Assembly (NCBI GenBank): GCA_001750645.1
Contig: MEIF01000228.1
Location: 7,236 to 71,235 of the forward strand
DNA: 64,000 nucleotides
Direction of reading: 5' to 3'
Origin: Gammaproteobacteria bacterium AqS3
GTDB lineage: Bacteria > Pseudomonadota > Gammaproteobacteria > MEIF01 > AqS3
In this document: positions 1 to 64,000 of the stretch, one piece after another
Numbering within the stretch: the first letter of the stretch is position 1
Layout: every line of letters begins with the position of its first letter
Notes under the pieces: generated by a model
The model's input: the letters and a program-made list of their open reading frames with translations, nothing else
Databases searched by the model: none
What the model was told of the DNA's origin: nothing
Program-made: the position numbers and the translations under genes

Positions 1-767
1 TCGCTGTTCTGCATCAGCTCGATCAAATGACTGCGCGCCAGCTCGAGCAGCGCGACAAAAGTGACCACCACGCCGATGCGGCCCTCGTGCGGCACCAGCA
101 ATTCCTCCAGCGAGAGATGACGCCCGGCTCCCTGCAGACGACCGATGAGCGCCGTCATGCGCTCGCGCACCGACAGCGTCTCCGTCCGGATGCGCAGGCG
201 ACCGCTGTGCTGGACCCGCGCCAAAGCCCCGGACAGCGCCTCGAGCAAATCCGAAAAATTGGCCTCCGGCAGCGGCGGCGGGGCCTTTTCCGGAGCGGCC
301 GGGGCGCACAGAAAGACATCGCGCTCGAGCCGGTCGAGCCGGTCCAGGTCAAATGCCGCGCGCCGGTAGATGTCGTATTCCTGCAGACGGCGAATCAGCT
401 CGGCGCGGGGGTCGTCCTCCTCCTGCTCCTCGGATTGGGGCCGGGGCAGGAGCGTGCGCGACTTCATCTCGGCCAGCAGCGCCGCCATCACCAGATAGTC
501 GCCCGCCAGCTCAAACTGCGATCGATCCAGCTGCTCGATGTAGGCGATGTACTGATTGGCGACCGCCAGCACATCCACCTCGGAGATTTCGATGTTGTTG
601 CGCCGCAGCAAATAGAGCAGAAAATCCAGCGGCCCCTCAAACGAGGCCAGAAAAACCTCCAGCGCGAAGGCGGGAATATAAAGATCTTCAGGAAAATCGC
701 GAAACTCGCGCCCGTGCAGACGCGCCAGCACCCCGCCTGCATCCGCATCCACATTGATATGAGCCAT
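1..767 (-). CDS. scpA: Segregation and condensation protein A (ScpA), 3' end runs off window
   Basis: Reverse-strand translation from ATG at 765-767 gives MAHINVDADAGGVLARLHGREF...FEGPLDFLLYLLRRNNIEISEVDVLAVANQYIAYIEQL...YLVMAALLAEMKSRTLLP, the hallmark N-terminal region of ScpA. It is not on the ORF track because no stop falls inside the window. Confidence 0.75.
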   Translation of the reverse strand, partial: MAHINVDADAGGVLARLHGREFRDFPEDLYIPAFALEVFLASFEGPLDFLLYLLRRNNIEISEVDVLAVANQYIAYIEQLDRSQFELAGDYLVMAALLAEMKSRTLLPRPQSEEQEEDDPRAELIRRLQEYDIYRRAAFDLDRLDRLERDVFLCAPAAPEKAPPPLPEANFSDLLEALSGALARVQHSGRLRIRTETLSVRERMTALIGRLQGAGRHLSLEELLVPHEGRIGVVVTFVALLELARSHLIELMQNS

Positions 768-994
768 ACGAGGCCCGGGACAGGCGGTTTGGGCATTTTA
801 CCGCACCCCCCAGATGGACCCGATGGCGAAAAACCGGTTTTTGGAGCGGTTTTAGCTCGGTTTTTGCATCCGATGCACCACGCCTGGAGCCGTCCAAACC
901 CTGCGCTCTGCCGCGCTGCCTGCGAATGCCCTCCCAAGCCGCCGGCAACCGGCTTGTGGGCATAATTGCCCGCCGCAGCCAAAGCGAGTTTTTT

Positions 995-2521
995 ATGAAA
1001 GTGCCCCTGTGTTCACTGGATTTTTTGGAGCGCGCCGAGACGGTCTACCCCGATCGCATCGCCGTCGTTGACGAACCCGCCCAGCCCGCCACCCCGCTGA
1101 GTCAATTGACCTACGCCCAGCTGGGGCAGAGGGTGCGCGCACTGTCGGCCGGGCTGGACGCCCTGGACATTGCCCAGGGTGCGCGCATTGCCGTGGTCTC
1201 ACACAACTCGGCGAGGCTGCTCGAGCTGCTCTACAGCGTCCCCGCCTTCGGACGCATCTTTGTGCCGATCAATTTCCGCCTCAAACCCGGAGAGATTGAA
1301 TACATCGTCAATCACTGCGGCGCCGAAATGCTGCTGGTCGACCCCGAACTCGCCGAGGTTGTCTCAGGTCTCAAGGTCAAGCATCGCTTGGTGCTCGGCG
1401 AGGAATCTGACCGGCTGCATCGCTTTGACTCCGAGCCCCGCCCATGGCAGCCCGACGAGGATGCCACCGCCACCATCAACTACACCTCGGGCACCACCGC
1501 CATGCCCAAGGGCGTGCAGATCACGCACCGCAATATCTGGAGCAACGCATCGACATTCGGCTGGCATCTGGGCATCAATGATCGGGACATCTACCTGCAC
1601 ACCCTGCCGATGTTCCACTGCAACGGCTGGGGAATGCCCTTCGCTCTGGCGGGCATGGGCGCCGGTCAGATTGTGCTGCGCCAGGTCGACGGGCCTGAAA
1701 TTCTCAGGCGCATCGAGCGCCACGGCGTGACCGTGCTGTGCGGCGCCCCTGCGGTCGCCAACATCATCCTCGACGCCGCCGAAAGCTGGGACGGACCGAT
1801 CCCCGGCAGCGGGCGGGTGCGCATGGTGGTCGCCGGTGCGGCTCCGCCGACCCGGACGCTGGAGCGCATGGAAACCGTGCTCGGCTGGGAGGTCTGCCAG
1901 ATCTACGGCCTGACCGAGACCTCGCCGCTGCTGACCATCAACCGCCCGCGCGGCGAGTGGGACGACCTCTCCCCCAGCGAGCGCGCCCAGAAACTCAACC
2001 GCGCCGGCGCCCCCGTCATCGGTGCGCGCCTTCGCAGCGACGAGAGCGGCGAGATCTGCGCCCGCAGCAATGTGATCATGCAGGGTTACTGGGAGCAGCC
2101 CGAGGCCACCGCCGAGGCCATCCGCGACGGCTGGTTCCACACCGGCGACGGCGGCGTGGTCGACGATGAGGGCTACGTCCACATCCAGGACCGCAAGAAG
2201 GACGTCATCATCTCCGGCGGGGAGAATGTCTCATCGATTGAAGTCGAGGACGTGCTGTTCACGCATCCGGCGATCAGCGAGGTTGCCGTCATCGGCGTCC
2301 CCGACGAAAAGTGGGGCGAGACCGTCAAGGCACTTGTCGTCAGCGCCGGGGAAGTCAGCGAACGCGAGTTGATCGACTACTGCCGCGAGCGGCTGGCGCA
2401 CTACAAGTGCCCGACCTCGATCGAATTCCGCAGCGAGCTGGCGCGCACCGCCACCGGCAAACTGCAGAAATTCAAGCTGCGCGAGCCCTACTGGAAGGAC
2501 ATGGACCGGCAGGTCAATTAG
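995..2521 (+). CDS. AMP-dependent acyl-CoA synthetase/ligase (adenylate-forming enzyme)
   Basis: The AMP-binding motif YTSGTTAMPKGV is present. Other conserved motifs are YGLTE, GWFHTGD and DRKKDVIISGGENV. The start is placed at the internal Met (MKVPLCSLDFL), because the upstream part of the ORF overlaps the promoter region. Confidence 0.8.
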   Translation: MKVPLCSLDFLERAETVYPDRIAVVDEPAQPATPLSQLTYAQLGQRVRALSAGLDALDIAQGARIAVVSHNSARLLELLYSVPAFGRIFVPINFRLKPGEIEYIVNHCGAEMLLVDPELAEVVSGLKVKHRLVLGEESDRLHRFDSEPRPWQPDEDATATINYTSGTTAMPKGVQITHRNIWSNASTFGWHLGINDRDIYLHTLPMFHCNGWGMPFALAGMGAGQIVLRQVDGPEILRRIERHGVTVLCGAPAVANIILDAAESWDGPIPGSGRVRMVVAGAAPPTRTLERMETVLGWEVCQIYGLTETSPLLTINRPRGEWDDLSPSERAQKLNRAGAPVIGARLRSDESGEICARSNVIMQGYWEQPEATAEAIRDGWFHTGDGGVVDDEGYVHIQDRKKDVIISGGENVSSIEVEDVLFTHPAISEVAVIGVPDEKWGETVKALVVSAGEVSERELIDYCRERLAHYKCPTSIEFRSELARTATGKLQKFKLREPYWKDMDRQVN

Positions 2522-2694
2522 GGGAGCTATATAGACAGATAAATCCTCACGGCATCAGCTTCGGAGATTTTTTGGGAGGGCGCAATGTCCAAGTAGGAAG
2601 GGGGGTTGTGATGTCACCGTCCGCCGGTGGTAATGCCGTTTTTCGGGGCTAAAATTATTGCGGCGTTCGTTTCAGCAATTGCTAGGGAGAGACG

Positions 2695-3243
2695 ATGAAG
2701 GAACAGGATCAGAATTGGCAGGAGCGTGAGCGGCAGTTGGAGAAGCTGCGTAGACGGCTGCATCCGCTTACCGGCAATGCCATATTGAGGGACGTGATTG
2801 CAACACTAGTCTTAATCGGTTCTGTGAGTTGGTTTTACACTTCTGATTTTTATAGCTCTGATCACGGTGATTCACATCGGGGGACATATTTTGTTTTTGT
2901 GACGGCACTTCAAATAATTGGTCTGATTTACTTGATTATGATTTGGATAAATCACTGGCTTAATGGCGCGTCCATCAGGGAAATGGAGAAAAATCTCAGC
3001 GCCGGCGAGCTGCTTGAAATGTTTGAAAAAGAGCGTAAAAAAGTTGGCAATTCAATAATATTTTTAATGATCGGTTTTCTGATTTTCGGAGCGGCGTATC
3101 TGATCGGACTGATTGCCCCCCCTTACGGTTTAGGTCTTATGTTGGCTGGCGTGGGATTTAGCTGTCTTGCAGTTTCATTCTTTTTATATTGGCACTATAA
3201 AAGGTCTGAAAGTATGGCGCGTCAGATACTGCAAGAGCAGTAG
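2695..3243 (+). CDS. Small predicted 4-TM membrane protein, cassette paralog A (hypothetical)
   Basis: The gene is AT-rich in a GC-rich genome. It has a charged N-terminus, four hydrophobic segments and a charged central loop (ELLEMFEKERKK). It is paralogous in architecture and C-terminus (YWHYKRSESMARQILQEQ) to ORF 3533..4066. The two genes share the same RBS context, gagacgATGaa. Confidence 0.6.
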   Translation: MKEQDQNWQERERQLEKLRRRLHPLTGNAILRDVIATLVLIGSVSWFYTSDFYSSDHGDSHRGTYFVFVTALQIIGLIYLIMIWINHWLNGASIREMEKNLSAGELLEMFEKERKKVGNSIIFLMIGFLIFGAAYLIGLIAPPYGLGLMLAGVGFSCLAVSFFLYWHYKRSESMARQILQEQ

Positions 3244-3262
3244 CGCACTATCATCTGACGCC

Positions 3263-3468
3263 GGAGACCCTCACCGCCTAGCATCCCTGACCCTCGCGCC
3301 GGCGATCAGGCCGGACGCGATGCCCCAGACCTTCACCCGATGCCTGCCCCACCATTCGCCCCAGGCGCCCCCCTCCGGCTCCGAGCCTTCCGCATCGTCC
3401 GGCAGCAGGTCGCGACGCAGCCTGTGCCTGACAAACGCGCCGAACGATGCCCCGCCCCAGACTGCCCC
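3263..3468 (-). repeat. Orphan copy of the 3' end (last ~66 codons) of the OMP-like gene at 4082..5023, ~94% nt identical to 4076..4282
   Basis: Direct alignment of 3263-3468 with 4076-4282 shows about 12 mismatches in about 205 bp. The minus-sense translation GGASFGAFVRHRLRRDLLPDDAEGSEPEGGAWGEWWGRHRVKVWGIASGLIAGARVRDARR* differs from the authentic C-terminus at only 4 residues. Confidence 0.7.
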
Positions 3469-3532
3469 CGGCGGCGCGATTTTTTTGGGTTAAAATTGCA
3501 GCGGTCGTTTCGGCGATTTAGGAGGGGAGACG

Positions 3533-4066
3533 ATGAAAATACTGAATCAAGTAACGCAACAGGAAATCAAGCGGCAGACAAAAGATCTGAGCAAGCGGTT
3601 ACATCATCCGATTTTTGGGAGTGAAACGGCAAGCTGTATCGGTCACACAGTTTTGGTAATCGCTCTGCTTGTTGTGCCTTACTTTTTAGACATCCATTAC
3701 AGTGAGGAAATTATCCTAATACTATGCAATATTTTTATGCTGATTTCCTTGGCTGGCATGTGGATAATTCGCCTCTGGCCTACCGATCCTCTCAAAAAAG
3801 AGCAAGAGAAAAAGCCTAGCATCGCAGAGCTTGTTACACTATTTAAGGAGAAGCGCGAGATTTACGCTCGTATAGCAACTTTACTGATAGTCGGGCTTGT
3901 GTGTTGGAGTGTCAGTGTTTTGGTCGGGCTATTTGAGTCTTACTTTCTTGTTGCTTTTGTTACGTTTCAATTTTTTGTAGGCATTGCCATTAGCCAAACT
4001 TTTTATTGGCGTTATCGAAAGTTTGAAAAGATGGCGCGGCTGCTTGCGAAGCAGATCGCTGACTGA
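3533..4066 (+). CDS. Small predicted 4-TM membrane protein, cassette paralog B (hypothetical)
   Basis: The gene is AT-rich. It has the same domain layout as paralog A: a charged N-terminus, two TM segments, the loop ELVTLFKEKREIYA, two further TM segments and the C-terminus YWRYRKFEKMARLLAKQIAD. Its upstream 55 bp is homologous to the region upstream of paralog A. Confidence 0.6.
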   Translation: MKILNQVTQQEIKRQTKDLSKRLHHPIFGSETASCIGHTVLVIALLVVPYFLDIHYSEEIILILCNIFMLISLAGMWIIRLWPTDPLKKEQEKKPSIAELVTLFKEKREIYARIATLLIVGLVCWSVSVLVGLFESYFLVAFVTFQFFVGIAISQTFYWRYRKFEKMARLLAKQIAD

Positions 4067-4081
4067 TGCTCGGGCACCCCC

Positions 4082-5023
4082 TCACCGCCCAGCATCCCTG
4101 ACCCTCGCACCGGCAATCAGGCCGGTCGCGATGCCCCAGACCTTCACCCGATGCCTGCCCCACCATTCGCCCCAGGCACCCCTCTCCGGCTCCGAGCCCT
4201 CCGCATCGTCCGGCAGCAGATCGCGCCGCAGCCTGTGCCGGGCGAACGCCCCGAACGATGCCCCGCCGCCCGCGCCGGCGAATGCCGATCCGCTGAGGTA
4301 GATCGTAGTCCTGTCCCACAGTGACAGCCCCACACCGAGGCCGGCGGTCACAGTCGTCTGGCGGTGGCTGTAATTGTCCTGCCCGTCCAGCGTGTCGCTG
4401 AATTTCACCCGAACGCTCGCCGTGGCGCTGACGCTTACGATATTGTTCACCGCAAAAGAAACCGCAGGGCTGATTGAGAACGAGTCCCCCTCATCCCAAA
4501 CACCGTAGGCTCTGGGTTCCTCCGGCCTGTGGCCATAACCTAAACCGACCCTGAGCACGATCGGGTCGTAAGTCCGATAAACCGAAAGCCCAGCATTGAA
4601 CGCCCCGCTCATCGGCTCGATGTCCAACCCCTCCGCCGCCCTGTTTTCCAGCAGATCGATGCCGATCCAGCCGAACACTCCGGGCGTTTTGTTTTCCGGC
4701 GACAGGTTGCGGCTGATCTCCGCCCTCAGCTCTCCGATCCGCGCGGTGGTGTCCTTTTCGTCCCTCAGCCGGCCGATGCTGAGCCAATCCCTATAAGGGC
4801 TGGCATCGCGGTCGTCCGTGTAGCTCCCGGACAGGCTCAGGCCGATCTCGATGTCCTCGGTCAGCCCGTAGCCGTATCCGAACTCCAGGCCGAAGCGGTC
4901 GGCTCTCTCGCTGCCATACGCGGTGTGCCGGATGCTGTAACTGATCTCTGAGCCGCCCGCCGGTGCGATCAGGTTTTCAATCCTCAGCGGCAGACCGCCG
5001 CAAGCAGTGCGATTGCGCGCATA
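4082..5023 (-). pseudogene. Beta-rich, possible outer-membrane beta-barrel protein gene, 5'-truncated (no start codon or signal peptide in the open frame)
   Basis: The minus-strand frame is open from the stop at 5024-5026 down to the stop at 4082-4084. The track ORF 4082..4678 begins only at an internal GTG. The upstream in-frame sequence (GLEFGYGYGLTEDIEIGLSLSGSYTDD...) shows the alternating hydrophobic pattern of beta strands. There is no Met or signal peptide before the IS remnant. Confidence 0.4.
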
Positions 5024-5300
5024 TCAGGGATATGGGGCTTGTGGATTTTCTGAATGGGTTTCCCGACGAGTATGCTGCGAGGGACGAGACTATCTGGTCG
5101 AGCAGTTCTGGTCGATGGGATGCACTGCCCGTGCTGCGGGAATGCGGATCCGTCACGGATCAGCACAAATGACCGGTCGCCGATGCCGCACCACTGCAGG
5201 GACTGCCGGAGACATTTCAGCGTTGATCAGCGTTCACACGGGTGCGGTGATGGCGGCGAGCGAGAGCAGCCAGCACAGCGGCTTCCGGCGATCCATCTGA
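4990..5300 (+). mobile_element. Remnant of an IS1595-family transposase N-terminal zinc-ribbon region, frameshifted, with no DDE domain
   Basis: Frame 1 gives DFLNGFPDEYAARDETIW...GRWDALPVLRECGS, which matches the consensus ..FPDEeaC..yl..RWPnGfvCPrCGs. Frame 2 continues with HHCRDCRRHFSVDQRS...RLPAIHLIT, which matches YqCkaCkkqfSvTaGT...kWflAIyLIt. The frameshift lies at about 5130-5190. Nothing transposase-like follows. Confidence 0.45.
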
Positions 5301-5332
5301 TCACGACTCATCTCGGGGACAACTTCAGGGCG

Positions 5333-7036
5333 TTAGGAAGAGGGAATGCCCCACAGCTCGATGGCCTTGGCCTTCAGTTTTTTGTGGCGCACCTGAAGGC
5401 GATCTAGATTCCAGTCAGGCAGGTCGCAGAGCTCCTTGGTCATATTGAAGGCGCTCTTCTTATTGGAATATTCGTAGGCTTCTATTTTTTTGTCGAAAGG
5501 GCTGTTTTAGGCAACCCCGTTTTTCCTCCGACTGAGCAGGGTCAAATTGCCCAGCATATTGCGATACTGCTCATGCTGCTCCTCGCTGAACCTCTCAGTC
5601 CAATAGTCTTTTCCCTTAATATTTTGGGGAAGGATGTGCTCAATCGTGATATTTCCCTTGTATTTTCTCTCCACACTTTCATCCTCGTAGGTTTCGTCAA
5701 GCCTTTGCAAAATGGACTTGATGAATTTATTGACCCGAGGACGAGAACCATCATAAAAGTCCTGTTTATCCAGAACATCTTCAAACTTCCATTTCTGATT
5801 ACCTTCAGCAGATAGATTCCTAATAGAGTTCATGACCTTCTCAAAGGTTGCATCCTTCGAGTTAATAGCCTCTACAGCATGGTAACGAGCCGCTTCCCGC
5901 TTGTTTTTATGTTCATCTCTCAAGCTTGCCTGGACATAAGTACGTTCAAACAAATCAACAAACTTTGCAAATAAATCCCAATCTGCAAACTTAATCCGAA
6001 AAGCCATAAATGCTGGGAGCCACTCATCTCTTCCTCCAATTTCGCTCAACAACTCTATGGTTTTAATAACAGGAGGATCATCATTCAAAATTTCGGCGTG
6101 CAGCTCGGCTGATTTGGCAAGAGATGCCGATAGGGAAACTGCAATATTACCTGAATCATTCTGCTTCAACTGATCCGTGTAATAGGGATAAAGCTTTGGC
6201 TTATTGGCTCGATCTCGGTCTTTCATTTCGGAAAATAAATTCAATCTCAAAAAGGAATTAATATTTTCAATTCCAATATTCTCCTCTATAGTTTTCCAAT
6301 TGTTTTCTACTTTTAGAGACTTATCTTCGTTGGAGGCAACTTTCTCCAACAGCACACTTTTAATCAAATCAGCATCGCTTAAAGACTGTCCCCGATTGTT
6401 GAGAACATGAAACATTCGAAAAGATGACTCCCTGTCATCGACCTCAACAAATACAACATACACTTGTCTCAAGAGATACTCCACCAATCTATTCAGAGGC
6501 AGAGTTAAATCTTCCTTAAGAAACTTCTGAATGGCCTCTGAATTATTTCGAAAAACTTTTTCAGTATCCGTATCTTTTTCTGGTTTTTGTTTTATTTCTT
6601 CCCTCAAAACTTGATCAGTGTAAAACCCCCGCTCTTTGTCTCTTACCTCAATAACTGGCCTCGTCAATCTATTAGCAGAAATATGATCCTCATTCAAATA
6701 CATACTTCTCAGCTTAGCTTTTAGTCCTTCATTATTTTTCTTTAATTCTTCATTATTTTCAATGACCCGAACCAATTCTCTTAAAATCAAAGTAAGCGTA
6801 ATGAGGCGCTGCTGTCCATCAACCACTTCAAAACGGTTGCCGTCCCGGATACAGATTAAACCGCCAATAAAGTACTCTCCTTGTTTCTCAGCGCAACTGT
6901 TATGCACGTCTTGCAGAAGCTCCTCCGCCTGATCTTTATCCCAGATATATGGACGCTGATAAGAGGGAATGTAGTACTGCGCACCCCCCAAAAAAGCCAG
7001 CGTTTTTTCCACACTTTGAATCTCAGCCTTCATCAA
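5333..7036 (-). pseudogene. GmrSD-like type IV (modification-dependent) restriction endonuclease with DUF262 N-terminal and DUF1524 C-terminal domains, interrupted by an in-frame TAA at 5507-5509
   Basis: The N-terminus has YQRPYIWDKDQAEELLQD and DGQQRLITLTL (DUF262/ParB-like nuclease domain). The C-terminus has ITIEHILPQN...GNLTLLSRRKNGVA (DUF1524/HNH-like). After the TAA the same frame continues NSPFDKKIEAYEYSNKKSAFNMTKELCDLPDWNLDRLQVRHKKLKAKAIELWGIPSS* to the stop at 5333-5335. The gene is AT-rich. Confidence 0.6.
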
Positions 7037-7082
7037 TAGCCCCCTATAGAACTCCCTCGCCTGCCGCCAGCCTCAGCCCGAC

Positions 7083-8018
7083 CTATCCAGCCTTGTCGGT
7101 CTTCTTCTGCTGGTCGAGGGCCGACATGGCCGTGGCGACGACGCCGGCGACATTGCCCAGGTCGGCCGGCAGGATCAGGCTGTTGCCCTCCTTGGCCAGG
7201 TGCCCGAACTGCTGGATGTAGTGCTCGGCGACGCGCAGCCTGGCCGCCGTCTCCCCGCCCTGCTCGTTGAGCACATGGGCGATGTCGCGCAGCCCCTTGG
7301 CCGTGGCCGATGCGATCAGCTCAATCTCCCTGGCATTGCCCTCGGCCTCGTTGATCAGCTTCTGCTTCTCACCCTCGGAGATGCGAATCGATTCGGTCAT
7401 CAGACCCTCGGCGCGGTTGATGCGCGACTGCCGGTCGCCCTCGGATATCGCAATCTCGGCGCGCTTTTCCCGCTCGGCGCGCATCTGCTTTTCCATCGCC
7501 TCCATCACGCTGATCGGCGGGCGAATGTCGCGGATCTCATAGCGCAGCACCTTGACGCCCCAGTTCTGCGAGGCCTCGTCGACCGCCTCGACCACCCGGC
7601 TGTTGAGCGCCTCCCGCTCCTCGAATGTCTTGTCGAGCTCCAGCCGGCCGATGGCCGAGCGCAGCGAGGTCTGCGCCAGCTGGCTCGCCGCAAACTTGTA
7701 GTTTTCAATGCCGTAGGCCGTCAGCCTGGCGTCGAACACCTGAATGTAGAGCACGCCGTCAACCGAGACGAGCACGTTGTCCGAGGTGATGCAGTCCTGC
7801 GAGCCGATGTCGAGCACCTCCTCCTTGAGGCTGCGCCTGTAGGCGACCACGTCGATGAAGGGGACCAAAAAGTGCAGCCCGGCCGACAGCGTGCTGTTGT
7901 ACTTGCCGAGCCGCTCGACGATGTACTCGGACCGCTGCGGCACGACAACCGCTGTGCGGTAGAGCGTGTAGACCAGCAGGGCCACTAAAACCAGGGGAAT
8001 GAGATAGTTTTCCATCAT
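7083..8018 (-). CDS. SPFH/band-7 (stomatin/prohibitin-like) membrane protein
   Basis: There is an N-terminal TM segment. The SPFH core contains VVPQRSEYIVERLGKY and ITSDNVLVSVDGVLYIQV. The C-terminus is a coiled coil. The gene is paired with nfeD downstream. Confidence 0.85.
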   Translation of the reverse strand: MMENYLIPLVLVALLVYTLYRTAVVVPQRSEYIVERLGKYNSTLSAGLHFLVPFIDVVAYRRSLKEEVLDIGSQDCITSDNVLVSVDGVLYIQVFDARLTAYGIENYKFAASQLAQTSLRSAIGRLELDKTFEEREALNSRVVEAVDEASQNWGVKVLRYEIRDIRPPISVMEAMEKQMRAEREKRAEIAISEGDRQSRINRAEGLMTESIRISEGEKQKLINEAEGNAREIELIASATAKGLRDIAHVLNEQGGETAARLRVAEHYIQQFGHLAKEGNSLILPADLGNVAGVVATAMSALDQQKKTDKAG

Positions 8019-8464
8019 TAACTGCGCTCCACTTTGACAACGGTTGAATTGGATTCATCAATGCCGGTGACGACCACATGGACGCCGACTTCAATGGGTG
8101 ACTCGGAGATTGCCGGCCAGGTGCTGCCCCGGCCCTTGATGCGCCCCTCGCCGCCGGCGGGAATGGCGACCTCGACCACAGCGCGGGCGCCGATGCGCTC
8201 GTCGGCGTCGTGCCCCTCGGTGACATCGCCCTGGAAAGTCCGGCGAAAGTGCTGGCGCAGCGTCAGGATCAGGAGCACCGAGGCGACGCCGAAGGTGATC
8301 AGCTGAAACGACACCGGCACGTCGCCGATGATCCAGATCATCAATGCCACCAGCCAGGCGGCGACTCCAAAAAATATCAGGATGAAGCCGGGCAGCAGCA
8401 GCTCGGCCACCAGCAGCGCCGCCCCCAGAATAAACCAGAGCAATACGGGGTTGTCAAAGAGCAT
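8018..8464 (-). CDS. NfeD-family membrane protein (stomatin operon partner)
   Basis: There are two N-terminal TM helices and a C-terminal OB-fold-like soluble domain. The gene is translationally coupled to the SPFH gene. Confidence 0.7.
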   Translation of the reverse strand: MLFDNPVLLWFILGAALLVAELLLPGFILIFFGVAAWLVALMIWIIGDVPVSFQLITFGVASVLLILTLRQHFRRTFQGDVTEGHDADERIGARAVVEVAIPAGGEGRIKGRGSTWPAISESPIEVGVHVVVTGIDESNSTVVKVERS

Positions 8465-8528
8465 TTCGATCCTCCCTCTGTCTCGCAGGCGGCATCTCAG
8501 CGGCGGCTATTGTGCGTCAAAACGCGAC

Positions 8529-9158
8529 TCACGATTGACGCAGCTGAAGTGCCTGGCTGAGATCGTTCTGAAAGTCCTGCACCAGGGGCTCGACCTGGGG
8601 CCACCAGCCGGGGTCGTAATCCACCTGGACGCAGCGCAGACCGCTGAGGGCGTTGTCCCGAACCAAGCCCTCGATGTACAGGCAGGCCGGGCACCGCAGG
8701 ATTTCCATGCCGAGGGCGACCTGCGGGTAGTGCCAGGGCGGAATGCTCCCAAAAGTCGACAGCTTGCGCGGCGCCTTGACCTCGATCAGATAGAGATGGC
8801 CGTGCATGTCGAGCAGGCCGTCCGGGCTGTAGCAGATGCCCGCAGCCTCGTCGAGCCAGAACGCCTCGGTGTGGCTGATCAGGGCGACGCTGCCGCGGCC
8901 GAATGTCTCGGCGACGCCGGCATCGCGGATGGCGTCCTCCCACTCGATGCCGCGGCGCATGTCGTCATTCTCGTCCCGTTCGGGAATGTTGCCGGTCAGC
9001 TCGTCGAGCATCTCGCTCATCAGGCTGTCGCGGTTCTTGTAGCTGGAGGTCCCCAGCAGCGCACCGATGGTCGAGCCCGACAGCCGGCCGCGCCTGAGCC
9101 GATACCACTCCTCAGAGCGCTGCTCGACCCCCTCTATTTCAACCGCATTGAGCTGCAT
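8529..9158 (-). CDS. YqaJ-like PD-(D/E)XK exonuclease-domain protein
   Basis: The internal Met begins MQLNAVEIEGVEQRSEEWYRLRRGRLSGSTIGALLG, the YqaJ N-terminal motif. A catalytic D...E-V-K motif is present (DGLLDMHGHLYLIEVK). The first 98 residues of track ORF 8529..9452 are GC-frame noise that overlaps the upstream gene's 3' region. Confidence 0.6.
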   Translation of the reverse strand: MQLNAVEIEGVEQRSEEWYRLRRGRLSGSTIGALLGTSSYKNRDSLMSEMLDELTGNIPERDENDDMRRGIEWEDAIRDAGVAETFGRGSVALISHTEAFWLDEAAGICYSPDGLLDMHGHLYLIEVKAPRKLSTFGSIPPWHYPQVALGMEILRCPACLYIEGLVRDNALSGLRCVQVDYDPGWWPQVEPLVQDFQNDLSQALQLRQS

Positions 9159-9192
9159 TGACCGTCGTCCTTTTCGCGCCTCGCCCCGGGTG

Positions 9193-10743
9193 TCAGACCT
9201 GGGTGTTGTAGTCCTTCCAATAGGGTTCGCGCAGTTGGCGCTTGAGGGTCTTGCCCGAGCCGGTGCGCGGGATCTCGTCGATGAACTCGACCGAGCGCGG
9301 CACCTTGTAGCCCGCCAGATGCTCGCGCCCGTAAGCCTGCACTGCCTCGGCGTCGACATCGCTGCCCGGTCGCTTGACCAGCGTGGCGTGCACCACCTCG
9401 CCCCACTCCTCATCGGGGATGCCGAACACCGCGACATCCATGATGTCGTCATGCGACTCCAGCGCCGCCTCGATCTCGGCCGGGTAGATGTTGACGCCGC
9501 CCGAGATGATCATGTCCTTCTTGCGGTCGCAGATGTAGTAGAACCCCTCCTCGTCAAAGTAGGCGATGTCGCCGACGGTCTGCTTGTCGTCGCGCCGGTC
9601 GGCCTCGAATTTCTCCTCGGCCTTGTAGTAGGTCTGGAAGATCGTCCCGCTGCGGATGAACAGCTCGCCGGGCTGGTGCGGCTCGGTGATCAGGTTGCCT
9701 TCGTCATCAAAGAGAAACAGCTCCACCCCCGGGGCCGGCTTGCCGCAGGAGCCCGGCTTGGTCAGCTGGTGCTCGGGCTCGAGAACCGTGTTGATTCCCA
9801 GCTCGGTCGAGCCGTAGACCTCGTAGAGCGACTCGGCGGGAAAGTGCTCGAGATACATCTTTTTGAGGGCGAATGACCACGGGGCGGCATTGGCCACCAT
9901 GAGCCGCATGCTGGCGCGTTCGTACTTGCTGATGACGGCACTGTCCAGCTGGCAGACGCGGCGGATGGGGGTCGGGGCGGCAAAGGTCGAGGTGACCCTG
10001 TACTTCTCGACCAGCCTCAGCCAGTCCTCGGCGTCGTACTTGTTCTGCAGCACGATGGTCTGCCCCATCGCCAGCGAAAAGCCCATGAACCCGAGCGGGC
10101 CCGAGTGGTAGAGCGGCCCGGTGGTGATGTAGACATCGTCCGGGGTGTAGCCGATGAACTCCAGCAGCTTGCCCTGCTGCTCGGGCCGACCCGAACTGGT
10201 GCGATAGGCGCCCTTGGGCTTGCCGGTGGTGCCCGAGGTGTAAATCATCGAAGCCGCCCGGCCGGCCTCGGGCTCAACCCCCGGCGGCTGATCCGAGGCG
10301 GCGTCCAGCAGTGCGTGCGCATCGGTCATTCCCTCGGGCGCCGCACCGTCAAACACCAGCACATGCTCGACCTGGGGCGTGTCGGGGCGGATCTGCTCGA
10401 ACAGCCCGGCGTACTGGGCATCGGTGAACACGATTTCCGCATCGGAGTTGTCGACCACATAAGTGGCCTCCTCTGGCGTCAATCGATAATTCAGCGGCAC
10501 GCTGACCGCCCCCAGCTTGCGGATCGCCACCGTCATCGCCACCAGCCAGCAAGAGTTCTGCCCGCACCAGACGATCTTGCTGTCGGCATCGACCCCCAGA
10601 CCCAGGAGCACGTGCGCCAGACGGTTGGAGTTGGCCTCAAGGGTGTTGAAATCCCAGGCGTCAATGCGCCCGTCGGGGCGATCATCGACAACGGCGAGCT
10701 TGTCGCCGTGGGCTTGGGCAAATAGCGTAACGGGGTCTGGCAT
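9193..10743 (-). CDS. AMP-dependent acyl-CoA synthetase/ligase (paralog of 995..2521)
   Basis: The AMP-binding motif YTSGTTGKPKG is present. Other motifs are YGSTE and DRKKDMIISGGVNIYPAEIE. The C-terminus LREPYWKD is shared with the first paralog. The start is placed at MPDPVTLF. Confidence 0.8.
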   Translation of the reverse strand: MPDPVTLFAQAHGDKLAVVDDRPDGRIDAWDFNTLEANSNRLAHVLLGLGVDADSKIVWCGQNSCWLVAMTVAIRKLGAVSVPLNYRLTPEEATYVVDNSDAEIVFTDAQYAGLFEQIRPDTPQVEHVLVFDGAAPEGMTDAHALLDAASDQPPGVEPEAGRAASMIYTSGTTGKPKGAYRTSSGRPEQQGKLLEFIGYTPDDVYITTGPLYHSGPLGFMGFSLAMGQTIVLQNKYDAEDWLRLVEKYRVTSTFAAPTPIRRVCQLDSAVISKYERASMRLMVANAAPWSFALKKMYLEHFPAESLYEVYGSTELGINTVLEPEHQLTKPGSCGKPAPGVELFLFDDEGNLITEPHQPGELFIRSGTIFQTYYKAEEKFEADRRDDKQTVGDIAYFDEEGFYYICDRKKDMIISGGVNIYPAEIEAALESHDDIMDVAVFGIPDEEWGEVVHATLVKRPGSDVDAEAVQAYGREHLAGYKVPRSVEFIDEIPRTGSGKTLKRQLREPYWKDYNTQV

Positions 10744-10820
10744 GGTGTCTCCTCCCTGGGCGGGGCAGTGCGCCAATCGCGCAAATCATACCCGCCCGCT
10801 GCGGACGGGTCTGGCGGAAC

Positions 10821-11363
10821 TCAGCCCTCGATGTGCCCCTGGTAGAGGGCGAAGGCGCTGATGACCAGGGCGTGCTGAATCTCCCCGGCGCGCAGCATGC
10901 GGGGAATGTCGGCGTACGGGGCGGTGAAGACCTCGATGTCCTCGGCCGCGTCCAGCTGCTGCGCCCCGGTGCGCTCCACGTCGCGCATCAGGAAGGCGTG
11001 CATGCGGTTGGTCAGCAGCGCCGGGTTGGGGCGCGTCGTTCCGATGCGGATGATCTCGCCGCCGGTGTAGCCGGTCTCCTCGGCCAGCTCGCGCCGTGCC
11101 GCCTCGGCCGGATCCTCGCCCGGGTCGATCAGCCCGCCCGGGATTTCGACCTCGAGCGCGTCGCTCGCCGGGCGCCACTGGCGGATCAGCACGATCTCCT
11201 CCTGCGGCGTCAGGGCAATCACCTGACACCAGTCGCCGAAGTGAAAGCGCATGAATGGATGCTCAAACCCGTTGCGCGGCGAGCGCAGGCGGGCTTGCTC
11301 GATGCGGAAAAATCCGCCCTCGAACAGCCATTCAGAGTCCAGTTGTTCCCAGGGTTTTGGCAC
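10821..11363 (-). CDS. NUDIX hydrolase
   Basis: The Nudix box is GGLIDPGEDPAEAARRELAEETG, of the form GX5EX7REUXEEXGU. Confidence 0.85.
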   Translation of the reverse strand: MPKPWEQLDSEWLFEGGFFRIEQARLRSPRNGFEHPFMRFHFGDWCQVIALTPQEEIVLIRQWRPASDALEVEIPGGLIDPGEDPAEAARRELAEETGYTGGEIIRIGTTRPNPALLTNRMHAFLMRDVERTGAQQLDAAEDIEVFTAPYADIPRMLRAGEIQHALVISAFALYQGHIEG

Positions 11364-11380
11364 GGCTTGTCTCCTTTTTG

Positions 11381-11430
11381 TGGTTGGGGGTTTTGGGGTT
11401 GGGGTTTGGGGTTTGGGTTTGTGGGGCGGT
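11381..11430 (+). repeat. Telomere-like G4T2-4 repeat / G-quadruplex motif with six G-runs
   Basis: The sequence is tggttGGGGGttttGGGGttGGGGtttGGGGtttGGGtttgtGGGG. It lies between the NUDIX start and the qor stop. On the mRNA strand of the NUDIX gene it is a C/A-rich 5' leader. Confidence 0.6.
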
Positions 11431-11441
11431 GTGCGGACGGG

Positions 11442-12440
11442 CTAGATGCGCAGCAAGATTTTGCCGAAGTTGGCGTTGGATTCCATGTGGCGATGCGCCT
11501 CGGCCGCATCAGCCAGGGCAAAAGTGCGATCGATCACCGGCCGCAGCTCGCCCGCAGCGAGCCCCGGGAAGACATCCTCGGCGACCTGTTTGGTCAGCCG
11601 GCGCTTTTCCTCGTGCGAGCGGGCGCGCAGCACCGTCCCGGTGATCTGCAGCCGCTTGGCCAGCAGCAGCCCCAGCGACAGCTCGGCACTGGCCCCGCCC
11701 ATCAGCCCGATGACGACGATGCGCCCCAGACTCGCCGCAGCCTTGATGTTGGCCGACAGATAGGCCGCCCCGATGAAGTCCAGAATCACATCGGCGCCCC
11801 GCTTTTGCGTCAGCTCCAGTGTGCGCTCCTCGAAGGCTTGCTCTTTATAGAGGATGCCGTGGTCGAGACCGAGTGCAAGGGCGGCGTCCAGCTTTTCAGG
11901 GCTGCCGAAAGTTGCGATGGTTGTTGCGCCTATTTTTTTGGCCAGCTGAATCGCCGCCGTGCCGACCCCGCTGCCGCCGGCGTGGATGAGCGCCGTCTCG
12001 CCCGGCTGAATGCGGGCGCGGTTGTGCAGGGCATCCCAGGCCGTCATGAACACCTCGGGGATGGCGGCGGCGGCGGCGTCTGTGAGCCCCTCGGGCGTGC
12101 GGATCAGCAAATCCGCCGGCGTGGTCACGAACTCGGCATAGCCCCCCGCCGACAGCAGACCGCAGACCCGGTCGCCGACCTTCCAGTCTGAGGTGACATC
12201 GGCGCCCAGGGCATCGATGGCGCCGGCGAATTCAAGACCGGGGATTTCGTATTCGGGGGCCTTCCCCGGCGGCGGATAAAAACCTTGGCGCTGCATGACA
12301 TCGGCGCGGTTGAGGGCGGTGAAGGCAGTGCGCACGCGCACCTCGTGCGGCGCCGGATCGGGGATGGGAACGTCCCTGCGAAGCTGCAGCACATCTGCAT
12401 CCCCGTAGTGTGAAATCACAACCGCCTGCATTGCATTCAT
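11442..12440 (-). CDS. qor: NADPH:quinone oxidoreductase / zinc-type alcohol dehydrogenase-like (MDR family)
   Basis: The N-terminus is [21 protein letters not shown] Rossmann motif [14 protein letters not shown] is present. The 52-residue N-terminal extension on the track ORF overlaps the tRNA-Ser gene and was discarded. Confidence 0.8.
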
Positions 12441-12456
12441 ATAATGACCGCCGCTT

Positions 12457-12546
<90 letters not shown>

Positions 12547-12702
12547 GGCGGTTTTCCTGCCGGGTGATATACTCCCGGCCGGGAAAATCTGATCAATCCA
12601 AGAGAGCAAGATCAGAAAAAATATCTCGTCTTTTTCTCGAAATTGATCGACGATTGCCAACCATCACTGTTTTGAATCAGACACTTTAAGACACCGTCTT
12701 AA

Positions 12703-13788
12703 ATGGAGAGAAAGATGAGAGCGAGAAATAAGGGTTCGTTTACTTTTATTGATCTTTTTGCGGGCATCGGCGGCATGCGCATCGCCTTTGATCGTGCTGG
12801 CGGGAAATGCGTTTTTACCTCGGAGTGGAACAAGTCCTGCCAGCAGGTCTACGAGGAGCAGTTCGGCGACAAGCCGCACGGCGACATCACGCAGATTGCA
12901 GCCGAGGAAATCCCCGAGCACGACGTGCTTGTTGCGGGCTTTCCGTGTCAGCCCTTTTCGATCGCGGGCGTGTCAAAAAAGAATGCGCTCCAAATGCCCC
13001 ACGGTTTTCACTGCAACACGCAAGGCACACTGTTTTTCGATATTGTCAGGATCGTTGCCCACCACAGACCCAAAGCTTTTCTGCTGGAAAATGTCAAAAA
13101 CCTGAAAAGTCATGACGGCGGCAACACATTCAATGTCATTTATAAAACGCTCACCGAAGAACTCGGCTACAACGTTCAGGCCAAAATAATCAATGCCAAA
13201 TCTTTTGTCCCGCAGCACAGGGAGAGAATATTTATCGTGGGGTTCCGGGATAAGAATCGCTTCAACTTTGAATCCATCAGAATTCCGCCCGCATTCAACG
13301 GCCCAAAATTGAGAACAATACTGCATCCGCAGGATGGCTCGGAGAAGACAGAGGATCCCTATACGACTGGCAACAAGGGCAAGGTTTCAGAGCGATACAC
13401 ACTTTCCGACAAGCTCTGGACTTACCTTCAAAACTATGCTGAAAAACACAGAGCCAAAGGCAATGGATTTGGATTTGGGTTGGTCGGCCCCGATGATGTC
13501 ACAAGGACGCTTTCCGCCCGCTACTACAAGGACGGCTCGGAAATACTCGTCGACCAGGGAAGCCGGCGCAACCCCAGACGGCTGACGCCCAGAGAGTGTG
13601 CCAGACTGATGGGATTTGACGCACCTGATCAAAGTTGCTTCAAAATAGCGGTATCAGACACACAGGCCTATCGACAGTTTGGCAATGCGGTTGTTGTGCC
13701 GGTTGTCGAGGCCGTTGCCAAGCACATCATTCCGTGGATTACCGTAGAAGAAAATATTCCAAATATTCAAGAAAAAGTAGCCCTCTAG
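12703..13788 (+). CDS. DNA (cytosine-5)-methyltransferase, Dcm/M.EcoRII-like
   Basis: Four C5-methyltransferase motifs are present: motif [11 protein letters not shown], motif IV FPCQPFS, motif VI ENV and motif X QFGNAV. The gene is AT-rich and sits immediately upstream of an EcoRII-like endonuclease gene. Confidence 0.9.
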
Positions 13789-13837
13789 CGAATGTGCTGC
13801 CTGTAGAAGTAAGTTCCATGCACGAGAGGAGAATGTT

Positions 13838-15085
13838 ATGAAGCGCGGGTCACTCAAACAATACTTTACCGATGTCGCGGTCAAGCGGCTCAGCACCGTA
13901 GAGGTTGACCTGAAGCGCTCTCACCAGCATGAATTAAATGGGGTCTCCGCGCTTAAAGCAATTTTTGGAGAGACGAAAGAGAGGCTCACATTTCAGGCCA
14001 CCTTTTTATGGCTGGACGATGAACTGGAAAAAGCTGAGGAAGAAGACAAGGGGTTTCTAACCTGGTATGACGCTCGACAGAATGACAAAACGCGATCATC
14101 AGAGTATCGACTGTATTTCAGCTCAACCAATATGATGAATCAGGCTCGCGAAGGCGACAGCATTTTCATCGCACTAAAGCCGGATCGATCACTTTTTGTC
14201 ATCGCCGTTCCATCCCAATCGACTATCAAACAGCAATTGCTATGGCTTTTTGATCTGAAAGACCTATCAGGGTCTTCCTTTGAAGTTAAAGAGGTTAGCC
14301 CCGACAAAGGCCCCGAATCTGATTTTGCAGTCAACTACATATTGGACATCCTTGGCATTAAAAAAACCGAGCCGTCTGATCCTGAACGTTTGGATCATCT
14401 GCTTAAACAGTTTGGCGGTGAGTTTCCGAGAACCCGACGCTTTTCAGATCTCGCTAGGGACAACTGTGAAGATGTCGACCCCCTAGAAGCACCGGATCTG
14501 GCCTTGACGCAATGGTTGGAATTTGAGGAAACTCTCTTTCTCCACCTCGAAAAAAAGATCATCGAAAAGCGCCTGCAAGACGGGTTTGTTGGCTCAGATG
14601 GCGACATAGATGTGGACAGCTTCCTCAAGTTTTCACTGAGTGTTCAGAACCGGCGCAAGGCACGGGCTGGCTTGGCACTGGAAAATCACCTTGAATACAT
14701 ATTCATAAACCATAAATTGGAGTTCGATAGGGGTGCGACAACCGAGAACCGCTCAAAGCCCGACTTCTTGTTCCCCGGCTCAAGCTGGTATCACTGCGAG
14801 AAATTCCCCGCATCACACCTCACGATGCTCGGTGCAAAATCCACCTGCAAGGATCGCTGGCGGCAGGTGCTATCCGAAGCCCGGCACATCCCAAAGAAAC
14901 ACCTCCTCACACTTGAGCCCAGCATCTCAGAGTACCAAACAACCGAAATGAAAAATTCAAACCTTCAGCTGGTTCTGCCAAGAACTTTACATCAAACTTA
15001 CACACGGCAGCAAAGGAGCTGGCTTATTGACTTGGAAGCATTTATTTCGGAAGTCAGGCGGAAACAGACTCAAGCGGGGTTGTAG
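13838..15085 (+). CDS. EcoRII-like type IIE restriction endonuclease (probable CCWGG specificity)
   Basis: The C-terminal half aligns closely with my recollection of the EcoRII catalytic domain. Matching segments are NRRKARAGLALENHLEYIF, KPDFLFP and STCKDRWRQVL. The N-terminus is an effector-like domain. The gene follows a Dcm-type methylase. Confidence 0.75.
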   Translation: MKRGSLKQYFTDVAVKRLSTVEVDLKRSHQHELNGVSALKAIFGETKERLTFQATFLWLDDELEKAEEEDKGFLTWYDARQNDKTRSSEYRLYFSSTNMMNQAREGDSIFIALKPDRSLFVIAVPSQSTIKQQLLWLFDLKDLSGSSFEVKEVSPDKGPESDFAVNYILDILGIKKTEPSDPERLDHLLKQFGGEFPRTRRFSDLARDNCEDVDPLEAPDLALTQWLEFEETLFLHLEKKIIEKRLQDGFVGSDGDIDVDSFLKFSLSVQNRRKARAGLALENHLEYIFINHKLEFDRGATTENRSKPDFLFPGSSWYHCEKFPASHLTMLGAKSTCKDRWRQVLSEARHIPKKHLLTLEPSISEYQTTEMKNSNLQLVLPRTLHQTYTRQQRSWLIDLEAFISEVRRKQTQAGL

Positions 15086-15236
15086 GGGTTATTAAAATCT
15101 CGGGAGGTGCAACACCCAACATTTCATATTCGGGCAAATCCCAAGGGACAAATATCATCTCTAGTACTAGCAGAGCATCACCATCTAAATCGCGCCATAT
15201 AATATTTGTCGCCGAATAAAAACAGTTTGACAAAAA

Positions 15237-17039
15237 ATGATAAACAGGAATCTAAAAAAATATTTGGATAATCTAGAGCAAGAGCCCAAAGCTCTTACTT
15301 CTTATCATGGCGAGCATGATATTGCAGAGGCAATCAAACAAATTCTCAAGCAAGATGGGCAATATGAACTAACGAAAGAAGATATCGCCGAGCGAATTGC
15401 CTTTGATTTTATGCCAGAATATCCAAATTATGATCCGGGTTGGGAAACATACTATGGACCAATGTATATTTTGCCGAATAGTGAAGGGCAAATGATGGAA
15501 TATCCAAGTGTCAGGAGAGTAGACCAAGAAATTCTTAAGTACTGGGAAAAAAGAGCAAAAGAAAGTCAAAATCCTATCTTGTCATCGCGCTATGCTGACC
15601 TAGTCGTTGATTTTTCACCAATAGTCTTAAACAAAAAAGCAAATATTGATCTATTCCGAAAAGTCATAGATTCAAATATAGCTATTTGTGAAGAATTACT
15701 CGCTGACCACTTGGATTGCAAAACCAAAATTGAAAGGGCACTGGTTTTGTCAATTCAAATAAACGATCAAAAACAAATTGAGAATATAAAAAATACGATC
15801 CTAAAATTAGAAGAAATCGCTGCCGTTGACGATGCACCCGGGCTTTGGGGATTTGCTTTCAAGTGGCTGCTTCTAGATTTTCCAAAGAAAATCACTCTGG
15901 ACGATAAAGAAAAAAACGATCTTATAAATAAACTTGAAAGAAGACTGGAAAGAGTTGAGAAGGACCCATGGCTTGCAGAAAATGCTGTCGCTTTGCTCGC
16001 AGAATATTATGCAAGTCAACAAGACGAAAAAAATCTCATGCGTGTTTTGGGTGTTTTAGAAAATTCATTCAAAGCAAATGAACGTCTAAATTCTGACGCT
16101 TTACTACAAACACATATCTATGAACAGATACATGAGATATATCGAAAATATGCAAGTCGATTTAAAGAAGCTGAAGAGGCAAATAAAAGGCTTTCGCGAG
16201 AAATTGGACGGCTTGACCTAGACTGGGAAAAATCTTTGACAAAGATATCCGCTGAAATACAAGTTGAAAAGGAGGATATTGAAAAACACCTAAAAGGTAT
16301 TTTTGGCGAAAACAGGGATGATATATTGGAAGAAGTTATGGTTAGAGTTGCTGTGAACCACTTGCCCATAGAAGATTATGTTAAAAGGCAGCTTGATGAA
16401 ATTTCTGGCAAAAGCCCCTTGCAGTTTTTATTAGAAAGACAAGTCGTTTCAGATGACGGAATTCCGATTGCCAAGCTGTCCAGATTGGATGAAGACTACG
16501 AGAATAATTTTCAAAGTTTTGCTTTGCAATATATGCAATTCGGCTCGTTTTTTCTATCACTTACATTAGACGAACTGCGAAAACGAGTTGCCAAAGAAAC
16601 AGTATTGGAGTATTTTGAAAAATCATTAATTTTTGAAAATGAAGATAAGGAATATTTAGAACGAGCAATTTCTGCATATTGGGATGAAGATTATTTAGTT
16701 GCTTCGCATCTATTTAATCCGCTAATCGAGAGCGGAGTTAGAGAATTAATAAGAATTGGGGGCGGTCAAGTCCTAAAACCTAATGGTTTGAATGGATACG
16801 ATAAAGTATTGCTTGGAAGATTACTGAAAAACAAGGAAATCTTTGAACGTGCATTTTCAGAGGCTGGAACGCATGTTTTGTTTTATTTCAGATTGGTTCT
16901 TACTGAAAGACTGGGGATGAACTTAAGAAATGATTTTGCACACGGAATTGGCAAGAAAAAGTTTTTCGGACATGATGCCTCTGATAGGTTATTTCATATT
17001 TTAATTTGGCTATCGGTTGTAAAGTTAAAAGAAAGTTAA
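15237..17039 (+). CDS. Large uncharacterised protein with a C-terminal HEPN-like Rx4HG motif (LRNDFAHG), putative abortive-infection/defence protein
   Basis: The 600-aa ORF is AT-rich. Its only recognisable motif is R-N-D-F-A-H-G near the C-terminus, which fits the HEPN Rx4-6H signature. It resembles DUF4209 / Abi-like C-terminal families. It lies in a defence island. Confidence 0.45.
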   Translation: MINRNLKKYLDNLEQEPKALTSYHGEHDIAEAIKQILKQDGQYELTKEDIAERIAFDFMPEYPNYDPGWETYYGPMYILPNSEGQMMEYPSVRRVDQEILKYWEKRAKESQNPILSSRYADLVVDFSPIVLNKKANIDLFRKVIDSNIAICEELLADHLDCKTKIERALVLSIQINDQKQIENIKNTILKLEEIAAVDDAPGLWGFAFKWLLLDFPKKITLDDKEKNDLINKLERRLERVEKDPWLAENAVALLAEYYASQQDEKNLMRVLGVLENSFKANERLNSDALLQTHIYEQIHEIYRKYASRFKEAEEANKRLSREIGRLDLDWEKSLTKISAEIQVEKEDIEKHLKGIFGENRDDILEEVMVRVAVNHLPIEDYVKRQLDEISGKSPLQFLLERQVVSDDGIPIAKLSRLDEDYENNFQSFALQYMQFGSFFLSLTLDELRKRVAKETVLEYFEKSLIFENEDKEYLERAISAYWDEDYLVASHLFNPLIESGVRELIRIGGGQVLKPNGLNGYDKVLLGRLLKNKEIFERAFSEAGTHVLFYFRLVLTERLGMNLRNDFAHGIGKKKFFGHDASDRLFHILIWLSVVKLKES

Positions 17040-17138
17040 AGAGGATTTTACTTGCACCTACATTAAGAAGTTTAGGAGGAGCGATGCGATATTAAAACAT
17101 GCAATGCCGAGTAAACCCAGAGTAAATTCTTTGGATTT

Positions 17139-18596
17139 TCAAGCCAAATTAATAAGTTTTTGGACATATTGCAAGTTCAAATATGATCCCGTAGGAATCT
17201 CTCTCATTTTGTATATGACAGCCATAATTCTCCCTTCCTGATTCTGGGATTTTTGTATATGCTTTGAAAAAAGTGCCGAATCAATAGATCCTTCAGCCCT
17301 TTCTATTCTCTGTCCCTGTTTGTAGATTTCTCTAACATTCGGACATAGAAGATAAAAATATGCTTCTATTATTTCAAGAAAGCTCCGATCAGCTTCTCCT
17401 ATCTCCAACCCTGACCTTTCTATTTCATCTCTTAGATAGTCATACCCCTTAATAAGCGATATTTCTCCCTTGGTCACTTGTCTATATAACTCTACCTTCT
17501 TCAATCTCACTATCAATAGTGGAATAATCAAATGCGGAAGAATGTGGTAATTCTTCTCACAATTTCTGAAACTTAAAATTAAAGATCTCATTATGCTATC
17601 TAAATCTCTAAGTGAGATATCGAAATAAGAAAAGAATTTGGGTATAAACTCTTGAGCTCTAACCATTCCTGTTTTCTGGTCTGGAGCACTGTATGAAACC
17701 CTTATCAAACCGTCAAAAGCTATTTTAAGTTCATATCGTTCAATCAAATGTTCAAAAAAATGATCTAAGTCGGGCTCAGGAATAGAGAATTCGAAATCAA
17801 AAAATCTTCTCAAATAAATGTCTGAAGCAATATCGCCATATACAGATTGGATAGATTTTTCTAGCTGAGCTCTATCCATACCCAATATGAACACTATGCT
17901 TTCAACATCAAATATATGTTTGACTCTTTCCAAGAGTTCTATCGCAAAAGTTGGGCGGCATCTGTCCAATTCATCAATAATGAAAATTAGAGGCCGATCA
18001 TTTTTCTTTCGGTATTCCTGTGCTAGTCCTTGCAAATTATCTTTCAAAATTTTTTTACTCTTATTATGCTTAATGTACTGATCGACAACCTCATCTTTTT
18101 CAGTTTTCATGAAATTTTTCAAACTATTCTTTAGCTTAATAAGTAAATCCTCAATGTTCAATACAATTCCCAGTTCTATTTTCAAATAAGTTTGCAATCC
18201 CAATAGTAATGTTCTCAGAAAAATACATGCTTTCTTACAAAAAGATATATTTGGTTCATTAAAGTGTTTATAGATCTGGCCTACTAGTGCAACCAGTGGA
18301 TCGTTATGAAAATCATCCTCCCAGGCATTGAAGTAAATAGTCTCAAACTCTCTATTCTTCAAATCCGCTTCCAACCGTTTCAGAAAAAATGTCTTCCCAC
18401 TTCCCCAAGAACCGTCAACACTGATAACCAACGGCTGAGTTTGGCCGTCGATAAAAGTGATCAGTTTCTCTGCCAGTTCTCTCCTACCTAGAACATCATC
18501 GCGCCACACATCATCCTTCGGCACTTCCGCCTCCAGCACCTTCGCAGCAATCTCTTTCTGCCGCTGCCCAAAGTCACTCACCCCACCCTCACTCAT
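17139..18596 (-). CDS. KAP-family P-loop NTPase
   Basis: The Walker A motif is VISVDGSWGSGKTFFLKRL. The KAP motif is YFNAWEDDFHNDPLVALV. The Walker B motif is LIFIIDELDRCRP. The gene is AT-rich. Its start overlaps the stop of the upstream amine oxidase gene by 8 bp. Confidence 0.8.
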   Translation of the reverse strand: MSEGGVSDFGQRQKEIAAKVLEAEVPKDDVWRDDVLGRRELAEKLITFIDGQTQPLVISVDGSWGSGKTFFLKRLEADLKNREFETIYFNAWEDDFHNDPLVALVGQIYKHFNEPNISFCKKACIFLRTLLLGLQTYLKIELGIVLNIEDLLIKLKNSLKNFMKTEKDEVVDQYIKHNKSKKILKDNLQGLAQEYRKKNDRPLIFIIDELDRCRPTFAIELLERVKHIFDVESIVFILGMDRAQLEKSIQSVYGDIASDIYLRRFFDFEFSIPEPDLDHFFEHLIERYELKIAFDGLIRVSYSAPDQKTGMVRAQEFIPKFFSYFDISLRDLDSIMRSLILSFRNCEKNYHILPHLIIPLLIVRLKKVELYRQVTKGEISLIKGYDYLRDEIERSGLEIGEADRSFLEIIEAYFYLLCPNVREIYKQGQRIERAEGSIDSALFSKHIQKSQNQEGRIMAVIYKMREIPTGSYLNLQYVQKLINLA

Positions 18597-20613
18597 TCAA
18601 ATCCGCTGCGGGGCTGCGATCATAGAAGTTCCGGGGTTTGAGGATGATCTGGTCCATCTTGGCGGGCAGGACGGGCCAGTCTTCGGCGACGGGGATGTGG
18701 TGAAAGCCCATGGTCGCCCAGGCGACCAGGTCGGCATCGACCAGGCTTTCATCGTCGGCAATGAACTCGGGCAGTCCCTGGCCGGGGTCGGAGTTGCTGA
18801 CGAATGCACCGGCGGCGTAGATCTCATCGGGTTTGTAGCGCGTCACCCACAGGTTGCTGCGCAGGAACATCGCCCTGGAATACTGCGGATCGCGCAGGTC
18901 GACCAGTGGGCGCACGGGTTTCATCATGATTTGATATCCGGTCGGATAGCCCATCCTGTTCTGCCGGGCGCTGCTGGACAGTGTCAGTGCGGCCGGGGTC
19001 TCGGGGTTGAGCACGGTCTCTGCGGCGCGTTCGGTTTTGACGTGGTTCGGTTCCACGCGCCAGACGCTCATCCGGTAGGGGTTGTCGGTGAGGGTTTCGG
19101 TGCGCAGGCGATGCCGGTGGAAGTTGTTCTCAAGCCCGTCAATGTCAAGGTCGATGCGGTAATTAAAGAAGTGGTCGTGGTTCATGGCGATGCGGTGCGG
19201 GGCGATGAGCGCCCCGGTGCGGGTGTCCTCGGCTCCGCTGGGGTCGTCAATGCGCACAGCGCGCACGGCCTTGACCGCATCGATGCCGGTCGAGGTCAGC
19301 CGGATGCGCAGCCGTCCGTCCTGCTGAAACACGTAGTCCTGGAAGTAGTCGTAGTTGCCGAGCGTGGCGACCATGCGAACCACCAGCTCGACCGCCGGGC
19401 GCGACTCGTGCGGCTGCAGGCCGGGGATGCCGTCGTAGACCGCCTCGTGGTGCCGCCACATCGGTATGCCCGGGTCGTGCTCGAACACACAGATCCGGTC
19501 CTCGCCAATGCTCGGCTCGCCCGCCGGACTGTGCAGCACAACATCGAGCATCACGGCGTGGCGGGGGCAGTCGGCCTTCTGCAGCGGCGTTGCGTTGAGG
19601 CCAAAACCCAGCTCGCCCATGTCGAAGTAGGCTTTGTAGAAGTGGTGCAGGGTTTCGTCCTGGTAGGGGACGAACATCTCCGACATGGCGATTTCGTATG
19701 CGATGCGGCGCGGGTCGGCGCCGGGCTGGGTCATCTCGACGTTGTTGAGGATCGTCCCCTGGCGGGCATCAAAGCGCAGGTGGAACGACCACCCCTGCCA
19801 GGCGATGCGCTCGTCGGCAATGGTGAAGTTGCGGCCGTTGGGGCGCGAGATATGCACCGGCGCCAGCTGCGCGCGCGGGGGGATGGCCGAGATGCTGAAC
19901 TCGTCGGTGGGCAGCTTGAAGGGCGGGGCGTCGTCGCCCTGGAAGGTGTCGTCGATCTGGAGGATCTCGCCGGTCGCCAGGCTGTAGAGGATGCTGAGAT
20001 CCTCAATCGGCCGTGCCCAGATATTTCCGCTGGGCAGCCCCAGCATTCCGTCGCCGGCGATGTAGGTGCAGTCGACTTTGACCAGCCGCTTGAGGGCGGC
20101 GTCCTCGCCGCCGTAGAACTGACCCAGCGGGCGGGGCAGGCACAGGACGTTCTCGGGTTCGGCGCCGCGCTTGCTCAGGGCTTGGAGGATGCGCGCATCC
20201 TGCATGATGGTTTCGATCACCGGGCGGACCTCGCCTTCGCTGGACATTCTGGGCGTGCCCCGCCGAGCGGGCTGCTTGCTGGTGATGGCTCCGGTCGCCA
20301 AATCCACTCGCGCCAGATAGAAGATGCCGTTGTGGCCATAGGCGATCTCGGCGCTGCGCTCGGGTGTCTCACCGGGCGACCAGGCCAGCGCGCGGGCTTT
20401 GTTCGGCTCAGCGAGGCTGATGCGATTGAACAGCAGGACTCCCTCGCCGGCATCGCTGCGCACGGCCTCGGCAGCACGGGCGATTTCATCGCTGGTCAGC
20501 GAGCGCCAAGGAGTCAGCTCGATCTCGCCCCGGGGCATATCGGAGCAGCCCGCCAAAAGCAGGAGCAGCCCGACCGCCCATATTCCCTTGTGAAAGCCTT
20601 GTTGGAGTTTCAA
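18589..20613 (-). CDS. Copper-containing (TPQ) amine oxidase, lipoprotein signal
   Basis: A lipobox LLLAGCS is present. The TPQ consensus is TLGNYDYF (T-x-x-N-Y-D-Y). His ligands are present (HRIAMNHDHFF). The size (674 aa) is typical of TynA-family amine oxidases. Confidence 0.85.
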   Translation of the reverse strand: MKLQQGFHKGIWAVGLLLLLAGCSDMPRGEIELTPWRSLTSDEIARAAEAVRSDAGEGVLLFNRISLAEPNKARALAWSPGETPERSAEIAYGHNGIFYLARVDLATGAITSKQPARRGTPRMSSEGEVRPVIETIMQDARILQALSKRGAEPENVLCLPRPLGQFYGGEDAALKRLVKVDCTYIAGDGMLGLPSGNIWARPIEDLSILYSLATGEILQIDDTFQGDDAPPFKLPTDEFSISAIPPRAQLAPVHISRPNGRNFTIADERIAWQGWSFHLRFDARQGTILNNVEMTQPGADPRRIAYEIAMSEMFVPYQDETLHHFYKAYFDMGELGFGLNATPLQKADCPRHAVMLDVVLHSPAGEPSIGEDRICVFEHDPGIPMWRHHEAVYDGIPGLQPHESRPAVELVVRMVATLGNYDYFQDYVFQQDGRLRIRLTSTGIDAVKAVRAVRIDDPSGAEDTRTGALIAPHRIAMNHDHFFNYRIDLDIDGLENNFHRHRLRTETLTDNPYRMSVWRVEPNHVKTERAAETVLNPETPAALTLSSSARQNRMGYPTGYQIMMKPVRPLVDLRDPQYSRAMFLRSNLWVTRYKPDEIYAAGAFVSNSDPGQGLPEFIADDESLVDADLVAWATMGFHHIPVAEDWPVLPAKMDQIILKPRNFYDRSPAADLNE

Positions 20614-20722
20614 GTTGGTTCCCCCCTGCGGAGCGAGCCAAGAATAGCGGCATCGGAAAAATGCCGCTGGCCTGCATTATTATTCGCAAATTCTTTTCCA
20701 TTGCTCTTGCTTCTTACCAACA

Positions 20723-21895
20723 ATGTCCGCTCGAGTTGAACAAGCCAATGCCGAGGTCCTGCGCCAGTGCCGCGAGCAGCTGGGCTTTGAAATTGATGAG
20801 GTGGCAAGAAAAGTCAAAAGCATTGCCGCCATTGAAGCCGACGAATTGAAACCCACTTTCAAGCAGCTGAAAACACTTTCTGATCTATATGAGGTTCCTG
20901 ACTGGGTGTTTATTTCTGATGCCATTCCAGAAAGGTTTCGGCTGACTTCCTCGCCAAGCTATCGTCTATTTAAGAAGGCTGGTGCCCCGCTTAATCCCAA
21001 AGTCAACAAACTGCTCATTCGGGTTGAACAGCTGCGTGAACTCGTCATTGACTTTCAGGAAGATCAGGATGAACAATCAGATCCGTTTGACCCGCCTGAA
21101 TGGACTGAAGATGTCAAGACCATGGCCAAGCGTGTGCGCGAATGGCTGGAATTGGACTCGGGCAACAGGCGGCACTGGTCTTTTGATGAGCTGCGCGAAA
21201 AGCTGGAACAGAAAGATGTTTTTATTTTGATGACCAGCAAATATAACGGGCCTTGGAAGTTCAGCGTCGAAGAGGATTTTCGCGGGCTGTGCATCTTTTA
21301 TGGCCTCCTGCCCATTGTGGTCATCAATGATTCTGATAATAAAAAAGCTCAGTCATTTTCGTTGATACATGAATTAGGGCATCTATTAAGGCGAGAAAGT
21401 ATTTTTGATCACAAAAGTATTTTGGACGATGACAAATGGGACAGAGATGATGAGGAGCGTTGGTGCGATGAATTAGCTGAAGAGGTTTTGATGCCGTACG
21501 AACTGGTGAATCCGAACTCCTACCGTTCATTCAATGAATTAAAAGATAAGGATATTCAAGTATTGGCTAAAGAATTTATGGTCAGTCCCTATGTCTTCTG
21601 TTTTAGACTGCAATCTTTGGATCTGATCACCGAAGACAAAGCCAATAAATTTAAACGTCAGATCAAAGAAAAATCACTTTCGCAAAAAGCTTCCGGCAGC
21701 GTCCCTATTTCACGAAAGCGTCATAAAGAGGCACTGCGTCAGTTCGGCAGCATATACACAAAGACTGTTTGGCAGGCTTATTATGATGATGAATTAGATT
21801 TGTTAAGGCTGGGAAAGTTGTTTGAACTCAATAAACTGCATTATGTTCAAGAAATGCGGAAAATTATTCCTTCTACAATAACGCAGAGTGGATAG
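20723..21895 (+). CDS. HTH (XRE-family) and ImmA/IrrE-family zinc metallopeptidase fusion protein
   Basis: The N-terminal helix-turn-helix is LRQCREQLGFEIDEVARKV. The ImmA/IrrE (DUF955) core has a HEXXH motif, SLIHELGHLL. The gene overlaps the downstream PIN-like gene by 8 bp. Confidence 0.75.
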   Translation: MSARVEQANAEVLRQCREQLGFEIDEVARKVKSIAAIEADELKPTFKQLKTLSDLYEVPDWVFISDAIPERFRLTSSPSYRLFKKAGAPLNPKVNKLLIRVEQLRELVIDFQEDQDEQSDPFDPPEWTEDVKTMAKRVREWLELDSGNRRHWSFDELREKLEQKDVFILMTSKYNGPWKFSVEEDFRGLCIFYGLLPIVVINDSDNKKAQSFSLIHELGHLLRRESIFDHKSILDDDKWDRDDEERWCDELAEEVLMPYELVNPNSYRSFNELKDKDIQVLAKEFMVSPYVFCFRLQSLDLITEDKANKFKRQIKEKSLSQKASGSVPISRKRHKEALRQFGSIYTKTVWQAYYDDELDLLRLGKLFELNKLHYVQEMRKIIPSTITQSG

Positions 21896-22406
21896 GTATT
21901 GCTTAGACGCGAATACTCTGACCAATCCATTTTATGAAACCTACCCACGGAACTTAGAAATTTTTCAAAACATGTGGGACTTATTAGCTGCCAATCAGAA
22001 AAGCTTGGTTCTCATCAAGCCAATTTACGATGAAGTCTTACAATTTTGTGAACGAGAAGCCAAAGATTCTGATTCAAACTCTTTAGTGAATTGGCTAGAG
22101 GAACATAATTTTTCATATATCCCTATCACATCAGAAGACGAAAGACTCGCGCTGAATATTCGCCAAGAATACAAGCCCGGCCCCAAAGGTATTAGCGTTA
22201 CTGACTCAAAATTGATTGCGTATGTAGAAAACCAAAGGCCAGACTTATTGGATTCATTTTGCTTGGTAACCGAAGAGAGTCCTCAAACTGATAAGTCGAA
22301 ACTTAAAAAGAAAAACTACAAAATTCCGGCCGTCTGCGAAGAGCGGGGAATAAGGTGCATTAATCTGATTGATCTGCTGCGTGAATTAAGTTCCGGAACT
22401 GAGTAA
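21888..22406 (+). CDS. PIN-like (DUF4411-like) putative nuclease, partner of the ImmA/IrrE protein
   Basis: The N-terminus is MDRYCLDANTL, a PIN-type start. The protein has acidic residues spaced as in PIN folds. ImmA/IrrE and DUF4411 genes are known to pair in this way. Confidence 0.5.
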   Translation: MDRYCLDANTLTNPFYETYPRNLEIFQNMWDLLAANQKSLVLIKPIYDEVLQFCEREAKDSDSNSLVNWLEEHNFSYIPITSEDERLALNIRQEYKPGPKGISVTDSKLIAYVENQRPDLLDSFCLVTEESPQTDKSKLKKKNYKIPAVCEERGIRCINLIDLLRELSSGTE

Positions 22407-22430
22407 AACTCTCTGACAGCCATTGTGCGT

Positions 22431-23327
22431 TTACCGCTGCGCGGAATATGAATATCCATCACCAATCTTCCAGACTCCACGCTCGCGGAAGGCGGGGATG
22501 GTCTGGCGCTTGGCGGCGTTGGTCAGCGCCGGTGCTGACAGTCCGTGTTCGCGGATGAAGTCGGACAGCCGAACCGGCATCTCTCCCCTCAGATAGGTCG
22601 TGCGCTTGTGCAGCGATTCCAGCAGGGCGAAGTGGAGCATATTCCCAAACCGTCGCGCACCGCGCATCGCCGGATGACTGAGGTCAAAGCCGGCAAATGA
22701 CCGGTAGTAGTCCCGACGATCAGGAAAGCGAATCATCACGCGGGGCAGCCCCAGGAGCTGCAGCTGAAGGTTGATGAGCTCGCGACCAATGCGCCCGTTG
22801 CCGTCGACAAAAGGATGTATCCATTCAAAGCCCAGGTGAAACTGCGCAATGCGCTCGACAAAATGCTCCCGTGCGGGGCTGAGATATTCCTGCAGCAGCT
22901 CGGCCAGCAGCCCCTCAATGTTTTCAGGCGGCGGTGCGATGTGCGGGCCGACCTGAACATACTCGCCCAGGTCGCGAAAGCGCCCCGCAATGGTCTCGTC
23001 AATCGGCAGCATCAGCATCTGGTGCAGGTGCAGGATGATCTCCCGATCCAGCCCGCCGGAATATCGGCGCATGAAGCCGATCACCTGCCCCAGACTCGCA
23101 GCCTCCTGAACCTCGCGCAGCTGCACCTGGCGCTTGGGTATGCCCCCCGCGAGAATTTGATCGGTTTCCTCCAGCGTCAGCGTTGAGTTCTCAATGGCAT
23201 TGGAGTGGTAGACGCTCTCGGGAACTTCTGTGCCATCAATGACTTCCAGCAATTCCTCTCGCCCCGGAGCGAGCTCAAAATACTGCTCCAGCAGTTCATC
23301 AATGCGCTGTTGTCTGGATGGTGTCAT
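22431..23327 (-). CDS. Fic-family protein (AMPylator), class II with N-terminal inhibitory motif
   Basis: The Fic motif HPFVDGNGRIGR is present. The N-terminal SNAIEN matches the (S/T)xxxE(G/N) auto-inhibitory helix motif. Confidence 0.85.
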   Translation of the reverse strand: MTPSRQQRIDELLEQYFELAPGREELLEVIDGTEVPESVYHSNAIENSTLTLEETDQILAGGIPKRQVQLREVQEAASLGQVIGFMRRYSGGLDREIILHLHQMLMLPIDETIAGRFRDLGEYVQVGPHIAPPPENIEGLLAELLQEYLSPAREHFVERIAQFHLGFEWIHPFVDGNGRIGRELINLQLQLLGLPRVMIRFPDRRDYYRSFAGFDLSHPAMRGARRFGNMLHFALLESLHKRTTYLRGEMPVRLSDFIREHGLSAPALTNAAKRQTIPAFRERGVWKIGDGYSYSAQR

Positions 23328-23445
23328 TTTTCGATTGGAAATCTACTCTGGAAAAGTGCCAACATGCAAAGTGAATACAAGGCTAGCCAAGCCTTTTATT
23401 CACCAAAAGTCAGCTGAACTTCGTGAATATTAAACTCTAAACGGC

Positions 23446-24611
23446 TCAGTTCACGTTTTCAGTCCCGCCTTTGACACTCATTAGCACTTCATCGGCACCG
23501 GGCAGTCTCTGGTAGCGCCCCTGATCAAATGCCGCCAGCCCGGCGCCCTCCAGCACGGCCAGGCTGGCGCTGATCTGCTGGGCGCCGAGACCCGAGCAGC
23601 GCTGCATCAGCTGGTCGTAGCTGATCGGGTCGGCGCTCAGCGCCCTGAGCACGCTCCAGTCCTGATCGCTCAACACCGGCAGTTCGGGCTGCGGCAGCGG
23701 CGGCAGATCCTCGACCTCGGGCAGGGTGACCATCGTCTGCAGCGCCTCGATGACGTGGCCGGGGTGCTCGGCCAGCGTCGCACCCTCGCGTATCAGGCGG
23801 TGGCAGCCCTGGCTGTTCGAGCTGTGAACCGGGCCGGGAACGGCAAACACCTCCCTGCCCTGCTCGATCGCATAGCGCGCGGTCACCAGCGAGCCGCTCG
23901 AGCTGGAGGCCTCGATGACGATACAGGCCAGGCTCAATCCACTGATGATGCGGTTGCGGGTCGAGAAGTGCCAGGTTCGCGTCTGCACGGCAATGGGCTG
24001 TTCGCTCAGCAGCGCACCCCCCTCGGCGATCAGCCCGGCCAGCTCGGCATTGCGGCGCGGAAACACCCGGTCGATGGGGGTTCCGAATACGGCAATGGTC
24101 GGCCGGTCAGAGTCGACGGCCTCCTGCTGGGCAGCGCCGTCAATGCCGACGGCCATGCCGCTGGTGACCACGAATCCGCTCTCAGCAAAGGTGCGCGCAA
24201 AGGATTGCGACAGCGCCAGGCCGTAAGGCGTGGCCCGGCGACTGCCGACTATGGCCAGCTGAGCCTGTCCCAGCAGCTCGGGGTTGCCGCGAACGTAGAG
24301 CACCAAAGGCGGATCCGGGGTCTCCCTCAGCAGCGACGGATAGCCCGGCTGACCCTGAACCAGGATGTGGTTGATCGAGTCGGCCTCGCACCAGCGCAGG
24401 TCGGGTTTGATCAGACGCTCGAGGCGACCGGGCTGCAGCTGCGGCAGCCATCGCTCGAGCGGGTGGCCCTTCGGGTCGAGCTCGCGCAGCCTCTCGACGG
24501 CGACGGCTGCCGAGCCGCAGTGGTGCATCAGTTCAGCGCGCTGCTTGGGTGTGGTGATGCGGTTCAGCGCCAGCGCCGAGTGCATCTCATCTGGCGGTGG
24601 TGAGATATTCA
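23446..24611 (-). CDS. dprA: DNA processing protein DprA (Smf)
   Basis: The Rossmann-like core has AIVGSRRATPYG, SGMAVGIDGAAQQ and AVFGTPIDRVFP. The start is placed at MNISPPPDE. The upstream 181 residues of track ORF 23446..25155 are antisense to def. Confidence 0.85.
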
Positions 24612-24711
24612 TACTAATATGCGCCCGTTTTGGAGGCCCATTCTTAAGGCTTCTGACCCAAACAAATGTGATCCAGATCACACCCCATCTTCCACGCTCC
24701 ATCTGGCAAAT

Positions 24712-25212
24712 ATGACTATTCGAACCATCCTGCAATACCCCGATCCCAGGCTTCGCACCATTGCCAGGGAAGTCGAAAAGATTGACGACGGGATACGCGA
24801 GCTCATCGCCGACATGTTTGAGACGCTGTACGCCGCCGGCGGCATCGGTCTGGCGGCGACGCAGATTGACGTTCACCTGGCGGTGATCGTCATCGACCTG
24901 ACCGAGAAGAAAAAATCGCCGCACGTATTCATCAACCCCAAAATCACCGTCCTCGACGACCGCGATCGCGGGGTCTACAAGGAGGGCTGCCTGTCGGTGC
25001 CGGAATTCCAGGCCAACGTCAAGCGCCCCAAGCAGGTCCGGGTTCAGTGCCTCAACGAGAACGGCGAGGCGCTCGACTTCAAGCCGGAAGGTCTGCTGGC
25101 GGTCTGCCTGCAGCACGAAATCGACCACCTCAACGGCAAGCTGTTTGTCGATCATCTCTCTCTGTTAAGGCGCTCGCGCATTTCTAGGGCTCTTCGCAAG
25201 CGCAGTGCCTAA
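24712..25212 (+). CDS. def: Peptide deformylase
   Basis: Three Def motifs are present: GIGLAATQ, EGCLS and HEIDH. The gene is divergent from dprA and followed by fmt. Confidence 0.9.
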   Translation: MTIRTILQYPDPRLRTIAREVEKIDDGIRELIADMFETLYAAGGIGLAATQIDVHLAVIVIDLTEKKKSPHVFINPKITVLDDRDRGVYKEGCLSVPEFQANVKRPKQVRVQCLNENGEALDFKPEGLLAVCLQHEIDHLNGKLFVDHLSLLRRSRISRALRKRSA

Positions 25213-26146
25213 GGCGCCGGCGCGCCTGGGTTTCGCTGGATCGCCGGAGATTGCCCGCGCCGTTCTCGATCTGCTGTGCGCCTCGGGCTGGCGCCCCGAA
25301 CTCGTCCTGACTCAGCCCGACCGCCCCGCCGGTCGCGGCAGGCGGCTGCGCGCCGGACCGGTCAAGCAGCTGGCACAGCAGCACGGCATTGAGGTGCTGC
25401 AGCCCGAGCGTCTCGGGGCGCCGCCGGACGAGCTGCGTCTTATGGATCTTCTGCTGGTCGCAGCCTACGGGCAGATCCTCCCGGAGGCCGTGCTCAGTGC
25501 ACCGAGGCTGGGCTGCATCAACCTGCACTTTTCGCTGCTGCCGGCCTGGCGGGGAGCGGCGCCGATCGAGCGGGCGATCTGGGCGGGCGACACCCGCACC
25601 GGGCTGTCGCTGATGCAGATGGATGCCGGGCTGGATACCGGGCCGGTGCTGGCGCAGCTGGTCTGCGACATCGCCCCCGATGCGACCGCCGAATCGCTGC
25701 GCAGCCTGATGGTGAACTCGATTCAGGACTGGCTTCCGGAGCAATTGGATCTGCTGCTGCAGGGGCGGCTGACCCCGCAGCCGCAGGACGAAGCCCGCGC
25801 CAGCTATGCCGGCAAGATCGCCCCGTCCGAGCGCGACATCAACTGGCACGATGCGGCGCTCCGGGTTGATCGCCAAGTGCGGGCGCTGTATCCGAATGCC
25901 CGAACCAGGCTGCCCTCGGGGCAGTGGCTGAAGGTGCTGAAGGTGTCTGTCCTCAGGGATGCCGAGGGCGGACAGCCCGGAGAGATCCTCAGCGCCGATG
26001 CGGGCGATCTGCGCATTGCCTGCGGCACCGGTGCGGTGCACCTGCTGCGGGTGCAGCGCGCCGGCGGGCGGCCCTGCAGCGGCGAGGACTGGCTGCGCGG
26101 CTCTGCCGGCGAGGCGCCGCAGGGAGAGTTCCTTGGCGCGGCCTGA
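25205..26146 (+). CDS. fmt: Methionyl-tRNA formyltransferase
   Basis: The motifs HFSLLPAWRGAAPI and ARLGFAGSPEIA are present. The gene sits in a def-fmt-rsmB operon context. Confidence 0.85.
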   Translation: MPKAPARLGFAGSPEIARAVLDLLCASGWRPELVLTQPDRPAGRGRRLRAGPVKQLAQQHGIEVLQPERLGAPPDELRLMDLLLVAAYGQILPEAVLSAPRLGCINLHFSLLPAWRGAAPIERAIWAGDTRTGLSLMQMDAGLDTGPVLAQLVCDIAPDATAESLRSLMVNSIQDWLPEQLDLLLQGRLTPQPQDEARASYAGKIAPSERDINWHDAALRVDRQVRALYPNARTRLPSGQWLKVLKVSVLRDAEGGQPGEILSADAGDLRIACGTGAVHLLRVQRAGGRPCSGEDWLRGSAGEAPQGEFLGAA

Positions 26147-26156
26147 AAACCCGCGC

Positions 26157-27458
26157 GTGCTGGCGGCGCGCACTCTGGCGACGTGCGCACGGCACTCGAA
26201 GTCGCTGGCGCACCTGCTCTCGCGCCTTGACCGGGTGCCCGAGAAGGGTCTGATCCAATCCCTCTGCTACGGCACCGCCCGACATTTCTACCCGCTTGAG
26301 CGGCGGCTCAACGCCATGCTGGAGCATCCGCTGGGCTCGCGCGCCCTGCCCCTGCAGATGCTGATGATGATGGGGCTGCACGAGCTCAATGAGGGGCGGC
26401 GCGCCCCGCATACGGTGACCAATCTGTTCGTCGATGCCGCCCGCATCCTGGGGGACGAGCGCGCCAGCAAACTGTGCAATGCCATCCTGCGCCGGCACCT
26501 GCGCGAGCAGTCTGCACACGCCCCCGCCGAGGCCGCCGAGTTCTACCCGACCTGGATGGTCGAGCACATCGAGCGCGACTGGCCCGAGCAGTGCGGGGAC
26601 ATCCTCGCTGCCGGCAACGAGCACCCGCCGCTTCACCTGCGCGTCAACACGGCAAAAATCTCGCGCGAGGAATTGCTGGGGCGGTTCGAGAAAGCCGGCG
26701 TCGCAGCCCGTCCGCTGGAGGGCATCGACTGTGCCATTCAGGTCGAGACGCCGCAGTCTCCGCAGAACCTCCCCGGCTTCGCCGAGGGGCTGATCAGCGT
26801 GCAGGACATCTCGGCCCAGTTCGCGGTTCCGATGCTGCGCACGCCCGAGGGCGCCCGGGTGCTGGACGCCTGCAGCGCCCCGGGGGGCAAGCTGTGCCAC
26901 TGGCTTGAGTCCTGCCCCGGCATCTCGGCGAGCGCGGTTGAAATCAACCGAACGCGCGCACCGCAGATCCAAGCCAACCTGAAGCGCCTCGGCCTGCGCG
27001 CCAAATTGATCCTGGCCGATGCCGCCAAGCCCAAGACCTGGCCGGAAGAATGGCTCGGACGCGGCCGCAAATCCAAGCGATTCGACCGCATCCTTCTGGA
27101 CGCCCCCTGCAGCGGCAGCGGGGTCATGCGCCGCCAGGCCGACATCCGCATGACCCTGTCGCCCCGGCAGCTGGAGGAAAACGCCCGCACACAGCTGCGG
27201 CTGCTGCGGGCGCTGTGGCCGCTGCTGGCCCCCGGCGGACTGATGCTCTACTCGGTGTGCTCGATCTTTCGCCAGGAGGGCGATTCGGTGGTGGCCCGCT
27301 TTCTCGAGCAGAGCCCGCTGGCGGATCGCGCCCGCATCGCGCCCGTTCCGGGGACCGTGCGCACCGACTGCGGGCTGCAGCTGCTGCCGGGCGGGGGTTT
27401 GGGCGGCGACGGTTTCTACTATGCGCTGCTGCGAAAATCAACCCCCGGGGCGGCCTGA
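26157..27458 (+). CDS. rsmB: 16S rRNA (cytosine967-C5)-methyltransferase RsmB (Sun)
   Basis: The motifs DACSAPGGK, LDAPCSGSG and GDGFYYALL are present, together with a NusB-like N-terminal domain. The start is assigned to a GTG at 26157 just after the fmt stop. The 66 residues upstream on the track overlap fmt in another frame. Confidence 0.8.
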   Translation: MLAARTLATCARHSKSLAHLLSRLDRVPEKGLIQSLCYGTARHFYPLERRLNAMLEHPLGSRALPLQMLMMMGLHELNEGRRAPHTVTNLFVDAARILGDERASKLCNAILRRHLREQSAHAPAEAAEFYPTWMVEHIERDWPEQCGDILAAGNEHPPLHLRVNTAKISREELLGRFEKAGVAARPLEGIDCAIQVETPQSPQNLPGFAEGLISVQDISAQFAVPMLRTPEGARVLDACSAPGGKLCHWLESCPGISASAVEINRTRAPQIQANLKRLGLRAKLILADAAKPKTWPEEWLGRGRKSKRFDRILLDAPCSGSGVMRRQADIRMTLSPRQLEENARTQLRLLRALWPLLAPGGLMLYSVCSIFRQEGDSVVARFLEQSPLADRARIAPVPGTVRTDCGLQLLPGGGLGGDGFYYALLRKSTPGAA

Positions 27459-27543
27459 CGAAAGCTGCACCGACATCGGCTGAATCTGTCGCAACAGCCC
27501 GGCTGTGCTCCATAATGCCCGCCGTCTGAGTAGGACGACCAGA

Positions 27544-28971
27544 ATGAATATTCTGATTCTCGGAGCTGGAAAGGTCGGCAGAGCTCTGGCGGAAATCCTC
27601 TCGCGCGAGCCGGACAACGATGTCAGCGTCATCGACCTCGACCCCGACCGCGTCGAGCAGGTCAAAAGGCACTCAGAGATCACCGCCCTCGTCGGCAGCG
27701 CCTGCTATGAATCCGACCTGAAGAAGGCCAACATCGAGAGGGCCGACATCGTCATCGCCTGCACGCGCAGCGACGAGATCAACCTGCTGGCGTGCGACGT
27801 CGCCAAGCGAATGTTCGGCGTCCCCGACTGCATCGCCCGGCTGCACAGCGAGGAATTCGACAACTACATGCACCGGCGCGAAATGCAGAGCGGCAGCGCC
27901 TACCAGATCGACCAGATCATCCGCCCCGAGGGGCTGATCACCGAACAGTTCCTGCAGCTGATCCTGCACACCAACGCCCTGCAGGTGAAGAAGTTCGTCA
28001 AGGATCGCCTGAGCCTGGTCGCTGTGCGCGCCGTCGCCGGCTCTCGGGGCGGTCTCATGGTCGGCCAGGATCTGCGCTCGCTCGGCCAGACCCTGGAGCG
28101 CAAATATCTGGAGACGCGCGTGGTCGCCATCTACCGCCAGGGTCAGGCGCTTGAGAAGATCTCCGGCGAGACCACCATCGAGCAGGGCGATGAGGTGTTC
28201 TTCCTGGCCGAGAGCAATTTCATCGACGAGGTCATTCACGAGATGCACACCGAGGTGCGCCGCCCGCACCACTACATCGCCATCGCCGGCTGCACCAAAA
28301 TCGGCATCAGTCTGGCGCAGATCCTCGAAGAGCGCACCGACATCGAGCAGGTCAAGATTCTCGACGTCGACCGAAACCGCTGCGAAATGGCCGCCGACAA
28401 GTTGAAGTCCGCCATCGTGCTGCACGGAGACGCCGGCGACAGCAACATGTTCGAGGTCGAGAACCTCAGCCACTACGACGTCTTCTGCGCCCTGACCGAG
28501 GATGACGAGCACAACATCATGTCGGCGATGCTGGCGCGCCAGCGGGGCGTGCGCAAGGTGATCGCCCTGGTGTCCAACCCGGTCTACTCCGAGCTGATCG
28601 AGAGCGACAAGATCGACGTGCTGGTCTCCCCGGCAGCCATCACCACCTCCGAGCTGCTGCAGCACATCCGCGGCGCCAATGTCGAGCTGGTGCACAGCCT
28701 GCGCTACGGCCTCGCCGAGGCGCTGGAGATCGTGGTGCAGCTCAACGACGCCATGGCCTCGGAGGATCCCGTCGTCGGCAAAAGATTCAAGGAAATCGAC
28801 CTGCCCCCCAAGGTCACGGTCGGCGCCGTGGTGCGCGGCGAGGAGGTCTTTCTGCAGTCAGCCTATCTGGAGAAAGAGCTGCGCCTGGAGGTCAATGACC
28901 GCGTGGTTTTGTTCCTGTCGGACCGGGAGGTCCTGAGCCAAGTCGCCAAACTGTTCAGCTTTCATCAGTGA
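27544..28971 (+). CDS. trkA: Trk potassium uptake system NAD-binding protein TrkA
   Basis: The protein has two RCK/TrkA-N Rossmann repeats (ILILGAGKVG and the IAIAGCTKIG region). Confidence 0.85.
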   Translation: MNILILGAGKVGRALAEILSREPDNDVSVIDLDPDRVEQVKRHSEITALVGSACYESDLKKANIERADIVIACTRSDEINLLACDVAKRMFGVPDCIARLHSEEFDNYMHRREMQSGSAYQIDQIIRPEGLITEQFLQLILHTNALQVKKFVKDRLSLVAVRAVAGSRGGLMVGQDLRSLGQTLERKYLETRVVAIYRQGQALEKISGETTIEQGDEVFFLAESNFIDEVIHEMHTEVRRPHHYIAIAGCTKIGISLAQILEERTDIEQVKILDVDRNRCEMAADKLKSAIVLHGDAGDSNMFEVENLSHYDVFCALTEDDEHNIMSAMLARQRGVRKVIALVSNPVYSELIESDKIDVLVSPAAITTSELLQHIRGANVELVHSLRYGLAEALEIVVQLNDAMASEDPVVGKRFKEIDLPPKVTVGAVVRGEEVFLQSAYLEKELRLEVNDRVVLFLSDREVLSQVAKLFSFHQ

Positions 28972-30419
28972 TCCAGTACCGCGCCATCGCCTACATGGCC
29001 GGGCTGATGCTTTGGATCTTCATCATCATGCTGCTGATCCCGCTGGTGATGAGCCTGTGGGAGGACGGACAGAGCACCAACACCTTTCTCAAGAGCATGG
29101 GCATCACCGCCGCCGCCGGCACCGCCCTGCTGATCATCGGCAAGCGGCCCGATTCGCACATCAGCGCGCGCACCGGCTTTCTGTTGACGCTGGTCTTCTG
29201 GTTCATGCTGCCGGCGGCGGCCATGGTGCCGATGTACCTGCTGCTGGGCGGCGAGGATGTCAGCTTCGTCGATGCGCTGTTCGAGTCGGTCTCGGCCATC
29301 ACCACCACCGGGGCGACCGTGCTGTCGGGCCTGGACGACATGCCCCGCTCGGTTCTGATGTACCGGCAGATGCTGCAGTGGCTCGGCGGGCTCGGCATCG
29401 TGGTGCTGGCCATCACGATCGCACCGCTGATGAATACCCGCACCTCGCACTTCGCCCGCATCGATCTGGGCGCCATTCATGAAACCGAACTGGCCCCCCG
29501 CATCATCAAGACCGCTCAGTACCTGTGGATCATCTATTCGCTGCTGACGCTGACCTGCGCCGCCGCCTACTGGGTCGCCGGCATGAACCTCTTCGATGCC
29601 ATTGCCCATGCGTTTTCAACCGTCGCCATCGGCGGCTTCTCGACCCACGACGCCAGCCTGGCCTACTTTGACAGCCCCTTCATCGAGGCGGTCGCCGTCG
29701 TGTTCATGCTGATCGCCTCAGTCAACTTCGGCCTGCACTTTCGCGCCATGTTCCGCCTGCAGTTTGACCACTACCTCTTCAACACCGAGCTGCAGTTCTT
29801 CCTGTTCTACACCGTCGCCCTGAGCGCCCTGGTCGTTGGCGTGCTCCACTTTGTCGGCGACCAGGGCATCGGCGAGGCCGTGCGCTACGGCGTGTTTACG
29901 ACCGTCTCCTTCATCACGACCACCGGCTTTGCCTCCACCGACCACACGGTATTCCCCTCGGTGGTTCCCTTTCTGCTGGTGCTCGGGGCGTGCTTTGGCG
30001 GCTGCGGCGGCTCGACCAGCGGCGGCATCAAGTCCTTCCGCATCCTGGTGCTGACGCGCCAGTCGATCACCCAATTCAAAAAGGTTCTGCACCCTTATGG
30101 CGTGTTCCACACCCGTGCCGGTGATGAGAACGCATCCCCCAGCGTCATTGACGCCATTCTCGCGTTCTTCATCCTGTACGTATTCGTCTACGTCGTCATC
30201 TTCCTCGTGCTGATGCTGTGCGGCCTGGATTTCATCACCGCCTTCTCAGCCTCCGGAGCCACGCTGAACAACGCCGGCCCCGGCCTGGGTGATATCGGGG
30301 GCACCTACGAAACCCTGCCTGACATCGCCAAGCTGGTGATGTGTCTGGCCATGCTTCTGGGGCGTCTGGAGATCGTGACCCTGCTGGTGCTGCTGACGCC
30401 GTTCTTTTGGAGAATCTGA
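28968..30419 (+). CDS. trkH: Trk potassium uptake protein TrkH
   Basis: This is a polytopic membrane protein with repeated pore-loop segments, coupled to trkA. Confidence 0.85.
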   Translation: MIQYRAIAYMAGLMLWIFIIMLLIPLVMSLWEDGQSTNTFLKSMGITAAAGTALLIIGKRPDSHISARTGFLLTLVFWFMLPAAAMVPMYLLLGGEDVSFVDALFESVSAITTTGATVLSGLDDMPRSVLMYRQMLQWLGGLGIVVLAITIAPLMNTRTSHFARIDLGAIHETELAPRIIKTAQYLWIIYSLLTLTCAAAYWVAGMNLFDAIAHAFSTVAIGGFSTHDASLAYFDSPFIEAVAVVFMLIASVNFGLHFRAMFRLQFDHYLFNTELQFFLFYTVALSALVVGVLHFVGDQGIGEAVRYGVFTTVSFITTTGFASTDHTVFPSVVPFLLVLGACFGGCGGSTSGGIKSFRILVLTRQSITQFKKVLHPYGVFHTRAGDENASPSVIDAILAFFILYVFVYVVIFLVLMLCGLDFITAFSASGATLNNAGPGLGDIGGTYETLPDIAKLVMCLAMLLGRLEIVTLLVLLTPFFWRI

Positions 30420-30464
30420 GGGCGGTGCGCCGATAAGTCCCCGCCGCACCCTGCGGCATTCGTC

Positions 30465-30743
30465 CTAGTCGGCCTGCTCAGGGGGAACGTAGCCGGACGG
30501 GCGGGCGTGATCCTCGTTGCGGAAGAAGGCGCTGCGCTGCTCGGCCAGCCACTTGCGCCCCTCTGCGTCCATGGTGTTGATCTGGTTCTCATTGATCAGC
30601 ATGGTCTGCAGCTCAATCCATGCGGCCCAGGCCTGTGCCGAAACATGTTCGTAGATATCCTGCCCTGCCGGTCCGGGGAACGGAGGCTTTTCCAGCCCGG
30701 GAAGCTCCCCGCCAAATTTTCGACACATCACCGTTCGACCCAT
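30465..30743 (-). CDS. yggX: Fe(2+)-trafficking / oxidative-damage protection protein YggX
   Basis: The sequence MGRTVMCRKFGGELPGLE...AWAAWIELQTMLINENQIN aligns with E. coli YggX (MSRTIFCTF...AWAQWQHKQTMLINEKKLN). The gene overlaps the mutY 3' end. Confidence 0.8.
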   Translation of the reverse strand: MGRTVMCRKFGGELPGLEKPPFPGPAGQDIYEHVSAQAWAAWIELQTMLINENQINTMDAEGRKWLAEQRSAFFRNEDHARPSGYVPPEQAD

Positions 30744-31789
30744 GAATCTCCCTCCAGAGCACCCAGCAGTTTCTGCAGCGGTTTTGGCAGACCCAGCCGG
30801 CCGGTCTGATCCAAGTCACACCAGCGCGCCGCCTGGCTGTCAAATTTTTTCGCCTTTCCGGCGGCACGGAGTATAACCGGCTGCAAAACCAGTCTGCGAT
30901 GCGTGAGGCGGTGCTCAACCGCATCCAGCCTGCGCAGAATTTTGACCCTCAAACCCCATTTTTGCCGGCAGTCCCGGGCCGCATCGGCTTCGGCCTCGAG
31001 CACCGGCGGCGCCCAGAGCCCGCCCCAGATTCCCGTTTCCTCGCGGCGCTGCAGCAGAACCTGGCCCTTGGCGTTGAACACGAGCGCGAGCTGCCAGTGA
31101 ACGCTGGGGACAGATTTCGCCGGCGCCGGGGTCGGCAGCCGGTGTACTGCACCGAGCTTGCGTGCGCGGCATTCGGCGCCCCAGGGACACGCCCCGCAAT
31201 CGGGGTTGCGGCGCCGGCACAGCGTCGCCCCCAGATCCATGATCGCCTGACAGTATTCGCGCGCGGAGTGATCCGGGGTGCAGCTCTCGGCCAGCTCCCA
31301 CAGCCTGCGCTTCACCTCGGGTCTGCCCCACCAGCCCTCAAGGGCAAACACCCGCGACAGCACGCGCCGGGCGTTGCCGTCAAGGATGGCGTCGGGAATG
31401 TCCCAGGCCTGAGCCCGGATCGCCGCGGCGCTGGAACGACCGATGCCCGGCAGGCTCTGCAGAAGCTCGGCGTCGCGCGGCAGCCTGCCGCCGTGCCGCT
31501 CAACGACAATCTGTGCACTGCGATGCAGATTGCGCGCCCGGCTGTAATAGCCCAGGCCGGCCCACTCGGCCAGGACATCGTCCAGGGAGGCCTCGGCCAG
31601 TGCGCGGATGCTGGGAAAGCGGCGCATGAATCGACCGAAGGGTTCGACCACCGTGGCCGCCTGAGTCTGCTGCAGCATGACCTCGGAAACCCAGACCCGA
31701 TAAGGCGTGCGCCGCCTCTGCCACGGCAGGTCGTGGCGACCGAAGCGTTGCCGCCAAGTGAGCAGTTTCTCGGCACTCGGCGGTTTGAT
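30728..31789 (-). CDS. mutY: Adenine DNA glycosylase MutY, start codon non-canonical or mutated
   Basis: The motifs YRVWVSEVMLQQTQ, the CRRRNPDCGACPW Fe-S cluster loop and a NUDIX-like C-terminus are present. The frame stays open upstream of the first ATG (MLQQ) through ...SAEKLLTWRQRFGRHDLPWQRRRTPYRVW, which is homologous to the E. coli MutY N-terminus. No ATG, GTG or TTG occurs before the stop codons at about 31814-31819. ATC at complement 31787-31789 is the best candidate start. Confidence 0.75.
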   Translation of the reverse strand: MKPPSAEKLLTWRQRFGRHDLPWQRRRTPYRVWVSEVMLQQTQAATVVEPFGRFMRRFPSIRALAEASLDDVLAEWAGLGYYSRARNLHRSAQIVVERHGGRLPRDAELLQSLPGIGRSSAAAIRAQAWDIPDAILDGNARRVLSRVFALEGWWGRPEVKRRLWELAESCTPDHSAREYCQAIMDLGATLCRRRNPDCGACPWGAECRARKLGAVHRLPTPAPAKSVPSVHWQLALVFNAKGQVLLQRREETGIWGGLWAPPVLEAEADAARDCRQKWGLRVKILRRLDAVEHRLTHRRLVLQPVILRAAGKAKKFDSQAARWCDLDQTGRLGLPKPLQKLLGALEGDSWVER

Positions 31790-31857
31790 GGCTGATCCGA
31801 CAGCGCTTCCGGGTCACTATGACACAATGCCCTTTGACCCGCATTCAAGGTCAAATC

Positions 31858-32814
31858 ATGGCCGCACCCCTCATCGCCACCACCCCCGCAGGCGAGCGCG
31901 CACTGAGGCAGCACGCTCCCGAAATCGCCGAACAGTGCCGCTTCCTCCTGCTGAATGAAGACGGCTCGCTGCCGGCGGACGCCTCCGAGGCTGCGGACAT
32001 CTTGCTGGTGTTCTACGACCTGTTCTTCACGGCTCATGTCAGCGCCTCTCCGATAACCGAAAACCTCTCGGCCGTTGCCGGCGAGTGCAGCTGGGTTCAG
32101 GCCGGGTCGGCCGGCTGGGACGATGCGTTTCTGGGTTCGATCAAGCACAGCGCCCGGCGCTACTGCAATGCCTCGGGCGTGCATGCCCCCTCGATAGCCA
32201 ACTACGTCTTCGCCCACTTTCTGGCGCACTGCAAGCGGCTGGATCTGCACCGGCTTCAGCAGGCCGAGCACATCTGGCAGGGCCAGGGGGGAGACGGCGA
32301 ACTGACCGAGGCACATCTGGGCATCGTCGGCTACGGCGGCATCGGTCGGGAAATCGCCCGCCTGGGGCGCGCCTTCAACATGCACATCACCGCCATTCGA
32401 CGCTCGCCGCAGCCAGACCCGCACGCCGATGAGGTCTGGGGCACTGATCGGCTGGATGAATTGATTGCCCAGAGCGCCTACCTGGCGCTGTGCGCACCCC
32501 ATTCCTCCGAGACCGAGGGGCTGCTGGATGCCCGCCGTCTGGCGCTGATGCCCGAGGGCTCCGTGCTGGTCAATGTCGGGCGGGGCTCCGCCATCGTCGA
32601 GGCCGATCTCATCGAGGCGCTGAAGCGGGGACGGCCCGCCTACGCCGCCATTGACACCACGGCGACAGAGCCTCTGCCAGAGGACTCGCCGCTGTGGGAC
32701 ACCCCCAATCTCTACATCTCTCCGCACGACTCGGCCTTCTCGCCGCATTCAGTGCCGAGGTTGATGAAGCTGTTCGCCGAGAACATCCGCCGACATATCG
32801 CCGGAGAGGAATTG

Positions 32815-32838
<24 letters not shown>
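31858..32838 (+). CDS. D-isomer-specific 2-hydroxyacid dehydrogenase family protein (NAD-binding)
   Basis: The motifs GIVGYGGIGREIAR (GxGxxG), NVGRG and ISPH are present with a catalytic His. The start is at MAAPLIATTP. Confidence 0.75.
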
Positions 32839-35785
<2,947 letters not shown>

Positions 35786-35823
35786 TCATTGCACGGCCTT
35801 CTGACCCTGTTTTGGGCGGCTTT

Positions 35824-36903
35824 TTACCGATTTTCAGCGGCCTGTTCCACGTGGAACACCTGAGGATTCTCTGCGGCCAGACGCTCCGGCAGCTCCGGAT
35901 CCGGGCTGGTCCAAAAGCTCTGAATCTGCTGGCTGCGCACCAGAACGGCCACAGCCTCCAAACTGGCGGCATCCAGCTCCGAGGCGATGTCATCCAGCAG
36001 CAGAACCGGAAGCGCCGATCCCGGCGCTGATGCCAGCAGCCGAACCTTCGCCAGAACCAGAAGCAGACTCAGCAGCCGCTGCTCGGCCCGGGACAGCACA
36101 CCGCGCACCCGCCTTGCACCCACGCTGATCTGCAGGTCTGCCCGGTGCGGCCCCTGGCGCGTGTGGCCAGTCTCGCGATCCGTCTGCAGGTCTCGCGCCC
36201 AGGTCTGCTCGAGCGTTAAGTCTTCGGGCCAGCCGCGGCGCAGCGTCAATTGAATCCTCTCAGCAAAGCGGGTCAGTGCGCGGCTCAGTTCAGGGGCGGC
36301 CTGAAGCGCATCAAACTGCTCCTGAAGCTGATCCGTGACCCGGGTGCGCGCTTGGGTCATCTGCTCGGCCAGGTTCAGCAAAATGGCGTCCCAGTGCGCA
36401 AGCGTTTCCAGACTACCGCTGCGCAGCTGCTCATTGCGCTGACGCAGCGCGCGGCGGTAGTCTTGCAGCACCCGATGAAAAGAATGTTCCACGTGGAACA
36501 CCACTCCGTCCAGATACTGACGGCGCAGCGCAGGGGCTCCGGAGACGAGCCCCTGGCTCTCCGGATGCGCCACTGCCATGGGAAGGGTGCGCACCTGTTC
36601 CGAGCGCAGCCGAATCAATTCGCCATTGGCAGAGACGCTCGGCAGCTCGCCCCGCTGTTTTTCAAAGCGGAGCCGGCGCCTGTGCGCATCGCCCGCAATG
36701 CCCAGCTTGTCAGCGCCGAAACGGATCACATGATCCAAGTCGGTGTAGAGAAAGGAACGACCGGAGCCGAGGATGTGAATGGACTCCAGCAGGGCGGTCT
36801 TGCCCGAGCCGTTTCTGCCCAGTATCAGGTTGCAGCCGGCGCCGGGGGAGAATTCAAGTCGCTCCAGATTGCGCACATTGCTGAGCCAGAGGCTCTCAAT
36901 CAC
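35824..36903 (-). CDS. recF: DNA replication and repair protein RecF
   Basis: The Walker A motif is GRNGSGKTALLESI. An SMC-like signature is present. The gene sits in the dnaA-dnaN-recF-gyrB order. Confidence 0.9.
   Translation of the reverse strand: MIESLWLSNVRNLERLEFSPGAGCNLILGRNGSGKTALLESIHILGSGRSFLYTDLDHVIRFGADKLGIAGDAHRRRLRFEKQRGELPSVSANGELIRLRSEQVRTLPMAVAHPESQGLVSGAPALRRQYLDGVVFHVEHSFHRVLQDYRRALRQRNEQLRSGSLETLAHWDAILLNLAEQMTQARTRVTDQLQEQFDALQAAPELSRALTRFAERIQLTLRRGWPEDLTLEQTWARDLQTDRETGHTRQGPHRADLQISVGARRVRGVLSRAEQRLLSLLLVLAKVRLLASAPGSALPVLLLDDIASELDAASLEAVAVLVRSQQIQSFWTSPDPELPERLAAENPQVFHVEQAAENR
35842..35857. promoter_or_regulatory. parS site (ParB-binding centromere-like palindrome TGTTCCACGTGGAACA) within recF coding sequence
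   Basis: This is a perfect 16-bp palindrome identical to the canonical parS consensus (TGTTNCACGTGAAACA family; the GG variant is the Pseudomonas-type perfect site). Confidence 0.65.
36485..36500. promoter_or_regulatory. Second parS site (TGTTCCACGTGGAACA) within recF coding sequence
   Basis: This copy is identical to the first. The identical 18-mer tgttccacgtggaacacc occurs at both sites. parAB lie about 12 kb away in the same origin region. Confidence 0.65.
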
Positions 36904-36924
36904 GGTTTGCGCCCCGGATTCGGG

Positions 36925-38148
36925 TCAGTTGCGAAGCGGCATGACCAGGCAAAAGGCCCTCAGCGAGGCGGGCGATGGATCCGGAGCGACCTGCTCAAGC
37001 CTTGAGGCCAAGTCATTGCCGAAGACCGAAAAGCGCACCAAAACATCCTGGGCTTCGGGGATGGCGCTGAGTGCATCCTTGATGTATTGAATGTTGTAGC
37101 GAATCCTCAATTCGCCGGGGCCTGACGTCCAAGTGATGTCCAGCTCGGTCTTTGCCCCCTCCTTGGTGTTGTCGCGGTTGCAGATCATCCTGAGTCTGTC
37201 ACTCGACGAGGACATGAAGTGAACACTGGTCGGGTTGTCGGGGCTGGTGTTGGACAGCAGCGCCACGCGCTGAATGTTTTCCAGCAGCATTTTGTTGTCA
37301 ACGTCAAAGCTGTGCTCGGGATCCTGCTTGGGAATGATGTGCCTGAATTCCGGAAAATCCGCGTCAATCAACCGGGTGACGAGAACGGTTTTGCCGATCT
37401 TCATGCTGATCTGATCGCCGCCCGAAATATCCTTGACATTTTCGTCCTCCCGAAAAATCTCAAGGACCGCCTCGTCATCCTCTCCCTCCAGCAGGTTCAT
37501 CAGCGTTTGAATGGATTTGCTCGGCAGCAGAAAGTGCCAGTGCAGATCCTGCTGATCGGAGTCATCGTCCTCCCCCTCCCGAGCGATCTCGGCGAATGCC
37601 ATGCGGTGACCGTCCATCGCCACCGCCACAATGCCGTCGCCGTCCTTGGCGATTTCAAGCTTCATGCCGTTGAGGTAGTGGCGCACATCCTTCTGCGCCA
37701 TGGCGTAGTACGTGTGCTTCAGCAGCGTGCGCAGCTCTCCGACATTGACCGAGCACACCGGAACCTTGAGTTCCTTGGCGCCCGGAAATGTCTCGCCGGT
37801 ATCGCCGTTTAGGTCGTACTCAACGCTGTCGTATTGGATGCGCATCGTCAAGCCGCCGGCTTCGCCCTCGGTCGGTATCTGACCCAGCGAGACAACTTTT
37901 TCAGAGGGAAGCCCGCGCACAATCTTGAACAGGTCCTGAACCACCAGGCTCACCGAGCCCTGCTCCTGGACGGTGATCCCATCGACACAGCTGCGCAGCC
38001 ACATGGTTCCGTCTGTGGTGGTCATCACCAGCTCGCTGCCCGAGGCCTGCAGGTGAATCTGCTTGGTGAAGTTTTGATGCGTGGATGAGACCTCATTGTT
38101 GTGACCCAGAAAGGGCATGAGCGCCTCTTTAGTGAAATCGATCTTCAT
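36925..38148 (-). CDS. dnaN: DNA polymerase III beta sliding clamp
   Basis: Three-domain clamp architecture is present, with YLNGMKLE, DGHRMA and LIDADFPEFRHIIP. The C-terminus is VMPLRN. The protein is slightly longer than typical, with acidic insertions. Confidence 0.85.
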   Translation of the reverse strand: MKIDFTKEALMPFLGHNNEVSSTHQNFTKQIHLQASGSELVMTTTDGTMWLRSCVDGITVQEQGSVSLVVQDLFKIVRGLPSEKVVSLGQIPTEGEAGGLTMRIQYDSVEYDLNGDTGETFPGAKELKVPVCSVNVGELRTLLKHTYYAMAQKDVRHYLNGMKLEIAKDGDGIVAVAMDGHRMAFAEIAREGEDDDSDQQDLHWHFLLPSKSIQTLMNLLEGEDDEAVLEIFREDENVKDISGGDQISMKIGKTVLVTRLIDADFPEFRHIIPKQDPEHSFDVDNKMLLENIQRVALLSNTSPDNPTSVHFMSSSSDRLRMICNRDNTKEGAKTELDITWTSGPGELRIRYNIQYIKDALSAIPEAQDVLVRFSVFGNDLASRLEQVAPDPSPASLRAFCLVMPLRN

Positions 38149-39545
38149 CTGGAAAGCTCCCGTTTGCGCGCCGCCTCACAGCGTTCGGTCAAGCGCTGCA
38201 GTTCATTATTCAAGGCGGTGTCGCCTTCATCAAGTTCGCCCTGGATTTTTTCGACAGCGTGGATGACGGTCGTGTGATCCCGGTTGAAGCTGTCGCCGAT
38301 GTCGGGGTAGCTGGACTGGGTCAGCGTTTTGCACAGATACATTGCGATGTGACGCGCCCGCACCACCGCCTTTTTGCGGCTCTTTCCGGTCAGCTCGGCC
38401 TGGCTGAAATGATAGGTTTCGGCGACGATCTTTTTGATGGTTCCGATGTCCATGCTCATCGGCGCCTTGATCATCAGTGCCACCCACTGCTCCAGATCGC
38501 CAACCGTGATGTTTTCGGAGGAATAATCCTGCCCCCGGCTTCTGACACTGACCATGGTCACCGCACCCTCAATCTGGCGCACGGACTCGCAAAAATGGGC
38601 GGCGATGTAACCGCAGCATTCGTCTGAAAGATCGCCCAGCCCCTCCTCGTATGCCTTGGCTCGGGTAATGGCAAGACGGGTGACCGAATCCAGCTTCTGC
38701 ACCTCCAGCTGAACCCCTCCGCTCAGGCGATCCTTGAGGCCGATCCGGTCCATCGGCAGGTCGCGCAGCGGCTGCGTTGATGTGCACACGATGCGCATGT
38801 TGGGGTTGTCGTCCAGCAGGCTCTGCAATTCCTCCTCGGCGCGCCGCTTCTTGCCCTCGCTGAGGAAGTGAAGGTCGTCAAACAGCAGGAGGTCAACGCT
38901 GCCAAATTCGGCCCTGAACAAGTCAACCGCGTTGCTTTGGAGCGCCTCAAGCATTTGCGTCAGAAACTGATTCGCACGGACATAGCGCAGCCGGGCTGCA
39001 GGGCTGTGGATCAGAACATAGTTGCCGATGGCGTGCAGCAGGTGCGTTTTGCCGATGCCGGAATCTCCGATGATGACCATCGGCACCTTGAATTTCGGCT
39101 CCTCCTGAGCAGCCTGGAGCGCCGCATCAAAGGCCGCCTGATTGCATTTGCCCTGAACAAAGCGCTCGAAGGTCAGGCGCGGGATCAGGTGCGTCTCCCA
39201 GCCGGAGATGTGGGGAGAATCAACCGACTGCTCAATCCCATGAATGGGGAAAATCTGCCCTCGGCTCTTGAAGTTGATGTTGCATTCAGCGCCCACGACC
39301 TCTGTGCATTTGACGGCTATCAACTTGCCGTAACTCTGATCAACCCACTGGCTCAGCAGATCATTCTGCACCATCAGGGTGAATTCACACGGATCGCTCT
39401 CCATGTCAAAGCCTACCAGCTCAAGATGCTGTAGGTAGTCGCTCATTTCCTGAGACGATAGCTCCTGACCGATATGCTCCAGCACCTGCTCCCAGATCGC
39501 ATCTGCATCATTCGCCAGCGCTGACGATTCACCCCCTCCCGACAT
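38145..39545 (-). CDS. dnaA: Chromosomal replication initiator protein DnaA
   Basis: The AAA+ Walker A motif is GDSGIGKTHLLHAIGN. The protein has a domain IV helix-turn-helix (ARHIAMYLCKTLTQSSYPDIGDSFNRDHTTVIHA). Confidence 0.95.
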   Translation of the reverse strand: MSGGGESSALANDADAIWEQVLEHIGQELSSQEMSDYLQHLELVGFDMESDPCEFTLMVQNDLLSQWVDQSYGKLIAVKCTEVVGAECNINFKSRGQIFPIHGIEQSVDSPHISGWETHLIPRLTFERFVQGKCNQAAFDAALQAAQEEPKFKVPMVIIGDSGIGKTHLLHAIGNYVLIHSPAARLRYVRANQFLTQMLEALQSNAVDLFRAEFGSVDLLLFDDLHFLSEGKKRRAEEELQSLLDDNPNMRIVCTSTQPLRDLPMDRIGLKDRLSGGVQLEVQKLDSVTRLAITRAKAYEEGLGDLSDECCGYIAAHFCESVRQIEGAVTMVSVRSRGQDYSSENITVGDLEQWVALMIKAPMSMDIGTIKKIVAETYHFSQAELTGKSRKKAVVRARHIAMYLCKTLTQSSYPDIGDSFNRDHTTVIHAVEKIQGELDEGDTALNNELQRLTERCEAARKRELSR

Positions 39546-39616
39546 GGTCTTCCTTCTCCAGTCCCCACCTTAAAAACAAGTTACACCTTCCCTTCTGATC
39601 CCGCAAGGCGAAACTT

Positions 39617-39625
39617 GTGGATAAA
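39617..39625. promoter_or_regulatory. DnaA box (TGTGGATAA) in dnaA promoter region
   Basis: It is a perfect match to the reverse complement of TTATCCACA. It lies 72 bp upstream of the dnaA start. Confidence 0.45.
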
Positions 39626-39686
39626 CACTCTGAACCCGAAAACCGCTGTGCCGAGGGGTGGCAAATCCCCGTCAGCACTGCGGCAA

Positions 39687-41117
39687 TTAAGGCGTCATCA
39701 CCGCCTTGGTTTCAAGAAATTCCTCAAAGCCGTAGTCGCCCCATTCACGCCCGTTGCCCGACTTCTTATAGCCGCCAAAGGGTGCATTGAAATCAACTCC
39801 AGCTCCGTTGATGTGTACATTGCCCGAGCGCAGCTGGTCCGCGACACTCTTGGCTCGCTCTGGATTCCCCGAGGAGACGTAGCCGCTGAGACCGTATTCG
39901 GTGTCATTGGCGATTTCGACAGCCTGCTCTTCGTCGGCGTAGGGCAGGATGCACAGCACCGGGCCAAAAATCTCCTCGCGCGCAATGGTCATGTCGTTGC
40001 TGACATTGGCAAAAACTGTCGGGCGCACGTAATAGCCCTTGTTCATGCCCTGCGGCCGACCCGGACCCCCCGTGACCAGGGTGGCGCCCTCCTTGATGCC
40101 GGCTTCAATCAGGCCCTGGATTTTGTTGAACTGCACTTCGCTGACCACCGGGCCGAGCTGCGAACCCTCGGCGTCTGGGGCGGCGGGCTCAATCGACTCG
40201 GCCGTCTTGCGGGCGATCTCAACCGCCTCATCGTGCTTGGCCTGGGGAACCAGCATGCGGGTCGGAGCGTTGCAGGACTGACCCGAATTGGTGAAGCACT
40301 GGATCACCCCTCCCGAGACGGCCTGCTCGAGATCGACATCCTCGAGCATGATGTTGGCGCTCTTGCCGCCCAGCTCCTGGGCAACGCGCTTGACGGTTCC
40401 GGCAGCGGAACGGGCCACGCTGATGCCCGCGCGCGTCGAACCGGTGAAGGACATCATGTCAATGCCCGGGTGTGCGCTCATCGCCTCGCCGACCGTCGGG
40501 CCGTCGCCGTTGACCAGGTTGAAGACCCCCTTGGGCACTCCGGCTTCGTGCAAAATCTCAGCAAAAATCAAGGCGTTAAGGGGAGCAACCTCGCTGGGCT
40601 TGAGCACCATCGTGCAGCCGGCAGCCAGCGCCGGAGCCACTTTGCAGGCGATCTGATTGATCGGCCAGTTCCAGGGAGTGATCATGCCGCACACGCCGAC
40701 CGGCTCCTTGCGAATGACGTGCTTGCCGCGCGACTCTTCAAATGTGTAGTTCTTCAGGACTTCAATGGCCCCGGCGATGTGGGCCAGACCCGATGGAGCC
40801 TGGGCGGCATTGGCCAGCCCCAGCGGCGCTCCCATCTCGGATGAAATCACCTTGGCGATATCCCCGAGGCGCGTCGAATAGATTTCGACGATTTTCCCCA
40901 GCAGCGCCATGCGCTCCTCAGGCGTTGTCCGACTGAATGCCGGAAAGGCCGCGCGCGCTGCGGCGACGGCTCGATCAACATCCTCCGAACTCCCCAGGGC
41001 GATTTGCGCAATCGACTCCTCGGTGGCGGGGTTGATGACATCGAGCAATTTCAGCTCTCCTGCGGGGTCAACCCAGGCGCCATCAATATAAAAGTGTTTG
41101 TGTTGGGCAGTGGACAT
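39687..41117 (-). CDS. NAD(P)-dependent aldehyde dehydrogenase
   Basis: The ALDH motifs ELGGKS (Glu active site) and FTNSGQSCNAPTR (Cys active site) are present, with a GxGxxG-like coenzyme-binding segment. Confidence 0.85.
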   Translation of the reverse strand: MSTAQHKHFYIDGAWVDPAGELKLLDVINPATEESIAQIALGSSEDVDRAVAAARAAFPAFSRTTPEERMALLGKIVEIYSTRLGDIAKVISSEMGAPLGLANAAQAPSGLAHIAGAIEVLKNYTFEESRGKHVIRKEPVGVCGMITPWNWPINQIACKVAPALAAGCTMVLKPSEVAPLNALIFAEILHEAGVPKGVFNLVNGDGPTVGEAMSAHPGIDMMSFTGSTRAGISVARSAAGTVKRVAQELGGKSANIMLEDVDLEQAVSGGVIQCFTNSGQSCNAPTRMLVPQAKHDEAVEIARKTAESIEPAAPDAEGSQLGPVVSEVQFNKIQGLIEAGIKEGATLVTGGPGRPQGMNKGYYVRPTVFANVSNDMTIAREEIFGPVLCILPYADEEQAVEIANDTEYGLSGYVSSGNPERAKSVADQLRSGNVHINGAGVDFNAPFGGYKKSGNGREWGDYGFEEFLETKAVMTP

Positions 41118-41377
41118 TGTGTGTTCCCTCCTCGTTTCAAAGCGGCCTGATCAGGCCGAGCAACTTGCCAAGATAAGCACAGACTTGCCGTCGGTGCAAC
41201 TGCCCCCTGACAATCGCCCGTTTTTGCCGCCTTTAATCTGCTTTCAGATGCCGCCTCGCCGCTGCTCGGGGTGTCAATGCCCGATCCCACCCCAGCCCTA
41301 TCGCCGCTGAAATCCTCCTTGATCGGCCCGATCCCTGTGCTAAACTTGCCGCCGTTCGCCGGAGTGTCCGGGTTTCT

Positions 41378-41512
41378 GTGAAACGCACTTATCAGCCCAG
41401 CACACTCAAACGCAAGCGTCGCCATGGCTTCCGTGCGCGCATGGCGACTGCAGCCGGGCGGCGAATCGTCAAGCGCCGGCGCACTCGAGGGCGGCGCAAA
41501 CTGTCAGCCTGA
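41378..41512 (+). CDS. rpmH: 50S ribosomal protein L34
   Basis: A GTG start gives (M)[43 protein letters not shown]. It is too short for the track. It is conserved immediately upstream of rnpA. Confidence 0.85.
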
Positions 41513-41937
41513 TGAATCGGGATTCGGGCGCCGGATCTTCTCGGCGCAGTCCTCGCAGGCGATCCCATCGCAAAGTTCTGGGCGAATTTCAGGGCGATGG
41601 CTACACCCTTCTTCTGCGGCCGCTTGAAGATGCCGCGGCGAAAAAATTGCTTCTGCGCATTCCCAAACGACTGCTGAACTCGGCTGCGGCGCGCAACCGC
41701 ATCAAGCGAATTGTCCGGGCAGCACAGCAGCGGCATTCCGCGAACGTTCCCCAAGCCCAGTGGCTGTTCACTGCCCAGCCTGGCATTGAAAATCGCATCA
41801 GGGGTGCGGGTCTGTTTTGGGAATTGGTCAATCTGCCGCTGCCCGGGGAGACGCAGCCCGAACTGCGTGACGAGCCGCAAAAGGAAGGCGCCGCTGCACC
41901 AGCGACACCGGTGCAAAACTCCAACCGCTCCTCCGAG
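41512..41937 (+). CDS. rnpA: RNase P protein component, reading frame continues without a stop into yidD
   Basis: The RnpA RNR motif [11 protein letters not shown] is present. The ATG overlaps the rpmH TGA. No stop codon occurs before the YidD Met at 41938 (a single 220-aa ORF on the track). Confidence 0.7.
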
Positions 41938-42174
41938 ATGGCGGGCAGCGCCGTGATTCACCTGATTCGCTTCTATCAGCGCTGGCTGTCGCCGCTGCTG
42001 GGACCGCACTGCCGCTACATGCCGACCTGCTCCGAGTACGCCATCGAGGCGATCCGCTCGCGCGGTGTCCTGCGCGGGGGGCTGCTCGGACTGCGCCGGC
42101 TGGCGCGCTGCCATCCCCTGGGCGGTTCGGGCTACGACCCGGTGCCCTGCGACCCCCCGAAAAATCCCTCGTGA
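41938..42174 (+). CDS. yidD: Membrane protein insertion efficiency factor YidD
   Basis: The sequence [43 protein letters not shown] is the conserved YidD family sequence. Confidence 0.75.
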
Positions 42175-43811
42175 CGCCTCAGATGCGCCTCATCCACTCA
42201 AGTGCGCTGAGGTATGCGCTCTACGCACTGCTGGCTCTGACGACATACTCCCTGATCCTGGCCTGGGGGGCGCGCAGCGAGCAGATTGAAAAGGCGCAGG
42301 CGACGGTGCAGCAGCAGGCCATGACCGAAATGCTGCAGATGAGCGCCTCCCAAGCCGACGTGGTTCGCATCCAGACCGACGTCCTGCAGCTGGCCGTGCA
42401 GCGCACCGGAGGCGACATCATCGAAGCCTCGCTGATGCAGTATCCGGTCTCAACCCACAACCACAACCCGCTGCCGCTGCTGCTGAACACCCCCGAGCGG
42501 TTTTACATCGCCCAGAGCGGCCTCGGCGGGCGCGACGGCTTCGATGTGCGCACCCGGTCGCGTCCCGAATATCAGGTTCAGCAGAGCGAATATGTCATTG
42601 ACAGTGACACCGGTTCGATCGAGATTCCGATGCAGTTCTCCAAGAACGGCATCTCGGTCACCAAGACCTACACGCTGAACCAGGGCAGCTATCTGATTCA
42701 AGTTCGTCACCGCGTGGTCAACCGCTCCGGTGCGCCGATTTACCTGCGCCAGTTCGGCACGCTGAGGCGCGACAGTCTGGCGCCGCTGGAGGGCGATTCA
42801 CAGGGGCTGGGGCTGGCAGGCTATGTCGGGGGGGCGACCACCTCCCCGGAAGAGCTCTACCTAAAGCTTGACTTTGACGACATCGAACAGATTCCTTACG
42901 TGCGCGAACAGGCTCTGGGCGGCTGGATTGCGGTGCTGCAGCGCTATTTCCTGAGCGCCTGGATTCCCGATCCCGACGGCGAGTACAACTATCGGGCCAG
43001 ACGCCTCGGCGGCGAGGCCGAGAATGCCCGCTATCAGTATGGCTTCGCCTCCGCCGAGGAGGTGCGCATAGATGAAGGCGAAGAGCACACGTTCAGCGCC
43101 AACCTATACCTGGGCCCCAAAATCTACGGCAACCTCAAGCAGCTCGCCCCCAACCTGGAGCTGGCGGTCGACTACGGCTGGCTGTTCTTCATCGGCGAGC
43201 CGCTCTTTCTGCTGCTGCAGTGGCTGCACGACTACACCGACAACTGGGGCTGGGCCATCGTGCTGCTGACCCTGACGGTCAAGGTCGCCTTCTTCTGGCT
43301 GTCCAATGCGGGCTATCGATCAACCTCGCGCATGCGGCTATTGAGCCCCATGCTGACCGAACTGCGCGAGCGCTTTCCCGACGACCGGCAGAAGCAGATG
43401 CAGGAGAGCATGGCACTGTATCGCCGCCACAAAATCAACCCCCTGGGCGGATGCCTGCCGCTGCTGATTCCGATGCCGATTTTCATCGCGCTCTACTGGG
43501 TGCTGATCGAGAGCGTGGAGCTGCGCCAGGCACACTTCGCACTGTGGATCAGCGATCTGTCCTCGCCCGATCCGTACTACGCACTGCCGCTGCTGATGGG
43601 CGCCTCAATGCTGGTGATGCAGCAGCTCAGCCCGCCCCCGCCCAACCTTGACCCGATGCAGGCGCGCATGCTCAAATTCATGCCGGTGGCCTTCACGCTG
43701 TTCTTTCTCTGGTTTCCGGCCGGCCTAGTGCTCTACTGGCTGATCAACAACATGTTCTCGATGACGCACCAGTACATCGTCAACCAGAACACGCAGCGCA
43801 AGGGCCTCTAG
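42171..43811 (+). CDS. yidC: Membrane protein insertase YidC
   Basis: The 546-aa product has a large periplasmic domain and the conserved C-terminal 5-TM core ([26 protein letters not shown]). Confidence 0.9.
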
Positions 43812-43813
43812 CC

Positions 43814-45154
43814 GTGGCGGATGTCATTGCGGCGCCGGCCACGCCCCCCGGGCGCGGAGCCGTCTCCATCATTCGGCTCTCCGGCGATGCAGTCGCCGAG
43901 ATCGCCTTCAAGCTCGGCATAGATCAGATCGAGCACGCCCGCGCGCGCCGCATCGACCTCAGGCTCGGGGGCGAGCTGCTCGACGAGGCTCTGGCCCTGT
44001 GGTTTGCCGCACCGCGCTCATACACCGGCGAGGATGTCCTCGAACTGCAGTGCCACGGCAGCCCTCCGATCATTGATCGCCTGATGACCGAGATCTGCTC
44101 GCTCGGTGCGCGCCTGGCCCGGCCGGGTGAATTCACCGAGCGCGCCTGCGTCAACGGGAAAATGGATCTGCTGCGCGCCGAGGCCGTCGCCGACCTGATC
44201 AATGCGCGCACCCAGAGTGCGGCGGCGGGCGCTCTGCGCTCGCTGCAGGGGGCGTTCTCCGAGCGCGTTGCCGATCTGGGCGAGCAGCTCAGCACACTGC
44301 GCGCGCACATTGAGTTTGCCCTCAACTTTGAGGAGGGCGACGACCAGCTTGAGACTCGGCGGCTGGATGAGGTCGAGTCGACTCTGCTGGGCATGCACGA
44401 GGCGGCACAGAGCATCCTGGCCGGAGCCGAGCGCGGCGAGCAGCTCATCGCCGGAGCCTGCATCGCCCTGATCGGTGCGCCCAATGCCGGCAAGTCAAGC
44501 CTGCTGAACCGGCTGGCGGGGTCGGAGCTCGCCATCGTCAGCGAGAATCCAGGCACCACGCGGGATCCCGTCCGCACCCAGATCGAGATTGCCGGCATGC
44601 CGTTTGAGATCATCGACACCGCCGGGCTGCGCCGCGAGAACACCAGCGAAGTCGAGCGCCTCGGAATTGAGCGCGCCCTGCAGGCCGTGCAGCGGGCAGA
44701 CGCAGTGGTGCTGATGTACGACGCCAGCCTCGGAAGCGATTTCAGCGAACTGGTCTCGGAATTTGACGAGGCGCTCAAGGATGCCCGAATGCTCCGTCTG
44801 GCCAACAAGATCGATCTGCTGGACGAGGCCGGGCTGGGCATTCTGCCCGCCGACGATCTCAAGATCAGCGTGCACACCGGAGAGGGGCTCAAGACACTCG
44901 AGCAGCACCTGGCAGCGCTGTTTGACCGCTCCGAGGAATTCGCCTTCAGCGCCCGCTCCCGACACCTTATATGCCTGCGCCAGTTTGAGGACCTGGTTCA
45001 GACTGCTCTGGTTCAGTGGCAGGCTCTGAAAGCCCCCGATCTGCTGGCCGAGGACCTGCGGGGAATGCAGAGGGCCCTGGCCGAACTCACCGGAGACATC
45101 ACCGACGAAACACTCCTGGGCTCGATCTTTTCAAGTTTCTGCATCGGCAAGTAG
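43814..45154 (+). CDS. mnmE: tRNA modification GTPase MnmE (TrmE)
   Basis: The G-domain has GAPNAGKSSLLN, DTAG and NKIDL. The C-terminal CxGK (CIGK) is present. Confidence 0.9.
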   Translation: MADVIAAPATPPGRGAVSIIRLSGDAVAEIAFKLGIDQIEHARARRIDLRLGGELLDEALALWFAAPRSYTGEDVLELQCHGSPPIIDRLMTEICSLGARLARPGEFTERACVNGKMDLLRAEAVADLINARTQSAAAGALRSLQGAFSERVADLGEQLSTLRAHIEFALNFEEGDDQLETRRLDEVESTLLGMHEAAQSILAGAERGEQLIAGACIALIGAPNAGKSSLLNRLAGSELAIVSENPGTTRDPVRTQIEIAGMPFEIIDTAGLRRENTSEVERLGIERALQAVQRADAVVLMYDASLGSDFSELVSEFDEALKDARMLRLANKIDLLDEAGLGILPADDLKISVHTGEGLKTLEQHLAALFDRSEEFAFSARSRHLICLRQFEDLVQTALVQWQALKAPDLLAEDLRGMQRALAELTGDITDETLLGSIFSSFCIGK

Positions 45155-45453
45155 GACAAGCTTTGCACAGCGGTCAGAAAAACTGTGCATAGCGGCTGAA
45201 TGATTTTCGGGTTGATTTTTTATCCACAGCATTCCACAGGGCGCTCACAGCGGAAGGAAGTCTCAAAAAATTAAAAAGTGCAGAAAAAACAGAGACATAA
45301 GAGGTTATCCCTATATCCAGAAAGCTCATCAGCCATCATCTGTACTCATCAACCCATCAGATCTTCTGTTTATTAATAAACAGAAGAGAAGGTTGAGGGG
45401 GTCTGTGGGCAGGGTTCTATAATCGGGCACAGTTCACCCGCTGCGGTTCTGGC
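45155..45453. promoter_or_regulatory. AT-rich mnmE-mnmG intergenic region with DnaA boxes, candidate oriC and mnmG promoter
   Basis: It contains a perfect DnaA box TTATCCACA (45224-45232). Degenerate boxes are present (CTATGCACA rc, TTATCCCTA). There is a GATC site and a 26-bp perfect palindrome TCTTCTGTTTATTAATAAACAGAAGA. A ctataat -10-like element lies near mnmG. The position is analogous to the gidA-proximal oriC of enterobacteria and vibrios. Confidence 0.4.
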
Positions 45454-47262
45454 ATGCACGATGTCATTGTCGTTGGTGCCGGCCACGCCGGATGTGAGGC
45501 AGCCCTCGCCGCCGCGCGAACAGGTGCGCACACACTGCTTCTGACCCAGAGCATCGACGCCATTGGTGCGCTGTCCTGCAACCCTTCGGTGGGCGGCATC
45601 GGCAAGAGCCATCTGGTGCGGGAGGTCGACGCCTTGGGCGGAGCCATGGCGCTGATCAGCGACCGAGCGGGCATTCATTTTCGGATTCTCAACTCAGCCA
45701 AGGGGGCGGCGGTTCGCGCCACCCGGGCTCAGGTTGATCGGCTGATCTACGCGCGCTGCATGCGGGGTCTGATTGAATCCGCTGAAAATCTTGAGGTCCT
45801 TCAGCAGAGTGTCGAGGATCTGCTCGTCGCGAATCACCGGGTTGTCGGGGTGCGAACCGGAATGGGTCTTGAGTTCTCGGCGCGCACGGTGGTGCTGACC
45901 ACGGGAACCTTCCTCGGCGGTCGGCTCTGCATCGGCAGGGAGGTTCAGGCCGGCGGGCGAGCCGGCGCCCCGGCGGCAAATGCCCTGGGACAGCGCCTGC
46001 GGGATCTGGATCTGCCGGTCGGTCGGCTCAAGACCGGAACCCCGCCCCGGCTTGACCGGCGCAGCGTCGACTTCTCAAAAATGGCCGAGCAGCCCGGCGA
46101 CGATCCGACACCGGTGTTTTCCTTTCTAGGCAAGCGCGATATGCACCCACGCCAGGTCAGCTGCCACATCACCCGCACCACGGCACAGACCTGCTCGCTG
46201 GTCGCCGAGCACCTGCATGAGTCGGCGATGTACTCCGGCAATATTCAGGGTGTCGGACCGCGCTACTGTCCCTCAATCGAGGACAAGATCGGACGATTTC
46301 CTGATCGCAGCGAACATCAGGTGTTCATTGAGCCCGAGGGTCTGGACAGCGCCGAGCTCTACCCCAACGGCATCTCGACCAGCCTGCCCTACGCAGTCCA
46401 GGTTCGGTTGGTGCAGACCATCCCCGGTCTTGAGAACGCCCGAATAACGCGACCGGGCTATGCCGTCGAATACGACTATCTTGATCCGAGGGGCATCTCC
46501 CGGGCGCTGCAGAGCCGTCGTCTGGCCGGGCTGTTCCTGGCCGGCCAGATCAATGGCACCACCGGCTATGAGGAGGCGGCGGCGCAGGGGCTTTTGGCCG
46601 GGCTGAATGCGGCGCGCTCTGCTGCGGATCGAGAATTCTGGACGCCGGAGCGAAGCGAGGGTTATCTGGGGGTCTTGGTCGACGACCTGACTGCGCGGGG
46701 CATCACCGAGCCCTACCGCATGTTTACCAGCCGGGCCGAGCACCGCCTTCTGCTGAGGGAGGACAACGCCGATGTCCGCCTGACTCCGGTCGGGCGCGAC
46801 TTGGGTCTGGTCGACGAAGCTCGCTGGGCCGCCTTCGACGAAAAAATGCAGCAGTTTCAGCGGCAGCACGATCTGCTCCACTCCACCCGAATCGGTGGCG
46901 ACACGCTGGCCAAGAAACTCTGTCAGAGCGGAGTCGGCTATGCCGATTTGGCGGTGCATCTGGGGGGGTGCGCAACCGACCGGGAGGATGTCATCGCCCT
47001 GCTTGAGGCCGAGATTCGCTACGCCGGCTACATTGAGCGCCAGAACCTGGACATCCGCCGGAATCGAGCCAGCGAGCAATTGACGCTGCCAGAGGGTCTC
47101 GACTACGCCCAAATCCCGGGGCTGTCCAATGAAGTTCAGACGAGGCTCGCTGCGGCGGCTCCGGAGACACTGGGTCAGGCCTCCAGAATCGAGGGCATCA
47201 CTCCCGCCGCAGTCTCCCTGATTCGCATCCACCTGAGCCGCACCCGGGAGCATGCGCGGTGA
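45454..47262 (+). CDS. mnmG: tRNA uridine 5-carboxymethylaminomethyl modification enzyme MnmG (GidA)
   Basis: The FAD-binding motif is [14 protein letters not shown]. The 602-aa length and conserved core match GidA. Confidence 0.9.
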
Positions 47263-47861
47263 ATGATTCAGCGGTTGATGCCCGCACGGAGCTGCAATCT
47301 TTTCTGCAGGCCACCGGCGAGCGCTATGCGCACTACTGCGATCTCCTGATGCGCTGGAGTCGGCGCATGAACCTGATCGGCCCGAGCGAGGCGGCGCAGC
47401 TGGGCGAATCCCAGCTGATCGATGCCCTGGGCTTTGCCAGGTGCATTGCCCCGGATGCGCGCTGCATCGTCGATCTCGGCAGCGGCGCCGGACTCCCCGG
47501 AGCGGTTCTGGCCATGGCGCGCCCCGACTGGCAGCTGCACCTGATCGAAGCCCGCCGCCGGCGCGCGGCATTTCTGCGCCAGGTGGCGATCGAGCTGCAT
47601 CTGGACAACCTGTCCGTGCATTCGGGGCGCGCCGAGGCTTTCACGCCGAGGCAGTCCGTGGACACGATCGTCTCGCGCGGCTTTGGGCCGCTCGCGCGCC
47701 AGATCGACTGCACGCGAACCTGGTGGGCTGCCGAGACCGAGCTGATCACGCTGAGGGGATCCGAAGAGCGCGACCCGCCCCCCGACGGCTTTGCGCTCAG
47801 GTGCATTGCGCACACCGACGGTCGGGCGTTTTTCTGTGTGCGGCGGGCATCTGGGGCATGA
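47259..47861 (+). CDS. rsmG: 16S rRNA (guanine527-N7)-methyltransferase RsmG (GidB)
   Basis: The SAM-binding motif [10 protein letters not shown] is present. The gene follows mnmG with a 4-bp overlap. Confidence 0.85.
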
Positions 47862-48637
47862 GCCGGATATTCGCCATCGCCAACCAGAAGGGCGGGGTCG
47901 GAAAGACCACGACGGCGATCAACCTGTCTGCGGCGCTGGCGTCCCTGGGAGATCGCGTCCTGCTCATTGACATGGATGCCCAGGGCAATGCGACCACCGG
48001 AAGCGGCATCAACAAGGCGCTGGTTCCGCTGTCCATCTACGACGCGCTCATCGGCGAGGCCCAGCTGAGCAGGGTCACCGTACACACGGCGCCGGCCGGC
48101 TATGACCTGGCGCCCGCCAACGGCGATCTGGCGGGTCTCAGTGTTGTCGAGGCCCGTCCGGAAGCCGCCCCGCCATACCATCTGCTGCGCGACACCCTGG
48201 TCGGATCCGAGGACAGATACGACTGGATTTTTGTCGATGCCCCGCCCGCCCTGGGACTGGCGACGCTGAACTGCCTGTTCGCGGCGCACGCCGTTTTGGT
48301 GCCGGTGCAGTGCGAGTACTATGCACTGGAGGGGCTCAGCGATCTGATGCAAACCATGCGCAAGATCGGCGAATCGCTGGGTCATCAGCTGCCCCTGGCA
48401 GGCGTGCTGCGCACCATGTACGACTCCCGAAGCAGCCTGTGCAACGACGTCTCCGAGCAGCTCTGCGAACACTTTGCCGATGCGATCTACCAGACGGTCA
48501 TTCCGCGCAACATCCGACTCGCGGAGGCGCCCAGCTACGGGCTGCCGGTTCTGAACTACAGCCCGTCCTGCAAGGGCTCCCAGGCCTACATCGCCTTGGC
48601 TGAGGAATTTCGCGAGCGTGCGGGGGGGTCGCGTTGA
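47858..48637 (+). CDS. parA: Chromosome partitioning ATPase ParA (Soj)
   Basis: The deviant Walker A motif is IANQKGGVGKTTTAINL. The start is placed at MSRIFAIAN. The upstream 139 codons of the track ORF overlap rsmG. Confidence 0.9.
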   Translation: MSRIFAIANQKGGVGKTTTAINLSAALASLGDRVLLIDMDAQGNATTGSGINKALVPLSIYDALIGEAQLSRVTVHTAPAGYDLAPANGDLAGLSVVEARPEAAPPYHLLRDTLVGSEDRYDWIFVDAPPALGLATLNCLFAAHAVLVPVQCEYYALEGLSDLMQTMRKIGESLGHQLPLAGVLRTMYDSRSSLCNDVSEQLCEHFADAIYQTVIPRNIRLAEAPSYGLPVLNYSPSCKGSQAYIALAEEFRERAGGSR

Positions 48638-49587
48638 GCGGCAAGCGCCGCCGCCTCGGGCGCGGGCTCGACGCCCTGCTGGGTCAGGTCGGGGAGCAGC
48701 CGGTCGCGGCTGCGGGAGAGGATCGGGGAGAGCAGGCGAAGCCTCCTTCAGAAGTCGGACAGGAAGTCCTGGAGCTGCCGCTCGACGAAGTGCGCCCCTC
48801 GCCCTATCAGCCGCGCGACAACTTTGATGCGGACGCCCTGAATGAACTGGCCCAGGCCATCCGCACCCACGGAGTGCTGCAGCCGATTCTGGTGCGTCCG
48901 CTGATTGAGGGCGGCTATGAATTGATCGCCGGCGAGCGCCGCCTGCGCGCCGGCCGGCTGGCGGGACTGGACACCATTCCGGCGATCAGCCGTCCGATCG
49001 ACGAGGCCCAGGCGATGGCGGTGGCGCTGATCGAAAACGTCCAGCGCGAGGATCTGCACCCGCTCGAGCGCGCCGCCTCCTTTCTGCGGCTGATCGAGGA
49101 GTGCGGATACACCCACGGCGAGCTGGGCGAGATTCTCGGGATCTCGCGCGCCTCGGTCACCAATGCGCTGCGCCTCTTAAAGCTGCCCCAGGACGTGCGC
49201 GACAGGTTCATGGCCGGGACGCTGGAGATGGGGCACGCGCGCGCTCTGTCCGGGCTGAAGAACGCCAAGCAGCAGAGCGCCCTGACCCAGCGCATCATTC
49301 AGGACGGACTCTCGGTGCGCCAGACCGAGCAGGAGGTTCAGCGGCTCAACCGCAAGTCCGGCGCTAAGGACCGAGACCGTGGGCGCAAACCGGCATCGAC
49401 TCGTTCGAGGGCATCCGCCGACATCAAGCGCCTGGAGCAGTCCTTGGGCGAACATCTCGGGCTGCCGGTGCGCATCTTTGCCGGACAGCGGGGCGGCCGT
49501 CTGGAGGTGCGCTTTGGCGGGAACGATGAGTTTGAAGGTCTGCTGCAGCGCATCGGCCTCGTCGGGGCCGACGAGACCTCCGACTAG
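48634..49587 (+). CDS. parB: Chromosome partitioning protein ParB (Spo0J)
   Basis: The ParB box is LIAGERRLRAG. An HTH is present. The N-terminal motif is SPYQPRDNFD. Confidence 0.9.
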   Translation: MSGKRRRLGRGLDALLGQVGEQPVAAAGEDRGEQAKPPSEVGQEVLELPLDEVRPSPYQPRDNFDADALNELAQAIRTHGVLQPILVRPLIEGGYELIAGERRLRAGRLAGLDTIPAISRPIDEAQAMAVALIENVQREDLHPLERAASFLRLIEECGYTHGELGEILGISRASVTNALRLLKLPQDVRDRFMAGTLEMGHARALSGLKNAKQQSALTQRIIQDGLSVRQTEQEVQRLNRKSGAKDRDRGRKPASTRSRASADIKRLEQSLGEHLGLPVRIFAGQRGGRLEVRFGGNDEFEGLLQRIGLVGADETSD

Positions 49588-49683
49588 GCGGATCATGGAA
49601 CTGCGCGTCCAATCTGCCGACCGGAGAAGCACGAGAGTCAATGCGTGTAAAATGCGCCGGCCGATGCGTTATCCGCCGGTCTT

Positions 49684-50043
49684 TTGCTCAAAAAACTGCT
49701 TATCGTGCAATTGATTTTTTCAGTTTTCGCGGCTGCTGTCGTCGGGCTGCTGGTTCCGCAGCATCTGCTCGTCGGCCTCGCCGGTGCCACTGCCGCCTGT
49801 GCCCTGGTCACGCTTGCACTCATCGCCACAGGCAGCCCCCTGATCCAGAACAGCGCCCGTCCGCACACCCTGCTGCTCGGACTGGAGGCCGTCAAATGGC
49901 TGCTGGCAGTCGGGCTGCTGGCGTTCGGAATCGTCTCTCTCGGCCCGCTCGCCGGACTGTGGTTCGGCGGTGCTTTTGTTCTGCTCTACGTGCTCAGCTA
50001 CCTGGGCCTGATGGCCTTTGCCGCACCGGGCGGCGGTCAATAG
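49684..50043 (+). CDS. atpI: ATP synthase protein I (AtpI)
   Basis: This is a small 4-TM hydrophobic protein that immediately precedes atpB. Confidence 0.6.
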   Translation: MLKKLLIVQLIFSVFAAAVVGLLVPQHLLVGLAGATAACALVTLALIATGSPLIQNSARPHTLLLGLEAVKWLLAVGLLAFGIVSLGPLAGLWFGGAFVLLYVLSYLGLMAFAAPGGGQ

Positions 50044-50877
<834 letters not shown>

Positions 50878-50896
50878 CGGGGAAAACACGGCCTAA

Positions 50897-51145
<249 letters not shown>

Positions 51146-51152
51146 CTGCGGC

Positions 51153-51635
51153 ATGAACATCAACCTCACCCTTCTGGGCCAGGCCATTGCCTTCACCGTC
51201 TTGGTGGCGATGTGCATGCGCTACATCTGGCCCGTGCTGCGCACCATGCTCGATGAGCGCGCGGCTCGCATCGAGGAGGGCCTGGCCGCCTCCGATGCCG
51301 CCGTGGTCGAGCTGGAGCGCGCCCGTCAGGAGGGCGAGCAGATTCGCGAACAGGCCCGCCAAGAGGCGAGCGAGATTGTCGCCGCGGCCAACCGCCGCGC
51401 CAATCAGCGCCTCGACGAGGCCAAGGGCAGGGCCGAGGCCGAGGCCGCGCGCATCGTCGAGGAGGCCAATGCAGAGGTTGATCTGGCGGTGCGCCAGGCG
51501 CGTGAAGATCTGCGCAAGGAATTGTCCGATCTGGTGGTCGACGGGTCGGAGAAGCTCCTCGGCGACGAGCTCGCCCATTCGGACGCCCAGAAAAGGCTCC
51601 TCAAGCGTCTCGCCGAGGGCGGCGCCCGTGGCTGA
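51153..51635 (+). CDS. atpF: F0F1 ATP synthase subunit b
   Basis: There is an N-terminal TM helix and a long charged coiled coil. Confidence 0.85.
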   Translation: MNINLTLLGQAIAFTVLVAMCMRYIWPVLRTMLDERAARIEEGLAASDAAVVELERARQEGEQIREQARQEASEIVAAANRRANQRLDEAKGRAEAEAARIVEEANAEVDLAVRQAREDLRKELSDLVVDGSEKLLGDELAHSDAQKRLLKRLAEGGARG

Positions 51636-52167
51636 GCCTCGCACCCTGGCCCGGCCCTATGCCCGAGCCGCATTTGCGGTCGGTCGGACCGAGGCCGAGC
51701 TCTGGCAGAGGGGCCTGGACACCCTGTCTGCGGCGATGACCGACGCCAGGCTGAGGCATCTGATCCAGTCCGCCGCCGATGAGGCCGGCCAGCTGGTGTT
51801 CAAGCTCCAGGGCCTGCTGGATGCGGATCTGATCGGCAGCAAGTTCACCAGCCTGCTGCACCTGCTGGTGCGCAACAAGCGCCTCAACCTCATCGGCGAG
51901 ATCGCCGAGCAGTTTCGCCAGATGACGCTGGACGAGCAGGGCGTTCGCATCGTCGAGGTCGCCACAGCGCACGCCCTGGACCGGGACGAGCGCAGCCAGC
52001 TCGGCCGAAGGCTCTCCGACTGGTTTGAGGGCAAGCTGATGCTGGACTGGCGTGAAGACCCTGAACTCTTGGGCGGGTTCACCGCCCGCAGCGGCGACAC
52101 CGCCATTGACGCCTCAATCGCCGGTCGTCTGCGGCGGCTGGCCAGAGCACTTAAACAGACCACCTGA
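51628..52167 (+). CDS. atpH: F0F1 ATP synthase subunit delta
   Basis: A GTG start overlaps the atpF stop. The OSCP/delta fold sequence is (V)AEPRTLARPYARAAF...ASIAGRLRRLARAL. The long track ORF 51187..52167 has a spurious N-terminal extension across atpF in another frame. Confidence 0.8.
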   Translation: MAEPRTLARPYARAAFAVGRTEAELWQRGLDTLSAAMTDARLRHLIQSAADEAGQLVFKLQGLLDADLIGSKFTSLLHLLVRNKRLNLIGEIAEQFRQMTLDEQGVRIVEVATAHALDRDERSQLGRRLSDWFEGKLMLDWREDPELLGGFTARSGDTAIDASIAGRLRRLARALKQTT

Positions 52168-52179
52168 GGAGGAGCAAGG

Positions 52180-53727
<1,548 letters not shown>

Positions 53728-53736
53728 GGTTGTAAC

Positions 53737-54600
53737 GTGTCCAACATCAAGGAAGTTCGCAAGCAGATCGGCAGCATCCAGAGCACGCAGAAGATCACGC
53801 GCGCCATGGAGATGGTCGCCGCCAGCAAGATGCGCAAGACCCAGCAGCGCATGTCTGATGGCCGGCCCTACTCCGACGCCCTCAGGCGCATCATCCGGCA
53901 CCTGGCTGCGGCACAGGCCGAGTATCGCAGCGAGTACATGCAGGTGCGCGAGGTTCGCCGCGCCGCATTCCTGATTGTCTCGACCGACAAGGGGCTGTGC
54001 GGCGGACTCAACATCAACCTGTTTCGGCGCGTGGTGCAGCGCATGCGGGAGCAGGACGAGGCCGGCGTCGAGGTGGTCACCATGCTGCTGGGAGCCAAGG
54101 CCGAGGCGTTCTTCCGCAACAGCGAGGTGCTCTCGAGCGCCAGCCGGCTGGGCGAGGCCCCCTCGATCGAGGCGCTGCTGGGGGCGCTGCACGCCGGGCT
54201 GTCGGCCTACCGGGCGGGCGAGATCGACAGCATCCACCTGTGCGGAAACCACTTCGTCAACACCATGACCCAGACCCCCTACTGCGAGCAGCTGCTGCCG
54301 CTGCCGCTGGAGGCGGGGGTGGACGCCGCCGAGCGCCCCGGGCACTGGGACTACATCTACGAACCCGAGGCATCCGAGATTCTTGACGCTCTGGTGCCCC
54401 GCTACATCGAGGCGCTGGTCTATCAGGCCGTGATCGAGAACGGTGCATGCGAGCAAGCAGCAAAAATGCTTGCAATGAAAAACGCCAGCGAAAATGCCGG
54501 CAACCTGATTGATGACCTTCAGCTGCTCTACAACAATGCGCGGCAGGCGGCCATCACCCAAGAGTTGTCTGAGATTGTCGGCGGTGCGGCGGCGGTATAG
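53737..54600 (+). CDS. atpG: F0F1 ATP synthase subunit gamma
   Basis: The conserved N-terminus is MSNIKEVRKQIGSIQSTQKITRAMEMVAASKMRK. The C-terminus is ITQELSEIVGGAAAV. Confidence 0.9.
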   Translation: MSNIKEVRKQIGSIQSTQKITRAMEMVAASKMRKTQQRMSDGRPYSDALRRIIRHLAAAQAEYRSEYMQVREVRRAAFLIVSTDKGLCGGLNINLFRRVVQRMREQDEAGVEVVTMLLGAKAEAFFRNSEVLSSASRLGEAPSIEALLGALHAGLSAYRAGEIDSIHLCGNHFVNTMTQTPYCEQLLPLPLEAGVDAAERPGHWDYIYEPEASEILDALVPRYIEALVYQAVIENGACEQAAKMLAMKNASENAGNLIDDLQLLYNNARQAAITQELSEIVGGAAAV

Positions 54601-56414
<1,814 letters not shown>

Positions 56415-56460
56415 TGGGCACGGCGGCGAAACTGCCGGGAACGGGTCCTAGCGACCGCCG

Positions 56461-57855
56461 GTGCACGAGCCCTGCGGAGTCGGGGGCGTGAAACACACCG
56501 ACATCATCATCCTCGCCGGCGGCAGCGGCACCCGCATGCACGGCGGCGCCCCCAAGCCGCTGCGGCGTCTGGGCGGCGGCACCATGCTGGGCGAGGTGCT
56601 GCGAAGTGCGCGGGCGCTCGGCGGGCCCGAGCCCGTGGTCGTCGTCAATCCGGCACAGCCTGAGGTCGTCGAGTTTGTGCGACATTCGGGGGCGCACCTG
56701 GCCGAGCAGCCGGCGCCCAAGGGCACGGGCGATGCGGTGCGCTGCGCACTGGATCAGTGCAGCGGCGAGTCCGTTCTGGTGCTCTATGCCGACATGCCGA
56801 TGGTGCATCCGCAGACGCTGCGGCGCCTGCTTGAATGCGGGAGCGCCGAACCCGGAGAGGCGCTGGTGCTGCTGACTGCCGAGCTGCCGGATCCGGCGCG
56901 CTACGGCAGGGTCGTGCGGGATGCCGAGGCCCGGGTGAGCTGCATTGTTGAATACGCCGACGCCTCCCCGGCCGAGCAGGGCATCAGGGAGATCTTCACC
57001 GGCGTGCTGCTCGCGGATCGCGATCTTCTGGTGCGCTCACTCGACAGGCTTGACAGCCAAAATCAGCAGGGCGAGTTTTACCTGACCGACATCGTCGGCC
57101 ACGCCGTCGCCGAGGGCGTCGTCCCCGCCGCACTGCAGGTGGCCGACAGCGGCGAGGCGGCGGGCGCCAACACGCTCTCAGAGCTGGTGCGAATGGAGCG
57201 CCTCTGGCAGCGCCGGACCGCCGAGCGCCTGCTCGACGACGGGCTGGAAATCGCCGACCCGGTGCGGTTTGACCTGCGCGGCGAGTTGCTCCACGGCGCC
57301 GGCTGCCGCATTGACGTCGGCGCCGTGCTGGAAGGACGCATTGTCCTGGGTGACGGGGTCCGCATCGGTGCACACGCGGTGCTGCGGGATGTCGAGCTGG
57401 GCGATGGCACCGAGGTTCTGCCGCACTCGGTGCTCGAGGGCGTCACCGCCCAGGGCAACTGCCGCATCGGGCCCTTTGCCAGGCTGCGTCCCCGCACCCA
57501 CCTCAGCGAGGGCGCCCGCATCGGAAATTTCGTCGAGACCAAAAACACGCACATCGGCGCCGGCAGCAAGGCCAGCCATCTGAGCTACATCGGCGACCTG
57601 TCGGTGGGCGCCTCGGCCAACATCGGCGCCGGCGTGATCCACTGCAACTACGACGGTCGCAGCAAGCACCAGAGCGCGCTCGGCGACGGCGCCTTCATCG
57701 GCTCCAACGCATCGCTGATCGGCCCGGTGCAGATCGGGGAGCACGCCTACGTGGCCGCCGGCTCCGCGATCAATAAGGACGTTGAGCCGGAGTCCCTGGG
57801 TGTGGCGCGCGCGCGCCAGAGGAATGTCCCCGACTGGAAGAGAGAGCCTGAGTAG
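56461..57855 (+). CDS. glmU: Bifunctional UDP-N-acetylglucosamine pyrophosphorylase / GlcN-1-P acetyltransferase GlmU
   Basis: The N-terminal LAGGSGTRM nucleotidyltransferase motif is present. C-terminal left-handed beta-helix hexapeptide repeats are present. The true start may be the GTG near 56491. Confidence 0.9.
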   Translation: MHEPCGVGGVKHTDIIILAGGSGTRMHGGAPKPLRRLGGGTMLGEVLRSARALGGPEPVVVVNPAQPEVVEFVRHSGAHLAEQPAPKGTGDAVRCALDQCSGESVLVLYADMPMVHPQTLRRLLECGSAEPGEALVLLTAELPDPARYGRVVRDAEARVSCIVEYADASPAEQGIREIFTGVLLADRDLLVRSLDRLDSQNQQGEFYLTDIVGHAVAEGVVPAALQVADSGEAAGANTLSELVRMERLWQRRTAERLLDDGLEIADPVRFDLRGELLHGAGCRIDVGAVLEGRIVLGDGVRIGAHAVLRDVELGDGTEVLPHSVLEGVTAQGNCRIGPFARLRPRTHLSEGARIGNFVETKNTHIGAGSKASHLSYIGDLSVGASANIGAGVIHCNYDGRSKHQSALGDGAFIGSNASLIGPVQIGEHAYVAAGSAINKDVEPESLGVARARQRNVPDWKREPE

Positions 57856-57870
57856 CTCGGCGTCCGCCCC

Positions 57871-59391
57871 GTGCCGGTGAGGAGCGTCCACCGTGCATTT
57901 GCCGCCGCATTCACTGCGCTGATCCTGCTGCCCATCGGCGCCCTGCTCTACGAGGGATTCAGCGGCGAGGCCGAGGGCATTTCTGCCGGGCATCTGTGGG
58001 GGCTGGGGGCGGACACGCTGATCTTGGCCGGGTCTGTCGCCCTGGCCGGTGCGCTGATCGGCGCCGCCTGTGCACTCACAGTCGCGCTATTCGATTTTCC
58101 CGGGCGGGGAATTCTCCAGTGGGCGCTGGCCATCCCCCTGACCGTGCCGGCTTATGTTCTGGGCTACGTCTTCGTCGCCCTGGCCGAGACCCCCCATGGG
58201 CGCACCTGGCTGCCCGGCTTTCGCGAGCACTGGGGGATATTCCTGGTGCTGGCGGCTTCGCTGTATCCCTACTCCTACCTGTTTGTCCGCTCCGTCATGG
58301 GCGCCCGCGAGCGCGGTCAGATCGACGCCGCCCGGGCGCTCGGAACGGCTCCGGTTCAGGTGCTCGGCCGCGTCATCGCCCCGCGCATCCGGCGCGCGCT
58401 GCTGGCTGCCGGGGCGGTGATCTTCGTCGAAGTCGTCGCCGATCTCGGCACTGTGGCGGTATTCAATTACGACACCCTGACGACGGGGATTTTCCAGGCT
58501 TGGCACGGCATGTTCTCCTTCCAGGCGGCGGTTCAGCTGGGCTCTCTGCTGCTGCTGATCGCCGCCGTGCTGATCGGGCTCGAGGCGGCCCTGGTCCCGT
58601 CCAAAGGCAGCGAGGAGAGCCGCACCCTGGAGCACCCGCACCTGCGCCTCGGCCGGGGGGCAGGCTGGACGGTCAGCGCTCTGCTGTGGACCTGGCTGGG
58701 GCTCATCAGCGCCGCCCCGCTGTTGCAGCTCCTGGTCTGGGGGCTGGGGCAGATCGATCACATCGGCGAGTGGCTCGGCGTGTTCACGGCCACGGCGGTG
58801 CTGGCCGTGCTCAGCGCCCTCATCCTGACCGGCTGTGCGCTGCTGCTGGTCTGGGGGGCTGTGCGCCGGTGCGACCGGGTTTCCGCCGCCGCCGTGCGGC
58901 TGGGTCTGCTGGGCTATGGCATCCCCGGAGCGGTGCTGGCGGTGGGGCTGCTGATCGCCCTTGGCCCGCTGGGTCTGATCGGCAGCCTTGCGGGACTGCT
59001 GGCGGCCTACCTGATTAGATTCTCCGGTCCGCTGCTGCGCCTGCTGGAGGGGCCGGTTCACCAGCTGGGAACGCTCCACGAAGAGGCGGCGCAGGTGCTC
59101 GGCGAGCCTCGGGTGATGCGCCGCATCGCCCTGCCGCTGCTGAGGGGGCCGCTGCTGCTGGGGGCGGTGCTGGCGCTGATCGAGGTGGTCAAGGAAATGC
59201 CGATGACGCTGATCCTGCGCCCGCTCGGCTGGGACACCCTGGCGGTCAAGCTTTACGGACTCACCGTCGAGGGTGAATGGCAGGCGGCGGCGCTCCCGGC
59301 GCTTCTTCTTCTGCTGCTCGGGGCGCTGCCGATGTGGCTGCTGCAGTGGTCGCAGCGCCGCTCCGAGTGGCTGCCTGTCCGGTCGCTATAA
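57871..59391 (+). CDS. ABC transporter permease with duplicated transmembrane domains (FbpB/ThiP-like)
   Basis: There are two BPD-transporter repeats, each with an EAA-like loop (ARALGTAPVQVLGRVIAPRIRRAL and EAAQVLGEPRVMRRIALPLLRGP). No ATPase or binding-protein genes are adjacent. Confidence 0.7.
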   Translation: MPVRSVHRAFAAAFTALILLPIGALLYEGFSGEAEGISAGHLWGLGADTLILAGSVALAGALIGAACALTVALFDFPGRGILQWALAIPLTVPAYVLGYVFVALAETPHGRTWLPGFREHWGIFLVLAASLYPYSYLFVRSVMGARERGQIDAARALGTAPVQVLGRVIAPRIRRALLAAGAVIFVEVVADLGTVAVFNYDTLTTGIFQAWHGMFSFQAAVQLGSLLLLIAAVLIGLEAALVPSKGSEESRTLEHPHLRLGRGAGWTVSALLWTWLGLISAAPLLQLLVWGLGQIDHIGEWLGVFTATAVLAVLSALILTGCALLLVWGAVRRCDRVSAAAVRLGLLGYGIPGAVLAVGLLIALGPLGLIGSLAGLLAAYLIRFSGPLLRLLEGPVHQLGTLHEEAAQVLGEPRVMRRIALPLLRGPLLLGAVLALIEVVKEMPMTLILRPLGWDTLAVKLYGLTVEGEWQAAALPALLLLLLGALPMWLLQWSQRRSEWLPVRSL

Positions 59392-59416
59392 TCGCCCGCC
59401 GCCGCCCAGAGGCCAG

Positions 59417-60518
59417 GGTGCGCAAGACCCGATTGAACCTGCAGCACCGACGCACCGGGGCCAAGATGGTCGATTTCGCAGGCTGGGAAATGCCGCTTCA
59501 CTACGGCTCGCAGGTCCAGGAGCACCGCAGCGTGCGCCGCTCCGCCGGGTTGTTTGACGTCTCCCACATGGCCGTGGTCGATGTCCCCGCAGACTGCTCC
59601 GAGGCGCTGCACCGGCTGTTTGCCAACGACCTGAACCGACTGGCGGCACCCGGTCAGGCGCTCTACACCGCCATGCTCAATGCCTCCGGGGGAGTGATTG
59701 ACGACCTCATCGTCTACCGCCTGGGGTCGTGCTATCGGATGGTCTTCAATGCCGCGCGCGAGCGCACCGACCTCGCCCACCTGCACCGGCATTTGCCCGA
59801 GGCCGCTGTGCGGCTGCGCCGCGACCTCAATATCCTGGCGCTGCAGGGTCCCGAGGCGGGGTCGATCCTCGGGCGCGCCCGGCCCGATCTGGCCGAGGCG
59901 ATTGACGGGGCCGGGCCTTTTCGCTGCGCCCAGGTCGGCGAGGCGCTGATCGGCACCACCGGCTACACCGGCGAGGCCGGCTTTGAGCTCATCGTTCCCG
60001 CAGAGCGGGCCGAGGCGCTCTGGGCGGAGTTGACCCGGGCCGGCGCCGCACCGGTCGGACTGGCGGCGCGCGACACCCTGAGGCTGGAGGCCGGGCTCAA
60101 CCTCTACGGCCACGAAATGGACGAGGGCATTCATCCGATGCGCGCCAATCTGGGCTGGAGCATTCCGCTCGACCGGCACAGCGACTTCATCGGCTCCGAG
60201 GCGGTCCGGGATCGGGCTCCGGCGCTGGATGACCGGCTCGCCGGGCTGGTGCTGGAAGGTCGAGGTGTCCTGCGCCAGGGCCAGCGGCTGTTTGCCGACG
60301 GCGCCGACATTGAGCAGGATTCCCCCTGCGGAATCGTCACCAGCGGGGGCTTCTCGCCGACCCTGGAGTGCTCGATTGCCCTGGCGCGAATCGGCTGTGC
60401 TGTTGAGCGCACCTGCGCCGTTGAAATCCGCGGCCGCCTTGAGGCGGTGCGCATCGTCCGGCCCCGCTTTGTCTGGCGCGGCAAAAATGTGATCAAAGAT
60501 GAGGAGGCAACACCATGA
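59417..60518 (+). CDS. gcvT: Glycine cleavage system aminomethyltransferase T
   Basis: The sequence (V)RKTRLNLQH...GAKMVDFAGWEMPLHYGSQVQEH aligns with the E. coli GcvT N-terminus. The motifs LNASGGVIDDLIVY and TGYTGEAGFE are present. The start is assigned to the GTG at 59417, after the permease stop. Confidence 0.85.
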
Positions 60519-60892
60519 GCGATCTGCGTTTCACCGAAACCCACGAGTGGGCCCTACCGCAGGAGGACGGCAGCGTGCGCGTCGGCATCAGCCACTATGC
60601 ACAGGAGCAGCTCGGCGATGTGGTCTACACCGAGCTGCCCCAGGTCGGCAGCGTTCTTCAGGCCGGCGCCGTCGCCGGCGTGGTCGAGTCGGTCAAGGCC
60701 GCCTCCGACATCTACGCACCGCTCGCCGGTGAAGTGTCCGCAGTCAACGAGGCCCTTGAGGCCGCCCCGGAGACCGTCAACCAGGCCGCCGAAGCGGACG
60801 GCTGGCTGTTTCAGATCCGCCCCGAAGATTCGGCGGCGCTGGAGGGGCTGCTGGAGCGGGCCGCTTATGAGGATTTTCTCAGGGACAGCTAG
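60515..60892 (+). CDS. gcvH: Glycine cleavage system H protein (lipoyl carrier)
   Basis: The lipoyl-lysine motif ESVKAASD is present. The N-terminus is THEWA. Confidence 0.9.
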   Translation: MSDLRFTETHEWALPQEDGSVRVGISHYAQEQLGDVVYTELPQVGSVLQAGAVAGVVESVKAASDIYAPLAGEVSAVNEALEAAPETVNQAAEADGWLFQIRPEDSAALEGLLERAAYEDFLRDS

Positions 60893-61635
60893 GGGTCTTT
60901 GTTTTCGAGCTGCTCAATGAGCGCGCACATCACGGCGAGATCCTCGGGCTGGGTCAGCTTGCAGTTGGTGACCTCGCCCGCAACGGCGGCAATGGCTTCA
61001 TCCGGCATCGTCCGCATCAGCAGCGTGGCCTCGTCGGTGTTGTCCAGATCGGCGCCCGCCCTGCGGTAGGCTTCGAGGATCACGCCGAGGCGGAAGGCCT
61101 GCGGGGTCTGGCTGGTGTGCAGCAGCGACCGGGACGGCCCCGGAGCGAGCCGACCGTCCGGGGCATCGAGCATGACCACAGTGTCGGCCAGCGGCAGGAC
61201 GGGCACCGCCGCTCGGGCCTCCCGCAGGGCGTCGATGCAGGCCGAGACCAGCTCGGGGCTGGCCAGCGCCCGGGCGGCGTCGTGGATCAGCACGATGTCC
61301 TCGGCGGCCGCCCCGCTGTTCTGCAGATGCTCCAGGGCGGCCAGGCACGAGTGCGCCCGGCTCTCGCCGCCGGTGATGCACGCCGGCTGCGGTGCGTCCC
61401 TGAGCAGCGACCGGACTGCCGGGTCGTGCTTCGAGCGCACCACCAGAAGGCATTGATCGACCCGGTCGTGGCGAACCATCAGTCCGACAGAGCGGGCCAG
61501 GACACTCTGTCCCGCCAGGTGTTCGCCCAGTTTGGCCCGGCCAAAGCGCCTGGACTCTCCCGCCGCGAGCACGACACCGATTACGTTCGCCAAGGTGCCC
61601 TCCGGCTCAATCTCGCTGCCACCGCCTGAGGGCAT
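60889..61635 (-). CDS. ispD: 2-C-methyl-D-erythritol 4-phosphate cytidylyltransferase
   Basis: The motifs VVLAAGESRRFG and HDAAR are present. The 3' ends of this gene and gcvH overlap convergently. Confidence 0.8.
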   Translation of the reverse strand: MPSGGGSEIEPEGTLANVIGVVLAAGESRRFGRAKLGEHLAGQSVLARSVGLMVRHDRVDQCLLVVRSKHDPAVRSLLRDAPQPACITGGESRAHSCLAALEHLQNSGAAAEDIVLIHDAARALASPELVSACIDALREARAAVPVLPLADTVVMLDAPDGRLAPGPSRSLLHTSQTPQAFRLGVILEAYRRAGADLDNTDEATLLMRTMPDEAIAAVAGEVTNCKLTQPEDLAVMCALIEQLENKDP

Positions 61636-61750
61636 TATCTAGGCGGTAGATGTGACAAGACATCTATATAATCGCCGGCGAACTATATTACGGTGTAGGC
61701 ACTCTAATTAACTGCACCGCCTGATATCAATTTTTAGATTGAGAGGTTTG

Positions 61751-64000
61751 ATGAAAACAACGACATATTTTTCCAGCTTGGGACTCCTGCTGGGTTCACT
61801 TTTTGCGATACCGCTTTACGTCCACGCTCAGGAGGGTGAGGACAGTTATGAGGCGAGCGACCTTGAGGAAATCGTGGTGCTGGGCACCCGACGAACAGAC
61901 CGAACCGTCACCGAATCCGCAGGCCCCATTGACATCTTCACCCCGGAACAGCTCAACAACTCGGTTCTGGGCGATTTTCGCGACACCCTGCGCAAGAACA
62001 TCCCCTCCTTCAACGTCACCCGCAACCCGCTCAGCGACGCCCCGTCGCTCTCCAGGCCGACCACGCTGCGCGGCCTTTCCCCCGACCACACGCTGATCCT
62101 GCTGAATGGCACGCGCCGGCACCGGGGCGCCATCGTTCACTACTCCTCGTTCACGGCGGTGACCCAGGGCTCGCAGCCGGTTGACTTTGGCGGGCTGCCG
62201 TCGATCGGCCTGGCGCGCCTTGAGGTTCTGCGCGACGGGGCCTCGGCGCAGTACGGCTCCGATGCCATCGCCGGGGTGATGAATGTCGTGCTGCGCGAGG
62301 ATGTCGACATCTTCGAGCTCAGGGTCGGCGGCGGCCTCTACGACCGCAAGAATGACGGCGAGAACAACAAGCTGCAGGCCTACGCCGGCTTTGCCATGCC
62401 GCGCGACGGCTTCCTGACCTTTGCACTGGAGGCCGACACCAGCGCACTGACCAGCCGCGGCCGGGAGCACCCCGGGGTCACCGCCCTCAAGGCCGACTCC
62501 GGCTCCGGCAGCGCCAAGTTCTACAACGACACCCGCCAGGCCAAGCCCGTTGCCGGCGATGCCAATGCCGCGACCTTGATATTCGGTGACGCCATTTTGA
62601 GTGATCCGACGGATCGGTCAAGCATTGTCGGCTTCGGAGCCATGCCCATTGACACCAGTCTGACCGGCAACCCCTACTCCGACAACCTGCCGACCATGAC
62701 CTGGGGCGATCCGGACACCAAGAATGCCCGCATGATGGTCAACTTCGGCTTTCAGATCAACGAGGACGCCCGCTTTTTCGCCAACCTGACGGCGGCTGAC
62801 ATGGAGGCCGAAATCGACTTTTACTGGCGCACCCCGATTGACCGCGGCGGCATCATCGACACTCCGGACATCCAGAGGGGGCGGGCGGTGAATTCCGGGG
62901 GAACCGGATTTCAAGATTATGACGATGCCACCTACGGCGCCAACAACACAAGAATCGCAGACAGCTATACCGAAGCCCAGCACAACGCCCTGCTGTATAT
63001 GGACGCTCGCGGGCTCTACCCCGGCGGATACGTGCCCATCATGGGCGGCGAGAGCGCAGATTCCTCCATGACCATCGGGGTCGAGGGCACCTACTCCGGC
63101 TGGGACTACAGGGTCACCCTCGGCGGCGGAACCAACACGATTGACTTCTTCCTGGGCAATTCAATCAACCCCTCGATATACCCCGAGAGCACGGTTCCCA
63201 TAACCGGGGATGATCGGGTCGAGGTCGGCTCGCAGGCGCACCGGGATGACTTGGCCAGGCGCGCGGCGGCCGCTCATACGGAATTTGACATCGGCTCGCT
63301 GGAGCAGGAAGAGGGCGCCCTGCACGTTGACTTCAGCAAGATCTTTGAGACCAAGACCGGCGAGCTCAGCCTCGCCTGGGGCTTTGAGGGGCGGCGCGAG
63401 ACCTATTCCATCGGTGCGGGCGAGCGCGCCGCCTGGGACTACACCCGGGACACCACTTATGGCGCCACGCAGGCAGAGAGAGATCGGCGCTGCCAAGAGG
63501 AGCGCGACAAAGCCGATGACCACCCGGACGGCAAGTACGTCGGCAAGGTCTGCAATGACCAGCTCTACAAGGGAATGGTGGTGGGCTCGCACGGGCTGCC
63601 CGGCTTTGCCCCCAGCGATGCCGGCTCCTGGAGCCGCACCGCAGTTGCCGCCTACGTCGACATGGAGGTCGACCTGAGCGCCGACACCGTGCTGGGCCTG
63701 GCCTACCGCGTTGAGGACTACGAAGACTTTGGGGAGACCCGCAACGGCAAGGTCTCGGTGACCTCTGCGGTGACCGAGCGCGTCAACTGGCGCAGCACCG
63801 CCAGCACCGGCTTCCGGGCTCCGACACTGGGTCAGTCGTGGACTTCGGTGACCCGCACCAATCTGGTCAGCGGGCAGCTGGTTCAGTCCGGGATACTTCC
63901 GCCGACCAGCGACGCCTCCCGGATCAAGGGCGCCAAGCCGCTGGAGCCGGAGACCTCGCGCAACATCAGCTTTGGCTTCACCGGCGAGCTGGGTGATCGG
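61751..64000 (+). CDS. TonB-dependent outer-membrane receptor, 3' end runs off window
   Basis: The product begins MKTTTYFSSLGLLLGSLFAIPLYVHA (signal peptide). A TonB box EEIVVLGTRR and a plug domain (LRGLSPDHTLILLNG, LEVLRDGASAQYGSDAIAGVMNVVL) are present. The frame is open to the window end. Confidence 0.8.
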   Translation, partial: MKTTTYFSSLGLLLGSLFAIPLYVHAQEGEDSYEASDLEEIVVLGTRRTDRTVTESAGPIDIFTPEQLNNSVLGDFRDTLRKNIPSFNVTRNPLSDAPSLSRPTTLRGLSPDHTLILLNGTRRHRGAIVHYSSFTAVTQGSQPVDFGGLPSIGLARLEVLRDGASAQYGSDAIAGVMNVVLREDVDIFELRVGGGLYDRKNDGENNKLQAYAGFAMPRDGFLTFALEADTSALTSRGREHPGVTALKADSGSGSAKFYNDTRQAKPVAGDANAATLIFGDAILSDPTDRSSIVGFGAMPIDTSLTGNPYSDNLPTMTWGDPDTKNARMMVNFGFQINEDARFFANLTAADMEAEIDFYWRTPIDRGGIIDTPDIQRGRAVNSGGTGFQDYDDATYGANNTRIADSYTEAQHNALLYMDARGLYPGGYVPIMGGESADSSMTIGVEGTYSGWDYRVTLGGGTNTIDFFLGNSINPSIYPESTVPITGDDRVEVGSQAHRDDLARRAAAAHTEFDIGSLEQEEGALHVDFSKIFETKTGELSLAWGFEGRRETYSIGAGERAAWDYTRDTTYGATQAERDRRCQEERDKADDHPDGKYVGKVCNDQLYKGMVVGSHGLPGFAPSDAGSWSRTAVAAYVDMEVDLSADTVLGLAYRVEDYEDFGETRNGKVSVTSAVTERVNWRSTASTGFRAPTLGQSWTSVTRTNLVSGQLVQSGILPPTSDASRIKGAKPLEPETSRNISFGFTGELGDR

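What the first reader, a model, noticed from the sequence alone, without database searches (positions are those of the whole stretch)
2640..4320. Tandem cassette-like array: two diverged small membrane-protein genes, each flanked by a near-identical copy of the 3' end of the adjacent OMP-like gene
Two ~840-bp units lie at about 2640-3478 and 3478-4320. Each carries an AT-rich gene for a roughly 180-aa 4-TM protein. The two proteins share clear architecture, but their coding DNA is almost unalignable. Their flanks are about 94% identical: a 55-bp upstream/RBS segment and a 205-bp antisense copy of the last 66 codons of the OMP-like gene. Within the OMP-tail copy, 8 of about 12 substitutions are synonymous. 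Conserved flanks around hypervariable cargo are the signature of cassette exchange or gene conversion, as in orphan immunity arrays, silent-cassette loci or site-specific insertion that regenerates the target 3' end. No integrase is visible. Small membrane proteins in such arrays are often immunity or phage-exclusion factors.
Basis: seen in the sequence. Interest (0 to 1): 0.75.

Follow-up and report, generated by a model that had tools for sequence, protein, structure and literature searches.

The report
Orphan membrane-gene array beside decayed secretion operon
Two unrelated-looking small membrane-protein genes, each followed by a copy of the last 61 codons of a FapF-like outer-membrane channel gene, form a recombination-built "orphan" array at a decayed secretion operon in a sponge symbiont; it resembles the orphan immunity-gene arrays next to bacterial toxin systems, but no function has been shown.

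Summary
The channel-gene tail copies (3271-3456 and 4082-4267) are 93% identical. The two 4-TM genes between them share only 29% amino-acid identity, and the upstream flank is about 75% identical, not 94%.

The window comes from Gammaproteobacteria bacterium AqS3, a symbiont of the sponge Amphimedon. The "OMP" is a 5'-truncated member of a lineage-restricted family. This family looks like distant FapF-type 12-strand barrels. Intact paralogs sit in operons ordered X (conserved leader, hypervariable C-terminus), periplasmic C39 peptidase (FapD-like), then OMP.

Across at least five other loci, nearly every small membrane gene is followed by a convergent OMP-tail fragment. These genes belong to the mem family or to a second family, sm127. 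Four observations point to homologous or illegitimate recombination anchored in the tail, as in sequential displacement, and not to an integrase:
- The 5' ends of the orphan tails vary between loci.
- One orphan tail is a clear mosaic.
- Array neighbours are not each other's closest relatives.
- A syntenic locus in a related genome carries different cargo.

The window's tail pair differs mostly at synonymous sites (9 of 13 changes). The mem family has only 8 members among 1.84 billion representative proteins. An immunity-like role is plausible but untested. I rate it a new variant of a known kind, of moderate interest.

The parts
2625..2648 (+). Small GC hairpin followed by a T-run, terminator-like. 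It marks the left edge of unit 1 and sits downstream of the acyl-CoA synthetase gene.
   Evidence: The count of such sites is not above the shuffled expectation, so this is weak on its own. The homologous element at 3462-3484 and the T-run upstream of mem genes at other loci make it a conserved part of the unit.
2646..2694 (+). Promoter/RBS segment of unit 1. It holds GGGCTAAAAT (a -10-like TAAAAT at 2650-2655) and the Shine-Dalgarno sequence GGGAGAGACG before the ATG.
   Evidence: The motif GGGYTARAATTRYNG occurs only twice in the window, at 2646 and 3487, against 0.08 expected. The same element lies upstream of mem genes in L001 and L002. It is 73-76% identical to the unit 2 copy. Promoter activity is inferred.
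2695..3243 (+). mem1: a 182-aa 4-TM protein (ISN29_04365) of the lineage-restricted 'mem' family.
   Evidence: ORF. It is identical to P0008. The model shows an N-terminal helix plus four long helices. GC3 is 0.47. Its closest paralogs lie at other loci, at 36-37% identity.
3271..3456 (-). Orphan copy of the OMP tail: the stop codon plus the last 61 codons (GGASFGAFVRHRLRR...WWGRHRVKVWGIASGLIAGARVRDARR*). It has no upstream start codon and no barrel.
   Evidence: It is 93% identical to 4082-4267, with 9 synonymous and 4 non-synonymous differences and no frameshift or stop. No ORF of 50 aa or more covers it.
3462..3484 (+). Hairpin followed by a T-run, terminator-like. It sits at the junction between orphan tail 1 and unit 2.
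   Evidence: It is homologous to 2625-2648 and to the sequence upstream of L001 memC.
3487..3532 (+). Promoter/RBS segment of unit 2. It holds GGGTTAAAAT (TAAAAT at 3491-3496) and the Shine-Dalgarno sequence GGGGAGACG.
3533..4066 (+). mem2: a 177-aa 4-TM protein of the same family as mem1.
   Evidence: ORF. It is P0011. It shares 29% identity with mem1. Its closest relative is a partial copy on another contig (L006 9322-9666, 52%).
4082..4267 (-). Resident tail (stop codon plus 61 codons) of the OMP-like gene. It is the partner of the orphan copy.
4268..4996 (-). Remnant of the barrel of the FapF-like OMP gene. It is 5'-truncated at about residue 28, so the signal peptide, the C39 gene and the X gene are all missing. 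It is annotated only from an internal GTG as the 198-aa protein ISN29_04355.
5054..5407 (+). Remnant ORF with an IS1595-type transposase zinc ribbon, at the break in the OMP gene.
   Evidence: Pfam PF12760, E=0.0016, below the curated cutoff. This is a weak assignment.
5507..7036 (-). Low-GC GmrSD-type (DUF262/DUF1524; PADLOC Orf5/HEC-06) defence gene. It occupies the place where the X-C39-5'OMP part of the operon would be.
   Evidence: GC3 is 0.42.

Best explanation
The array is a recombination-built string of orphan modules at the 3' end of a decayed secretion operon that is specific to this bacterial lineage.

The intact system. In AqS3, intact operons read X, then C39 peptidase, then OMP.
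- X has a Sec signal and a conserved leader of about 64 aa ending in an invariant Gly, followed by a hypervariable, low-GC C-terminal region that starts with a hydrophobic segment.
- The C39 peptidase is periplasmic and FapD-like.
- The OMP is a 12-strand FapF-like barrel with a conserved C-terminal tail: a basic RHRLRR stretch, an acidic linker and a WWGRHRVRVWGIAxGLIAGAxVRDxRR helix.

The cargo. Downstream of the OMP lie self-contained, low-GC expression units, usually convergent with it. Each has a hairpin plus T-run, a -10-like element, an RBS and a small membrane-protein gene.

How arrays form. The OMP tail is the longest GC-rich stretch conserved between paralogous loci, so it serves as the homology anchor. 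A new [tail + small gene] segment enters by one of two routes:
- homologous recombination in the OMP or tail, with an illegitimate join at the other end (homology-facilitated illegitimate recombination, 'sequential displacement');
- a single crossover with an excised tail-plus-gene circle.
Either route pushes the older tail and gene outward. Neighbouring tails can then be homogenised by gene conversion, whose tracts stop where homology stops.

This window. I infer that tail2 + mem2 is the newer module and tail1 + mem1 the displaced one. Later, an insertion of an IS remnant and a GmrSD gene destroyed the X-C39-5'OMP part. That left two intact, independently promoted mem genes.

Likely function (inferred, about 0.35). 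The mem proteins are inner-membrane immunity-like or partner proteins matched to the polymorphic X cargo, which looks membrane-active. Specificity would lie in the hypervariable TM1, TM2 and TM4 helices, as with the 4-TM immunity proteins of pore-forming colicins.

What is shown and what is inferred. Shown: the anatomy, the recurrence across the genome, the recombination mosaic, the variable truncation points and the lineage restriction. Inferred: the direction of displacement, the promoters, the secretion role and immunity. The overall confidence of 0.55 combines about 0.7 for the recombination-built array with about 0.35 for the immunity-like function.
For: 1. The tail is a native, conserved part of all OMP paralogs with a complete 3' end except P0007. 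The window's OMP lacks its 5' end.
2. The pattern [small membrane gene, then a convergent OMP-tail fragment] recurs. L001 has 3 units, L002 has 2, L006 has at least 4 and L004 has 1. In L003 the units run in the same direction as the OMP.
3. Orphan tails start at different points. These are GGASFG in the window, 8 codons earlier in L001-C, inside the last barrel strand in L001-A, tail residues of about 20 and 38 in L006 and L002, and a 214-aa OMP fragment in L006. This points to illegitimate joins, not a fixed recombination site.
4. The L002 orphan tail is a mosaic. Its centre matches the local OMP tail. Its last 20 nt or so, and the cargo beyond, match the sm127-associated tails of L004 and L006.
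5. mem1 and mem2 are not sister genes. They share 29% identity, while mem2 is 52% identical to a copy on another contig. Synonymous divergence between mem1 and mem2 is saturated (dS 1.35), but dS between the two tails is only 0.21.
6. The tail pair differs at 9 synonymous and 4 non-synonymous sites (dN/dS 0.14; binomial p=0.0015 against neutrality). The orphan keeps family-consensus residues. This fits divergence that occurred while both tails were parts of working genes.
7. The syntenic pair L003 and L004 has flanks 82% identical but entirely different cargo. One has two co-directional mem genes plus an orphan tail. The other has one convergent sm127 gene.
8. No integrase lies near any locus.
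9. X, mem and sm127 all have low GC3 (0.33-0.64), while the C39 and OMP genes have host-like GC3 of 0.72-0.78.
10. The X proteins share the leader and then diverge completely.
12. In the mem family the cytoplasmic segments are 39-49% identical, but TM1, TM2 and TM4 only 18-27%. Pairwise dN/dS is 0.3-0.76.
13. A published precedent exists for displacement arrays that retain 3' ends of the upstream gene: PMC5361080.
Against: - No toxin domain is recognisable in X, and no immunity family matches mem.
- The gene next to the mem genes is the channel, not the putative effector X. Cargo and 'immunity' would therefore lie about 2 kb apart at opposite ends of the operon, which is unusual for toxin-immunity pairs.
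- There are too few loci to test whether X type and mem type co-vary.
- Suppose only the resident tail were constrained and the orphan drifted. The expected synonymous fraction would then be about 0.42, by my own calculation from the site counts. Nine of 13 is only marginally above that, so in-situ duplication with gene conversion is not excluded for this particular pair.
- Local duplication clearly happens elsewhere (L001 memA, B and C at 53-60%; L003 at 67%).
- The OMP model has low confidence (pLDDT 54) and the FapF sequence hit is marginal (E=0.06).
- All comparative data come from one MAG plus one ENA contig.
Confidence: 0.55

Rival explanations
1. In-situ tandem duplication of a [mem + tail] unit. 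The two mem copies then diverged very fast, under diversifying or relaxed selection. The two tails, 811 bp apart, stayed alike through repeated local gene conversion. No DNA was imported.
For: - Local tandem duplication does occur in this family: L003 mem170/171 at 67% and L001 memA/B/C at 53-60%, with shared junction sequences in L001.
- mem proteins evolve fast, with dN/dS up to 0.76.
- The high-identity block ends exactly where homology would limit a conversion tract.
- Orphan tails are generally closest to the main tail of their own locus.
Against: - mem1 and mem2 are among the most distant pairs in the family (29%), and mem2 is closer to a copy on another contig (52%).
- Synonymous sites between mem1 and mem2 are saturated, while the tail dS is 0.21.
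- Arrays elsewhere mix two unrelated families, mem and sm127, which duplication cannot produce.
- The tails show an excess of synonymous differences.
Confidence: 0.2
2. Site-specific cassette integration, integron-like or by an integrative element. Each insertion into the 3' end of the OMP gene regenerates that end, and the tail copy acts as the att site.
For: Direct repeats of a gene's 3' end flanking cargo are the classic footprint of integrative elements. The array is ordered like an integron cassette array.
Against: - No integrase or recombinase gene is found within 6-8 kb at any of the eight regions.
- Orphan tails have variable 5' ends and internal deletions.
- No inverted-repeat, attC-like structures flank the units.
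- Each unit carries its own promoter-like element.
- One relative has the cargo in the opposite orientation.
- The repeat is 186 nt of coding sequence, not a short core site.
Confidence: 0.05
3. The tail fragment is kept because it is functional for the small gene. Its antisense strand forms the 3' UTR of the mem mRNA. It could stabilise or terminate that mRNA, or act as an antisense regulator of OMP mRNAs in cis and, for orphan copies, in trans.
For: - The stop codons of mem and OMP lie only 15-27 nt apart and converge, with no terminator between them.
- The first terminator-like site after mem1 lies just beyond the orphan tail, at 3462-3484.
- Even heavily deleted orphans (L001-A and L001-B) keep the 12-15 tail codons next to the mem stop codon.
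Against: - Retention of the nearest bases is expected anyway, because any deletion that spares the mem gene will tend to spare them.
- The number of terminator-like sites is not above the shuffled expectation.
- In L003 the tails are in the sense orientation relative to the mem genes.
- One mem gene (L007) has no tail at all.
- No expression data were available.
Confidence: 0.1
4. An assembly artefact in a metagenome-assembled genome, such as a chimeric join or a mis-resolved repeat.
For: The source is a MAG contig, and repeats are error-prone in short-read assemblies.
Against: - The repeat is short (189 nt), 7% diverged and separated by unique sequence.
- The same architecture appears on five other AqS3 contigs and in an independent ENA assembly.
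Confidence: 0.02

Closest known systems
Orphan immunity-gene arrays built by sequential displacement in polymorphic toxin loci (V. cholerae T6SS effector-immunity clusters, Kirchberger et al. 2017, PMC5361080; Rhs/CDI orphan modules from my own knowledge)
   Same: - Strings of small, highly diverged genes lie at the 3' side of a secretion or effector gene.
- Displaced 3' fragments of the upstream gene are retained.
- Array members are not each other's closest relatives.
- Composition is atypical, no integrase is present, and recombination is anchored in a conserved segment (paper read).
   Different: - The retained fragment is the conserved tail of an outer-membrane channel, not the variable toxin domain.
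- The small genes are mostly convergent and carry their own promoter-like element.
- The candidate effector (X) lies at the other end of the operon.
- Neither a toxin nor an immunity activity has been shown.
- All the gene families involved are new.
Tandem T7SS immunity paralogs shaped by homologous recombination through conserved sequence blocks (esaG, tipC, and the membrane protein tsaI; Garrett et al. 2022, PMC9484751)
   Same: Non-identical tandem paralogs, including membrane immunity proteins against a membrane-depolarising toxin. Conserved blocks act as recombination substrates that expand and contract the arrays (abstract read).
   Different: In those systems the homology blocks lie inside the immunity genes. 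Here the main block is a fragment of a neighbouring gene on the opposite strand. The organisms are Gram-positive and use a different secretion system.
Immunity genes of pore-forming colicins (for example cai and cbi; from my own knowledge)
   Same: Inner-membrane proteins of about 175 aa with 4 TM helices. The genes lie immediately downstream of the toxin operon gene, on the opposite strand, with their own promoter. Specificity is read within the membrane.
   Different: No sequence or profile similarity was found: no colicin-immunity family appears among the Pfam hits. The adjacent gene here is a beta-barrel, not a colicin. The locus is chromosomal and multi-copy.
Fap functional-amyloid export system, FapD (periplasmic C39 peptidase) plus FapF (12-strand trimeric OM channel) (Rouse et al. 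2017, PMC5557850)
   Same: - A C39 gene with a signal peptide lies immediately upstream of a 12-strand barrel gene, and the substrates are Sec-dependent.
- The C39 protein's best NCBIfam hit is FapD.
   Different: - Scores are far below the equivalog cutoffs (68 bits against 330).
- The OMP has no N-terminal coiled coil or plug helix. It has a conserved C-terminal basic and hydrophobic tail instead.
- No FapA, B, C or E genes are present. The cargo is polymorphic.
- In the window itself, only the 3' two-thirds of the channel gene survives.
Integron cassette arrays
   Same: An ordered array of small, promoter-proximal, compositionally foreign genes separated by a repeated element.
   Different: There is no IntI and no attC hairpins. 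The repeat is a coding fragment with variable ends, and the cassettes carry their own promoter-like element.

Membership tests
Orphan effector-immunity arrays (sequential displacement type) | Tandem small genes downstream of a secretion or effector gene, highly diverged from one another | tested here: met
   mem1 and mem2 share 29% identity. L002 and L006 mix the mem and sm127 families.
Orphan effector-immunity arrays (sequential displacement type) | Displaced 3' fragments of the upstream gene are retained with the orphan genes, with irregular truncation points | tested here: met
   Orphan tails are present in the window, L001, L002, L003 and L006, with variable 5' ends.
Orphan effector-immunity arrays (sequential displacement type) | Array members relate more closely to genes elsewhere than to their neighbours, and recombinant junctions exist | tested here: met
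   mem2 is closest to L006 9322-9666 (52%). A mosaic tail is seen in L002. Cargo differs between the syntenic loci L003 and L004.
Orphan effector-immunity arrays (sequential displacement type) | A recognisable toxin whose variable domain pairs with the adjacent immunity gene | tested here: not met
   The adjacent gene end is the conserved OMP tail. X is polymorphic, but no toxin family matches it.
Orphan effector-immunity arrays (sequential displacement type) | The small protein neutralises a cognate toxin | not testable with these tools
   This needs co-expression or competition assays.
Integron / site-specific cassette system | A tyrosine-recombinase integrase next to the array | tested here: not met
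   None is found in the window's first 8 kb or in the gene tables of L001-L007.
Integron / site-specific cassette system | An imperfect inverted-repeat recombination site (attC or att core) at a fixed position at each cassette boundary | tested here: not met
   No flanking inverted repeats. The tail boundaries vary.
Fap-type (FapD/FapF) secretion system | A periplasmic C39 peptidase encoded next to the channel gene | tested here: met
   This holds for the paralogous loci: signal peptides are visible and the proteins hit PF03412 and NF058616 FapD at 67-68 bits, below the 330-bit cutoff. No C39 gene is present in the window itself.
Fap-type (FapD/FapF) secretion system | A 12-strand FapF-like barrel | tested here: inconclusive
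Fap-type (FapD/FapF) secretion system | An N-terminal periplasmic coiled coil and plug helix in the channel, plus FapA/B/C/E amyloid genes | tested here: not met
   In the OMP the barrel begins about 20 residues after the signal-peptide helix, and the protein has a C-terminal tail instead. The operon has only X, C39 and OMP.
Pore-forming colicin immunity proteins | Membership by sequence or profile in a colicin immunity family | tested here: not met
   No such Pfam or NCBIfam hit. Only sub-threshold hits to unrelated membrane families appear.
Pore-forming colicin immunity proteins | A 4-TM inner-membrane protein of about 175 aa, encoded convergently downstream with its own promoter | tested here: met
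   Architecture. Convergent orientation and a conserved -10-like element. Promoter activity is not tested.
Silent-cassette antigenic variation (pilE/pilS type) | Partial silent copies carry variant versions of the variable part of an expressed gene | tested here: not met
   The copied segment is the conserved tail (93% identical, dN/dS 0.14). The expressed gene is itself truncated.

The most novel reading that the evidence does not exclude
AqS3 and its relative carry a previously undescribed polymorphic secretion-plus-immunity system. A FapD/FapF-like two-step exporter releases leader-bearing, hypervariable, membrane-active X proteins. The convergent low-GC 4-TM genes (mem and sm127) are the matching immunity determinants. 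These genes accumulate as orphan arrays by recombination anchored in the channel gene's conserved 3' tail. In this window the immunity genes would have outlived the loss of the exporter. That would be a new toxin-delivery route using Fap-type machinery, and a new way of building immunity arrays, in a vertically inherited animal symbiont.
Probability: 0.25. Interest if true: 0.75.

Novelty: new variant of a known kind. Interest (0 to 1): 0.55.

Why it matters
If this reading holds, it extends the 'orphan module, sequential displacement' way of building gene arrays to a new setting. That mode is known from T6SS, Rhs, CDI and T7SS toxin loci. Here the setting is a Fap-like outer-membrane export operon in a vertically inherited sponge symbiont, and the conserved 3' tail of the channel gene is the recombination anchor.

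It also flags three uncharacterised protein families that vary together around a conserved C39-OMP core. They are the X cargo with a shared leader, the mem 4-TM proteins and the sm127 proteins. The mem and OMP families are lineage-restricted. This is a testable candidate for strain-level competition or host-interaction factors in a three-member sponge microbiome.

For annotation, the 198-aa 'hypothetical protein' ISN29_04355 is a gene remnant, and the intergenic stretch 3271-3456 is a displaced gene end.

Tried and rejected
- Family searches. Pfam, NCBIfam, PADLOC and PHROGs scans of mem1, mem2, sm127 and the OMP gave only sub-threshold or no hits.
- Exhaustive profile search. The mem family found only 8 proteins among 1.84 billion representatives, all from AqS3 or one ENA sample. 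No functional lead can come from distant relatives.
- Syntenic comparison of this exact locus failed:
  - The flanking acyl-CoA synthetase has no ortholog above 72% identity.
  - The OMP profile found nothing in GTDB genome contigs or JGI metagenome contigs.
  - mem1 and P0005 are not on record for context look-up.
- Foldseek of the mem1 model against the PDB returned only generic or designed helical bundles.
- Rejected readings:
  - An integron or integrase mechanism: no integrase, variable boundaries, no inverted repeats.
  - A pilS-like silent cassette: the copied part is conserved.
  - A MITE or transposon unit: no terminal inverted repeats.
  - An assembly artefact: the same architecture appears on independent contigs and in an independent assembly.
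- Translation of the orphan tail is unlikely. No in-frame ATG, GTG or TTG gives an ORF of 50 aa or more. The only possible start is an internal GTG that would yield a peptide of about 21 aa (read from the sequence), with nothing to support it.
- A hairpin in the tail (CCGGC...GCCGG over the GLIAG codons) is not conserved in other tails, so I dropped it as a terminator candidate.
- Rfam found nothing in the region.

Full report
**1. Checking the observation**

The sequence at 2600-4330 contains two head-to-tail units. Each unit has four parts:
- a short conserved upstream element (2646-2694 and 3487-3532);
- an intact AT-rich ORF, mem1 at 2695-3243 (182 aa) or mem2 at 3533-4066 (177 aa);
- a non-conserved spacer of 15-27 nt;
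- on the opposite strand, a copy of the end of the OMP-like ORF.

The repeat finder gives 3268-3456 against 4079-4267 at 93% identity. BLASTN of the region against the whole window gives E=7.6e-79 and finds no third copy.

A windowed identity profile of the two units:

| Segment | Identity |
|---|---|
| Promoter/RBS | 75% |
| Coding region | 28-65% |
| Spacer between stop codons | 48% |
| Tail | 92-98% |

The tail block has sharp edges, one exactly at the OMP stop codon and the other at the GGASFG codons.

The copy covers 61 codons plus the stop, not 66. Nine of 13 substitutions are synonymous, not 8 of 12. The upstream flank is about 75% identical, not 94%.

**2. What the genes are**

*Source organism.* The OMP-like product matches 'hypothetical protein ISN29_04355' of Gammaproteobacteria bacterium AqS3. 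AqS3 is one of the three dominant symbionts of the sponge Amphimedon queenslandica.

*The OMP family.* It has only seven members among 5.8 billion clustered proteins: AqS3 paralogs plus one ENA contig. All paralogs with a complete 3' end except P0007 carry the same C-terminal tail after the last barrel strand (GGASFGAF). The tail is VRHRLRR, an acidic linker, then WWGRHRVRVWGIAxGLIAGAxVRDxRR. So the tail is native to the gene and not a fusion artefact.

*The window's copy is truncated.* It lacks the first 27 residues or so, including the signal peptide. Upstream of the break lie a weak IS1595 zinc-ribbon remnant (5054-5407) and a low-GC GmrSD-type defence gene (5507-7036).

*The intact operon.* Intact paralogs sit in operons ordered X, C39 peptidase, OMP.
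- The C39 proteins have signal peptides. Their best NCBIfam matches are FapD and FilB, well below the equivalog cutoffs.
- An AlphaFold model of a full-length paralog is of low confidence (pLDDT 54). It shows a barrel of 12-13 strands followed by a C-terminal helix.
- A sequence-profile search of the PDB returns FapF and nothing else, at a marginal E=0.06.
- FapD and FapF form a Sec-dependent, two-step outer-membrane export system (PMC5557850).

I conclude that this is a distant FapD/FapF-like exporter, not a Fap system. It has no coiled coil or plug helix and no Fap amyloid genes.

*The X proteins.* They share a Sec signal and a leader of about 64 residues ending in an invariant Gly. Beyond that they diverge completely, starting with a hydrophobic stretch.

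*The mem proteins.* An exhaustive HMM search of 1.84 billion representative proteins finds eight members, all from this lineage. The model shows an N-terminal helix and four long helices (pLDDT 70). Fold search finds only generic helical bundles. Across the family, the hydrophilic N-terminal, linker and C-terminal segments are 39-49% identical. TM1, TM2 and TM4 are only 18-27% identical. Pairwise dN/dS is 0.3-0.76.

*Composition.*

| Genes | GC3 |
|---|---|
| mem | 0.45-0.59 |
| sm127 | 0.53-0.56 |
| X | 0.33-0.64 |
| C39 and OMP | 0.72-0.78 |
| Housekeeping neighbours | 0.85-0.90 |

**3. The pattern recurs across the genome**

I mapped tail, barrel, mem, sm127, C39 and X by tblastn over the window and seven fetched loci. 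Nearly every small membrane gene is followed by a convergent OMP-tail fragment:
- L001 has three units.
- L002 has one mem unit and one sm127 unit.
- L006 has at least four units, one of which keeps a 214-aa OMP fragment.
- L004 has one sm127 unit.
- In the ENA relative (L003) the order runs in one direction: OMP-tail, mem170, tail', mem171.
- The single exception is L007, whose truncated mem gene has no tail nearby.

The 5' ends of the orphan tails differ from locus to locus, and two orphans carry internal deletions.

The L002 orphan tail is a mosaic. Its centre carries the signature of the L002 main tail. From about 20 nt before the stop codon onward, through the cargo, it matches the sm127-associated tails of L004 and L006.

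L003 and L004 are syntenic. Their flanks are colinear over 6 kb at 82% identity, yet the cargo between the OMP barrel and the conserved flank is entirely different.

Array neighbours are sometimes sister genes (L001 at 53-60%, L003 at 67%). In the window they are not. mem1 and mem2 share 29%, while mem2 is 52% identical to a copy in L006.

No integrase lies near any of these loci.

**4. How it most likely works**

The conserved GC-rich tail is the homology anchor through which [tail + small gene] segments are added, exchanged and homogenised.

The variable truncation points, the mosaic tail and the mixed-family arrays match the 'sequential displacement' model. That model, based on homology-facilitated illegitimate recombination, was proposed for V. 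cholerae T6SS immunity arrays (PMC5361080). Related recombination through conserved blocks is described for T7SS immunity genes (PMC9484751).

For the window's tail pair, dS is 0.21 and dN is 0.03 (p=0.0015 against neutrality). The orphan keeps consensus residues where the resident tail has changed. By contrast, dS between mem1 and mem2 is saturated. The two tails therefore share a much more recent ancestor than their cargos. Most of their divergence looks as if it occurred under coding constraint.

This fits import of a diverged allele, or a crossover with one. It fits in-place decay of a duplicate less well. The test is only marginal, however, if just one of the two copies was constrained. 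By my own calculation from the site counts, the expected synonymous fraction would then be about 0.42. Local duplication followed by gene conversion therefore remains a live rival, at about 0.2.

Each unit looks like a self-contained expression module. It has a hairpin plus T-run. It also has a -10-like TAAAAT inside a motif found only at these two places in the window, against 0.08 expected. A strong Shine-Dalgarno sequence completes it.

**5. Function**

The conserved C39-OMP core is flanked by two low-GC, hypervariable ends, X on one side and the small membrane genes on the other.

The mem genes are about 175 aa with 4 TM helices. They are convergent, carry their own promoter-like element and are most variable within the membrane. 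In this window they remain intact even though the exporter has been destroyed.

This is what orphan immunity genes look like. It also parallels the immunity genes of pore-forming colicins (from my own knowledge). But no toxin or immunity family is detectable, and the effector candidate is not adjacent to the mem genes. Co-variation of X type with mem type cannot be tested with five loci. I give the immunity-like role about 0.35.

Other possibilities are an inner-membrane partner of the exporter or its tail, or an antisense or 3'-UTR role for the tail.

**6. Verdict**

The cassette-exchange and gene-conversion reading is supported in its recombinational form. The site-specific reading is not supported.

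It is a new variant of a known kind of locus, built from lineage-restricted families. Interest is moderate (0.55), and higher if the toxin-immunity reading is confirmed.

Noticed in passing
window 5054-7036: A low-GC GmrSD-type defence gene lies at 5507-7036 on the minus strand (PF03235 + PF07510; PADLOC Orf5/HEC-06; GC3 0.42). Beside it is a weak IS1595 zinc-ribbon remnant ORF at 5054-5407. Together they occupy the place where the X-C39-5'OMP part of the operon should be. The secretion operon was probably destroyed by insertion of foreign DNA.
   Followed up: partly
window 926-2521: The acyl-CoA synthetase gene next to the array has no close gammaproteobacterial ortholog. Its best relatives, at about 70-72% identity, are mostly from Acidimicrobiales MAGs. 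This suggests horizontal acquisition, although its GC3 is host-like (0.85).
   Followed up: no
L001 6288-7349; L002 6455-7276; L003 4166-4939; L001 1345-1773; L005 6651-7100: The first gene of each operon (X) encodes a protein with a near-identical Sec signal and a leader of about 64 aa (…LVNDDLAFAFHGD…EMxExEG). Beyond the leader lies a completely different C-terminal region that starts with a hydrophobic segment. This is a polymorphic secreted protein family with a possible C39 cleavage site after the invariant Gly.
   Followed up: partly
L002 9807-10187; L004 841-1203; L006 976-1305 and 7444-7791: A second, unrelated family of small membrane proteins (sm127; 90-134 aa as called; most copies end …SQASEITSSN) occupies the same position as the mem genes. 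Each copy is convergent with an OMP tail, which its 3' end slightly overlaps. The family matches nothing in Pfam, NCBIfam, PADLOC or PHROGs.
   Followed up: partly
L002 5770-5936: A remnant of about 40 codons from the N-terminus of a mem gene, with the conserved GGGCTAAAATTG promoter-like motif, lies upstream of and divergent from the X gene. In L001, memC sits in the same position relative to X_L1. mem genes may therefore also flank the 5' side of the operons.
   Followed up: no
L006 4862-6498: A gene pair of Peptidase_M78 (ImmA/IrrE-like) and DUF4411 sits inside the L006 stretch that holds several mem and sm127 units, with an AAA ATPase and a VWA gene nearby. These arrays appear to lie in regions rich in defence or accessory genes.
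   Followed up: no
L005 8001-8723: One OMP paralog (P0007) lacks the conserved C-terminal tail. It ends …PSQLPKN and has no small membrane gene downstream; a topoisomerase IV gene follows instead. This fits the idea that the tail is what recruits the cargo.
   Followed up: no
window 12457-12546: A single tRNA-Ser(GGA) gene is the only Rfam or ARAGORN hit in the 64-kb window.
   Followed up: no

Follow-up and report, generated by a model that had tools for sequence, protein, structure and literature searches.

Low-GC DNA with defense genes lies directly 3′ of the tRNA-Ser(GGA) gene of the sponge symbiont AqS3, which raises the question of whether it arrived as one element or was put together gene by gene. 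A sequence-only reading of the window (the whole 64,000-nucleotide stretch analyzed here, taken from a metagenome-assembled genome) had proposed a single old insertion ending at position 18596. We consider it probable that the interval between tRNA-Ser(GGA) and dprA (∼12.59–23.4 kb) is instead a composite defense island, built from several separate gene-sized acquisitions without an integrase, with three independent modules in the block that runs from the tRNA to the KAP gene.

Low-GC blocks between tRNA-Ser(GGA) and dprA

The left anchor of the island is the sole tRNA gene that ARAGORN detects in the window, and Rfam concurs. The features that follow from it are:

12457..12546, + strand: tRNA-Ser(GGA), intact, with encoded CCA (ARAGORN; Rfam tRNA, 56.3 bits)
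12552..12587, unstranded: GC-rich imperfect hairpin, TTTTCCTGCCGGG ... CCCGGCCGGGAAAA, directly 3′ of the tRNA (sequence read directly)
12703..13788, + strand: Dcm-type C5 cytosine methyltransferase, 361 aa (Pfam PF00145 (DNA_methylase), 6.6e-89; PADLOC MTase_II, 1e-148)
13838..15085, + strand: EcoRII-architecture type II restriction endonuclease, 415 aa (Pfam EcoRII-C, 3.1e-66, residues 234–403)
15237..17039, + strand: 600-aa all-alpha HEPN protein (Pfam DUF4209, 35.4 bits, cut-off 22.3; DUF7380; PADLOC PDC-S39, 4.5e-35)
17139..18596, − strand: KAP-family P-loop NTPase, 485 aa (Pfam KAP_NTPase, 2.9e-39; PADLOC PDC-S20, 2.3e-107, full length)
18589..20613, − strand: copper primary-amine oxidase (Pfam Cu_amine_oxid, 8e-116, intact to residue 669 of 674; NCBIfam primary-amine oxidase)
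20723..21895, + strand: fusion of HTH and M78 (ImmA/IrrE-type) zinc peptidase, 390 aa (Pfam Peptidase_M78, 1.6e-12; weak HTH; PADLOC capP/RmrA-like, ∼1e-12; GC 0.44)
21888..22406, + strand: DUF4411 PIN-like nuclease, 172 aa (Pfam DUF4411, 3.1e-14; PIN, 4e-4; GC 0.40)
22431..23327, − strand: Fic-domain protein, 298 aa, with HPFVDGNGRIGR motif (Pfam Fic, 2.9e-22; PADLOC PDC-S04/SoFic, ∼1e-24; intermediate GC3)
23446–24612, − strand: dprA (from its translation)

The hairpin is probably the terminator of the tRNA-Ser gene. As it fills the first 40 nt after the tRNA, low-GC DNA begins at ∼12.59 kb. GC content is 0.62–0.69 upstream of the tRNA, ∼0.45–0.52 over 12.6–15.1 kb, 0.32–0.38 over 15.2–18.4 kb, and back at 0.6–0.69 from 18.6 kb. 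The tRNA-adjoining block therefore has two tiers rather than one. GC3 is 0.59 for the methylase and 0.55 for the endonuclease, 0.30 for the HEPN gene and 0.35 for KAP, against 0.80–0.85 in the host.

These 6 kb hold four intact genes, encoding the methylase, the endonuclease, the 600-aa HEPN protein and the KAP NTPase; over the whole interval to dprA, gaps between genes measure 24–156 nt. PADLOC HMMs match 4 of the 4 proteins (for the endonuclease, REase_II at 2e-33), and the description of an AT-rich defense island adjoining tRNA-Ser(GGA) is borne out by the tRNA calls, the GC profile and these matches. Its members are of known or candidate defense kinds: restriction-modification (R-M) models match the EcoRII/Dcm pair, and the HEPN and KAP proteins match the candidate classes PDC-S39 and PDC-S20, for which we found no paper in the literature reporting an experiment on either.

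The right boundary at 18596 is not supported, as defense-type genes run on past the amine oxidase to dprA at 23.4 kb. They comprise a low-GC block of the HTH-M78 and DUF4411 genes (GC3 0.46 and 0.41), which overlap by 8 bp, and the Fic gene (GC3 0.70), the last ahead of dprA. The first two match a predicted three-component toxin-antitoxin-like module in which M78 is the first gene (PMC5499597). The amine oxidase that parts the two low-GC blocks is host-like in composition (GC 0.65, GC3 0.85), has no PADLOC match and is not a defense gene.

The restriction-modification pair and the HEPN protein

The first two genes had been read as an EcoRII/Dcm-like R-M pair, and the comparisons uphold this and add a predicted N-terminal domain beyond the claim. 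The methylase (gene GC 0.505) matches NCBIfam PRK10458 at 417 bits as well as TIGR00675, and shares 52% identity with E. coli Dcm over a span that takes in the catalytic motifs and the target-recognition region. By this likeness, it probably recognizes CCWGG and marks the inner cytosine. The endonuclease is laid out as a B3-like N-terminal pseudobarrel (∼1–175), linker helices and a PD-(D/E)XK EcoRII-C domain (229–406). Its sequence matches the EcoRII structures 3hqg/1na6 at 1e-40 with KPDFLFP and AKSTCKDRWRQ kept, and E282, D309 and K334 are invariant across 30 homologues. With the AF2 model (pLDDT 83.8), Foldseek returned 1na6 at 9e-26 over 421 columns, 3hqg at TM 0.85, EcoRII-N (3hqf) at 5e-4, and further BfiI, UbaLAI and plant B3 domains. 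The N-terminal half has no sequence match to Pfam EcoRII-N, its likeness residing in the fold alone, and the model predicts a B3-like effector domain resembling EcoRII-N. Most likely, this domain would first bind one unmethylated site, and the C-terminal PD-(D/E)XK domain would then cut another. Over 6,800 proteins share this 405–415-aa architecture. CCWGG shows no depletion in host-like DNA (O/E 1.03), which gives no footprint of long-term CCWGG restriction.

The 600-aa protein had been called HEPN-like from its Rx4HG motif and proves to be a member of the published C6orf70/DUF4209 family, which Anantharaman et al. (PMC3710099) assigned to HEPN, noting its TPR fusion and R-M operon context. 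The N-terminal region is conserved (GW.TY.GP motif, partial DUF7380), the middle (∼97–325) is a TPR-like solenoid, and the C-terminal DUF4209 domain carries E498, R502, N562 and R564-x4-H569-G570 (RNDFAHG at 564–570). Both alignments, A1 and A5 (27–74% identity), keep R564 and H569 without exception, and the diverse one, A5, does the same for E498, R502 and N562. The conserved N terminus also backs the start at ATG 15237; the database gene call uses TTG 15264. The AF2 model has a pLDDT <50 around the motif and gave only weak TPR-like matches in Foldseek, and profile searches against PDB and Pfam turned up no further HEPN family. From its motifs, the protein is a predicted latent RNase. Its conserved N-terminal and TPR-like part may sense infection, upon which a HEPN dimer would join two Rx4H motifs, cut RNA and arrest the infected cell, a putative abortive-infection outcome that would form a second line behind restriction. 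In the literature we found neither a biochemical characterization nor a phage-defense demonstration for DUF4209/PDC-S39 members.

The DUF4209 family has 3,136 representatives, nearly all of 580–610 aa, within which the protein studied here belongs to a tight 600-aa subclade (60–74% identity) spread over CPR (Candidate Phyla Radiation) bacteria, a DPANN archaeon and Proteobacteria, the nearest relatives being in CPR and other uncultured lineages. The ORF is 76–77% identical in nucleotides to genes in CPR and other MAGs, with similarity ending at the ORF borders. Relatives have a GC of 30–36% whichever the host, and IMG/VR viral contigs do not contain the gene. Among the loci encoding a relative of at least 60% identity, 15 were informative, and an R-M-type gene directly adjoins the relative in 14 of them. 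The relatives either follow type II R-M genes at 3–35 nt or are divergent from them, and their partners are of seven or eight mutually unrelated kinds with different folds: an EcoRI-like MTase with a ParB-N/HNH REase, TaqI with a LexA-fused MTase, a LexA-fused C5 MTase, a MutH-like nuclease, an Eco57I/MmeI-type enzyme, RE_endonuc, and EcoRV with a D12 MTase. The HEPN gene probably travels as an ORF-sized cassette that habitually lands beside type II R-M genes.

The KAP NTPase and the question of coupling

Pfam bears out the KAP P-loop NTPase call, and the protein carries a Walker A motif (GSWGSGKT, 62–69) and a Walker B motif (IIDELDR, 206–212). Its C-terminal 186 aa (residues 300–485) have no Pfam match at E ≤ 10, and the hydropathy of the protein stays below the usual transmembrane threshold throughout. 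The nearest non-self homologue is 45% identical. Single-gene KAP NTPases protect against phage, and Walker B is required (PMC13552941); the KAP protein Tmn synergizes with PrrC, Gabija and Septu. The protein studied here may act as an NTP-driven switch coupled to its C-terminal region.

The gene is convergent with the HEPN gene. If KAP begins at ATG 18596, it shares 8 bp (ATGAGTGA, 18589–18596) with the end of the amine oxidase gene, as had been claimed. Alignments with homologues begin at residue 1 (MSE/MTE...), in favor of this ATG. The protein is 480 aa in another assembly, which fits a start at the in-frame GTG of codon 6 and would leave 7 nt between the two genes. Given the overlap and the lack of any promoter-like or terminator-like site between the genes, the simplest reading is that KAP is read through from the amine oxidase gene. 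The proposal that KAP is transcribed from a host promoter survives in this form: the two genes would be co-transcribed, with KAP expressed by read-through, and possibly translational coupling, from a resident-looking gene. Of eight KAP homologue contexts, three are in type I R-M operons, two in islands with Mrr and three solitary behind metabolic genes; solitary homologues follow metabolic genes of the same strand at distances of 32 and 112 nt. The KAP 5′ end also carries a host-like GC3 gradient that the composite-island reading leaves unexplained.

Could the R-M pair form one layered unit with the HEPN protein and perhaps KAP? PrrC works with a type I R-M system, which holds it inactive, and in a PrrC/EcoprrI-like arrangement the HEPN RNase or the KAP switch would monitor the R-M pair and fire if a phage disables it. 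We regard such coupling as conceivable but doubtful. It would fit the neighborhood count of 14 in 15 above, the one-strand order M-R-HEPN that recurs with other R-M kinds (for example at loci L004, L026 and L057), the placement of some KAP homologues between hsdM and hsdS, the pairing of PrrC itself with type I R-M, and the listing of the family in R-M operons by Anantharaman et al. (PMC3710099). However, with partner systems this unrelated, a specific protein-protein guard of the PrrC-EcoprrI type is hard to imagine, and the HEPN protein has no NTPase domain. In addition, 151 nt separate R from HEPN, and GC3 jumps there from 0.55 to 0.30, as it also does at locus L024, which argues that these genes did not co-evolve in one genome. 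KAP follows a metabolic gene on the other strand, and a KAP homologue is encoded in 0 of 55 loci with a DUF4209 homologue. We therefore favor independent modules. A point against this preference is that both accessory families recur beside R-M genes, which could mean functional coupling rather than independence.

Origin of the island and comparison with known systems

A single integrative island that entered the tRNA-Ser 3′ end long ago and then lost its integrase and attR appears unlikely. tRNA genes are classic integration sites and the block abuts one; it is foreign in composition, and no mobility genes are left in it. The sequence-only reading was right that integrase and duplicated tRNA end are both missing: with up to 3 mismatches allowed, the window contains no second copy of the terminal 25 nt of the tRNA; on neither strand of 12.6–30 kb does any 11-mer drawn from the 3′ half of the tRNA and the adjoining 54 nt occur again; and the Pfam matches of genes called between ∼7 and 30.6 kb include neither an integrase nor a transposase. 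But the tRNA is intact without even a partial duplicate, and the 24–156-nt gaps are too short to hold an integrase remnant. The block itself has two composition classes and a third appears past the amine oxidase, a GC3 of 0.30 set against the host's indicates little amelioration, and HEPN similarity to other genomes ends at ORF borders. Another AT-rich islet without an integrase, carrying a lone GmrSD enzyme (5507–7036), lies 5.5 kb upstream and away from any tRNA, and suggests that piecemeal insertion is usual in the AqS3 genome. Finally, an assembly or binning artefact, in which AT-rich reads of other organisms such as CPR were merged into a GC-rich contig, is very improbable: the metagenomic source and the CPR affinity of the HEPN gene would allow it, but host-like DNA flanks each low-GC block on both sides in a 311-kb contig, the KAP gene begins in an overlap with the stop of the host-like amine oxidase gene, the HEPN protein and R are each recorded from two contigs, a separate 172-kb contig encodes an identical KAP protein, and every ORF is intact. 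We thus view the interval as an ordinary, piecemeal defense island and not as the remnant of one mobile element.

Like tRNA-linked genomic (defense) islands, it is foreign in composition, lies immediately 3′ of a tRNA gene and carries defense cargo; it differs from them in that it lacks an integrase and a direct repeat of the tRNA end, falls into several composition classes and encloses a metabolic gene that looks resident. The R-M pair resembles EcoRII/Dcm, a type IIE R-M system for CCWGG, in methylase identity, EcoRII-C match and predicted full-length fold (that of 1na6). Besides the N-terminal domain, alike in fold alone, it differs in the tandem order, M then R, and in the absence of a vsr repair gene nearby.

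Single-gene KAP defenses (PDC-S20, Tmn, EF_KAP and, more distantly, PifA and QatA) share the P-loop domain with Walker A and B, and the C-terminal region without known domains recalls the validated KAP fusions (PMC13552941). Tmn and EF_KAP differ from the KAP protein studied here, which has no segment at the transmembrane threshold; the match to PifA is partial, and the QatA score is far below the cut-off, with no qatBCD genes at the locus.

PrrC/EcoprrI offers an analogy, a HEPN-motif protein encoded beside R-M genes as a plausible suicide-type second line. Yet PrrC bears an ABC-type NTPase at its N terminus and is tied to a dedicated partner of type I, and the 600-aa protein shows no NTPase motifs and no fixed partner, so that the resemblance is one of possible working logic and not of membership. 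Membership lies with the C6orf70/ERMARD-type HEPN family, shared through the Pfam and PADLOC matches, the invariant Rx4H(G), the TPR-like fusion and the R-M neighborhood; what sets the 600-aa protein apart there is its place in a tight subclade.

Extent and composition of the island

The window falls inside the 311-kb contig JADHEJ010000044.1 of assembly GCA_015278115.1, and its host-like DNA has a GC content of 0.62-0.70 and a GC3 of 0.80-0.85. In a sliding 400-nt profile, GC falls from 0.62-0.69 upstream of the tRNA-Ser(GGA) gene to ~0.45-0.52 at 12.6-15.1 kb and 0.32-0.38 at 15.2-18.4 kb, and is back to 0.6-0.69 at 18.6 kb. This tRNA is the only one that ARAGORN detects in the window, and an Rfam scan of 12-24 kb returned nothing besides it. 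The genes discussed here are the following.

Genes of the locus (window positions)
5507-7036, minus strand: lone GmrSD-type (N and C domains) type IV restriction enzyme, PADLOC Orf5/HEC-06 (1.6e-70)
12457-12546, plus strand: tRNA-Ser(GGA)
12703-13788, plus strand: Dcm-type methylase (M)
13838-15085, plus strand: EcoRII-type endonuclease (R)
15237-17039, plus strand: 600-aa DUF4209 protein (the HEPN gene)
17139-18596, minus strand: KAP NTPase, 485 aa
18589-20613, minus strand: amine oxidase, host-like
20723-22406: HTH-M78 (ImmA/IrrE-type) peptidase gene and DUF4411 PIN-like gene, overlapping by 8 bp, GC ~0.40-0.44
22431-23327, minus strand: Fic-domain gene between the M78/DUF4411 pair and dprA, PADLOC PDC-S04/SoFic-like, GC3 0.70
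23446-24612, minus strand: dprA

The sequence-only reading had described 12547-18596 as a single old, fixed, AT-rich defense insertion beside the tRNA. The observation itself is confirmed: the four reading frames that it named are intact and have the identities that it gave them (a C5 methylase, an EcoRII-C endonuclease, a DUF4209 protein with the motif RNDFAHG and a KAP NTPase). All four proteins match PADLOC HMMs, namely MTase_II (1e-148), REase_II (2e-33), PDC-S39 (residues 93-571 of the 600-aa protein, 4.5e-35) and PDC-S20 (KAP residues 20-484, 2.3e-107). These are HMM matches taken without PADLOC's system rules, and at that level they remove the possibility that none of the genes would be classified as defensive.

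The lack of mobility features that it had noticed also held. At ≤3 mismatches, the final 25 nt of the tRNA occur nowhere else in the window, no 11-mer of the tRNA 3' half and the next 54 nt is repeated in 12.6-30 kb, and no integrase or transposase domain occurs among the called genes of ~7-30.6 kb. An island inserted into a tRNA gene by an integrase has that integrase beside the tRNA, and its far border carries the tRNA 3' end as a direct repeat; the locus has neither. Two copies of a 15-nt sequence in direct orientation, at 12612 and 18380 with one mismatch between them, were rejected as att sites, since the second lies in P-loop coding sequence.

The locus is thus a defense island of the kind proposed, with a different history and a different extent. 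Beyond the amine oxidase, whose GC3 is 0.85 and whose domain is intact to its end, lie the M78/DUF4411 pair and the Fic gene, followed by the order dprA-def-fmt-rsmB-trkA. Since foreign genes continue past the amine oxidase to dprA, the variable interval runs from tRNA-Ser to dprA (~10.8 kb). Its intergenic gaps measure 24-156 nt, and host-like genes alternate in it with foreign ones of at least three composition classes. PADLOC capP/RmrA models match the M78 protein weakly, and HTH-M78 with DUF4411 forms part of a predicted three-component toxin-antitoxin module (PMC5499597). In a Paceibacterota MAG (locus L021), a Fic protein 49% identical to that of the window is encoded at a distance of ~8.5 kb from a DUF4209 homologue.

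The GmrSD gene forms a separate AT-rich islet (5.5-7.0 kb, GC ~0.39) flanked by host-like genes, with no integrase or tRNA nearby. Together, the mixed composition classes and this integrase-less islet argue for an island that grew step by step, by taking up single genes or gene pairs independently of an integrase, and against the decay of one element. Searching 185,579 species genomes with DprA turned up no relative in which an empty site could be compared, and a metagenome scan with the neighboring oxidoreductase (qor) gave nothing above 54% identity. The locus offers a clean example of gene-by-gene, integrase-free defense build-up in a vertically inherited animal symbiont. Elsewhere in the window, two small ORFs at 2695-4066 (182 and 177 aa, GC 0.42-0.44) are AT-rich in GC-rich surroundings; they have no Pfam match over the gathering score and no PADLOC family.

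An EcoRII-like restriction-modification pair

M lies 49 nt upstream of R. It scores 299 bits on PF00145 and 417 bits on the NCBIfam Dcm subfamily model, exceeds the TIGR00675 cut-off, and shares 52% identity with E. coli Dcm over 335 residues (12-346; BLASTP), including the variable target-recognition stretch. With the C5 methyltransferase motifs, a Dcm-like target-recognition region and an adjoining endonuclease gene, it is a Dcm-type enzyme. A tblastn search with E. coli Vsr found no vsr gene beside M or elsewhere in the 64-kb window (best E 5.2).

The C-terminal domain of R is ~50% identical to EcoRII-C (PF09019, 223 bits; cut-off 25). Residues 229-406 match the EcoRII catalytic domain (3hqg) at 1.3e-40, with KPDFLFP and AKSTCKDRWRQ kept, and E282, D309 and K334, which we take to be the equivalents of the EcoRII catalytic residues, are invariant in 30 homologues. 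The N-terminal 228 residues match no Pfam family even at E≤10, EcoRII-N included. That this half is a new domain was nevertheless rejected on the strength of its predicted fold, a B3-like one that resembles EcoRII-N. A model computed with AlphaFold2 from 30 homologues (pLDDT 83.8, pTM 0.78) matches 3hqg with a Foldseek TM of 0.85 and full-length EcoRII (1na6) at 9e-26 over 421 columns; in its N-terminal part, the matches are to the effector domain of EcoRII (3hqf; 5e-4, probability 1.0) and to the B3-like domains of BfiI, UbaLAI, LlaJI.R1 and plant ARF/LEC2. From the sequence match to EcoRII-C and these fold matches to 1na6 and 3hqf, R is predicted to carry the complete two-domain EcoRII plan, its B3-like effector domain being recognizable only at the fold level. 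Over its full length, R aligns at 51-56% identity with >6,800 proteins of 405-415 aa, and this huge "EcoRII-C only" family probably has the full plan too, with an N-terminal domain that sequence models miss. In EcoRII, the effector domain holds the catalytic domain shut until it is bound to a recognition site, and the consequence is cutting of DNA that bears several unmethylated sites.

Because M is 52% identical to Dcm and the C-terminal domain of R ~50% identical to EcoRII-C, CCWGG is the likely target of the pair, and R would require two or more sites. CCWGG is not depleted in host-like DNA (observed/expected 1.03), which fits a recent arrival of the pair or carries no information. GGWCC is rare in the host-like DNA of the window (44 observed vs 132 expected; ratio 0.33, z -7.6), a deficit that points to AvaII-like restriction over a long time, by a system absent from the window.

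A KAP NTPase gene at the end of a metabolic gene

The KAP protein scores 135.5 bits on PF07693 (cut-off 20) and has a Walker A motif GSWGSGKT (62-69) and a Walker B motif IIDELDR (206-212), with G65, G67, K68, T69, D208 and E209 invariant. The two motifs are separated by an insert of ~135 residues, in which positions 116-150 form a moderately hydrophobic segment; in a simple hydropathy test, the maximum Kyte-Doolittle 19-mer is 1.43, under the usual transmembrane threshold of 1.6. The C-terminal 186 residues have no Pfam match. The protein is not QatA, on whose NCBIfam model it scores 70.9 bits against a cut-off of 600, and neither QueC, TatD nor other Qat genes adjoin it. The family is large (>3,500 matches); other than itself, the protein has no homologue closer than 45% identity, and IMG/VR holds one homologue only. 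Single-gene KAP NTPases with uncharacterized C-terminal regions protect Enterococcus faecalis from phage in a Walker B-dependent manner (PMC13552941), those validated there belonging to subfamilies other than PDC-S20, and the KAP protein Tmn synergizes with PrrC, Gabija and Septu (bioRxiv 2022.08.21.504612).

As the sequence-only reading had noted, the amine oxidase stop (TGA, 18589-18591) overlaps the KAP ATG (18596-18594), in ATGAGTGA. The start is typical of the family, as 20 homologues align from residue 1 (M-S/T-E/Q ..., L18, K19, E22, W31, D34, R38). Another assembly calls the protein at 480 aa, which fits an in-frame GTG at codon 6 (18579-18596) and looks short; we found no contig position for that record. 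Along 18270-18596, GC3 is 0.6-0.7 in codons 1-30 and ~0.45 in codons 31-110, falling to 0.1-0.3 in the rest. A fusion in frame of host sequence to the 5' end was rejected, given the homologues that align from residue 1; the gradient may come from a crossover with a GC-richer allele inside the gene.

The overlap fits read-through from the amine oxidase gene and, possibly, translational coupling. A scan between the two genes found no consensus promoter-like or terminator-like site, and since its counts were no higher than in shuffled sequence the scan cannot tell real sites from chance here. Some homologues likewise lie behind metabolic genes. Eight homologue contexts were read, as follows.

Contexts of KAP homologues (L numbers are homologue loci in other genomes)
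L140-143: hsdM-KAP-hsdS-SocA-hsdR
L139: hsdM ... GmrSD_N, HEPN_RiboL-PSP, KAP, IS, hsdS, Cas13a
L146: hsdM-NADAR-Fic-KAP-hsdS-Macro-M78-hsdR
L149, L150: two islands with Mrr, toxin-antitoxin pairs, reverse transcriptase or AIPR
L144, L145, L148: solitary KAP among metabolic genes, two of the three following a same-strand gene at distances of 32 and 112 nt

PDC-S20-type KAP genes thus occur between hsdM and hsdS of type I operons (L140-L143, L146, L139), and L146 packs NADAR, Fic, KAP, Macro and M78 peptidase genes into one such operon. In the window, the arrangement amounts to one foreign gene joined to a resident metabolic gene at the latter's 3' end. As to that resident gene, a published analysis credits AqS1 and AqS2, not AqS3, with the ability to make dopamine and trace amines (PMC10570526); because AqS3 has the copper primary-amine oxidase, it may consume the amines of its co-resident symbionts.

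The DUF4209 protein as a companion of restriction systems

DUF4209 (PF13910) covers residues 497-590 of the 600-aa protein (35.4 bits, gathering score 22.3), and DUF7380 matches residues 100-183 below the Pfam threshold. DUF4209 is the C6orf70 family, which Anantharaman et al. 2013 placed in the HEPN superfamily and for which TPR fusions and occurrence in R-M related operons were reported (PMC3710099). R564 and H569 of the Rx4-6H motif are invariant in two alignments of homologues, A1 (30 sequences) and A5 (31 sequences, identity down to 27%), and G570 is invariant in A1 and ≥90% conserved in A5. The C-terminal invariants of A5 are E498, R502, Y550, G560, N562, R564, H569 and R584; those of the N-terminal part are W69, T71, Y72, P75, P90, R106, R118, Y119 and R167. 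This second set (GW.TY.GP etc., residues 60-170, 15237-15760) is distant from the HEPN motif and in part poorly modeled by AlphaFold; it may serve as a sensor or form another active site.

The AlphaFold2 model is all-alpha (pLDDT 71.8), and its confident middle part resembles TPR solenoids (LGN, kinesin light chain) with weak Foldseek E-values. Helices at 486-507, 533-558 and 579-593 surround the HEPN motif, and pLDDT is below 50 at 557-576. This active-site stretch is poorly modeled. Foldseek returned no HEPN match, and the protein does not cross-match other HEPN Pfam families; support for a HEPN fold therefore comes from the motif and the literature, not from structure. We found no RNase experiment on the DUF4209/C6orf70 family, and the literature found on PDC-S39 merely lists it.

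Among the best 120 of 255 homologues found (the protein's own 100% record apart), identity is 58-74% over the full length, in Patescibacteria/CPR, Aminicenantes, Ignavibacteria, Atribacterota, Deferribacterota and an Aenigmatarchaeota MAG. An exhaustive profile search gave 3,136 representatives, nearly all of 580-610 aa and matched end to end. The database start (TTG 15264, 591 aa) looks short, the first nine residues from ATG 15237 being conserved in homologues.

Fifty-five DUF4209 loci were retrieved, and neighbors were counted in the 15 informative loci with ≥60% identity. In 14 of these 15, an R-M-type gene lies immediately upstream of or divergent from the HEPN gene.

Restriction-type neighbors of DUF4209 homologues
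L003, L004, L007, L008, L024, L057: EcoRI-like methylase and ParB-N/HNH nuclease (PADLOC type REase_II)
L006, L011, L012: TaqI endonuclease and LexA-S24-fused N6/N4 methylase
L017: LexA-fused C5 methylase
L009: MutH-like nuclease
L010: Eco57I/MmeI-type enzyme
L013: RE_endonuc protein
L026: EcoRV and D12 methylase

Near more distant homologues (L020, L021, L049, L056), type I HsdR genes were found. In four loci, methyltransferases divergent from the DUF4209 homologue are fused to complete LexA DNA-binding and S24 peptidase domains (L006 1209-2741, L011 3592-5124, L012 1112-2644, L017 5063-6640), a fusion that may provide SOS-type self-cleaving control of the R-M system.

A two-gene system of HEPN and KAP was rejected, as tblastn found a KAP homologue in none of the 55 loci. 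Nucleotide similarity of the HEPN gene to other genomes reaches 76.7% over 15232-17044 and ends at the ORF ends, and the gene keeps a GC of 30-36% even in surroundings of 0.49-0.56; no homologue occurs in IMG/VR viral contigs. GC3 changes from 0.55 in R to 0.30 in the HEPN gene across a 151-nt gap, and the two genes are therefore not long-term partners in one genome. We conclude that the HEPN gene is a single-gene module that travels alone yet habitually sits beside restriction systems.

A more specific proposal, which we consider rather unlikely as it stands, is that the DUF4209 protein is a generic companion of type II restriction, encoded on an AT-rich, ORF-sized cassette and serving either as a back-up RNase of the HEPN type or to control R-M establishment at the RNA level. 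The gene, with 60-74% identity among CPR bacteria, a DPANN archaeon and Proteobacteria, recurs directly beside R-M genes of unrelated kinds. Its cue would be something common to all restriction systems, for example failed or ongoing DNA cleavage, rather than the binding of one partner enzyme, and the N-terminal conserved site (GW.TY.GP, R106, R118/Y119, R167) would serve as the sensor.

The most useful outcome is the neighborhood evidence that both uncharacterized genes are habitual companions of restriction systems, with quantified neighborhoods that place PDC-S39 beside many type II R-M kinds and PDC-S20 inside type I R-M operons. These neighborhoods make both attractive for experiments on restriction-linked second-line defenses. 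The 600-aa protein differs from PrrC, which has an N-terminal ABC-type NTPase and is encoded in a type I R-M operon: it matches no NTPase family in Pfam, and its neighbor is a type II system. As a defense island the locus is ordinary: each component falls either in a known family (EcoRII/Dcm, KAP NTPase) or in one that is published or a candidate (DUF4209-HEPN, PDC-S39, PDC-S20).

Follow-up and report, generated by a model that had tools for sequence, protein, structure and literature searches.

A DUF4209 HEPN Protein and a KAP NTPase Are Neighboring Single-Gene Defense Candidates beside a Type II Restriction–Modification Pair

Introduction

When a gene for a HEPN-motif protein and a gene for a KAP-family NTPase face each other across a short spacer in a low-GC island, do they form one antiphage system, or are they neighbors that arrived separately? 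A preliminary description of such a pair in "Gammaproteobacteria bacterium AqS3", a MAG with a genome GC content of ~65%, had offered them as a candidate two-gene defense module. We examined the 64,000-nucleotide stretch of DNA that contains the pair (the window), in which both genes lie inside a 35–50% GC island at 12.6–18.6 kb, and compared the two protein families and their gene neighborhoods across other genomes.

Results

Layout of the island

The features on which the analysis rests are the following.

12457..12546, + strand: tRNA-Ser(GGA), detected with ARAGORN, at the left edge of the low-GC island.
12703..13788, + strand: C5 cytosine DNA methyltransferase (Dcm-type), the methylase of a type II restriction–modification (R–M) pair; Pfam DNA_methylase, 6.6e-89.
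13838..15085, + strand: EcoRII-family type II restriction endonuclease; Pfam EcoRII-C, 3.1e-66, aa 234–403.
15237..17039, + strand: 600-aa DUF4209/EMARD_N HEPN protein, PADLOC PDC-S39; a predicted metal-independent RNase whose N-terminal body is long and helical.
15534..15785, + strand: DUF7380-like region (aa 100–183) of the same protein; Pfam PF24098, 25.7 bits, just under the cutoff of 27.
16725..17006, + strand: HEPN domain (aa 497–590), matched by Pfam DUF4209.
16914..16946, + strand: predicted catalytic motif G560-M-N-L-R564-N565-D-F-A-H569-G570 (R-x4-H with a polar residue after R).
17040..17138, no strand: convergent spacer of 99 bp, without a recognizable element.
17139..18596, − strand: 485-aa KAP-family P-loop NTPase, PADLOC PDC-S20, an independent single-gene defense candidate; Pfam KAP_NTPase, 2.9e-39.
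17964..17987, − strand: Walker B motif IFIIDELD (aa 204–211) of the KAP protein, followed by a conserved RCRP motif.
18390..18413, − strand: Walker A motif GSWGSGKT (aa 62–69) of the KAP protein.

Immediately past the tRNA-Ser gene, the GC content falls from ~0.65 to ~0.50. At the right edge of the island we detected no att-like copy of the 3′ end of the tRNA in direct repeat, and a search for att or direct-repeat boundaries gave none that was convincing. The endonuclease gene lies 49 bp behind the methylase gene on the same strand. PADLOC recognizes the two as MTase_II (1e-148) and REase_II (2.1e-33), and the methylase gene (GC 0.505, GC3 0.59) shows ~65–70% DNA identity with plasmid dcm–EcoRII(–vsr) modules. 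This pair is directly upstream of the HEPN gene, on the same strand, with a gap of 151 bp. The HEPN (+) and KAP (−) open reading frames are convergent, and the start of the KAP gene overlaps the stop of an amine oxidase gene with 65% GC. The spacer between their stops (17040–17138) contains no terminator-like or promoter-like site and has a fold z-score of −0.65; across the locus, promoters and terminators did not exceed shuffle expectation.

The 600-aa protein belongs to the DUF4209 family of HEPN proteins

The Pfam model DUF4209/EMARD_N (PF13910) matches the 600-aa protein at 35.4 bits against a cutoff of 22.3 (E 1.1e-8; profile positions 1–87 of 89), and the same domain is listed, precomputed, on the identical NCBI protein. 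In 2013, Anantharaman et al. had already included DUF4209 among the families of the HEPN superfamily (PMC3710099). The single-gene PADLOC model for PDC-S39 (PDLC05012), which carries no curated cutoff, matches at 4.5e-35 (aa 93–571; profile positions 91–574 of 615). An NCBI-type gene call begins nine codons later, giving 591 aa. Because homologues are numerous, with at least 255 close ones for this protein and at least 3,570 for the KAP protein, we regard both open reading frames as real genes and not chance; in a representative library, the HEPN homologues amount to 2,116 clusters at 50% identity.

We aligned 137 diverse full-length family representatives with hmmalign. R-x4-H is retained in 136 of these, within a family motif G-x-N-x-R-N-x3-H-G whose LRNDFAHG part lies at aa 563–570 of the window protein. 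H569 is conserved at 100%, R564 and N562 at 99%, G570 at 98%, and N565 at 96%, which is far above chance as judged from this alignment. The second HEPN motif, E-x3-[KR], is present as E498 (100%) and R502 (98%) in a predicted helix at 486–507. With a polar residue directly after the arginine, the window motif has the R-x4-6-H form that defines catalytic-type HEPN motifs; the roles given to the arginine, histidine, and polar residue rest on mutational work with RNase L, PrrC, and RloC that PMC3710099 summarizes. A further patch surrounds the DUF7380-like region near the N terminus (E52, F56, P75, P90, Y102, W103, R106, R118, and Y119; 87–100% conserved in the same relatives) and may be a candidate sensor or regulatory surface.

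The AF2 model of the protein is almost all-helical, with a pLDDT of 76 and a low pLDDT in the catalytic loop. Foldseek searches with the full-length model gave weak TPR-like matches only, and a search with the HEPN domain alone, for the four-helix up-down bundle known from solved HEPN structures, gave no significant match (best E = 1.9), the top matches including the HEPN domain of Csm6. Neither sequence nor profile searches identified a relative with a solved structure, and no transmembrane segment was detected in the protein. The ~600-aa stand-alone architecture is conserved in the family. Fusions are rare, joining DUF4209 to AlbA_2/Schlafen plus HATPase_c_4 or, in one relative, to HipA-N plus HTH, and none involves an NTPase; as a pointer to an NTPase partner, these fusions were ruled out.

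The nearest homologue is 74% identical, and the close clade to which the protein belongs, which spans an archaeon, CPR bacteria, and several further phyla of bacteria, keeps 58–74% identity. Its members come mostly from uncultivated lineages (CPR, Aminicenantes, Ignavibacteria). One DUF4209 relative was observed on a conjugative element. The DUF4209 genes of the clade have ~30–37% GC, even next to neighbors with 50–55% GC, and the window gene has a GC of 0.359 and a GC3 of 0.295. The window gene is from a highly conserved, horizontally mobile, and always low-GC clade.

DUF4209 genes lie 3′ of many unrelated restriction–modification operons

R–M domains were found in 25 of 90 proteins at positions −1/−2 of DUF4209 genes versus 4 of 86 at +1/+2 (Fisher p = 2.8e-5). 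Among the 14 close relatives with upstream sequence, 12 have an R–M or type IV gene at −1/−2, and the gaps between the R–M gene and the DUF4209 gene in close relatives are usually −4 to 28 bp. This polarity, with DUF4209 placed 3′ of the R–M genes on the same strand at short distance, suggests co-transcription in the relatives. The partners comprise at least nine unrelated R–M types: EcoRI-MTase with GmrSD/HNH, TaqI, PD-(D/E)XK, EcoRV, Eco57I-like, MvaI/BcnI, ScaI, type I HsdS/HsdR, and the Dcm/EcoRII pair of the window. At this locus, the HEPN gene is unlike the Dcm/EcoRII genes in composition (GC3 0.30 vs 0.55–0.59; RSCU r ~ 0), and with this mismatch and the 151-bp gap, co-transcription with the R–M pair is no more than a possibility here.

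The link itself has been known since 2013, when Anantharaman et al. described bacterial DUF4209 members as "occurring in R-M related operons" and reported R–M linkage for 16 HEPN clades (PMC3710099). By its neighborhood linkage, DUF4209 fits their class of R–M-associated HEPN accessory genes.

The 485-aa protein is a KAP NTPase

The KAP_NTPase model (PF07693) matches aa 39–339 of the 485-aa protein at 135.5 bits against a cutoff of 20, leaving a C-terminal region of ~145 aa behind the KAP domain. PADLOC model PDLC04959 (PDC-S20) matches over its full length (2.3e-107; aa 20–484; profile positions 5–458 of 464). An NCBI-type call starts slightly later and gives 480 aa. The gene has a GC of 0.365, and the nearest homologue is 45% identical. 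Across 40 homologues, Walker A residues G61, W63, G64, G66, K67, and T68 are invariant, as are D207, E208, D210, R211, C212, R213, and P214 in the Walker B region; the KAP motif NAWEDDFHNDP lies at aa 89–99. In a crude Kyte–Doolittle test with a transmembrane threshold of ~1.6, no confident transmembrane helix was found (maximum 19-residue mean 1.43, in an insert at aa 116–150). We rejected an assignment as QatA: the match reaches 70.9 bits against an NCBIfam cutoff of 600 and is confined to aa 34–259, and qatBCD are absent near the gene, its neighbors being the amine oxidase and DUF4209 genes. Relatives of the KAP gene are nested in type I R–M operons.

The HEPN and KAP genes do not co-occur elsewhere

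Both genes look like candidate antiphage defense genes, and each family usually adjoins R–M genes. PADLOC lists PDC-S39 and PDC-S20 separately, as single-gene entries among 145 phage-defense candidates. A KAP profile search of 55 DUF4209 loci (723 kb in total; 2 kb or more of downstream sequence in 37) found no KAP gene (0/55; best E = 0.21, positive control 2.9e-153), and a DUF4209 profile search of 80 KAP loci (537 kb) likewise found no DUF4209 gene (0/80; best E = 0.57, positive control 3e-276), in samples that include many short metagenomic contigs and carry the bias of the peptide patterns by which the loci were fetched. For the closest relatives located on long contigs, Pfam annotation of the neighborhoods showed no DUF4209–KAP pairing. 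The closest KAP relative, in locus L141, lies two genes away from a small HEPN_RiboL-PSP protein. A recurrent theme of KAP plus some HEPN protein, suggested by that locus, was rejected, as the other 80 KAP loci did not show the HEPN_RiboL-PSP protein again.

Since the reciprocal tests are empty across these 55 and 80 loci, we reject a two-gene system, in which the NTPase would sense infection and license the nuclease, with the genes expressed from separate convergent promoters. Such a system would accord with the adjacency of the genes, with stops 99 bp apart, and with the precedents of ATPase-regulated HEPN nucleases in PrrC and RloC. However, with working controls, co-occurrence was zero in 55 and 80 loci and also around the closest relatives, neither family contains a DUF4209–KAP fusion, the nearest-relative identities are very unlike (74% for DUF4209 and 45% for KAP), and the convergent orientation precludes an operon. 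The genes also share a low GC content and a similar codon usage (RSCU r = 0.65), but we dropped this as specific evidence of co-arrival because the DUF4209 clade is low in GC everywhere and a distant, unlinked GmrSD gene matches the KAP gene equally well (r = 0.62). Taken together, we consider an obligate HEPN–KAP system highly improbable.

A looser relationship would have the modules independent yet synergistic, the KAP protein boosting the HEPN nuclease or the R–M pair without obligate linkage. Tmn, called a KAP NTPase in the study concerned, co-occurs and synergizes with the R–M-embedded HEPN nuclease PrrC and also synergizes with Gabija and Septu (bioRxiv 10.1101/2022.08.21.504612); as R–M satellites, the DUF4209 and KAP families share an ecological niche. 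Against this stand the absence of locus-level DUF4209–KAP co-occurrence, the lack in the window KAP protein of the transmembrane helices typical of Tmn, and the sensory ABC ATPase domain of the partner, to which Tmn synergy was credited (bioRxiv 10.1101/2022.08.21.504612) and which DUF4209 proteins do not have. Tmn–PrrC-style synergy could operate here as the weaker of the novel readings, although we think it unlikely.

The preliminary description fares differently in its parts. Its coordinates, convergent spacing of ~100 bp, and quoted motifs are present in the DNA, its defense-island setting is right, and both domain assignments hold, including its guess of DUF4209. It passed over the informative neighbor, the Dcm/EcoRII pair directly upstream of the HEPN gene. 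The two-gene module, which it took to fail if the families never co-occur elsewhere, falls with the 0/55 and 0/80 counts, leaving its hedge of two single-gene systems as the correct option. "Novel" and "uncharacterized" do not suit proteins that are both cataloged in PADLOC, one of them from a family classed as R–M-associated HEPN in 2013, and its generalization that a HEPN nuclease mostly depends on an NTPase or sensor as partner is, as regards an NTPase, inapplicable to the stand-alone DUF4209 family, which is never fused to one.

Discussion

We favor, with a probability of about 0.72, the interpretation that this locus is a mosaic island at tRNA-Ser built from three independent modules, in which the HEPN and KAP genes are neighbors by an accident of insertion and the HEPN protein is a predicted back-up RNase for restriction. 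The Dcm/EcoRII pair, the stand-alone DUF4209/EMARD_N protein (PDC-S39), and the stand-alone KAP NTPase (PDC-S20) would each have been acquired independently, with the DUF4209 clade repeatedly docking within R–M operons of many unrelated types or at their 3′ ends. We infer that the HEPN protein may homodimerize to form a composite R-x4-H active site and act as a metal-independent endoribonuclease, an activity that in catalytic-type HEPN proteins leaves 2′,3′-cyclic phosphate termini. The ~480-aa helical N-terminal body would keep this RNase off until infection or restriction failure is sensed; once activated, it would cut RNA and arrest translation, providing abortive infection or a second-line defense on the principle by which PrrC backs up EcoprrI. 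The KAP protein most likely works without a partner, its NTP-driven switching being coupled to the C-terminal region (aa ~340–485), as has been shown for other single-protein KAP defenses; those validated systems need both Walker B and the C-terminal region (PMC13552941, PLoS Biol 2026).

The adjacency to R–M genes could instead reflect shared integration hot spots ("embedding"), the DUF4209 gene being a defense or toxin gene that is independent of R–M. In its favor, the R–M partners are of at least nine unrelated types while the HEPN protein keeps 58–74% identity, the gene is compositionally foreign to its R–M neighbor both here and in L022, and some relatives have non-R–M neighbors (L003, L012, L040, L043, L053). 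In L141, moreover, embedded cassettes are flanked by duplicated HsdM tails, which suggests recombinational insertion hot spots. The strong polarity of the arrangement, 3′ of the R–M genes on the same strand and only −4 to 28 bp away (which suggests co-transcription), the upstream-versus-downstream asymmetry (p = 2.8e-5), and the same R–M linkage in 16 HEPN clades argue against mere embedding, and we regard it as possible but doubtful. Less probable still is that DUF4209 serves as an addiction or stability toxin, for example in postsegregational killing, or as an RNA-processing or regulatory factor of a mobile R–M cassette. HEPN domains are common as toxins of toxin–antitoxin systems (PMC3710099), the HipA-N plus HTH fusion joins modules of the toxin–antitoxin type, the relative on a conjugative element would fit such a role, and no phage-encoded homologue of the 600-aa protein was found in our searches; yet no small gene resembling an antitoxin, such as MNT, lies alongside, here or recurrently elsewhere, and the PADLOC candidate family arose from embedding in defense systems.

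Within the preferred back-up RNase interpretation, the variety of R–M partners argues against a mechanism in which a single particular restriction enzyme physically masks the RNase, as in PrrC. We tentatively raise, at clearly less than even odds, the idea that the close DUF4209 clade is a universal back-up RNase cassette, indifferent to R–M type, that senses generic infection or restriction failure; its logic would be PrrC-like, without the ATPase and without sensing any specific restriction enzyme.

A new two-gene HEPN–KAP defense system thus does not hold. What the window does provide is an uncomplicated natural case of cataloged single-gene candidates, PDC-S39 and PDC-S20, flanking a type II R–M pair. 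The comparative data sharpen the 2013 prediction, revealing a large, unusually conserved, and mobile DUF4209 HEPN family 3′ of many unrelated R–M operons. If layered "restriction then RNase" immunity holds for DUF4209, it reaches well beyond PrrC, and a back-up RNase cassette, if true, would be the first biochemical function for a family that includes human ERMARD.

Comparison with known systems

Validated single-protein KAP defenses (EF_KAP and relatives) combine a KAP domain with a C-terminal region, as does the window KAP protein; Tmn and EF_KAP differ in having transmembrane helices, for which the crude Kyte–Doolittle test gave no confident candidate here, and PifA is matched only partially. 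On the HEPN side, the profile of PDC-S39, defined by "guilt-by-embedding" (Payne et al. 2024 preprint), covers almost the whole window protein, and the two share a ~600-aa single-gene architecture and an embedding in, or adjoining, R–M systems. The score is moderate (119 bits), and we therefore take the window protein to represent a divergent clade; that clade comes mostly from uncultivated lineages, whereas the PDC models derive from RefSeq. It also carries PF13910, R-x4-H, and E-x3-[KR], the features of the C6orf70/ERMARD HEPN family (DUF4209, now "EMARD_N" in Pfam). HEC-08, embedded in Hma systems and validated, is likewise a single-gene HEPN protein within a defense system, and its defense is abolished by mutation of the motif histidine; it belongs to another HEPN family (DUF3644), in which the HEPN domain is N-terminal and precedes zinc-ribbon domains. 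The window protein is not a member of the PrrC family: PrrC carries an ABC ATPase at its N terminus and lies within one particular type Ic enzyme that masks it, whereas DUF4209 proteins lack an NTPase domain, have a helical body of TPR-like character, and accompany many R–M systems that are unrelated to one another and mostly of type II. By analogy, however, PrrC with the EcoprrI type I R–M system resembles what we propose for this locus, a latent HEPN RNase that would serve as back-up when restriction is defeated.

Island architecture

The window contains a low-GC island with four genes, which encode Dcm, EcoRII, DUF4209, and KAP proteins and follow a tRNA gene.

12457-12546: tRNA-Ser(GGA); the low-GC island begins just after it
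12703-13788: C5 DNA methyltransferase (Dcm), island gene
13838-15085: EcoRII-family endonuclease, island gene
15237-17039 (+): 600-aa DUF4209 protein (the HEPN gene), island gene
17139-18596 (-): 485-aa KAP NTPase, island gene

Both the 600-aa and the 485-aa reading frames lie where the preliminary description placed them, and the two genes are convergent, with 99 bp measured between their stop codons against an estimate of about 100 bp. The quoted motifs were also recovered (LRNDFAHG at aa 563-570 of the 600-aa protein; GSWGSGKT at aa 62-69 and NAWEDDFHNDP at aa 89-99 of the KAP protein). To the right, the island stops abruptly where a copper amine oxidase gene of 65% GC terminates. The stop codon of that gene and the KAP start codon share an 8-nt overlap (window 18589-18596), making the GC boundary razor-sharp, and KAP may be transcribed by read-through from the host amine oxidase gene. 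On the other side, 151 bp separate EcoRII from the DUF4209 gene; given this gap and the compositional mismatch between the genes, their co-transcription in the window is a candidate at most. A three-module mosaic is the best reading of the island.

No vsr (very-short-patch repair) gene adjoins the window Dcm/EcoRII pair (12703-15085); in the annotation of its plasmid relatives, dcm and a type II endonuclease gene are followed by vsr. The N-terminal 230 aa of the EcoRII-family endonuclease matched no Pfam family.

The 600-aa protein belongs to the DUF4209 family

Pfam places PF13910 (DUF4209, renamed 'EMARD_N' in newer releases) above threshold at aa 497-590 of the 600-aa protein and DUF7380 slightly under threshold at aa 100-183, while the PADLOC profile PDC-S39, a phage-defence candidate, covers nearly the whole protein (4.5e-35). 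A database protein with 100% identity comes from the MAG 'Gammaproteobacteria bacterium AqS3'. Anantharaman et al. 2013 (PMC3710099) assigned DUF4209, the human C6orf70/ERMARD family, to the HEPN superfamily, predicted catalytic activity for it, and found bacterial members in operons related to restriction-modification (R-M).

We scored how well the catalytic signature is conserved across 137 diverse representatives of the family, all full-length. G560-x-N562-x-R564-N565-x3-H569-G570 is nearly invariant (H 100%, R 99%), with R-x4-H present in 136 of the 137, as is the second HEPN motif, E498-x3-R502 (E 100%, R 98%). A further conserved patch occupies the N-terminal part (E52, F56, P75, P90, Y102, W103, R106, R118, and Y119). 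Family membership and conservation of the catalytic motif are observed directly, and at the sequence level they support the HEPN assignment in the preliminary description, which had also named DUF4209 as a family to check.

The AlphaFold2 model is nearly all helical (pLDDT 76). Foldseek comparison of the body with the PDB returned weak TPR-like repeat matches only; with a model of the C-terminal domain alone nothing was significant, although the HEPN proteins Csm6 5yjc and 2q00 were among the top-ranked entries. Sequence and profile searches of solved structures found none related to the 600-aa protein, and no transmembrane segment was found in it.

Rare DUF4209 fusions occur with AlbA_2/Schlafen plus HATPase_c_4 or with HipA-N plus HTH. 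They are represented by the family proteins P0253 and P0343 (SLFN_AlbA_2 + HATPase_c_4 + DUF4209, 1019 aa; Couple_hipA + HTH_3 + DUF4209, 801 aa). A 965-aa family member (fetched locus L055:10001-12895) carries a C-terminal extension of ~360 aa without a Pfam match.

The KAP NTPase

The 485-aa protein matches PF07693 (KAP P-loop NTPase) with 135.5 bits, its Walker A and Walker B motifs are invariant, and the KAP assignment made earlier is thus correct. The PADLOC candidate PDC-S20 matches along its full length (2.3e-107). It is not QatA, scoring 70.9 bits where the cut-off is 600, and the match to PifA is partial only. No confident transmembrane helix was found in this protein, and the ~145-aa C-terminal region behind the KAP domain contains no known domain.

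HEPN and KAP are separate single-gene families

The preliminary description put the two genes forward as a candidate novel defence module, either one two-gene system or two single-gene systems, and tied the proposal to their co-occurrence elsewhere. We fetched 55 loci of DUF4209 relatives from one-genome-per-species contigs, with downstream sequence of >=2 kb in 37 of 55 and >=5 kb in 30 of 55, and searched every stop-to-stop open reading frame, filters off, using a profile of 120 KAP homologues. None of the 55 loci contained a KAP (best E=0.21 vs 2.9e-153 for the window KAP). In the reverse test, a DUF4209-family profile found no member in 80 KAP-relative loci from metagenomes (best E=0.57 vs 3e-276 for the control). 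Nor did DUF4209 and KAP genes pair in the Pfam-annotated surroundings of those closest relatives that lie on long contigs. With the families together in 0/55 and 0/80 loci, the two-gene module is not supported; the DUF4209 family has neither an NTPase partner nor an NTPase fusion. The nearest relatives of the DUF4209 protein are 58-74% identical over the full length and come from very distant phyla; those of the window KAP are 35-45% identical.

The claim of novelty also lapses, as both are already catalogued. PADLOC files PDC-S39 and PDC-S20 each as a single-gene ('S') candidate. They belong to a set of 145 candidates and derive from genes that lie inside BREX, DISARM, or type I R-M systems (Payne et al. 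2024 preprint); a later validation study covered other PDC systems, with these two outside its set. HEPN and KAP are further members of these single-gene candidate families, each separate. The proposed defence context stands.

Composition could suggest that HEPN and KAP entered the island together. Their genes share low GC (0.359, GC3 0.295 for DUF4209; 0.365, GC3 0.352 for KAP) and similar codon usage (RSCU r=0.65), both unlike Dcm/EcoRII (GC ~0.49-0.50, GC3 0.55-0.59, RSCU r~0). However, an unlinked GmrSD gene 11 kb off correlates equally well with KAP (0.62). Moreover, close-clade DUF4209 genes have 30-37% GC at every locus, even beside 50-55% GC neighbours (L022, L054, and L003), so low GC is a trait of this mobile clade, and the Dcm/EcoRII pair looks like the usual dcm-EcoRII(-vsr) modules of proteobacterial plasmids. 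Beyond composition and codon usage, joint arrival has no support. Synergy between HEPN and KAP of the kind seen for Tmn-PrrC (bioRxiv 10.1101/2022.08.21.504612) is possible but unsupported.

Each family is an R-M satellite

Bulk Pfam annotation shows mostly R-M domains in the two genes that precede DUF4209 homologues, comprising methylases (N6_N4, D12, EcoRI, and C5) and TaqI, EcoRV, HNH, GmrSD_N, Eco57I, and type I/III components; the two downstream genes are heterogeneous. R-M proteins account for 25/90 upstream and 4/86 downstream neighbours (Fisher p=2.8e-5). Fourteen relatives share >=50% identity with the window protein and have >=2 kb of sequence upstream of the gene. In 12 of them, an R-M or type IV restriction gene occupies position -1/-2, mostly in the same orientation and spaced by -4 to 28 bp. 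DUF4209 is thus linked to R-M, with 3' polarity.

At least nine unrelated R-M systems lie beside close relatives: EcoRI-type methylase with GmrSD_N-HNH nuclease; TaqI with LexA-fused N6/N4 methylase; PD-(D/E)XK nuclease with LexA-fused C5 methylase; EcoRV with D12 methylase; an Eco57I-like type IIG enzyme; MvaI/BcnI; ScaI with C-protein; type I HsdS and HsdR; and, in the window, Dcm/EcoRII. KAP relatives usually lie inside type I R-M operons (for example, L141), with HsdS (8x), HsdM (3x), and HsdR/ResIII (4x) as ±1 neighbours. Each family is therefore an R-M satellite by itself, with different habits. For the HEPN gene, the neighbour that matters biologically is the upstream R-M pair, a link already in the literature.

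Several fetched loci have further features. LexA DNA-binding and S24 self-cleaving peptidase domains are fused N-terminally to N6/N4 or C5 methyltransferases (L004:1212-2741, L009:3595-5124, L010:1115-2644, and L015:5066-6640), divergent from the DUF4209 gene and beside TaqI or PD-(D/E)XK endonuclease genes; the fusion may be an SOS-responsive or autoregulatory stand-in for a controller protein. Short reading frames (L141:4526-4894 and L141:6706-7008; also L056 and L058, ~7689-7940) carry duplicated HsdM C-terminal tails (…EISFTRYFYKPQPMRTLEEIRADILALE…). Cassettes (GmrSD_N + small HEPN; KAP) placed between hsdM and hsdS follow them, which suggests that genes became embedded in type I R-M operons by recombination. 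In L141, a Cas13a gene comes after hsdS. At L138:3017-15803, a DUF4209 gene of 71% identity accompanies a C-protein, ScaI, and methylase set and adjoins conjugation genes (TraG-like, TraC-like, PrgI) and a gene for a large serine recombinase, placing it on an integrative or conjugative element. At L054:1-2979, a type I HsdR has the DUF4209 gene directly upstream. Directly upstream of a 54%-identity relative, the gene at L012:3125-4543 is not of R-M type; it encodes a toxin-type RES-domain protein whose N-terminal domain is HEPN/RES.

Other genes in the window

The GmrSD gene (5507-7036, -) encodes a modification-dependent (type IV) restriction endonuclease (GmrSD_N 2.6e-34, GmrSD_C 1.9e-16) and occupies its own ~39-40% GC patch amid high-GC host genes, as another separately inserted defence gene. 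In high-GC DNA, 8529-9452 (-) has a YqaJ-like viral recombinase/exonuclease domain (9.2e-9) and may be a prophage remnant. Two genes with an 8-nt overlap in a 40-44% GC islet look like a toxin-antitoxin or defence module: 20723-21895 (+) encodes HTH and Peptidase_M78 (ImmA/IrrE) domains with RmrA-like and capP-like PADLOC matches and a weak 'spr1629 repressor/antitoxin' match, and 21888-22406 (+) a DUF4411/PIN-like protein. The Fic/DOC-family gene at 22431-23327 (-) (Pfam Fic 2.9e-22; PADLOC SoFic and PDC-S04) has a GC of 0.595, nearer to the host value.

Proposed mechanism and comparison with known systems

The single R-x4-H motif suggests that a homodimer of the 600-aa protein would form a composite HEPN active site and would cleave RNA independently of metal, following HEPN biochemistry established by mutagenesis of RNase L, PrrC, and RloC (summarised in PMC3710099). 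From its context, the protein would be a latent RNase backing up restriction. Masking by one specific restriction enzyme is unlikely, since the R-M partners vary yet the DUF4209 protein is highly conserved. We favour autoinhibition through the helical N-terminal body, which would hold the RNase silent until a generic infection signal relieved it; the model is weakest on this point.

The residual value of the locus is modest. It could serve to test layered immunity of the 'restriction then RNase' kind and is a possible route to function for the DUF4209/ERMARD family.

By analogy with PrrC-EcoprrI, 16 R-M-linked HEPN clades have been suggested to act as latent RNase back-ups (PMC3710099), and HEC-08 is a validated, embedded single-gene HEPN defence that depends on its motif histidine (Payne et al. 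2024 preprint). For the window KAP, the closest functional precedent is the recently validated single-protein KAP NTPases, in which defence needs both Walker B and an uncharacterised C-terminal region (PMC13552941).
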